Positions 1-32,000 of a DNA stretch of 32,000 bases are shown here, in pieces (within the stretch, counting starts at the first letter, position 1; each line of letters begins with the position of its first letter). The DNA is from Candidatus Brocadia sapporoensis. Its GTDB lineage: Bacteria > Planctomycetota > Brocadiia > Brocadiales > Brocadiaceae. The stretch is from NCBI RefSeq assembly GCF_001753675.2, contig NZ_MJUW02000072.1, positions 1-32,000 of the forward strand, read 5' to 3'. The translations under genes and the position numbers were made by a program. Under the pieces are notes generated by a model, which saw nothing but the letters and a program-made list of their open reading frames with translations, did no database searches and was not told the DNA's origin.

Positions 1-67
1 CCTAACTATTCTGAGAAAATATTCTCTCTCACCATCCGTTTCGCTGAATAGTTACAAATTTTTTTAA

Positions 68-1276
68 TTAAAATGCAGCCGATAACCCTAAGTAAAAAGT
101 ATTCCTTGTGTAGCCATTAAAGCTGTTATTATAATCGCTGTCTGTATAAGAATATGTAAAATTACCGAACAAGTTCTTATAAATGTCATATGTAAAAGTG
201 GAAGTTACGCCCTTAAGTGTTTGCTCGGTTCCTGCGGTAACATATTTACCTACACCATAAAAAATTGATAAATTGTAATTAAGCCTTTCAGAAATTTGTC
301 TCGATAAAGAAGCGGAAGTATTCCACTGATCGAAAAGATCAGCGATGTAAGGAGTCACTCCGTAATGCTTGTAAAATGAAACACCCATGCGTGTATTGGC
401 ATCTTTTTCATATCCAATTGAAGCACTGAAAAGTGGTTTGGTAAGTTCTTCATCATTGAATGATCTTATGAAATCAACCCCACCGCTCATGCTAACACTG
501 ATTTTCTTAGTAATGTTTTTTGTTACATTAGCTGCGATTTCATGCTGTAAGGCGTCCCTGTTATTGTCAAACTGCACATCGAAATAATCATATGATAATG
601 AAAAAGATGTAAATGGTGTAAGTATATAATTCATCACAATTCCGGGTTTGTTTGAAAAAGAACCAGGTATGTTTATACCAGAATAATAATCCATAGTATT
701 CGCATATCTTATGCTTGCAGAAAGTTGTTTATTGATATCTCTTGAATAATTGAAATTTAATCTGTTCTTAAAATATTCCCATCTGCCGTTCGGTCTTCCA
801 AATTGATCAGAATTGAAATTTGTATCAGAAAACAAGGGTGCTTCACGATGACTAAAAACATTTGAAATGCTTACACGGTCATACGCAGAAAACTCATTGG
901 TAAAACCAAAATTTAGATCTTCAGAAACATTGTCATAAACACTATTTTCTGCATAAGTATGATTTATTATTAAACTGGTTAGTGATAAAGACCTTCTTTT
1001 GCCAGTATAATTCATACCAACCGTGAAGCCTACATCCGTTATAAAATCGTTTATTTTGTTTTTTTTAGAAAAAGCGACATTGTCATCAAAGGTCTCACCA
1101 ACCCGTAAGCTTTTGATCCCAATATCAAATCCTTTATATTTATAAGAAAGATAATCAGAAAGGTCTAAAATGGTGGGCACTACTCCGGCGTCAGAAGAGT
1201 AAATTTTTGAAATATCAGCTGAAAAAACAATCCCTAGGAATACGAATATTGCAATGTTTTTTATCAGTTTATTCAC
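68..1276 (-). CDS. putative outer-membrane beta-barrel protein, family not recognised
   Basis: 402-aa ORF. The N-terminal hydrophobic segment MNKLIKNIAIFVFLGIVFSADI looks like a signal peptide. The sequence is rich in Tyr/Asn/Ser/Gly throughout. The C-terminus ...TFYLGLSAAF ends in Phe, like the beta-signal of Gram-negative OMPs. Confidence 0.55.
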   Translation of the reverse strand: MNKLIKNIAIFVFLGIVFSADISKIYSSDAGVVPTILDLSDYLSYKYKGFDIGIKSLRVGETFDDNVAFSKKNKINDFITDVGFTVGMNYTGKRRSLSLTSLIINHTYAENSVYDNVSEDLNFGFTNEFSAYDRVSISNVFSHREAPLFSDTNFNSDQFGRPNGRWEYFKNRLNFNYSRDINKQLSASIRYANTMDYYSGINIPGSFSNKPGIVMNYILTPFTSFSLSYDYFDVQFDNNRDALQHEIAANVTKNITKKISVSMSGGVDFIRSFNDEELTKPLFSASIGYEKDANTRMGVSFYKHYGVTPYIADLFDQWNTSASLSRQISERLNYNLSIFYGVGKYVTAGTEQTLKGVTSTFTYDIYKNLFGNFTYSYTDSDYNNSFNGYTRNTFYLGLSAAF

Positions 1277-1739
1277 ATTAATATCGCACAGGTACTTAAA
1301 TTAGGATAAACTTGTTTGCCTTAGCTTTTTCACATTATATAAAGAGAAATGAGAATTGCAATTGAAAATAAAAATTCTTAATTCGATTAATAAGTCTAGA
1401 ATAGTTTTCTCTCGAATTAGACACGAAAAGCTATGAAAACGGCATAATCTCTTAAATTTTAAGATGCAGATCAGCGCAGAATTAGTAGTAAGTTTGTATG
1501 AAATTGATAATATTTCTTGATTGACTTATAAGCGTTTTTATATAAAATAGTAAGTTTTATGGAAAAGACAAAGAGTAATAGAGTTTTTTGAGATAACCAA
1601 AATGTGGTATAAGATGGCCTTGCTGCCGAAGATTTAAACTATTTCTTCAGTGAGGCTTTTTTGTTTTCAATTTTTTTAAATAGCTGATGTGATAATCAAG
1701 TTTTAGTTTTCCATCGCCACTAACTGAAAAGGGATAAAG

Positions 1740-1949
1740 ATGAGGAAAAAATTAGTCACAATATGCGGATGTTTGTGTGTCGTAGCCATAACAATCATAA
1801 CAATTGTCGGTCGTGCGGATGCCAAAACAGGTGGAGAAAAAGGAGGAAAGCCTTTTAATCATAGACCAAAACCTGTGGATTGTATTCTTTTTGTTGTTGG
1901 GGGGGGTACGTTATTTTCAGTAAGATATCTAAGAAACATGGTGAAATAA
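1740..1949 (+). CDS. small hypothetical protein with an N-terminal hydrophobic segment
   Basis: 69-aa ORF. MRKKLVTICGCLCVVAITIITIVGRADA resembles a signal or anchor segment. The SD is weak (aaaggg). The ORF contains a G8 homopolymer. No family recognised. Confidence 0.3.
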   Translation: MRKKLVTICGCLCVVAITIITIVGRADAKTGGEKGGKPFNHRPKPVDCILFVVGGGTLFSVRYLRNMVK

Positions 1950-2085
1950 ACGAATTCAGATGACTGGTATAACAACACAAAAAATCAGCTTCATGCAAGT
2001 ATGCTTCATTGAATAGTTCATAGATTTTGATATATTATTATGACATTTTTAGCTTGATATTTTTTGTTAGTAATGAGGGGGAACA

Positions 2086-2691
2086 ATGTCAACAATTTTA
2101 AAAGAAGATGTTTTGCTTGGGAAAAACAGAGAGATTTCAACCAAGGAAAAAGTAGATAAAATAATGAATACCATCGTTGAGTCATCGGGAATGTTAGAAA
2201 TTACAAAGACAGAGAATGTGGGAAACAATATATCACCAGGATTGAGGAAGCCAAAAAATGATGAGGCACAGCAATATATATTTAGTGGTGAAATAGTGCT
2301 TGAAGGCGAGAGAAGTTCCGACCTTGATGAAATGAGAAATCGGCTTACTAAAGAACTGAAACCCTCAGATGAAATAGAGCGAATTCTTGTGGATCGCATT
2401 ATTTCGAGCGTTTGGCGATTGAAACGATGTCTAAAAATCGAAAGTCAGATATTAGAACACAATACGTCTTGTATTCAGGAGTACGAACAGGGATTTCTTC
2501 GGACGCGAAAGAGAACAAACAAGGAGATCTCACAATTAAAGGCATTAAAAATGATAGAAGATAAAAATGTGGAATTATCTAAATATGAAACCATGTTGGA
2601 GATTCAATTCTATAAGGCATTACGAGAGTTGGATAAATATAGGAGACGGGGGTTGCGGCAAGAAAAGAAGTTGCTAAGAGTAGCGAAGTAA
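2086..2691 (+). CDS. hypothetical protein, charged and probably helical
   Basis: 201-aa ORF with a GAGGGGG SD-like motif about 5 nt upstream of the ATG. The C-terminal half is Lys/Arg/Glu-rich and contains ...ILVDRIISSVWRLKRCLKIESQILE... No characterised family recognised. Confidence 0.55.
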   Translation: MSTILKEDVLLGKNREISTKEKVDKIMNTIVESSGMLEITKTENVGNNISPGLRKPKNDEAQQYIFSGEIVLEGERSSDLDEMRNRLTKELKPSDEIERILVDRIISSVWRLKRCLKIESQILEHNTSCIQEYEQGFLRTRKRTNKEISQLKALKMIEDKNVELSKYETMLEIQFYKALRELDKYRRRGLRQEKKLLRVAK

Positions 2692-2819
2692 GATCGAAAG
2701 GGAAACTTATTCATTGTAACATAATATATATTATCGGACGTTGCTGATTTGTTTTGTTTTTTAAGTCTGTCGTTTGTAATTTTTAATGAGTTTTACGACT
2801 TTCATTCGTGAGAATATTA

Positions 2820-2848
2820 TTGACATTATAAATTATGTCTGCTACCAT
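2820..2848 (+). promoter_or_regulatory. candidate sigma70-type promoter for the ACP-led operon
   Basis: TTGACA (2820-2825), a 17-nt spacer, then TACCAT (2843-2848). It lies in the 230-nt AT-rich spacer upstream of the ACP gene. The -10 matches the consensus at only 4 of 6 positions. Confidence 0.35.
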
Positions 2849-2924
2849 GTTTCGCTACACTCGAGTAAAAACGTACCGATATTGTCTTTCGTGTCAATGC
2901 CGTTTATCATGAAGGAGGATAATT

Positions 2925-3194
2925 TTGAACGCTGAAGAAATTGAAAAAGGTGTGACTGCAATAGTTGCAGAGGTTACAGAATTAGATGAAAAAGAAATTT
3001 GGGATAAAAGAGATGCAAATTTTTTTAAAGATCTTGAAATAGATTCCCTTTTGGCCCTTGAAATCCTGGCACTTATTGAGAAGAAATTTAAGGTGCAAAT
3101 TCCTGAAGAAAAATTGGTGGACATTACTTCTTTAAGCGCCACAATCGATCTAACAAAATCTGTTCTGACAGAAAGTGGGAAACTTTCATCATAA
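2925..3194 (+). CDS. acyl carrier protein (dedicated, cluster-associated)
   Basis: 89 aa. TTG start, with AGGAGG (2913-2918) 6 nt upstream. The phosphopantetheine attachment motif is DLEIDSLLALEILALIEKKF, with the Ser codon at 3045-3047. Confidence 0.85.
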   Translation: MNAEEIEKGVTAIVAEVTELDEKEIWDKRDANFFKDLEIDSLLALEILALIEKKFKVQIPEEKLVDITSLSATIDLTKSVLTESGKLSS

Positions 3195-3266
3195 ATTAGT
3201 CAATGAGAAGTATTACATTAATACCGAGCATGTCTTTATGGTTGACAAAAAGAAGGATTCTGAAAA

Positions 3267-3722
3267 ATGATTTTTTTTGAGGAAATACGGTCTCTTCTTC
3301 CTCAGAAATATCCTTTTTTATTTATTGATAAAGCTATTGAATTTGAAGAAGGGAAAAGAATTGTTTGTGTAAAAAACGTCTCCGGCAATGAACCAGTCTT
3401 TGTTGGACATTTCCCCGACTTTGCCATTATGCCTGGGGTATTAATTATTGAGGCGATGGCGCAGGCATCCATTATCCTATTCAAGAAAAGTCTCTCCGCT
3501 CAAAACACCAAGGACTCGGTCTTTTTATTAGCTTCAGTGAATAATGCCAGGTTCACAAAACCCATTTTTCCCGGCGATCAGCTTTTGATAGAGATTCTTA
3601 TAGAAAAGATTGTATCCAAGGGGGCCATTATTCAGGCATCAGTAAAGGTTGGAGAAAAAACCGTTGCTAAGGCAAATTTGACCTTTGGAATTGCAGAAAA
3701 AAGCGCTTTAATATCTGGTTAA
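3267..3722 (+). CDS. fabZ: 3-hydroxyacyl-ACP dehydratase, FabZ family
   Basis: 151 aa. Canonical motifs are LPQKYPFLFIDK and VGHFPDFAIMPGVLIIEAMAQ (catalytic His and Glu context). Confidence 0.9.
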   Translation: MIFFEEIRSLLPQKYPFLFIDKAIEFEEGKRIVCVKNVSGNEPVFVGHFPDFAIMPGVLIIEAMAQASIILFKKSLSAQNTKDSVFLLASVNNARFTKPIFPGDQLLIEILIEKIVSKGAIIQASVKVGEKTVAKANLTFGIAEKSALISG

Positions 3723-3731
3723 TATATATTT

Positions 3732-4958
3732 ATGAATAAACAGGTAGTTATAACAGGTGTAGGAATGATTACTCCTATCGGGTCAGGAAAGGAAAGATTT
3801 TGGAGTAGCCTCATTGCGGGAGTATCAGGTGTAGATGACGTGACGTGTATTGACACTTCCGGATATAAGGTTCACAAAGGATGTGAAGTGAAAAACTTCA
3901 GGTATTCTGACTATATTAAAAATGGTGTTCTGAAGAAAATCGGAAAGGGTTCACAATTTGCGATTGCAGCCACACGGCTTGCATTGGATGATGCCAGGCT
4001 TGATTTAAGTAAAGTAGCTCTGGAAAGGATTGGGGTGTCTGTAGGAACTACGGCAGGAGAAATACAGATCCTGGAGAAAGTCAATTATATCAGACACAAA
4101 GATGGAGAAGACAAGGTAGACCCCGATCTCTTTTTGATGCATCCCTGCAATAATATTCCAGCAAATGTTGCAATTGAGTTCGGTTTTAAAGGCCCAAATA
4201 CGATTATACCAACTGCCTGCGCAGCCGGCAATTATGCAATTGGGTATGCTTATGATTTGATTAAATTTGGCAGGGTGGACATGATGGTCGCCGGAGGTTC
4301 CGACCCTTTTTCAAAAGTTGCTTATACAGGATTTGCAAGATTGGGCGCTATTGCTCCTGAGATATGCCAGCCATTTGATAAAAATCGGAAAGGTATGATG
4401 GTTGGTGAAGGCTCTGGCATGCTTCTTTTAGAGTCGCTCGATCATGCCGTGAAGAGAAATGCCAATGTTTATGCGGAAATTATTGGTTATGGCCTTAGTT
4501 GTGACGCATATCACATCACTATCCCTCATCCCGATGGAGAAGGTGTTGTTTCTGCTATGAAAAAAGCCTTAAAAAGCGCACACCTTCAACCGGAAGATGT
4601 CCAATATGTCAGCGCACATGGAACAGGAACTCCCGCTAACGATAAAGCAGAAACGATCTCTATTAAAAAGGTCTTTGGAAATAGACCTGAGCATCTCGCA
4701 ATTAGTTCGATAAAATCGATGATTGGTCACACGATGGGTGCGGCCAGTGCCATAGAAGCTATTACATGTGCCTTGGTCGTTCAAAATGACATCATACCTC
4801 CTACAATCAATTATGAAACGCCCGATCCGGAATGTGATTTGGATTATGTGCCTAATATAGCAAGAAAGCAAAAGGTCGCTATCGCGCTGAATAATGCCCA
4901 TGCATTTGGTGGTAACAACAGTTGTTTGGTGGTAAAAAAATTTACGGGTAAGACCTGA
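3732..4958 (+). CDS. fabF: beta-ketoacyl-ACP synthase II-type condensing enzyme (catalytically intact)
   Basis: 408 aa. The Cys-His-His triad contexts are present: [39 protein letters not shown]. The start is 9 nt after the fabZ stop. Confidence 0.92.
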
Positions 4959-5009
4959 AATTAGACAGATCTCAGGAACTGTATACGTATCGATAAACAG
5001 AGGTTTGTG

Positions 5010-6251
5010 ATGGAAAAAACTAGGATTGTTGTGACTGGTGTTTCTGTAATCTCACCGGTCGGAAGTAATAAAGAGGTTTTCTGGAAGAATTTAACCAATG
5101 GTGTATCGGGTATTAAACCGGTCACCTTGTTTGATGTAAGTAAATTTAAGAGTAAGCTGGCCGGTGAAATTTCTAATTTTGATGCAAAATCATACTTGGG
5201 GCAAAAAGGAATACGGCATATCGACAGAACATCCCTTCTTGTGTCATCTGCGACCATTCTTGCCATAAAAGACGCTAATTTAGAAAATAATACCTATGGT
5301 GGAGATGAATTAGGAATTGTCGTTGGCTCAACCTATGGAAGCATTGACAGCATTAGTTCTTTCGATTTTCAATCTTTACGTGAAGGTCCCAATTATGTCA
5401 ATCCTATGGATTTTCCCAATACGGTATTGAATGCACCTGCTAGCCGTGCCTCAATCTTTTGTAAAGCCACGGGATTAAACACTACTATTTCAAACGGTAT
5501 AACAAGCAGTATCGATGCAATCATCTACGCCTCCGATTTTCTTCGGATGGGCAGGGTAAAGGCTGTAATCGCCGGAGGTGTGCATGGATTAACACATGAC
5601 ATCTTTTGGGGAGCACACAATTCACAGATATTATCAGGGAGTAAGGGAGACGGTCTAGAAATTTCTGCACCCTTCGACAAAAGACGCAACGGAATGATCA
5701 TAGGAGAAGCCTCTGCCTTGGTTATCTTGGAGACTTTAGAAGATGCATTAAAACGAAACGCGTCTATTTATGCTGAAATAAAGGGTTATGGAACTGCATT
5801 TGACCCAAAGATGGCTATTAGTAAGGATCATCAGGTAGATGGCAACAAAAGAGCCATGGTGAATGCCATCCACGATGCAAATCTGACGTTAAATGATGTT
5901 TCTTACATATCAGCAAACGCTTATTCTGGTATTTACGGTGATGCAATGGAAACCAAGGTTATTAAAGACGTTTTTGGTATGCGCGCTAATCTTATTCCTG
6001 TAAGTGCTATTAAATCAATGACAGGCGAATGCTATGACGCCTCTGGAGCATTGCAAGCGATCGCTGCTATAATGTCTATCAGCACAAACACAGTGCCACC
6101 AACAATTAACTATGAGGAACGGGATCCCGACTGTGATTTAGATTATGTCGCTAACACCTCAAGGGTCTTACCAGTCAAAAATGTCCTTATTAACACCTTC
6201 TCACGACTAGGAAACAACTCGTCCTTAATTATCTCCAAATATAAACCGTAA
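5010..6251 (+). CDS. KS-like protein lacking the catalytic triad (chain-length-factor-like partner)
   Basis: Full-length KS fold that aligns with the upstream KS. The triad positions are replaced: Cys to Ile (SNGITSS, codon 5499-5501), His to Asn (SANAYSG), His to Glu (TGECYDAS). I prefer the ATG at 5010 because GAGG lies 6 nt upstream. The track starts at GTG 5007. Confidence 0.85.
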   Translation: MEKTRIVVTGVSVISPVGSNKEVFWKNLTNGVSGIKPVTLFDVSKFKSKLAGEISNFDAKSYLGQKGIRHIDRTSLLVSSATILAIKDANLENNTYGGDELGIVVGSTYGSIDSISSFDFQSLREGPNYVNPMDFPNTVLNAPASRASIFCKATGLNTTISNGITSSIDAIIYASDFLRMGRVKAVIAGGVHGLTHDIFWGAHNSQILSGSKGDGLEISAPFDKRRNGMIIGEASALVILETLEDALKRNASIYAEIKGYGTAFDPKMAISKDHQVDGNKRAMVNAIHDANLTLNDVSYISANAYSGIYGDAMETKVIKDVFGMRANLIPVSAIKSMTGECYDASGALQAIAAIMSISTNTVPPTINYEERDPDCDLDYVANTSRVLPVKNVLINTFSRLGNNSSLIISKYKP

Positions 6252-6254
6252 TTC

Positions 6255-7715
6255 ATGACACCTTCCAGCAAATGCATTCAATCCACGAAAAAGGATGCAT
6301 TGTATCCTTATTATGATGTAATAATAATCGGTGCGGGTATAGCTGGCTTGGTTTGCGGTACATTTCTCGCCAGAAGCGGAAAAAAAGTAATTATCATTGA
6401 ACAACATTCTATCCCCGGTGGATACTGCACATCCTTTAAAAGAAAGGGTTTCAATTTTGATGCGGCAGTTCATCATATTGGCGGTTGTGGAAAATGGGGT
6501 ATTGTAGGGCGTTGTCTTAAAACGTTAGGTATTGAGATGGATTTTTATCCACTCGACCCAATGGACCATTTGATTTTTCCTCAATTTACCATAGAAATTC
6601 CAGCTGATTTAGATGAATATATCGCACGCTTACAAGATCGCTACCCATCATCAAAAGACAACGTCAAGCATTTCTTTCAGGATTTTCTCAAGCTCTATCG
6701 TGCAACATTTAATAACGAAAAAAGCCAAATTATCAACAAATACAAAAGCCAGACATATGCAGAAATGCTCAATACATTTTTTTATAATGATGAGCTCAAG
6801 ATGGTACTTTCCGGTCAATGGGGTTACGTAGGTCTCCCCCCTACCAAGGCTTCTGCTATCGGTATGTGTCAAATGATGATCAACTACCTCAAAGACGGTG
6901 CCTTTTTCCCTGCAGGCGGTACACAAGAATTTGCGAATGCATTTATAAAGAAATTTATTGATTTTGGCGGACATGTTATGCTATCATCCAAGGCCGAAAA
7001 AATTTTGTGTACCGGCAAAACTGCTGTTGGCATTGCGTTGCAAGAAGGGAAAGAACTATTATCAAATCTGGTCGTTTCAAACATCGATGCAAAACAAACT
7101 TTTTTTGATTTGCTTGAAGGAAAATTAGATACACGGTTCCTACAAAGAATTGAGAAAATGAAAGAAAGTTGTTCCTTTTCTCTTCTGTACTTGGGCATCG
7201 GTAAAGGCTTAGATCTAGGCAAATTACAAAGAGGGTTTTATCATAGTGCCACAGACGCGACATATAGTGATCCAGAGTGGTTATACGTTTCGATTCCAAC
7301 AAAGATATGCCCAACACTTGCCCCGCCGCATAAACAGATAATCTCTGTGGTGGTTTATCATGAAAAAAAGAAATATAACGATATTACGAATTGGAAATCT
7401 TTTAAGGAAACCATGATAGAAGACACAATAAGTCGGATAGAAAAATACGTTCCTGATATAAAGAGATATATAGAAGTACTAGAAGCGGCTACCCCAAGAA
7501 CTTTGAAGCGGTATACGTTAAATACTGATGGGGCTGCTTATGGGTGGGAGGTTAGTGTAGATCAAATAGGGGATAACATGCTTTCCCATGAGACACCGAT
7601 AGAAAATCTGTATTTAACCGGCCATTGGACAAGGCCTGGCCCTGGAATTTGTGCAGTTGTGTCTTCTGGATGGGGTGTAGCAAACTTAATCATGGAGAAG
7701 GAGAAACGGAGGTAA
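6255..7715 (+). CDS. FAD-dependent oxidoreductase, phytoene desaturase (CrtI)-like family
   Basis: 486 aa. N-terminal dinucleotide fold DVIIIGAGIAGLVCGTFLARSGKKVIIIEQHSIPGG. C-terminal LYLTGHWTRPGPGICAVVSSG is typical of CrtI/amine-oxidase-type flavoenzymes. The start is 3 nt after the upstream stop. Confidence 0.85.
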   Translation: MTPSSKCIQSTKKDALYPYYDVIIIGAGIAGLVCGTFLARSGKKVIIIEQHSIPGGYCTSFKRKGFNFDAAVHHIGGCGKWGIVGRCLKTLGIEMDFYPLDPMDHLIFPQFTIEIPADLDEYIARLQDRYPSSKDNVKHFFQDFLKLYRATFNNEKSQIINKYKSQTYAEMLNTFFYNDELKMVLSGQWGYVGLPPTKASAIGMCQMMINYLKDGAFFPAGGTQEFANAFIKKFIDFGGHVMLSSKAEKILCTGKTAVGIALQEGKELLSNLVVSNIDAKQTFFDLLEGKLDTRFLQRIEKMKESCSFSLLYLGIGKGLDLGKLQRGFYHSATDATYSDPEWLYVSIPTKICPTLAPPHKQIISVVVYHEKKKYNDITNWKSFKETMIEDTISRIEKYVPDIKRYIEVLEAATPRTLKRYTLNTDGAAYGWEVSVDQIGDNMLSHETPIENLYLTGHWTRPGPGICAVVSSGWGVANLIMEKEKRR

Positions 7716-7719
7716 CTTT

Positions 7720-9180
7720 ATGAAAAGAAAAATGATGTTAATTAACCCACACAAACCGGGAAGACACGGTGAAGAAAGTATTACGGTAATAGTTCAGATG
7801 CCTTTGAATCTTGCTTACATTGCTGCACTTACACCAGGTGATTGGGAATTTGATGTCATCGATGAGAATCTGGAATTAGCAATCAATGATAATGACGAAA
7901 TTACTTTTAAGCCCGTTGATCTTGTCTGTATTACGGCAGTTACCTATCAATCTCCCCGTGCTTATAAAATCGCTCAAGCTTGCAGGAAGAGAGGTATGAC
8001 GGTAATTATGGGTGGTATACATGCTTCTGTAGTGCCTGAAGAAGCAGCAAATTACGTTGATGCTGTATTTGTGGGCGAAGCAGAAGAAGTATGGCCACAG
8101 GTTATAAAGGATTTTGAAGCGGGAAAACTGAAAAAACGTTATGAGGGAGGATTACCACCCCTTAGCCTGATGAAAAAGGTATATCCAAACCGGGAACTTA
8201 TGAAGAAAAAATACAATTATAAGTTTTCTTCTATTGTCACGACAAAAGGGTGTCCGAATTATTGTGATTTCTGTAGTGTGCCTACTTTCCAGGGCAGAAA
8301 ATTCAGGGAAAGACCTTATGAGGACGTTCTGGCAGAAATGGCGGCAACAGATTATATGGGTCTAATGCTTGCAGAAGACAATTTCTACGGACACGGGAAA
8401 AAGTCAAACGAGAGAGCAAGAGATCTTTTTAAGGGGATGGTGGAGCGTGGTATACATAAAGACTGGTTAGGATTCACCGCCTTAAATATCTCCCAAGATC
8501 CTGAAACATTAGATTACATGGCCAAGAGCGGTAATTTTGGCATGCTTATTGGCATCGAATCCACCAATGAAGCTGTTTTAGAGAAGATGAACAAACGGGT
8601 AAATCTTAAATTGGGCACCGACAGCTATTTTGATTGTATCCAAAAAATACACAATGCAGGTTTAGTTGTTTGGGGTTCCGTAGTGTTTGGAGCAGATGGA
8701 GATGATAAAGATTCCTTTAAACGAATGACGGAGTTTATATTGGAAAATAATATTGATATTCTTACCTTCGGTATTAACTGTCCATTCCCAAAGACACAGC
8801 TCTATGCAAGACTGGATTCGGAAAAAAGGATTTTTAGAAAGAATTATCCAGAGGATTGGCAATATTATGACACAGCGCATGTTGTTCATCGCCTCATTGA
8901 CATGACATTAGAAGACTTTATTGAGGGTATGCAGTATGTTTATGATCATGTATATGCGGGAGATAATTTACGTATGCGCTTTAGGAATTCTATTAAGACA
9001 ACAAAAAATCCACGGAACTCCATGTTCGCCTTTAGGGTAGGTTCCGATTGGAAACAAGTGTTCGAACAGGTCCTGCAGAATTTAAAAGAGTTATATGATT
9101 CAGGTGATTATTATAAAGATTGCTATAAATCAGGTACGGTAACTGTTTCAAAACCCGTAATGGAGACGGCCACTACTTAA
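7720..9180 (+). CDS. cobalamin-binding-domain radical SAM enzyme (class B architecture)
   Basis: 486 aa. N-terminal B12-binding-like region (...DLVCITAVTYQSPRAYKIAQACRKRGMTVIMGGIHAS...). This is followed by CPNYCDFC, a CxxxCxxC motif (C178/C182/C185, nt 8251-8274). The start is 4 nt after the upstream stop. Confidence 0.88.
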   Translation: MKRKMMLINPHKPGRHGEESITVIVQMPLNLAYIAALTPGDWEFDVIDENLELAINDNDEITFKPVDLVCITAVTYQSPRAYKIAQACRKRGMTVIMGGIHASVVPEEAANYVDAVFVGEAEEVWPQVIKDFEAGKLKKRYEGGLPPLSLMKKVYPNRELMKKKYNYKFSSIVTTKGCPNYCDFCSVPTFQGRKFRERPYEDVLAEMAATDYMGLMLAEDNFYGHGKKSNERARDLFKGMVERGIHKDWLGFTALNISQDPETLDYMAKSGNFGMLIGIESTNEAVLEKMNKRVNLKLGTDSYFDCIQKIHNAGLVVWGSVVFGADGDDKDSFKRMTEFILENNIDILTFGINCPFPKTQLYARLDSEKRIFRKNYPEDWQYYDTAHVVHRLIDMTLEDFIEGMQYVYDHVYAGDNLRMRFRNSIKTTKNPRNSMFAFRVGSDWKQVFEQVLQNLKELYDSGDYYKDCYKSGTVTVSKPVMETATT

Positions 9181-9287
9181 CACAAACAAATTACGTATTA
9201 TTGAATTTCAAATTAAAGATTTTGTCAAAAAACACAAGTAATTGATCTCTGCAAAATTTTTTTCTTCTAAAGAGGAGGTAAAATGTC

Positions 9288-9416
9288 ATGATAGGCAAAT
9301 TGTTATCCTTGTCTATGGAAAAATCAGTTGTTCCAGATATTAGTCCAAAGGCTATTATGATTATTGCTATTGCACTGATATTCGTTATTTTATTCACATG
9401 GAAAAAGGAGGGATAA
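9288..9416 (+). CDS. possible 42-aa single-pass membrane peptide (absent from the ORF track)
   Basis: ATG at 9288, with AGGAGG (9273-9278) 9 nt upstream. Translation: MIGKLLSLSMEKSVVPDISPKAIMIIAIALIFVILFTWKKEG. The stop TAA (9414-9416) abuts the lpd TTG start at 9417. No homology evidence is available. Confidence 0.3.
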   Translation: MIGKLLSLSMEKSVVPDISPKAIMIIAIALIFVILFTWKKEG

Positions 9417-10850
9417 TTGCCTCGGAAAAACTCTGCCTTTGATCTTGTAATCATTGGCGGCGGACCAGGCGGTTATGTATCGGCTATAAGAGCCGCTCAA
9501 CTTGGGATAAAAACTGCTCTTATTGAAAAAGATAAGGTGGGAGGTGCCTGTTTGCATCAGGGTTGTATTCCAACAAAGGTGCTTCTTCGCGCAGTTGAAC
9601 TTTATGTGCGATTTTCTCGGGTAAAAGAATTTGGAATTACGGTCGAAAAACTAAGAATTGATTATTCGCAGTTGCATAGACGGAAAGAGTCTGTTGTTAA
9701 AAGACTATTTCATGGAGTCCAGTTTCTTCTCAAAAAAAATGGAGTCGAGGTTTTCGATGGTGAAGGATATCTCGAATCATCAGATACCGTTTTAATCAAA
9801 AAAGACGGAATAGACACTTACCGTGTCACGGCAAGAAATATTATCTTGGCCACCGGTTCACTTCCATTTATTCCCAACAACATTCCATACGATCGCAAAT
9901 ACGTTCTTACCAGCAATGATATTTTAGTATGCGAGGAGATCCCTAAGTCCATAATCATAGCGGGTGGTGGTGCTGTTGGGATTGAGTTTGCCTATCTCTT
10001 TAATGCTTTGGGTGCGAAGGTGACAGTTCTTGAATTTTTCAATGATATCCTCCCCGCAGAAGACAAGGAGATTAGTTCGACGTTACGGAGGATTTTCAAT
10101 AAGAGAGGGGTTGAAATATTAACAAGCTCTTCTTTAGAAAAGGTCACAATCGATGATGGTGTAATGGCAGAGATTAAAAAAGTTGACGGCACCCTTCACC
10201 CCCCTGCCACAAGCGGTAATCAAGAATTTATAAAAGCCGATTGTTTACTCCTTGCATTAGGAAGAAAACCAGCCGTGACAAACATAGGAATAGAAAATTT
10301 GCCAGTAAATTACCAGGGGAAATATCTGCAAACAAATAAAGTTATGGAAACAAGCCAAAGAGGTCTCTTTGCTATTGGCGATATTACCGGCCCCCCCCTT
10401 CTCGCGCACAAGGCGTCGCATCAAGGGTTGCTCGTCGTTTCTCACATAGCAGGCAAGGAGACAACGCCAATGAATTATCAAAGCATACCTGCGGCAACGT
10501 ATTGCTCCCCACAAGTTGCGAGTATGGGTCTCACCCAGGAAGATACGGAGAAAAGAGGATACAAAACCAGGATAGGAAAATTTCCTCTTATTGCAAACAG
10601 CAAGGCAATCATAGATGATGAATACGAAGATGGATTTTTGAAAATTATTTCAGATGATAAACACGGTGAGATATTAGGGGTACATGCTATAGGATCCAAT
10701 GTGAGTGAATTGATGTGGGGCATGTCTCTTTCAAAAATTTTAGAAGGAACAGCATTTGAGTTGGCGAATACAATATTTCCCCACCCTACCCTCTCTGAGG
10801 CTATTCTGGAAGCTGCCCATGCAATTGTTGATAGACCCATCCATATGTAA
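9417..10850 (+). CDS. lpd: dihydrolipoyl dehydrogenase (E3, pyridine nucleotide-disulfide oxidoreductase)
   Basis: 477 aa. TTG start with AGGAGG 5 nt upstream. Motifs: GGGPGGY, the redox-active disulfide GGACLHQGCIPTK, and C-terminal HPTLSEAILEAA. Confidence 0.9.
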   Translation: MPRKNSAFDLVIIGGGPGGYVSAIRAAQLGIKTALIEKDKVGGACLHQGCIPTKVLLRAVELYVRFSRVKEFGITVEKLRIDYSQLHRRKESVVKRLFHGVQFLLKKNGVEVFDGEGYLESSDTVLIKKDGIDTYRVTARNIILATGSLPFIPNNIPYDRKYVLTSNDILVCEEIPKSIIIAGGGAVGIEFAYLFNALGAKVTVLEFFNDILPAEDKEISSTLRRIFNKRGVEILTSSSLEKVTIDDGVMAEIKKVDGTLHPPATSGNQEFIKADCLLLALGRKPAVTNIGIENLPVNYQGKYLQTNKVMETSQRGLFAIGDITGPPLLAHKASHQGLLVVSHIAGKETTPMNYQSIPAATYCSPQVASMGLTQEDTEKRGYKTRIGKFPLIANSKAIIDDEYEDGFLKIISDDKHGEILGVHAIGSNVSELMWGMSLSKILEGTAFELANTIFPHPTLSEAILEAAHAIVDRPIHM

Positions 10851-10920
10851 ATGAATTTACCTTTATTTTGAAACCTTACGTTCAACGAAAGGAAGGACAG
10901 CATCGCCTGTCTGGATACCC

Positions 10921-12618
10921 ATGAATAACGAAGCTGCGATTGCCTATTTTTCTATGGAAATTGGTCTTTCAAACGACATTCCTACATATAGTGGTGGTCT
11001 CGGTATTCTGGCAGGAGACACGATAAAATCAAGTGCCGATCTGGAAATACCGATTGTCGCCGTTACCCTGATTTCAAAGAAAGGTTTCTTTTCTCAGGAT
11101 ATCAACAATGAGGGAAAGCAAATCGAACATGCGGTAGACTGGGACCCCTCAAGGTTTATGGTGCGCCTGCCAAAAAAAGTTGAGGTTCAAGTTGAAGGAC
11201 GCAGTGTTTTTCTTCAAGCCTGGTGTTATACAGTGCGAAGTATTGCTGGTGGAGAAGTAGACGTCTTGTATCTTGATACGGATGTTGAGGAGAATACAAA
11301 GGAAGACAGAGAAATTACGGATGTCTTGTATGGTGGTGATATGCAGTACCGCCTGAAACAGGAGATCATACTCGGCATTGGCGGAGTACGAATGCTTCGC
11401 GCTCTCGGGTATCACATTAAAAAGTACCATATGAACGAGGGACATGCAAGTTTATTGACCCTGGAATTGCTCTTGCTCTATAAACGAGACGTTGAAAGTG
11501 TTTGGGACGAAAATTGGATCTGGGATGCCGATAGAGTAAAAGACTTATGTGTCTTTACAACCCATACTCCCATTGAAGCAGGTCACGATCGCTTTTCTTA
11601 CGATCTGGTACAAAAAGTGCTCGGTGAGATTATACCGTTGGAAGTATTGAAAAGATTCGGCGGAAAACAATATTTAAATATGACGCTTCTTGCATTAAAT
11701 CTGAGTAATTATGTAAATGGCGTGGCCAAAAAACATGGTGAGGTATCGAAAAACCTCTTCCCGGGGTATGAAATTCATGCTATTACCAACGGGGTACACT
11801 CATTTACCTGGACGTGTGAGAGTTTTAAGCGTTTATATGACAAATACATTCCGGGTTGGGCTAACGAACCGGAGCTACTTGTCCGCACGGAGATTATTCC
11901 TGACGAAGAGGTGTGGGAAGCACATATCCAGGCAAAAAGTGAGCTTGTCGATTATGTTAAAAAGGTTACTGACATAAAGATGAGTCCTGATGTATTAACA
12001 ATTGGATTTGCGAGGAGATTTACATCGTATAAAAGGGCGGACTTAATGTTTTTTGATCTTAAACGGTTTCTGAAAGTCTGTGAAAAAGGAAGGGTTCAGA
12101 TCATTTATTCAGGAAAAGCCCATCCGAAAGATACCCCCGGGAAAGATATTATAAAAAAAATTGTAGAAATTGCGAAAGCCATTAACGACAATGTCACCAT
12201 TGTATTCATAAAAAATTATTGTATCGAGGTGGCCTTAAAACTGGTTTCCGGAGTGGATATATGGCTTAATACGCCTTTGCGTCCACGGGAGGCGTCTGGT
12301 ACGAGTGGTATGAAAGCTGTGCACAATGGGGTAATTAATTTTAGTATCCTGGATGGGTGGTGGATCGAGGGTCACATTGAGGGCGTAACTGGATGGTCAA
12401 TCGGTCCAAAGCCAGTCGAATCCTCATTGATACCTGTTAGTGATGCAACTGATGCCGAAGATTTATACTACAAACTGGAAAATCTTATTATTCCCATGTA
12501 TTATAACGATAGAGGCCAATGGATCAGGGTAATGAAAAATTCGATCAGCAAACTCGCGTACTATTTCAATACCAACCGCATGATGCGTAGATATGTGACG
12601 GAGGCGTATTTAAGATAG
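10921..12618 (+). CDS. glgP: alpha-glucan (glycogen) phosphorylase, short GT35 type
   Basis: 565 aa. Motifs: YSGGLGILAGD and the PLP-lysine context EASGTSGMKAVHNG. Confidence 0.88.
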   Translation: MNNEAAIAYFSMEIGLSNDIPTYSGGLGILAGDTIKSSADLEIPIVAVTLISKKGFFSQDINNEGKQIEHAVDWDPSRFMVRLPKKVEVQVEGRSVFLQAWCYTVRSIAGGEVDVLYLDTDVEENTKEDREITDVLYGGDMQYRLKQEIILGIGGVRMLRALGYHIKKYHMNEGHASLLTLELLLLYKRDVESVWDENWIWDADRVKDLCVFTTHTPIEAGHDRFSYDLVQKVLGEIIPLEVLKRFGGKQYLNMTLLALNLSNYVNGVAKKHGEVSKNLFPGYEIHAITNGVHSFTWTCESFKRLYDKYIPGWANEPELLVRTEIIPDEEVWEAHIQAKSELVDYVKKVTDIKMSPDVLTIGFARRFTSYKRADLMFFDLKRFLKVCEKGRVQIIYSGKAHPKDTPGKDIIKKIVEIAKAINDNVTIVFIKNYCIEVALKLVSGVDIWLNTPLRPREASGTSGMKAVHNGVINFSILDGWWIEGHIEGVTGWSIGPKPVESSLIPVSDATDAEDLYYKLENLIIPMYYNDRGQWIRVMKNSISKLAYYFNTNRMMRRYVTEAYLR

Positions 12619-12696
12619 TTGTGTGCATTGAAAACGGCTTGCACTGCAATATCTGTCCATTTTAGCATTCTCAATTGTTGAAAGGTTTATTATTCG

Positions 12697-13434
12697 ATGT
12701 TGGTAAAGCATTCCTGTATAAAGCAAGATGCTAAAAATATTAAGGCGATTATTCTTGACCTGGATGACACTTTGTATGATTGCAGCGGCACCCTTGTATT
12801 ACGGGGGAGAAAACATGTTGCAAAAGTGATTGCCAGATTGATCAATTGTTCTGAAGAGGAAGCGTATCATCTGCAATTGGAGATGGAAAAAAAATATGGA
12901 ACAAGTGCGAATATCTACGAAAAAATTGTGTCAGCGCACCACCTTCCACATAACCACGCCAAGGAGTTATTGAAAGAATTTATTCGCGTTGACATCATCG
13001 GTATCTCCCTCTTCCCTGACGTAATTGAAACTCTACAGCAACTTAAAGTACAAGGTTACAAGCTAATCCTTGTTACCTCCGGAGAAAAAAAGATACAAAA
13101 CCGAAAGATTCATGCGCTCGGACTAAGTCATAACTATTTTGACGATATTTTCATTGCGGATAGAGGAAATGGGCAAACGAAATATGATTATTTCAAAGAA
13201 ATTATACAACAGTACAATTTGAGACCGGAAGAGATCATTTGTGTTGGGGATAAAATAGACGATGAATTAACTTCGAGTAGATCTTTGGGAATGATTACCG
13301 TGATGGTGGAACATGGAAGACATTATAAAACATATCTGAAAGAACAGGACAAATGCATCAAGCCCGATTATTCTATAAGACAAATTAAAGATATTTTAAG
13401 AATAACCACTACGAGTTCTTTCACAATACGCTAA
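12697..13434 (+). CDS. HAD-superfamily hydrolase
   Basis: 245 aa. HAD motif I is IILDLDDTLYD, motif II is LVTSG, and motif IV is VGDKIDDE. Confidence 0.8.
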   Translation: MLVKHSCIKQDAKNIKAIILDLDDTLYDCSGTLVLRGRKHVAKVIARLINCSEEEAYHLQLEMEKKYGTSANIYEKIVSAHHLPHNHAKELLKEFIRVDIIGISLFPDVIETLQQLKVQGYKLILVTSGEKKIQNRKIHALGLSHNYFDDIFIADRGNGQTKYDYFKEIIQQYNLRPEEIICVGDKIDDELTSSRSLGMITVMVEHGRHYKTYLKEQDKCIKPDYSIRQIKDILRITTTSSFTIR

Positions 13435-13450
13435 TTTAAATATCCTATTA

Positions 13451-13924
13451 TCACACCACCATTCCAATAATAACACCTTCAAAGACAAGTTTTCCGTTCA
13501 CAACCCCCTGGGTGTCAAAGATAGCTCTTCGTGAACGCAATTCTGTATTTTTTGCAATTAAAATGAGTTTGTCACCAGGCACAACTTTTCCCCGGAATTT
13601 AACTTTATCAATACCACCGAAACCAAGAAATCGTTCGTCTTGCGTGATCTTTTTGTAATAATACGTACACAGTTGTGCCGCTGCTTCAAGCATAAGCACT
13701 CCTGGCATTAGTGGACGGCCGGGAATATGTCCTCGTACCCAGAACTCTTCATTTGAAATATCTTTATAACCTACAACAATTTTTTGCTCTGGGTCAAATT
13801 TTATAATACCGTTCAACTGTTCCATTTCATGTCTGTGGGGTATTACAGAACGAACGGTTTCAATACCGATCAATACCTTATTTAAATCTAAACTACTTAA
13901 ATCAATTAAAATATCCTGTGACAT
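13451..13924 (-). CDS. FabZ/FabA-like hot-dog dehydratase, divergent paralogue
   Basis: 157 aa. The catalytic context GHIPGRPLMPGVLMLEAAAQ is retained. The N-terminal motif is IPHRHEMEQLNG rather than the canonical PxxYPFLLxD. The gene is monocistronic. Confidence 0.8.
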   Translation of the reverse strand: MSQDILIDLSSLDLNKVLIGIETVRSVIPHRHEMEQLNGIIKFDPEQKIVVGYKDISNEEFWVRGHIPGRPLMPGVLMLEAAAQLCTYYYKKITQDERFLGFGGIDKVKFRGKVVPGDKLILIAKNTELRSRRAIFDTQGVVNGKLVFEGVIIGMVV

Positions 13925-14060
13925 AATCGTTTATTGGGAGATTTGCTGATAAAGAGGTTAAATAAAATAGAGTTTACTTACCACGAAAATAACTTTGATA
14001 TATGTTAATAATTCAGGCGATACGATGTCAATGAAAATCCTTTTTCAAATGAAAATATTA

Positions 14061-14089
14061 TTGACAATTACAAGTTGTTTTGATATAAG
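14061..14089 (+). promoter_or_regulatory. candidate sigma70-type promoter of rplM-rpsI
   Basis: TTGACA (14061-14066), a 17-nt spacer, then TATAAG (14084-14089). It lies about 125 nt upstream of the rplM ATG. Confidence 0.45.
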
Positions 14090-14153
14090 TTATACGCACT
14101 ATTAAGGGTAAGTACTAAGAATTAAAAATGATTATTTTTGTGGTTGTAAACGC

Positions 14154-14184
14154 AAAAGCGCCCTATTAATTATAAGGCGCTTTT
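14154..14184 (+). promoter_or_regulatory. terminator-like hairpin in the rplM 5' leader
   Basis: AAAAGCGCC (14154-14162) pairs with GGCGCTTTT (14176-14184) around a 13-nt loop. It sits between the candidate promoter and the rplM start at 14213. Confidence 0.4.
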
Positions 14185-14212
14185 AATTTTAACGGTTTTA
14201 AGGATAGACACA

Positions 14213-14647
14213 ATGAATACGTTTATGTCAAAAAAAGAAACTGTAAAAAGAAATTGGTATATTGTTAATGCTGAGGATAAAGTCTTGGGACGGATGTTAA
14301 CCACTGTTTCCAGGGTTCTTCAGGGAAAGCACAAACCGGAATATACGCCTCACGTGGATGCAGGAGATTTCGTTATCATAACGAATGCAAGCAAGATAAA
14401 GCTCACCGGTAAAAAGATGCAGGAGAAGATCCACTATTATGTAACTGGTTTTCAAGGCGGCTTGCGGAAGCGGATGGTTGGAAAGACCTTGGAAACAGCG
14501 CCCGAAAAGGTATTGAGCCGATCTGTAAGAAGGATGTTGCCAAGATCTAAACTGGGTAAGACTATGTTAAAAAAATTAAAAATATACGCCGGTGCTGAGC
14601 ATCCACATCAGGCTCAACAGCCGAAAGATCTGGTTATTCGTAACTAA
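14213..14647 (+). CDS. rplM: 50S ribosomal protein L13
   Basis: 144 aa. KRNWYIVNAEDKVLGRMLTTVSRVLQGKHKPEYTPHVDAGDFVIITNA is a canonical L13 sequence. Confidence 0.95.
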   Translation: MNTFMSKKETVKRNWYIVNAEDKVLGRMLTTVSRVLQGKHKPEYTPHVDAGDFVIITNASKIKLTGKKMQEKIHYYVTGFQGGLRKRMVGKTLETAPEKVLSRSVRRMLPRSKLGKTMLKKLKIYAGAEHPHQAQQPKDLVIRN

Positions 14648-14679
14648 TTCAATGCATATAAATTTCATTAAAAAAGTTT

Positions 14680-14707
14680 GGCATAGACAAGCGTAGTCGT
14701 CCATGCC
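14680..14707. repeat. 28-nt palindromic element, copy B, between rplM and rpsI
   Basis: GGCATAGACAAGCGTAGTCGTCCATGCC. The arms GGCATAGAC and GTCCATGCC pair with one mismatch. It is preceded by AAAAAGTTT and followed by TTTTT, then the rpsI SD. It matches the element at 19213-19240 at 21 of 28 positions and has the same length. Confidence 0.55.
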
Positions 14708-14724
14708 TTTTTGAGGAGGAAGAA

Positions 14725-15120
14725 GTGTCAACTGAACAATATTTTTGGGGTACGGGAAGACGAAAATCATCTGTAGCACGAGTAAGGATAAAAAAGGGTA
14801 ATGGAAAAATTATGGTCAATGATAAGGATCTGGACTCCTATTTTCCCATTGATCGGGATAGAGGTGTGGTACGGTTTCCTTTAAAAACTACAAAGACATT
14901 AGGAGAATTTGATGTGCTAGTAAATGTAAAAGGAGGCGGTATAACTGGCCAGGCAGGTGCTATATCCCTTGGCATTGCTCGTGCGCTATTTAAATCCAAT
15001 TCTACTTTTGTTGAAACCTTACGCAATGATGGCTTATTAACGCGAGATAGCAGAATGAAAGAACGAAAAAAATATGGACGTAAAGGCGCAAGAAAGAGCT
15101 TCCAATGGACAAAAAGATAA
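14725..15120 (+). CDS. rpsI: 30S ribosomal protein S9
   Basis: 131 aa. GTG start with GAGGAGG 5 nt upstream. Motifs: GTGRRKSSVARVRI and the C-terminal RKGARKSFQWTKR. Confidence 0.95.
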   Translation: MSTEQYFWGTGRRKSSVARVRIKKGNGKIMVNDKDLDSYFPIDRDRGVVRFPLKTTKTLGEFDVLVNVKGGGITGQAGAISLGIARALFKSNSTFVETLRNDGLLTRDSRMKERKKYGRKGARKSFQWTKR

Positions 15121-15122
15121 TT

Positions 15123-16058
15123 CTACTTTGTTGATTGTAATTTTTTATAATACTCTGTCGCTAATCTGATACCTTCTTCAAAGGTAACTTTTGGTTCCCA
15201 ATTGAGCTCCTTTTTTGCCTTTGAGCTGTCCAAACTGATATGATCTATTTCTCCAGGGCGTTTCTGGCTAAAAATCGGCTCAATCTGAGATTCCAAAGCC
15301 TTTCTAACGGTATGAAATACCTCCAAGTCTGAAATCTGTTTCCCCCAACCCAAATTGTAAATTCCTCCATCTCCCACGTTACCGAGGACCATAAGGTTCG
15401 CCGCTACAATGTCTTCTACATAGACATAATCTCTCGTTTTGGAACCATCGCCAAAAATTGTGGGTGGTTTGTTCTGCAGGAGTAGTTCACTAAAAATTGC
15501 CACTACACCAGCCTCACCATGCGGAGATTGTCTTGGCCCATATACATTTGGATAGCGCAAGACGGTAAAATTCAAGCCATATAATTTATAAAAAATAGAC
15601 AAATAATGTTCTACGGTGTGCTTGCTAACACCATATTGCGAAAGAGGCTCAACGGGACATGTTTCCTGAACAGGTAAATCCTTGGGTTCTCCATAAACGG
15701 CACCGCCAGTCGAGACGTAAATGAACTTTTTAATTTGATATTTTTTTGACAACTCACAGAGATTGAGGGAGCCAAGAATATTAATATTTGCGTCATAAAC
15801 TGGCATTTCCACCGATTTACGTACATTGACGTGAGCTGCGTGGTGATTTACGATCTCAGGTCTTTCTCTTTTAAATACCTCTTCCAAAGCTTGAGCATCA
15901 CAAATGTCTGTCAGATAAAATGATGCCTTAGGGTTAACGTTTTCTTTTTGCCCGGCAGAAAGATTATCAACTACAATCACGCGATGACCATGTGCAATCA
16001 AGCGGTCTACTAAATGGGAAGCAATAAAACCAGCGCCACCGGTAACAAGTATCTTCAT
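15123..16058 (-). CDS. NAD-dependent epimerase/dehydratase (extended SDR, UDP-sugar 4-epimerase-like)
   Basis: 311 aa. Motifs: MKILVTGGAGFIASHL (GxxGxxG) and the catalytic YGVSKHTVEHY (YxxxK). The sugar specificity cannot be determined from the sequence. Confidence 0.85.
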   Translation of the reverse strand: MKILVTGGAGFIASHLVDRLIAHGHRVIVVDNLSAGQKENVNPKASFYLTDICDAQALEEVFKRERPEIVNHHAAHVNVRKSVEMPVYDANINILGSLNLCELSKKYQIKKFIYVSTGGAVYGEPKDLPVQETCPVEPLSQYGVSKHTVEHYLSIFYKLYGLNFTVLRYPNVYGPRQSPHGEAGVVAIFSELLLQNKPPTIFGDGSKTRDYVYVEDIVAANLMVLGNVGDGGIYNLGWGKQISDLEVFHTVRKALESQIEPIFSQKRPGEIDHISLDSSKAKKELNWEPKVTFEEGIRLATEYYKKLQSTK

Positions 16059-16165
16059 AAATAAAGTCCCCCTTTTTTGGTATTGTTATACGTTTTGCAA
16101 TGTGGCCAGATCAGGGTTATCATTATAGCAAAATTATGAAATTAATCAATAAACATAAATTATTC

Positions 16166-16195
16166 TTGCAAATTCTACACTGTGTAGAATATAAT
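16166..16195 (+). promoter_or_regulatory. candidate promoter upstream of the blaI-like gene
   Basis: TTGCAA (16166-16171), an 18-nt spacer, then TATAAT (16190-16195). It lies about 90 nt upstream of the ATG at 16285. Confidence 0.5.
16172..16190. promoter_or_regulatory. perfect 19-bp palindrome, candidate BlaI/CopY-family operator
   Basis: ATTCTACAC-T-GTGTAGAAT has 9-bp perfect arms around T16181. It fills the whole -35/-10 spacer. It contains TACA...TGTA half-sites like the known BlaI/MecI/CopY operators. Confidence 0.55.
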
Positions 16196-16284
16196 CATGC
16201 CTATAATGCACGGCTCATAATAAGTACCTTTACTCAAAAAGATCGTGTCAATTTTAAGACCTTTTTCTTGCAAAAGAATACCTT

Positions 16285-16719
16285 ATGGGTAAACAGTTGA
16301 AATTCAATTTCAATCCTTTTAAAGAAGGATTGAACCATGTCTTAGGGACTCTGGAGAAAGATATTATGGAGGTATTGTGGAAGCACGGAGAGTCATCGGT
16401 AAAGGACATTTTGGATACTCTTCCGGCCGGCAGAAACATTTCATATTCTGCAGTGATTACCGTTACCAATCGAATGACCAAGAAAGCGCTTCTTCAGAAA
16501 AGGAAAGTGGGAAAGGCGTATTTTTATACGCCTATCTACGATAGAGAGAAATTCTTTGAAATTATATCAAAAAAAGTCGTGGAAGGAATTTCGGGATTTT
16601 CTCTTCAGTCAGCAATGGTGCATTTTGTGGACTATATGTCGCAAATGGATCCAGAAAAAATTGAATATTTTTCCAAACTGATCGAATCCAAGAGGCAATC
16701 ATTATCAAAAAAACGTTGA
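16285..16719 (+). CDS. BlaI/MecI/CopY-family winged-helix transcriptional repressor
   Basis: 144 aa. LEKDIMEVLWKHGESSVKDILDTL...YSAVITVTNRMTKKALLQKRKVGKAYFYTP matches the family pattern. The protein contains no Cys, so the CopY-type CxCxxxxCxC metal site is absent. Confidence 0.8.
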   Translation: MGKQLKFNFNPFKEGLNHVLGTLEKDIMEVLWKHGESSVKDILDTLPAGRNISYSAVITVTNRMTKKALLQKRKVGKAYFYTPIYDREKFFEIISKKVVEGISGFSLQSAMVHFVDYMSQMDPEKIEYFSKLIESKRQSLSKKR

Positions 16720-16734
16720 GAATTCAAAGTAAAC

Positions 16735-17712
16735 ATGAAACACGTAATCATAGACCAACAAGGAAAGGCACAATTATATTTTTTGCTGATAGTGTTTATC
16801 AATCTCACAATCTTTTCATTGATTGTTACTGGCGTTGTGATTGGCATCAAAGGGTATATATCTGATACCAGGTCTGTGTATACATCGATAACCTGCTGTG
16901 AGAGTATCTGCTCAACATGTTTTTTTACCTTGCATACCATAGCTACGATACTTCCCTGGGTCTGCATTGTAATACTTTTTGTTGGAATATGTGCAGCCAT
17001 TTATAAAGCGCTATACATACCCTATAGAAATAACAGCTTGATCCACTCTCTCCCGTCTCTTTCCATTGAGTGCTATCCCAAATTAAAAAATATTGCTCAC
17101 CGTATGCACTTTCACAATCAACTTGTGCTTTTAGACAACAGCGAATTACGTTACGCTTTTACATCGGGACTATGGAAGCCAAAAGTATATATATCTCTGG
17201 GCTTGTGTTTTTATTTAACAAGAAAGGAACTCCAGGCCGTACTCCTTCACGAGGCTCAACATAAAAAGAACAAAGATCCATTAAAATTATTTATTATACA
17301 AATATTGTATGCACTCAATTTTTTCCTTCCGATTAATCATTATTTGTTAGATCAATTTTCTTCCGCATCGGAGAAGGCAGCAGATGATAGCGCTGTAAAT
17401 GTTTCCAGAGAGCCTATAGAACTGGCGAGCGCACTTGTAAAGATATGCAAATCTAATCAAACAGCAGCGTTATATCCATTTGTCTCTTATTTCAAAGGAC
17501 AAAATGTTACAGAAGACCGAGTAAGACGTTTGCTGGAGCCGCAGATGCCTCCCCCCGATCTTTTTAAAGTTTACCTGTATTCTTCCAGTTTTTTATCTCT
17601 TTTTATTGCTACGATATTATTTTTGTCTTTATTTTATAAATTCTTACTACCTGCGTATGCCCCTGACTGTGCAGCTAAAACATGTCACATAGTCAGGTGC
17701 GGACAATCCTAA
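16735..17712 (+). CDS. M56-family (BlaR1-like) membrane metalloprotease without a penicillin-binding sensor domain
   Basis: 325 aa with several hydrophobic helices. The zinc motif sits in the family context RKELQAVLLHEAQHKKNKDP (HExxH). There is a Cys cluster TCCESICSTC...H and a C-terminal tail PDCAAKTCHIVRCGQS. The start is 15 nt after the repressor stop. Confidence 0.75.
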   Translation: MKHVIIDQQGKAQLYFLLIVFINLTIFSLIVTGVVIGIKGYISDTRSVYTSITCCESICSTCFFTLHTIATILPWVCIVILFVGICAAIYKALYIPYRNNSLIHSLPSLSIECYPKLKNIAHRMHFHNQLVLLDNSELRYAFTSGLWKPKVYISLGLCFYLTRKELQAVLLHEAQHKKNKDPLKLFIIQILYALNFFLPINHYLLDQFSSASEKAADDSAVNVSREPIELASALVKICKSNQTAALYPFVSYFKGQNVTEDRVRRLLEPQMPPPDLFKVYLYSSSFLSLFIATILFLSLFYKFLLPAYAPDCAAKTCHIVRCGQS

Positions 17713-17722
17713 TTTACAATAT

Positions 17723-19054
17723 ATGAATAGAATACTATCAAAAATATTTGTTCTCGTCTCCATCCTGCTTGTTTCTCATGCCATCGCCATTGCCCAGGAC
17801 AAATACAACATTACGGCTGTGAAACAAACGAACAACAAGAACGTTATTATTGAAATGAGTGAGACGGACGCCCCCTTGGACTTAAAATGGTTGATTCAGG
17901 AGGCAATGGAACATAATCCGGAAATTATTGCAGCTCAAAAACGTTTAAACGCTGCAAAAGCAAAGATTTCACAAGCTAAATCCTTGGACGACCCTAATAT
18001 CAGTATTGGTTCTTATCGGGCGTCTAATAGCCCCATTAGTGCCGAAGGTCAAGCCGATTTTTTTTCACGGCAACTTGGCGCATCCCAAAAGATACCTTTT
18101 CCTGGGAAACTGCGTTATAGAGGTGAGGTGGCTGCAGAAGAATCTAAAATAGTGGAAAAAGACCTGCAGTCTAAAATACAGGAAATTATAGCCCTTGTAA
18201 AATCTGCTTTTTACGAACTTTATTACATTAACAATGCTATTGACATTACGGACGAAAACAGAGAGCTATTGCGCAAGTTTGCTAAGATCGCAGAAACAAA
18301 ATATTCCGTAGGTAAGGCAACCCAGAGGGATGCGCTTGCAGCACAGGTCGAATTGTCTACCTTGGCTAATAATCTCATTGTTTTGAACAAGGAAAGGGAA
18401 TCAATTATCGCCCGATTAAACATCTTATTGGACAGACCCACACAGACCCCTTTGGGGAAACCCCGCTCTTTTGAAAAGCATACCCTTAATTTAACAATAA
18501 AAGAATTAGAAGGCCTTGCAGTTAATAATAGTCCGGAGCTTAAAAAGTTTGACCATGCTATTAAGAAGAATGAAGCGTCCTTAAAACTTTCAAAAAAGGA
18601 TTATTACTTTTCAGACATTGAACCCATGGTTGAATATATGCAAATGGATGGAATGCCTGACGCATGGACTACAAAACTTACTTTTAATGTACCATGGTTG
18701 TGGTCTAAAAACCGGTCGAAGGTTAAGGAGGCCAATGAAGATCTTTCCGCTGCCAGGTCTGATTATCGCTTCATTAACAATAAGACTTTTTTTGAGATAA
18801 AAGATTTTTTAACCAAAATACACTCCTCTGAAAGCACAACAAATCTTTATGAGACAGGCGTTATTCCTCAGGCCGAACAATCATTAAAGGCCGCGCGCAT
18901 TGGATACGAAACAGACAAGGCAGATTTTCTTACCCTGATCGACAGCCAACGGATTCTTTTAAACTCAAGACTACTTTACTATAGGGCACTGACCGATTAT
19001 GAGCAAAACCTGGCAAACATGGAAAGGGCTATAGGAATGCAGTTGACGCAATAA
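17723..19054 (+). CDS. TolC-family outer membrane factor of the efflux system
   Basis: 443 aa. It has a signal peptide (no lipobox Cys). LDLKWLIQEAMEHNPEIIAAQKRLNAAKAKISQAKS and the two-repeat helical organisation are typical of OMF proteins. Confidence 0.8.
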   Translation: MNRILSKIFVLVSILLVSHAIAIAQDKYNITAVKQTNNKNVIIEMSETDAPLDLKWLIQEAMEHNPEIIAAQKRLNAAKAKISQAKSLDDPNISIGSYRASNSPISAEGQADFFSRQLGASQKIPFPGKLRYRGEVAAEESKIVEKDLQSKIQEIIALVKSAFYELYYINNAIDITDENRELLRKFAKIAETKYSVGKATQRDALAAQVELSTLANNLIVLNKERESIIARLNILLDRPTQTPLGKPRSFEKHTLNLTIKELEGLAVNNSPELKKFDHAIKKNEASLKLSKKDYYFSDIEPMVEYMQMDGMPDAWTTKLTFNVPWLWSKNRSKVKEANEDLSAARSDYRFINNKTFFEIKDFLTKIHSSESTTNLYETGVIPQAEQSLKAARIGYETDKADFLTLIDSQRILLNSRLLYYRALTDYEQNLANMERAIGMQLTQ

Positions 19055-19160
19055 AACCCGTGCTTAGCTTTCTGCCATTAATGATATACCAAAGCTAATT
19101 GCTAATTGTCGATTGCTGATGGCTGAGCACTTATCATAAAAGTTAAGAAAGGAACGTTAT

Positions 19161-21272
19161 ATGTCTTTCAAACAATTTCTTCAAAAACACAAATATTTCG
19201 ATAAAAAAGGGTGGCATGGACAAACTTGTTTGTCCATGCCTGGCTTGATGTTTAGAAATTTTAAACTGATGGTACAACCGTCCCGGTTGCGCAAAGAAAA
19301 AAATCACCGAAGGCGTACTTTCATCAAACCTACGCTTGCTATCCTTAGTATCCTTTCCAGCATTTATGCACAGCACCTTGTAGTGATAAGGCGCACCTTG
19401 CCACCACAAGACGTATTCAGCCTTGTTTCTTCCGCAAACGCTGAAGAAGCAAAGGAAAAGAAGATACTCTACTGGACATGCGGAATGCACCCTTCCGTGA
19501 AAATGGATAAACCCGGTAAATGTCCTATTTGTGCAATGGACCTCGTTCCGGTTTATGAAAAAGGAGTAGCTGGTGAAAAAGAAGAAGGCACACTGACTAC
19601 CGTAGAACTGGGTGAACGTGCCCGTAAACTGGCGCGTGTCAAAACGGACGTTATTACTTATCGGTCATTAACCAAAGATATTTATACGGTAGGATTGATA
19701 GATTATGATGAAAGACTTACGGCCTTTGTGTCGGCGTGGATCCCGGGCAGAATTGATAAACTCTTTGTTGATTTCACTGGCACAGAAGTAGTAAAAGACG
19801 AAGCCATGGTCTGGATATACAGCCCGGAACTGGTATCTACACAGGAAGAATATCTTTTAGCATGTGAGACCCTGGAAAAAGTAAAGAAAAGCCCCTTCCC
19901 AGAAGTAATAAATGGCGCTAAATCACTTATTGATGCATCCAGAAGGAGATTATTATGGTGGGGTGTCACAGAAAAACAGATTTCAGAGCTTATAAAAGAT
20001 AAAAAGGTAAAGCAACATACGATCATATATGCCCCTATCAGCGGTACTGTTATCGAGAAAAAAGTGCTGGAAGGCCAATACGTTATGCAAGGCGGGATGA
20101 TATACACGGTTGCCGATCTTTCGAACATATGGATGAAGGCCAATGTTTATGAATATGAAATGGCATGGGTAAAGGTTGGGCAGGAAGTAGAGATCACGAC
20201 CCCCGCATATCCGGGAGAGGCTTTTATTGGGAAAGTTGCCTTTATAGAGCCGTTCCTTGACGATAAGACACGCTCGGTAAAGATTCGCTGCGATATCCCT
20301 AATCATCAGCTAAAACTCAAACCATCAATGTACGTCAACGCCCGCATACGGATACCGGTTGAAGAACTTGGAAGTGAAGGTGAACGTTATGTGAGTGGAC
20401 TGGATTACTTCTGTCCCAATCATCCGGAAATTAAATCCAGCAGACCGGGCATATGCCCTGAAGATAATCTCCCCTTTGCAAAGAAATCCCCTTCGCAAAT
20501 AGAACTAGTTACTGCTGCCAGTATGGCTTCGTCGCAAGGAGAAATTGAGTATGAATATGTATGTCCCATGGAATGCTACAGCTCCAAAGAACCCGGTAAT
20601 TGCCCAGTGTGCGGCATGAAGCTTGAGAAGGCAACTGTTAAGGCTTTAGGCAAGAAGTTAACATGCATTTGTCCACAAGAATGGGATCCAAAGGCAGCGC
20701 CAAAATCATGCCCTATATGCGGTATGTTACTAAAAAAGAGTATGACGATAACCTTGCCTAACGGTGAAGAAAAACATAAATTCGTGTATATGTGTCCGAT
20801 GGCGTGTATGACCTCTGAGAAACCAGGAGAATGTCCTGATTGTAAAAGGCAGATGGGCAGATGGGAGGTCAAAGAAGGGTTAAGGATAACAGCGCAAAAA
20901 ATAGAACTCAAAAGACGCAGCGTTTATGCCTGCCCCATGCATCCGGAGATAGTTTCCAATCAACCAGGGAATTGTAATAAATGCGGAATGAATCTTGGAA
21001 AAACTATCCAGGTGCTTGCCATCCCAGCCACCGCAGTGTTAGACACAGGCATACGAAAGATTGTTTATATCGATAAAGACAATGGACAATATATAGGAAA
21101 AGAAGTCGCTCTTGGTCTAAAAGCGGGTGATTACTATCCCATCTTGGATGGACTTGAAGAGGGAGATAAAGTGGTTACATCCGCAAACTTCCTCATCGAC
21201 TCCCAGAGTCAGCTTACCGGCGGAGCCAGCGCTTTGTACGGAGGATCGATGGAATTTAAGGAAGAAAAATAA
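19161..21272 (+). CDS. cusB: RND efflux periplasmic adaptor (CusB-like) with one N-terminal and five internal Cys-rich heavy-metal-binding modules
   Basis: The MFP core is present (ISGTVIEKKVLEGQYVMQGGMIYTVADLSNIWMKANVYE...). A membrane anchor lies around aa 55-76. Repeats of the type YxCPMHPE...PGxCPxCGM occur at aa 104-130 and aa 416-614. The start is uncertain: ATGs at 19236, 19248 and 19269 lie at or after the palindrome and are plausible. Confidence 0.85.
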   Translation: MSFKQFLQKHKYFDKKGWHGQTCLSMPGLMFRNFKLMVQPSRLRKEKNHRRRTFIKPTLAILSILSSIYAQHLVVIRRTLPPQDVFSLVSSANAEEAKEKKILYWTCGMHPSVKMDKPGKCPICAMDLVPVYEKGVAGEKEEGTLTTVELGERARKLARVKTDVITYRSLTKDIYTVGLIDYDERLTAFVSAWIPGRIDKLFVDFTGTEVVKDEAMVWIYSPELVSTQEEYLLACETLEKVKKSPFPEVINGAKSLIDASRRRLLWWGVTEKQISELIKDKKVKQHTIIYAPISGTVIEKKVLEGQYVMQGGMIYTVADLSNIWMKANVYEYEMAWVKVGQEVEITTPAYPGEAFIGKVAFIEPFLDDKTRSVKIRCDIPNHQLKLKPSMYVNARIRIPVEELGSEGERYVSGLDYFCPNHPEIKSSRPGICPEDNLPFAKKSPSQIELVTAASMASSQGEIEYEYVCPMECYSSKEPGNCPVCGMKLEKATVKALGKKLTCICPQEWDPKAAPKSCPICGMLLKKSMTITLPNGEEKHKFVYMCPMACMTSEKPGECPDCKRQMGRWEVKEGLRITAQKIELKRRSVYACPMHPEIVSNQPGNCNKCGMNLGKTIQVLAIPATAVLDTGIRKIVYIDKDNGQYIGKEVALGLKAGDYYPILDGLEEGDKVVTSANFLIDSQSQLTGGASALYGGSMEFKEEK
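19213..19240. repeat. 28-nt palindromic element, copy A, between the OMF and adaptor genes
   Basis: GGCATGGACAAAC-TT-GTTTGTCCATGCC has perfect 13-bp arms. It is preceded by AAAAAAGGGT. It lies inside the 5' end of the computed cusB ORF. Confidence 0.6.
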
Positions 21273-21365
21273 TCTTTGAAACCACCGATTACACAGACAA
21301 ATACAGACATTCTGTAATTTCTCTTTCAATGCAAAAAAATTTTAAAGTTTCTCATTGTACCATTT

Positions 21366-21433
21366 ACCCACCCCTAAATCCCCTCCCAAGAGGGACTTTG
21401 TAATTCCCCTCTCGGGAGGGGCCAGGGGTGGGT
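21366..21433. repeat. GC-rich nested inverted repeat in the cusB-cusA spacer
   Basis: ACCCACCCCT (21366-21375) pairs with AGGGGTGGGT (21424-21433). CCCCTCCC (21380-21387) pairs with GGGAGGGG (21414-21421). GAGGG (21390-21394) pairs with CCCTC (21407-21411). Its composition contrasts sharply with the AT-rich flanks. Confidence 0.6.
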
Positions 21434-21441
21434 GGAATGTC

Positions 21442-21469
21442 GTTGGGTTTTTGTCTTTTAAAACCCAAC
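21442..21469. repeat. second hairpin in the cusB-cusA spacer
   Basis: GTTGGGTTTT (21442-21451) pairs with AAAACCCAAC (21460-21469) around an 8-nt loop. No U-run follows it. Confidence 0.5.
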
Positions 21470-21592
21470 CTAATTTATGGAGAAGAATCTCTTCACTACA
21501 GAAGATTCGTGAATTAATTTTAAATATAGGCTTTGATTAAAAATAGGCCAGAAATCTGTGTAAGCTGTGAAATCTGTGGTTACAAAATTAGT

Positions 21593-24500
21593 ATGATCAA
21601 TAAACTCATTGAACTCTGCCTCAAAAACCGGTTCCTCATCATCTGCTTCTACCTTCTGGTGATATTTGGTGGCGTCTTTGGTTTAAAGAATATCAACATG
21701 GATGTCATTCCGGATATCGGTGAAAACCAGTGCATCATCTTTACCGATTGGCCAGGACGCAGTCCCCAGGACGTAGAAGATCAGGTCACCTACCCCCTGA
21801 CGGTTAATCTGCTTGGAGTACCCGGCGTAAAAGTTATACGCTCCCAATCAGGCTTTGGCTTTTCCATGATATTTATTGTCTTCCAGGAAAAGATTGATTT
21901 TTACTGGGCGCGCTCTCGTGTGTTGGAGAGGTTAAATTTTGTACAAGCGTTGCTTCCAAAAGATGTTGTCCCCCGATTGGGTCCAGATGCCACGGGACTT
22001 GGTCAGATTTTCTGGTATACCGTGGAAGGCGAAGGATATGACCTTGGACAACTGCGTTCCATACAGGACTGGTTTATTCGCTATCAACTTAATGCTGTGG
22101 AAGGCGTTTCAGAAGTCGCAGGAGTTGGTGGTTTTGTCAGACAATACCAGGTCGATGTCGATCCCAATAAATTGCTGGCATACCGTTTAACAGTGGGAAA
22201 CGTGTATGAAGCCGTGCGCAAGAGTAACATCGACGTAGGCGCCAAGGTCGTAGAAAGCAATAATATGGAGTTTATCGTCCGTGGACTTGGATTCATAAAA
22301 AACGTTTCCGATATTGAAAATATCACGGTGGGCAGTTATAACGGTGTGCCCATTTTCGTCAAAAACGTAGGTATTGTGCAGGTTGGGGGTGATTTCAGAC
22401 GCGGGGCGTTGGATAAGGAAGGCGCCGAGGTTGCTGGCGGCATTGTCCTCATGCGACAGGGGCAAAACCCCCTGGAGGTGATTAAAAGGATAAAAAAGAA
22501 GATGAAAGAGATTGCGCCGGGGTTGCCGCCGGGCGTAAAGATCGTGCCCTTTTATGACAGGGAAGGTCTTATCTACCGGGTTATTGATACCCTGAGAGAG
22601 GCGCTGATAGAAGAGATCATCATCACTTCCCTGGTTGTAGCGATTTTCCTCTTACATGTCCGGAGTATTTTTATCTGCTGTCTCGGATTCCCTATATCCA
22701 TACTTGTTTCATTCCTGGGCATGTATTTTATGGGTATCGACTCAAACATCATGTCCCTCACAGGTATCGCCATTGCAATTGGTGAGGTAAGCGATATGAG
22801 CATCGTCATGACGGAGAATATCTTCAGAAATCTCATAGAACAAAAGGATAAGAAAAGCAGACCGCAGATCATCCTTGACGCCTCGAAAGAGGTTGGCAGT
22901 TCCATTTTCTTCGCTGCTTTAACCACCATATTTATGTTCTTTCCGGTATTTGGTCTCACCGGGCAGGAAGGAAAGCTCTTTAAACCGCTGGCGTGGACAA
23001 AGACCTTTGCCATTGGGGCATCGGTTGTTATGGCAATTACCCTGGTGCCTATACTTTGTACCTTTCTGTTAAAAGGTAAACTAAGGCCTATGGAGGAGAA
23101 TTTTTCCTCCAGGATGCTTTTGAATGGTTATCAACCCGTGCTTAGGTGGGTGTTGGATCATAAGAAGACGTTCCTTGCTATCCCGCTTGCCATTGTCGTT
23201 TCATCTGTCTTTGTGGCAAAAAGGATTGGGAGGGAGTTCATGCCGCCCCTGGACGAAGGTTCTATCCTGTTTATGCCGGTGATGCTACCCAGCGTGGCCT
23301 TAACGGATGCCTTCAGGGTCATGCAGAAACAGGATATGATAATAAAATCCTTTCCGGAAATAGATATAGCAGTTGGAAAATTAGGGAGGGCGGAAACCCC
23401 TACAGACCCGGCGCCCGTCGAGATGTTTGAGACCGTTGTTACCCTAAAACCAAGGGAAGAATGGCGTAAAAAGAAGATCGAATACAAATTTTTAAACTAT
23501 GTGCCCCCCCTCTTTCATCCCCTTTTTCATTGGATTTTGCCAGACGAGCGAACGATTACCAAGCAGGAACTCATCAAGGAAATGGATGAAGCTTTAAGGA
23601 TACCTGGTGTTGCAAACATATGGACACAGCCCATCATAAATCGTGTGGACATGCTGGCAACGGGAATTCGTACATCGGTTGGTGTCAAGATATTTGGAAC
23701 GGACCTGAACGTATTGCAACAATTGGCCATTGACATTGAAAAAGCGCTACAGGATGTGCCCGGTGTTGCGGATCTTTATGCAGAAAGGATCACAGGAAAA
23801 CCATATCTGGAATATCATATTAAACGGGAGGAAATCGCCCGCTATGGTATCAATATCCAGGATGTGCAGGATGTTATTGAATCTGCTATTGGAGGAGAAA
23901 ATATTTCCACAACGGTAGAGGGACGCGAGCGCTATCCCATACGGGTCAGATACGCCCGGGAACTGAGGGACAATTTTGACGCGCTAAAAAAGATTTATGT
24001 TCCAAGCTCTGGAGGTCAACGTATTCCTATTACACAGGTCACCGATATACGTTACGTAATGGGACCGGCCATGATCAGCAGCGAGAATGCCCTCCTGAGG
24101 GCTTATGTCCTAATGAATGTCCGCGGTAAAGATCCAATGAGCTTTGTAGAAGAGGCATCCAGGGTCGTGTCGCAAAAAGTTATGTTGCCTCATGGGTACT
24201 TTGTTCAATGGAGCGGTCAGTTTGAAAATCAGATCAGGGCCAGAAAGAGATTGCAAATCCTTGTGCCTTTATCCATGGTTGTTGGCTTTCTCCTGATTTT
24301 TATGGCCTTTAAATCATTCCCGCAAACAATGTTTATCCTGTTTGCCGGTATACCAACGGCCATTGCAGGTGGTGTCTGGCTTCAATACCTGTTTGGCTAT
24401 AACTTCAGCGTCGCTGTCTGGGTAGGTTTTATCTCTATCTTTGGTATTGTGGATGACGATTCCGTCCTTATTACTACCTATATTAACGATCTGTTTGGTA

Positions 24501-24802
24501 AAAGGAAGATGAAAAGTATCCATGATATCCGTGATACAATTCTGATGGCGGGCACACGAAGGATACGGCCATGTGTAATGACGGCTGCCACCACCTTTAT
24601 TGGACTTATACCTATCCTGTGGGAAACTGGCGCCGGCGCAGAGGTTGCCAAACCCATGGCAATTCCATCTATCGGGGGTATGGCCATGGCATTGGTCAGC
24701 GTCTTCATCATCCCCTGCCTGAATGCCTGGCACAAGGAACGTAAGTTTTTGAAAGCCGTAAAGCAAAACCCCGGAATTAAGGAGACCGGAGTTTTTGTGT
24801 AA
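21593..24802 (+). CDS. cusA: heavy-metal efflux RND pump, CusA/CzcA family
   Basis: It is co-linear with E. coli CusA as I remember that sequence: MINKLIELCLKNRF..., PPLDEGSILFMPVM, GRAETPTDPAPVEMFETVV, NRVDMLATG, and the TM4 segment GEVSDMSIVMTEN. The Met residues at the three positions of the CusA Cu(I)/Ag(I) methionine cluster appear conserved. I prefer the ATG at 21593 over the track's TTG at 21533. Confidence 0.92.
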   Translation: MINKLIELCLKNRFLIICFYLLVIFGGVFGLKNINMDVIPDIGENQCIIFTDWPGRSPQDVEDQVTYPLTVNLLGVPGVKVIRSQSGFGFSMIFIVFQEKIDFYWARSRVLERLNFVQALLPKDVVPRLGPDATGLGQIFWYTVEGEGYDLGQLRSIQDWFIRYQLNAVEGVSEVAGVGGFVRQYQVDVDPNKLLAYRLTVGNVYEAVRKSNIDVGAKVVESNNMEFIVRGLGFIKNVSDIENITVGSYNGVPIFVKNVGIVQVGGDFRRGALDKEGAEVAGGIVLMRQGQNPLEVIKRIKKKMKEIAPGLPPGVKIVPFYDREGLIYRVIDTLREALIEEIIITSLVVAIFLLHVRSIFICCLGFPISILVSFLGMYFMGIDSNIMSLTGIAIAIGEVSDMSIVMTENIFRNLIEQKDKKSRPQIILDASKEVGSSIFFAALTTIFMFFPVFGLTGQEGKLFKPLAWTKTFAIGASVVMAITLVPILCTFLLKGKLRPMEENFSSRMLLNGYQPVLRWVLDHKKTFLAIPLAIVVSSVFVAKRIGREFMPPLDEGSILFMPVMLPSVALTDAFRVMQKQDMIIKSFPEIDIAVGKLGRAETPTDPAPVEMFETVVTLKPREEWRKKKIEYKFLNYVPPLFHPLFHWILPDERTITKQELIKEMDEALRIPGVANIWTQPIINRVDMLATGIRTSVGVKIFGTDLNVLQQLAIDIEKALQDVPGVADLYAERITGKPYLEYHIKREEIARYGINIQDVQDVIESAIGGENISTTVEGRERYPIRVRYARELRDNFDALKKIYVPSSGGQRIPITQVTDIRYVMGPAMISSENALLRAYVLMNVRGKDPMSFVEEASRVVSQKVMLPHGYFVQWSGQFENQIRARKRLQILVPLSMVVGFLLIFMAFKSFPQTMFILFAGIPTAIAGGVWLQYLFGYNFSVAVWVGFISIFGIVDDDSVLITTYINDLFGKRKMKSIHDIRDTILMAGTRRIRPCVMTAATTFIGLIPILWETGAGAEVAKPMAIPSIGGMAMALVSVFIIPCLNAWHKERKFLKAVKQNPGIKETGVFV

Positions 24803-24979
24803 TCAGACTGTTGTGTCGAAAATATATTTTTAATCAGAAAAGTTTTTTAAAAAAATAGAACATGCAGTTGAAGGACTGTATGAAATAACAGGAACATAGC
24901 AAAGCCTTTGGGCGACAAGCTGCAGCCGGCCTTTTGATTCTGTTTAAATGCGCATTGATTAGAAACAGCGAATCTCATA

Positions 24980-26665
24980 TTACGTCCTGGTCAAATGACG
25001 GTATTTAATACGGTGGGGCTGATCGGCAGCAATGCCAAGGCGTTTTTTTCTATCCGCCTCGTAATCGGAATAGTTTCCTTCAAACCAGACCACCTTGCTG
25101 TCTCCTTCGAAGGCGAGGATATGGGTGGCAATTCGGTCCAGAAACCAGCGGTCGTGGCTGATCACCAGCACACAACCAGAAAAATTTTCCAGGGCATCTT
25201 CCAGTGCCCTCATGGTATTCACGTCAAGATCGTTCGTAGGTTCGTCCAACAGTAGCACATTGGCCCCCTCTTTCAGGATACAGGCAAGATGCACCCTGTT
25301 CCGCTCCCCTCCTGACAAACTGTTCACAGGTTTCTGCTGGTCGGTGCCGGAAAAATTGAAACGCGCCACATATGCCCGTGAATTGACTTCCCTGTTACCA
25401 AGCTTGATAATATCGCGTCCTCCGGAAATGATCTCCCATATCGTCTTTTTCGGATCAAGGGTCGTACGGCTTTGGTCAACATACCCAAGCGTAACCGATT
25501 CCCCAACCCGAATGGAGCCCGTATCCGGTTTCTCCTGGCCGGTAATCATACGAAAGAGGGTCGTTTTTCCGGCTCCGTTCGGGCCGATGATTCCCACAAT
25601 CCCGCCGCGTGGCAGGGAAAACGTCATTCCCTCCATCAGGATGTTATCCCCGTACGCCTTGACGACGTTATCTGCTTCAATAACCAAATTTCCTAGTCGG
25701 GGGCCGGAAGGGATGTAGATTTCCAAATCCTTTACCCGGGTTTCGTTCTGCTGTTCAAGAAGAGATTCATAAGATTTAATACGCGCCTTCGATTTTGCAT
25801 GTCTGCCCTTCGGGGACATTCTGATCCATTCAAGCTCACGCTGCAGGGTCTTTTGTCGCTCGGTTTCCTGCTTCTCCTCCTGCTGTAATCTCTTTTGCTT
25901 TTGTTCAAGCCACGACGAATAGTTTCCCTTCCAGGGGATTCCATACCCCCTGTCCAGTTCCAGAATCCAGCCGGCTACATTATCGAGAAAATAACGGTCA
26001 TGGGTTACGGCTATGATAGTTCCCTCATAAGCCTGTAAATGGTGCTCCAGCCAGGCAACGGTCTCGGCGTCAAGATGATTCGTCGGTTCATCCAGCAGTA
26101 AAATGTCCGGCTTTTTGAGTAATAACCTGCATAGCGCTACACGGCGCCGTTCACCACCGGATAAAACCTTTACCGGAACATTCCCTTCGGGGCAACGCAG
26201 TGCATCCATCGCCATTTCCAGTCTGGCATCCAGATCCCATGCACCCAGGGTATCGATCTTTTCCTGCACTTCACCCTGTCGCTCAATCAGTTTATTCATG
26301 TCTTCGTCTGACATCGGCTCGGCAAACCGTTCGTTGATCTGGTTATATTCCTTGTGCAGATCTACCAGTTCCTGCACCCCTTGTTCCACAATTTCCCGCA
26401 CCGTTTTTGTCTCATCCAGATGTGGTTCTTGTTCCAAAAATCCCACCGAATAACCGGGAGAAAGGGTTACCTGTCCGTTAAAATCCTTATCCACTCCGGC
26501 AAGAATGCGCAGGAGGGAACTCTTCCCTGATCCGTTTAGTCCCAGTACGCCAATTTTTGCGCCGTAAAAATATGAAAGAGAAATATCTTTCAATACGGGT
26601 TTTTTTTCATAGTGTTTGCTCACCTTAAACATGGAATAGATAATTTTATCCGGCTGATTACTCAT
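24980..26665 (-). CDS. ettA: ABC-F ATPase, energy-dependent translational throttle EttA type
   Basis: 561 aa with two ABC cassettes and no TM domain. Walker A motifs: GLNGSGKSS and GPNGAGKTT. Signature motifs: LSGGERRRV and LSGGERNRV. The N-terminus (YSMFKVSKHYEKKPVLKDISLSYFYGAKIGVLGLNGSGKSSLLRILAG) closely parallels E. coli EttA. Confidence 0.9.
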   Translation of the reverse strand: MSNQPDKIIYSMFKVSKHYEKKPVLKDISLSYFYGAKIGVLGLNGSGKSSLLRILAGVDKDFNGQVTLSPGYSVGFLEQEPHLDETKTVREIVEQGVQELVDLHKEYNQINERFAEPMSDEDMNKLIERQGEVQEKIDTLGAWDLDARLEMAMDALRCPEGNVPVKVLSGGERRRVALCRLLLKKPDILLLDEPTNHLDAETVAWLEHHLQAYEGTIIAVTHDRYFLDNVAGWILELDRGYGIPWKGNYSSWLEQKQKRLQQEEKQETERQKTLQRELEWIRMSPKGRHAKSKARIKSYESLLEQQNETRVKDLEIYIPSGPRLGNLVIEADNVVKAYGDNILMEGMTFSLPRGGIVGIIGPNGAGKTTLFRMITGQEKPDTGSIRVGESVTLGYVDQSRTTLDPKKTIWEIISGGRDIIKLGNREVNSRAYVARFNFSGTDQQKPVNSLSGGERNRVHLACILKEGANVLLLDEPTNDLDVNTMRALEDALENFSGCVLVISHDRWFLDRIATHILAFEGDSKVVWFEGNYSDYEADRKKRLGIAADQPHRIKYRHLTRT

Positions 26666-26820
26666 AAAGATGTCTCTTGAGAAAGATTATTGAATTTCAT
26701 ACCACAATCGGAATAACTTGAGGAGGTATCTGTAAAGCAACTGCGAATTAAAGACAGTTTACGACAAATGGATTAAGCGAAACGAATCCACCGCTTCATT
26801 TCTAGAAAAAAACAACCAGG

Positions 26821-27390
26821 CTACTTTGGTTTAAAGGTAAATTTTTGTCCCCCAATCGCAGCCTCGTACATTAAACCGGATTTCGATAAAGTAGCAATGG
26901 CAACACCCTCACTGTATGCTGCATCCGCAGAAACCCCGGAGGTCGCTGCTATAGCGGACGCCTGCGCCCCTAGTTTAAGCTTACCGGCCTTGAAGTCTTC
27001 GAGGGTCGCCTTGTCCTTGAAAAAAACAATCTCGCTGTATTGCTGACCACCAAATTGTAAACCCAAAGTTACCTGTACCAGATCGGCAGTGCCAATGTAG
27101 TTCCCCTTTTCATAAACTTCCCCCTTACCGTGAGCCGCTCCTATGCCAATCCCCCCTTTCGTTACCGTGGGGAATACTGCGTAACCGTATGCCTTCTCAA
27201 AATAGATATCCAAATACGAATAGTGAGTTTTAAAATCCGTGATCGTTTTTGCAGACAGTGTTTGGGTAATGTCAATATCATGACCTTTTGCAGTTTCCGT
27301 TTCGGACGGACGCCATCCTGCATAAACGGACCCGGCTGTAATATTCGTTAAGGTAATCATGATAAGATTTACCATAAGTAATTTTTTCAT
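26821..27390 (-). CDS. secreted SYLF (DUF500/Ysc84-like) domain protein
   Basis: The start is trimmed to MKKLLMVNLIMITLTNITAGSVYA, which has AGGAG 6 nt upstream. The domain pattern is AYGYAVFPTVTKGGIGIGAAHGKGEVY...VTLGLQFGGQQYSEIVFF. Confidence 0.7.
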   Translation of the reverse strand: MKKLLMVNLIMITLTNITAGSVYAGWRPSETETAKGHDIDITQTLSAKTITDFKTHYSYLDIYFEKAYGYAVFPTVTKGGIGIGAAHGKGEVYEKGNYIGTADLVQVTLGLQFGGQQYSEIVFFKDKATLEDFKAGKLKLGAQASAIAATSGVSADAAYSEGVAIATLSKSGLMYEAAIGGQKFTFKPK

Positions 27391-27556
27391 TTCATACTCC
27401 TTTAAAGTCAAATTTGTGTTCGATTCGAGAGATTCAGCATTCGTCTGAAAGACTTTTTCCGCAACGGGCAATCAGTATAAGGAATAGTAAACAGACTTTC
27501 ATTCTGAGCCTAAGCAGGCAAAGCGCCTCCTGGAAAAATATTTGGAGACATAAAGA

Positions 27557-30500
27557 TTATTTTCGCGCCACCGGCACGATAGTTAAGGTTTCCCGCTTAC
27601 CGTTCCTGAGTACGATTATTTCGATTGGTTTGCCGAATCCCGCGGTATCCATCAGATAATTGTAATCGTAAAGATTGGTAATCTTGTTACCGGCAATTTC
27701 AACAACAATATCCCCATTTTTCATTCCAGCCTTATCTGCCGGTCCATCCTTTTTCACCGTGTCGATCTTAACTCCTTCTTTCGTTTCAGAGGTAAAATCT
27801 GGTATTGTTCCCCATGAAGCTTTTCGGCTAACCTTTTCTGTTTTATGTTCTTCTAAGGGTGTAATTCTTTTGTAATCCGGACGTTCTGTCTGCGGAAGCA
27901 GATCAATTAAGATTGAGCGCGAGAATCCGGCAATCCTTACCATACCATCATAATTCAGAGTTATTGGGTCATCCGTAGGACGGTTATAATCTTCGTGTAC
28001 GCCGGTAAAAAAATGGATTACCGGGATCCCCTTCGGGTAGAAGGAAGAAACATCCGTGGGTTGATACGGATCTTGAAGAAGTTTTACTTGAAATCCCGCT
28101 TTTACATTGGATTTTTCTATAAGCCGGCTCCAGATATTTGACGAACTTACTCCTTCGACAATCAGATTGTTTCCTCTCAGCCGGCCTACCATATCAAAAT
28201 TCATATAGGCAATGACGTTTTTGAGAGGAACCGTTGGATGGCTTGCAAAATAGGAAGATCCAAGGCATCCCAGTTCTTCGCCTGACCAGAGAGCGAAGAC
28301 AATTCCTCGTTTAAAGATCTGCGGATTATTTTTCCGTTCTTCTGCAAGTGAAGAGGCTAGTTCCAGCACAACAGCAACACCCGATGCGTTATCGTCGGCG
28401 CCATTGTGTATCTGTCCCTCTTCCTCCTTATGTGCCAGCGAATCGACACCACCGCGTCCAATATGGTCATAATGTGCGCCAACAATGATACACTCAGCAC
28501 CTTCACTTTTTTCATCCGGTGGCAAAAAACCGAGGACATTACAGTCTGCTTCTTTTATTTGTTCAACAGCAGTAGAAACTTTTACCGTTACTTTCGGCAA
28601 AAGAAAGCTACCCTGGGTTTGAGGATTTTCAGTATCCAGTGCTGCTTGAACTGTTCCAAGATTTCTGCCGGAATTGGCAAAGAGCGCTTCGGCTACCGCA
28701 CCGCTTATGGAGACTACGCTGATTCCTGAGTCTGCAGATGCCTTATCGCGGGAAAAAGGGATCAATTTCCCTGCATCAGAAGACCCAGGGCCAATGACAA
28801 CTAACAATGCCCGCGCCCCGCGTTCACGCGCCAGCACAGCCTTATGTCGTAACCCCGAGTGTCTGCTGAGTTCCAGATGCCTTTTCATATCGACCTTTTC
28901 GGGAACGTGGTGAAGAATTAAAACGATCTTGTCTTTTACGTCAATACCAGCGTATGAATCATATCGGTTACCGTTATCTCCCGGGATGGATAGGCCGTAG
29001 CCGGCAAAAACCACCTGCCCTTCTACCCCACCATTAGCGGTAAATGTAAGGGGAAGAAAATCCCTTTCCACCTCAAACGACACAGTTTCTGTTCCCTTTC
29101 CTTCTCTCATAATTTGAAGATGGTTTTGAGAAGGGACGAATTTCGATCCTGAGATAAAAGGAAATTCCTGGAAGTATCTGCCCTTGTTTCCGAGGGGTTT
29201 TAGCCCGATTTCATGAAAATAGCCGGCGATATATTGAGCTGCCATCTGGGTGCCCCGGCTACCTGTCATCCTGCCTTCCAATTCATCAGAAGCCAGGTAT
29301 TTTACCTGTGCGCAAAGGTCAGCGGAAGTAATGTCCGGAGAAAACCGATATGCTCCGCTTTTGCCCTCATCATATTGCTTCTGGTTGGTATCGGTTGCGG
29401 TGTCTTCTTTCAACGCGCCAGAGGGGGCATGCAGTTCTGTTGCCTGAGCACCGGATCTGCTGGGGGATAATTTTAAAGCCTCCCTTGCTGCTTCGTGGTT
29501 CCAGGCAGCAAGAAATAATTGAGAATCACCATTTGATGTGCGTCCGGAGGTCCACGCAAGCTGTTTGCCGTCAGGTGAAAATACCGGTAAACCATCGAAC
29601 CTATCGGTAAACGTTACCCGTACAGGCTCTTTTTCTCCCCGGGTATCTACGAGAAACAATTCACAATTCGTGAATCCCAGTTTATTTGAATGAAAAATGA
29701 CATACTCGCCCGATGGATGATAATAAGGAGCCCAGGACATTGATTTGAAATCGGTCAGTCTGCATACATCTGTCCCGTCAACTTTCATGGTGTAGATATC
29801 TGCCAGCATGCCATTCTCATTGAAATGCCTCCAGATGATCCGCTCACCATCGGGACTAAAAAACGGTCCGCCGTCATACCCGTCCCAGGTAGTTAATCGT
29901 TTTTGATCGGAACCATCGGCATTCATGATATAGATTTCACCAAAATAACCAGGATTCGTTTCCATGCGTTTTCGGTCTTCCGGTGTAAGTTTTTCAATCG
30001 GGTAGGCATCCCGCAAAGAACAAAATACAATTTTGTTTCCATCAGGAGAATAGGCGCCTTCCGCATCATAACCGACTGCGTTCGTTAAGCGCCTTAATGC
30101 GCTTCCATCACGGTTGGCTGAAAAGATGTCGTAGTGGCTGTCATAATCCCATGTAAAACGACGCTTTTCCCCCGATGAACGGAATTCAATTTCCGCCTGT
30201 TGCTTTGCCCTGGCTTCAGGGTCAAGGTGGGTTGATGCAAAGAGTACCTCGTCAGTATTGGGCCGAAAAAACGAACACGTGGTTTTTCCCGTCCCGGGAG
30301 AAATTCTATGCGTGTCTCCCGTCTCTAAATTCATCATATAAATCTGATAAAATGGGTTCTCCGGGTCACGTTCGCTCTGGAAGATTAAAAATTTTCCGTC
30401 CTGAGAAAAATAACCTTCTCCGGCGCTTTTCCCTTGGAGAGTCAGTTGTCTGATATTCGTTAAAAATTGATCTTCTCCTTTTTCAGGCTCATGAGCGCAT

Positions 30501-30571
30501 ACGGCTTTCTTGTCAGGGCATATCGCGAGTATAAGCACAAACACCATAAACACGGCTACTATTTTTTGCAT
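27557..30571 (-). CDS. secreted multidomain peptidase: TolB-like beta-propeller + PA domain + M28 metallopeptidase + PDZ
   Basis: The start is trimmed to MQKIVAVFMVFVLILAIC (signal peptide). About six PD40-like blades are visible (FSQDGKFLIFQS, YSPDGNKIVFCS, FSPDGERIIWRH, YHPSGEYVIFHS, FSPDGKQLAWTS). M28 ligand contexts are GAHYDHIG, GADDNASG, SGEELGCLGS, NFDMVG and HEDYNRPTDD. The C-terminal PDZ region is GVKIDTVKKDGPADKAGMKNGDIVVEIAG. Confidence 0.8.
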   Translation of the reverse strand: MQKIVAVFMVFVLILAICPDKKAVCAHEPEKGEDQFLTNIRQLTLQGKSAGEGYFSQDGKFLIFQSERDPENPFYQIYMMNLETGDTHRISPGTGKTTCSFFRPNTDEVLFASTHLDPEARAKQQAEIEFRSSGEKRRFTWDYDSHYDIFSANRDGSALRRLTNAVGYDAEGAYSPDGNKIVFCSLRDAYPIEKLTPEDRKRMETNPGYFGEIYIMNADGSDQKRLTTWDGYDGGPFFSPDGERIIWRHFNENGMLADIYTMKVDGTDVCRLTDFKSMSWAPYYHPSGEYVIFHSNKLGFTNCELFLVDTRGEKEPVRVTFTDRFDGLPVFSPDGKQLAWTSGRTSNGDSQLFLAAWNHEAAREALKLSPSRSGAQATELHAPSGALKEDTATDTNQKQYDEGKSGAYRFSPDITSADLCAQVKYLASDELEGRMTGSRGTQMAAQYIAGYFHEIGLKPLGNKGRYFQEFPFISGSKFVPSQNHLQIMREGKGTETVSFEVERDFLPLTFTANGGVEGQVVFAGYGLSIPGDNGNRYDSYAGIDVKDKIVLILHHVPEKVDMKRHLELSRHSGLRHKAVLARERGARALLVVIGPGSSDAGKLIPFSRDKASADSGISVVSISGAVAEALFANSGRNLGTVQAALDTENPQTQGSFLLPKVTVKVSTAVEQIKEADCNVLGFLPPDEKSEGAECIIVGAHYDHIGRGGVDSLAHKEEEGQIHNGADDNASGVAVVLELASSLAEERKNNPQIFKRGIVFALWSGEELGCLGSSYFASHPTVPLKNVIAYMNFDMVGRLRGNNLIVEGVSSSNIWSRLIEKSNVKAGFQVKLLQDPYQPTDVSSFYPKGIPVIHFFTGVHEDYNRPTDDPITLNYDGMVRIAGFSRSILIDLLPQTERPDYKRITPLEEHKTEKVSRKASWGTIPDFTSETKEGVKIDTVKKDGPADKAGMKNGDIVVEIAGNKITNLYDYNYLMDTAGFGKPIEIIVLRNGKRETLTIVPVARK

Positions 30572-30888
30572 AAAAATATGGTCCTCTCTCCTACTCGTCA
30601 TGATAATACACAAAGTAGGCAGACAAATGATATTGTATCAGGCTGCATTGAGCAGCGGCCTTTTGTTTGTAAAGCGATGAGGTTCGCCGCTCTACAAAGA
30701 CAACTTTGAAATTCCTTATCATAATTAATTTAACCATCCGGCAACGCCTTCGTTTAAAGAGGAGGGTTGCTTTTACAAGAAGAACGGTTCAATACTTAGA
30801 AATCTGCGGACGATAGTATTTCGAATAATAATAAACCATGAATCATCTGTCAATACATAACTCCTCTTTCATTTATGTAATTTCTCGA

Positions 30889-30917
30889 TTGACAGGACAC
30901 TATGGGATTGCTATAAA
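30889..30917 (+). promoter_or_regulatory. candidate sigma70-type promoter of the carbonic anhydrase gene
   Basis: TTGACA (30889-30894), a 17-nt spacer, then TATAAA (30912-30917). It lies about 60 nt upstream of the ATG at 30980. Confidence 0.5.
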
Positions 30918-30979
30918 TGCGAGGCCTTGAAGAAATAGATTTTTTATGAAATGACCTGTACCTAACACGACGAGATATA

Positions 30980-31765
30980 ATGAGTATATTTCAACGGCTT
31001 TTTTTGACAATACTTTTCCTGTCTCTCTTTTTTCCTGGAACAAATAATTTACTCGCCGAGCCAGACAATCAGGAACATGCACCTCATCGGAGCAATAAAG
31101 GCGAACATGGTTCCGGGCATTGGGGTAGCAGAAAAGATGATTGTTTTAAATGTAACGATAATATGAGGCAGAGGCAATCCCCCATTGGTATTTCCACAAC
31201 CGAAAAAGGTCCTCTGGAGAGTATCAACTTTCATTACTATCCAACCCCTTTAAAAATCATAAACAATGGCTATACCATTCAAATCAATTATGGAAACGGG
31301 AGTTACATAACTGTTGGCAACACACGATATGAACTTATGCAGTTTCATTTTCATCATCCCTGTGAACATATTATAAACGGGCAATCTTACCCGATGGAAG
31401 CGCATTTGGTACATAAAGCTGCAGACGGGAAACTGGCTGTTGTTGGCGTACTTATGAAAGAGGGTAAAGGGAATGATTTCATCAAAACGCTATGGAAGTA
31501 TTTCCCGAAAGAAGGTGAGAACGAGGTTGTTTCTATCGGTCAAAAAATTGACGCCAATCAACTGCTCCCGGCGAATGTTATAAATTATTATCATTATTCC
31601 GGTTCTCTAACAACACCCCCCTACAGCGAAATTGTTAATTGGTTTATTTTAAAGACACCAATTACAATATCAAAGGTACAGGTAGACACATTTAAATCGA
31701 TCTTTAAGAAGAGTGCCAGACCAATTCAGCCCCGACACGGAAGGATTGTCAAGGAAAACAATTAA
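30980..31765 (+). CDS. alpha-class carbonic anhydrase, secreted
   Basis: 261 aa with the signal peptide MSIFQRLFLTILFLSLFFPGTNNLLA. The zinc-ligand context is QFHFHHPCEH...EAHLVHK. The motif YSGSLTTPP is also present. Confidence 0.9.
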   Translation: MSIFQRLFLTILFLSLFFPGTNNLLAEPDNQEHAPHRSNKGEHGSGHWGSRKDDCFKCNDNMRQRQSPIGISTTEKGPLESINFHYYPTPLKIINNGYTIQINYGNGSYITVGNTRYELMQFHFHHPCEHIINGQSYPMEAHLVHKAADGKLAVVGVLMKEGKGNDFIKTLWKYFPKEGENEVVSIGQKIDANQLLPANVINYYHYSGSLTTPPYSEIVNWFILKTPITISKVQVDTFKSIFKKSARPIQPRHGRIVKENN

Positions 31766-31771
31766 TTTTGT

Positions 31772-32000
31772 ATGGCAAAATTAAAACTTGATCTGCACGA
31801 CATTTGCAAAAACGGCTCTTTAATCGAAAGCGAACTCAACCGGATTATCTTTGAGGCCGTTGAGAAAAAGATTGCACTGGTGGAAATCATCCCGGGAAAA
31901 GGAAGCGGGCAGTTAAAGAAAACCGTCCTACGCTTTCTTAATCGCACGGACATCAAAAAACTCTATCACCGTATTGAGAAAGATCGTGACAATTTTGGAA
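31772..32000 (+). CDS. Smr-domain protein, 3'-truncated by the window edge (absent from the ORF track)
   Basis: The frame is open from the ATG at 31772 to the end of the window. Translation: MAKLKLDLHDICKNGSLIESELNRIIFEAVEKKIALVEIIPGKGSGQLKKTVLRFL... The LDLH... and GKGSGxLK motifs are typical of small Smr/MutS2 C-terminal domain proteins. Confidence 0.6.
   Translation, partial: MAKLKLDLHDICKNGSLIESELNRIIFEAVEKKIALVEIIPGKGSGQLKKTVLRFLNRTDIKKLYHRIEKDRDNFG

Follow-up and report, generated by a model that had tools for sequence, protein, structure and literature searches.

Gene organization of the locus

The window analysed here is a 32,000 nt stretch of DNA from Candidatus Brocadia sapporoensis. 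It contains five consecutive ORFs on the + strand in the order repressor, M56 protease, outer-membrane factor (OMF), cusB and cusA. The first (16285–16719) encodes a winged-helix repressor of the BlaI/MecI/CopY family (144 aa; Pfam PF03965, 86.5 bits) and the second (16735–17712) a short BlaR1-like M56 zinc protease (325 aa), assigned from Pfam, alignments, hydropathy and an AF2 model. These are followed by a TolC/CusC-like OMF (17723–19054, 443 aa; Pfam OEP, 161.8 bits), a CusB-like periplasmic adaptor with four HMBD modules (19161–21272; Pfam HlyD_D23, 246.6 bits) and a CusA-type HME-RND pump (21593–24802, 1069 aa; ACR_tran).

The ORFs and their profile matches bore out the five same-strand genes of the original prediction, and its junctions of 15 nt, 10 nt and roughly 100–200 nt could be reproduced. 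Repressor and protease genes are separated by 15 nt, protease and OMF genes by 10 nt, and the OMF gene lies 106 nt from the most upstream ATG in the long cusB reading frame. The start codon of cusB is uncertain (19161, 19248 or 19269); a gap of about 190–215 nt, with M30 or M37 as the start, was considered because positions 19188–19241 form a REP-like hairpin. A further junction, absent from the original prediction, is the 320 nt that separate cusB from cusA (21273–21592); the cusA ORF spans 21533–24802, with the real ATG at 21593.

Pump, adaptor and junction elements

The pump matched the CusA/CzcA model TIGR00914 with 1031 bits (cut-off 701) and scored 858 bits against E. coli CusA, compared with 537 against ZneA. 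Its residues M561, M611 and M687 are the counterparts of CusA M573, M623 and M672, all being methionine, and this triad is retained in both phyla in which the cassette was found (see below); the TM4 aspartate equivalent to CusA D405 is also kept. The adaptor (NCBIfam CusB PRK09783, E = 6e-45) carries one N-terminal and three C-proximal HMBD modules of the CxxC type, and repeats (D1) were detected in it.

The REP-like hairpin in the OMF–cusB junction (19188–19241, no strand assigned) has a 12-bp stem at 19213–19240, with no T-run beyond the stem on the + strand. A second copy (14655–14708; family D2, 76 % identity) lies between rplM and rpsI, genes that are usually co-transcribed. The cusB–cusA spacer (+ strand) is highly structured, with a predicted RNA fold of −115.9 kcal/mol (z = −9.0) and no Rfam match. 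Inverted repeats form its two ends and pair with one another; these arms are conserved in loci L042–L044, the interior varies from 270 to 650 nt, and in two Brocadia loci (L001 and L002) it contains a 23S_rRNA_IVP ORF. The spacer and the OMF–cusB hairpin could end or process transcripts, or could hide a non-consensus promoter.

Promoter and predicted operator

A sigma-70-type promoter (TTGCAA–18 nt–TATAAT, 10/12 matches) was identified upstream of the repressor gene on the + strand (16166–16195). The palindrome ATTCTACAnnnTGTAGAAT occupies the spacer separating its −35 and −10 boxes: at 16172–16190 (no strand assigned) lies the perfect operator-like palindrome ATTCTACActgTGTAGAAT, with the core TACAnnnTGTA. 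It is the sole zero-mismatch site in the window, compared with a chance expectation of 0.27 sites with up to three mismatches, and the core itself occurs only once. The same −35/operator/−10 design was found in all 11 Brocadiales loci and, as cTTGACATTCTAC(A/G)nnnTGT(C/A)GAATATAAT, in 14 loci of Thermodesulfobacteriota/Deltaproteobacteria, so that the predicted operator is conserved in position and sequence across both phyla. In Kuenenia, an HMBD gene is preceded by a second TACAnnnTGTA core, whose spacing from a TATAAT box is identical.

A scan of the whole window revealed no second operator ahead of the pump genes, and no + strand consensus sigma-70 promoter was detected in the junctions of the cassette. 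An independent promoter for the pump genes, named in the original prediction as a finding that would count against it, was therefore not recovered, but this negative result carries little weight because the scan returned 22 sites in total, against 21.8 in shuffled sequence.

The repressor

The repressor covered positions 1–114 of the 115 in the Penicillinase_R profile (86.5 bits, cut-off 22.6) and carries a conserved N-terminal extension, LKFNFNPFKEGLN. Its closest solved relative is BlaI of Mycobacterium tuberculosis (2G9W). The claim that it lacks cysteine was confirmed from the translated sequence, and the CxCx4CxC Cu(I)/Zn site of CopY was absent from all 13 aligned family members. Membership of the CopY/TcrY group was rejected (TIGR02698, 49.8 bits, cut-off 121.95). 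The segment ‘AMVHFVD’, conserved in the family, aligns with ‘LVLNFVE’ of MecI, which we take to contain the N101/F102 cleavage site; M. tuberculosis BlaI reads ‘ALVHFVE’. The His that precedes the aligned Phe in the window repressor, in place of the Asn of MecI, tells against the proposed cleavage. Both the repressor and the protease scored far below the NCBIfam BlaI and BlaR1 cut-offs.

The protease

As originally proposed, the partner of the repressor is a membrane zinc protease of the family that inactivates BlaI and MecI. It matched Peptidase_M56 (PF05569) with 62.8 bits (cut-off 31), and the catalytic residues H172, E173 and H176 of the HEAQH motif (172–176) and E213 were invariant in the alignments. 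The gluzincin domain, predicted to be cytoplasmic, lies between membrane helices as in BlaR1 and MecR1. The best PDB match of its AF2 model (pLDDT 73.9) was Staphylococcus aureus BlaR1 (8EXQ/8EXP; E = 5e-5 for 8EXQ). The profile search detected no penicillin-binding, transpeptidase or beta-lactamase domain, and the score for the blaR1_generic model was 36 bits (cut-off 400).

Hydropathy indicated three hydrophobic segments, at about 14–37, 66–92 and 281–303. Four cysteines (C54, C55, C59 and C62) lie in the TM1–TM2 loop, and three more (C312, C317 and C322) in the C-terminal tail of 22 residues beyond the last hydrophobic segment, where BlaR1 has its penicillin-binding domain. C55, C62, C312 and C322 were invariant among proteins down to 26 % identity, and C54, C59 and C317 within the Brocadiales. 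Loop and tail are predicted to face the periplasm because of homology to the BlaR1 topology; the confidence of the AF2 model was poor at precisely these two regions (pLDDT 33–62). In the wider family, 86 of 131 full-length cluster representatives possessed both a CxnC motif in the loop and a tail with at least two cysteines, a common form of the tail being CxxxHCxxH..CxxHC followed by a His-rich end (CxxxHCxxH..CxxHC..HxH). These conserved Cys or Cys/His clusters had been overlooked in the original prediction, and they strengthen its metal reading; the periplasmic cysteines could instead form disulfides or a zinc site with a structural role, or act as a redox sensor.

Conservation of the cassette across genomes

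The order repressor–M56–OMF–CusB–CusA was found, amid varying flanking genes, in Brocadia, in Wujingus, in a deep-branching Brocadiales genome and in additional metagenome loci. It was also found in Thermodesulfobacteriota/Deltaproteobacteria, where nine complete and three truncated but consistent loci were present among 15 species representatives whose proteases were approximately 27–40 % identical to that of the window. The remaining three possessed orphan proteases adjoining a response regulator, with an upstream ORF that did not match Penicillinase_R. The survey of Penicillinase_R/Peptidase_M56 pairs near CusA that the original prediction called for thus upheld the adjacency in two phyla, and neither an OMF nor a CusB gene was near any of 74 generic M56 loci. 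Judged from these sequences, the arrangement is far from chance. The identity ranks of all five proteins agreed from locus to locus, as would be expected if the genes were inherited together.

In relatives, the repressor and protease genes overlap by 4 nt, the OMF–cusB gap shrinks to about 20–45 nt and, in the second phylum, the cusB–cusA gap is 82–133 nt. The OMF gene directly followed the protease gene in all related loci.

Genes for a Cu P-type ATPase, YHS, HMA and multicopper oxidase proteins neighbour the cassette in relatives. More distant relatives of the regulatory pair, in bacteria of the candidate-phyla-radiation (CPR) type, adjoin an HMBD-ATPase (copper ATPase), YHS, cupredoxin or multicopper oxidase genes, and are accompanied by thioredoxin-like, DsbD_TM and redoxin genes. 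Exceptions were also observed: Kuenenia keeps the pair, the OMF gene and the HMBD gene and lacks cusBA at that locus, one Brocadia assembly (L003) lacks cusA, and there is no metal gene in the neighbourhood of one cysteine-bearing relative (L015). A profile search of large ORFs in the 32 kb detected no two-component, MerR or CsoR regulator.

Proposed regulation of the cassette

The reading that we favour, to which we assign a probability of roughly one half, is that the five genes form a metal-resistance cassette transcribed from one promoter, which is blocked at the palindrome by the cassette's own BlaI-type repressor and released by metal-triggered proteolysis. In the resting state the repressor would bind between the −35 and −10 boxes and so shut the single promoter. 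A thiophilic metal would then bind the protease thiols in the periplasm; Cu(I) or Ag(I) is the most likely signal because these are substrates of CusA-type pumps. The resulting change would be relayed via the membrane helices, activating or unmasking the protease, which would cut the repressor in its dimerization helix near ‘AMVH|FVD’. The repressor would leave the operator, and the pump would be made together with fresh repressor and protease. Sensing of metal, or of envelope stress, by proteolysis of the repressor, the central proposal of the original prediction, agreed with all tests that could be made on sequence; operator binding, the cleavage, metal as the signal, the membrane topology and the co-transcription of the five genes are what we infer.

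A proteolytic switch may also be real and yet be triggered by something other than direct metal binding: by thiol-redox or envelope stress, or by the status of the pump or its HMBD-rich adaptor. Disulfide formation, catalysed by copper or driven by an oxidant, would be one such trigger. The seven conserved cysteines are in predicted periplasmic segments, where thiol chemistry is redox-sensitive, the redox genes of the CPR-type loci point the same way, and the AF2 model gave no confident metal-site geometry. On the other hand, the commonest tails of the wider family are rich in Cys and His with poly-His ends, which resembles metal ligation more than a disulfide switch, and all the genomic contexts indicate copper specifically. 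Most lineages that carry the cassette are, as far as is known, anaerobes, whose periplasmic thiols can remain reduced, and this also speaks against a redox trigger. We regard a signal of this kind as unlikely.

The BlaI/M56 pair might regulate only itself, perhaps with the OMF gene, while cusB and/or cusA are transcribed from unrecognised promoters under a regulator encoded elsewhere. The two long junctions of the window (106–215 nt and 320 nt), with their hairpin and structured spacer, would leave room for this, as would planctomycete promoters that deviate from the scanned consensus; the spacer interior resembles an inserted element that can hold an ORF, and in Kuenenia the pair and the OMF gene remain without cusBA. 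Against it stand the shorter OMF–cusB gap of the relatives and the shorter cusB–cusA gap of the second phylum, the retention of gene order and strand across phyla, the presence of the same REP-like hairpin within the usually co-transcribed rplM–rpsI pair and the lack of any other metal regulator among the large ORFs of the 32 kb. Separate control of the pump genes thus appears improbable. That the protein is an HtpX-like membrane protease serving in quality control or maturation of the pump, not in signalling, with the repressor responding to something else, is very doubtful: its top NCBIfam hits were weak HtpX models and Pfam M48 also matches, but M56 outscores M48, the best fold match is BlaR1, and in every lineage examined, including those without an RND pump, its translation is coupled to that of a BlaI-type repressor, a pairing that is the hallmark of BlaI/BlaR1 modules.

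Significance of the proposed metal-responsive protease–repressor pair

Expression of Cus- and Czc-type pumps is known to be induced through two-component systems, ECF sigma modules or metal-binding repressors in the cytoplasm, and a proteolytic switch of the BlaR1/BlaI type would add an irreversible route by which a periplasmic metal signal reaches the chromosome. No description of such a protease–repressor metal switch was found in the searchable literature. The cassette is compact, with a single promoter and operator and two regulatory proteins, and could therefore be tested in a heterologous host; anammox bacteria are hard to grow. It also bears on copper toxicity in anammox wastewater reactors.

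More tentatively, with the balance leaning somewhat against it, we suggest that short BlaR1-like proteases with Cys or Cys/His motifs in loop and tail, both of which occur in at least 86 clusters at 50 % identity, may be a widespread class of extracytoplasmic Cu/Ag sensors that would cleave a Cys-free BlaI-type repressor and so control whatever copper defence their host has. The output would be CusCBA in diderm anaerobes (anammox Planctomycetota and Thermodesulfobacteriota) and a P-type ATPase, cupredoxin or multicopper oxidase in CPR-type bacteria. If true, this class would provide a first signal for ‘sensor-less’ BlaR proteins and would connect two branches of a single repressor family, the protease-dependent BlaI branch and the metal-dependent CopY branch.

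Comparison with known systems

In the BlaR1/BlaI and MecR1/MecI systems of Staphylococcus and Bacillus, a beta-lactam triggers proteolytic derepression. The window shares with them the pairing of a Penicillinase_R repressor with an M56 HExxH membrane protease, a predicted operator with a TACA/TGTA core that overlaps the promoter, BlaR1 as the best structural match and a conserved repressor segment that aligns with what is presumably the cleavage segment. The window protease differs in lacking the penicillin-binding sensor of BlaR1 and MecR1 and in possessing four loop and three tail cysteines, the residue ahead of the aligned Phe in the repressor is His in place of the Asn of MecI, and the output is a CusCBA-type metal pump instead of a beta-lactamase or PBP2a.

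CopY/TcrY of Enterococcus, Streptococcus and Lactococcus also belong to PF03965, bind a related operator and control genes for copper export. In CopY, Cu(I) is sensed directly at a C-terminal CxCx4CxC site and no protease is needed, whereas the window repressor has no cysteine, no member of its family has this tail, and the spacing within the predicted operator core is 3 nt, unlike that of the cop box (TACAnnTGTA).

Periplasmic metal sensing is likewise used to control HME-RND pumps by CusRS/CzcRS and CnrYXH. As would be the case here, recognition of the metal takes place outside the cytoplasm, and a signal transmitted across the membrane turns the pump on; the difference is that irreversible cleavage of a repressor would carry the signal, and no histidine kinase, response regulator, ECF sigma or anti-sigma factor was found among the large ORFs scanned in the window. 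Unlike E. coli CusB, the window adaptor carries four HMBD modules.

The sensor-less BlaIR pairs (Rv1846c/Rv1845c of M. tuberculosis, MAB_2415c/2414c of Mycobacterium abscessus and PvmSR of Pseudomonas aeruginosa) similarly combine a short M56 protease with a BlaI-type repressor. Many BlaR1-like proteases lack an antibiotic-binding domain, and the signal that they and these pairs sense is reported as unknown (bioRxiv 10.64898/2026.08.03.742534); for the pairs, that paper mentions neither copper nor efflux. The pair described here differs in that its genomic context offers a specific candidate signal, copper or silver, together with specific residues to mutate.

Gene content of the cassette

The cassette comprises five + strand ORFs at 16285–24802, and both the ORFs and their gene identities were found where the original prediction had placed them. 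Domain searches assigned them to a Penicillinase_R repressor of 144 aa (16285–16719), a Peptidase_M56/M48 protease of 325 aa with the motif HEAQH (16735–17712), an OEP outer-membrane factor (OMF; 17723–19054), a CusB-like adaptor (19161–21272) and an RND pump (ORF 21533–24802, with the real start at the ATG at 21593). The source is an anammox planctomycete of the Brocadiaceae, and among named organisms Candidatus Brocadia and Jettenia had the closest relatives of the regulator genes. The pump scored above the curated CusA/CzcA cut-off, matched E. coli CusA far better than ZneA (858 against 537 bits) and possessed Met where CusA has M573, M623 and M672, as well as the TM4 Asp. The adaptor was unusually long (703 aa) because of four HMBD (CxxC...CxxC) modules, of which one was at the N-terminus and the other three were insertions close to the C-terminus; E. 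coli CusB has none. Further upstream, a same-strand run at 3267–9180 encoding a beta-ketoacyl synthase, an amine-oxidase/FAD protein and a B12-binding radical SAM protein was reminiscent of anammox lipid (ladderane-type) gene clusters.

Conservation of the cassette in two phyla

The order repressor–protease–OMF–CusB–CusA was kept in Brocadia (loci L001 and L002), in Wujingus (L004–L006) and in a deep-branching Brocadiales genome (L013), and was shown by metagenome loci L040 and L042–L045 as far as their contigs extended. Flanking genes varied among these loci; in L013 a copper-type P-type ATPase gene lay upstream and YHS and HMA genes downstream. The five-gene order was also present in groundwater ‘Deltaproteobacteria’/Thermodesulfobacteriota genomes, whose proteases were just 27–40 % identical to the others. 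A genome-wide scan with the alignment of these delta-type proteases (A2) covered 15 species representatives of this second phylum, of which nine carried the complete cassette, three were consistent with it but cut by contig ends and three had orphan proteases. The metagenome scan returned six close relatives, the remaining 74 loci being generic M56 genes that served as a control set; none of these 74 had an OMF or CusB neighbour. Chance adjacency was therefore rejected by the cross-phylum synteny together with this control, and the adjacency on which the original prediction was built held across the Brocadiales and the second phylum. The identity ranks of all five proteins were congruent across loci, indicating that the cassette travels as a unit, with the protease as its fastest-evolving member. 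The cassette finding is real, conserved and coherent.

Several loci departed from the common arrangement. Kuenenia stuttgartiensis (L010, 10001–15233) retained the repressor, protease and OMF genes and lacked cusBA, in place of which were genes for a 617-aa multihaem/CarboxypepD_reg protein and then a 75-aa HMBD protein. In one Brocadia assembly (L003; GCA_021463075.1, 14860–17553) the first four genes were present and the expected position of cusA was occupied by an unrelated 260-aa ORF and a peroxidase gene, which reflects either loss or rearrangement at the cusB–cusA spacer or a misassembly. In some second-phylum cassettes (L017, at 9843–10322, L018–L020, L022 and L030) the protease and OMF genes were separated by an additional small gene, whose product of ~125 aa carries a signal peptide, lacks a Pfam match and is possibly a periplasmic metal-binding accessory. 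The ORF upstream of each of the three orphan proteases (L021, L023 and L027) had no Penicillinase_R match, and in L021 and L023, the two of these loci that were examined, a stand-alone response-regulator receiver gene lay downstream of the protease gene, suggesting that the same protease is wired differently there.

Repressor and operator

Of solved structures, M. tuberculosis BlaI (2G9W) was the one closest to the repressor. The repressor segment ‘AMVHFVD’, conserved across the family, aligned with ‘LVLNFVE’ of MecI, the segment with the Asn-Phe cleavage site. The original prediction that the repressor cannot sense copper in the manner of CopY was borne out, since it contains no cysteine, the CxCx4CxC tail of CopY was found in 0 of 13 aligned family members and the CopY_TcrY equivalog cut-off was not reached; direct sensing of the CopY type was accordingly rejected. 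Met and His residues around ‘AMVHFVDYMSQM’ were not conserved in the family alignment. Brocadiales repressors shared a 19-residue N-terminal extension (MxKxLKFNFNPFKEGLN) before the winged helix (16285–16345 in the window), which was absent from BlaI, MecI and the second-phylum relatives.

Upstream of the repressor gene, a + strand promoter (TTGCAA, 18 nt, TATAAT) was identified at 16166–16195, and its spacer was filled by the perfect palindrome ATTCTACActgTGTAGAAT (16172–16190), the sole such site in the 32 kb. Its location between the two promoter boxes implies that repression acts through promoter occlusion. All 11 Brocadiales loci examined had this arrangement, and 14 second-phylum loci had it shifted by one base, as cTTGACATTCTAC(A/G)nnnTGT(C/A)GAATATAAT. 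Operators of BlaI, MecI and CopY are recognised by a TACA/TGTA core. Autoregulation of the repressor through this operator is very likely. No second operator was found before OMF, cusB or cusA in the 32-kb window. The palindrome TACAGAcatTCTGTA at 21302 was rejected as a candidate on account of its wrong spacing and because it belongs to a repeat arm of the cusB–cusA spacer, and a near-operator that precedes cusA in Wujingus (L004, 14711) was not counted owing to mismatches in its left half.

The protease as candidate sensor

Three strongly hydrophobic segments (residues ~14–37, 66–92 and 281–303) were present in the protease, with the HExxH...E domain separating the last two, and its best structural match was S. 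aureus BlaR1, solved by cryo-EM. The protease contained no penicillin-binding domain, the chain stopping 22 residues past the last helix. A cytoplasmic location of the catalytic domain, as in BlaR1, would place the TM1–TM2 loop and the C-terminal tail in the periplasm. The loop contained cysteines C54, C55, C59 and C62 and the tail C312, C317 and C322, all of which were conserved, with C55, C62, C312 and C322 invariant even at 26–30 % identity; the second-phylum protease had a Cx6C loop and a CxxxHCxxH...CxxHC tail running into a His-rich end. When 1.84 billion representative proteins were searched with a profile, 210 clusters were obtained at E ≤ 1e-30, and a loop CxnC motif with at least two tail Cys occurred in 86 of the 131 full-length top representatives. 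These Cys or Cys/His motifs look like metal ligands. The AF2 model had low confidence at the loop and tail, too low to site both Cys clusters side by side.

The genomic setting points to a link with copper. Pumps of both phyla retained the CusA methionine triad, the adaptor in the window has its four HMBD modules, and genes near the cassette in relatives included those for a Cu-ATPase, YHS and HMA proteins and a multicopper oxidase. In CPR-type genomes, which were without RND pumps, distant Cys-bearing members of the pair sat in same-strand gene strings, containing in L121 genes for an HMBD P-type ATPase, YHS, DsbD_TM, a redoxin and a cupredoxin and in L014 a multicopper oxidase gene. L120 had thioredoxin-like genes and DUF2933, and in another Cys-bearing CPR-type locus, L015, no metal gene was found nearby. 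In Kuenenia, a second TACAcacTGTA followed by TATAAT lay 66 nt before the HMBD gene, with the core-to-TATAAT distance as at the repressor promoter and with flanks that did not fit the full operator. Direct metal binding as the signal has something close to an even chance. The strongest rival is that the same cysteines read a redox or envelope signal.

Junctions and probable co-transcription

The first three junctions, predicted at 15 nt, 10 nt and roughly 100–200 nt, measured 15, 10 and 106 nt, the third becoming ~190–215 nt with an internal-Met cusB start; the fourth, cusB–cusA, was missing from the original list and measured 320 nt. A REP-like hairpin (GGCATGGACAAAC...GTTTGTCCATGCC) at 19188–19241 in the OMF–cusB junction coincides with the 5′-terminal part of the long cusB ORF, which makes 19248 or 19269 the probable true cusB start. 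A second copy lay at 14655–14708 between rplM and rpsI, which are normally co-transcribed. In relatives a 4-nt overlap joined the genes for repressor and protease, and the OMF–cusB gap was ~20–45 nt. From the overlap, the short gaps and the rplM–rpsI copy of the hairpin we infer that the five genes form one operon, and co-transcription of the pump is likely.

Long inverted repeats closed off the cusB–cusA spacer (21273–21592). Their left arm followed the cusB stop directly, and their right arm, bearing ATCTGTG repeats, immediately preceded the cusA ATG. The spacer RNA folded as a single extended stem (−115.9 kcal/mol, z = −9). Comparison of L042–L044, L001 and L002 revealed arms conserved in the Brocadiaceae and a variable interior (270–650 nt), which in Brocadia (L001 and L002) held a 23S_rRNA_IVP four-helix-bundle ORF. 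An Rfam search of the cassette junctions gave no matches, and a known RNA element was rejected. The spacer resembles an rRNA intervening-sequence-like or MITE-like insert within an operon and is possibly processed by RNase III.

Independent promoters within these structured junctions could instead drive cusB or cusA. No + strand consensus promoter was found before OMF, cusB or cusA in the window, which is weak evidence because the scan yielded no more sites than in shuffled sequence.

Proposed mechanism and comparison with known systems

We propose that the repressor would occlude the single promoter until periplasmic Cu(I) or Ag(I) binds a thiol or thiol-imidazole cluster of the loop and tail; the protease would then become active or accessible and cut the repressor in its dimerisation helix, allowing expression of the entire cassette. 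We place the probability of proteolytic inactivation of the repressor at about 0.65. A quality-control role for the protease is the least likely of the rivals.

In the full-text literature searched, which leaves most subscription journals outside and earlier work possible, no BlaI/M56 pair tied to Cus/Czc pumps or copper was described. Sensor-less BlaR orthologues exist in mycobacteria and P. aeruginosa, their signal being stated as unknown (bioRxiv 10.64898/2026.08.03.742534). The proposed system would work like BlaR1/BlaI, although its protease lacks one defining feature of BlaR1, the penicillin-binding domain, and its repressor belongs to the same BlaI/MecI/CopY family as CopY, yet is not a CopY. 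CusRS and CnrYXH are parallel in function, a periplasmic metal signal turning on an HME-RND pump, whereas the machinery in the window is different. The cassette thus offers a directly testable hypothesis on a known kind of system in a new form.
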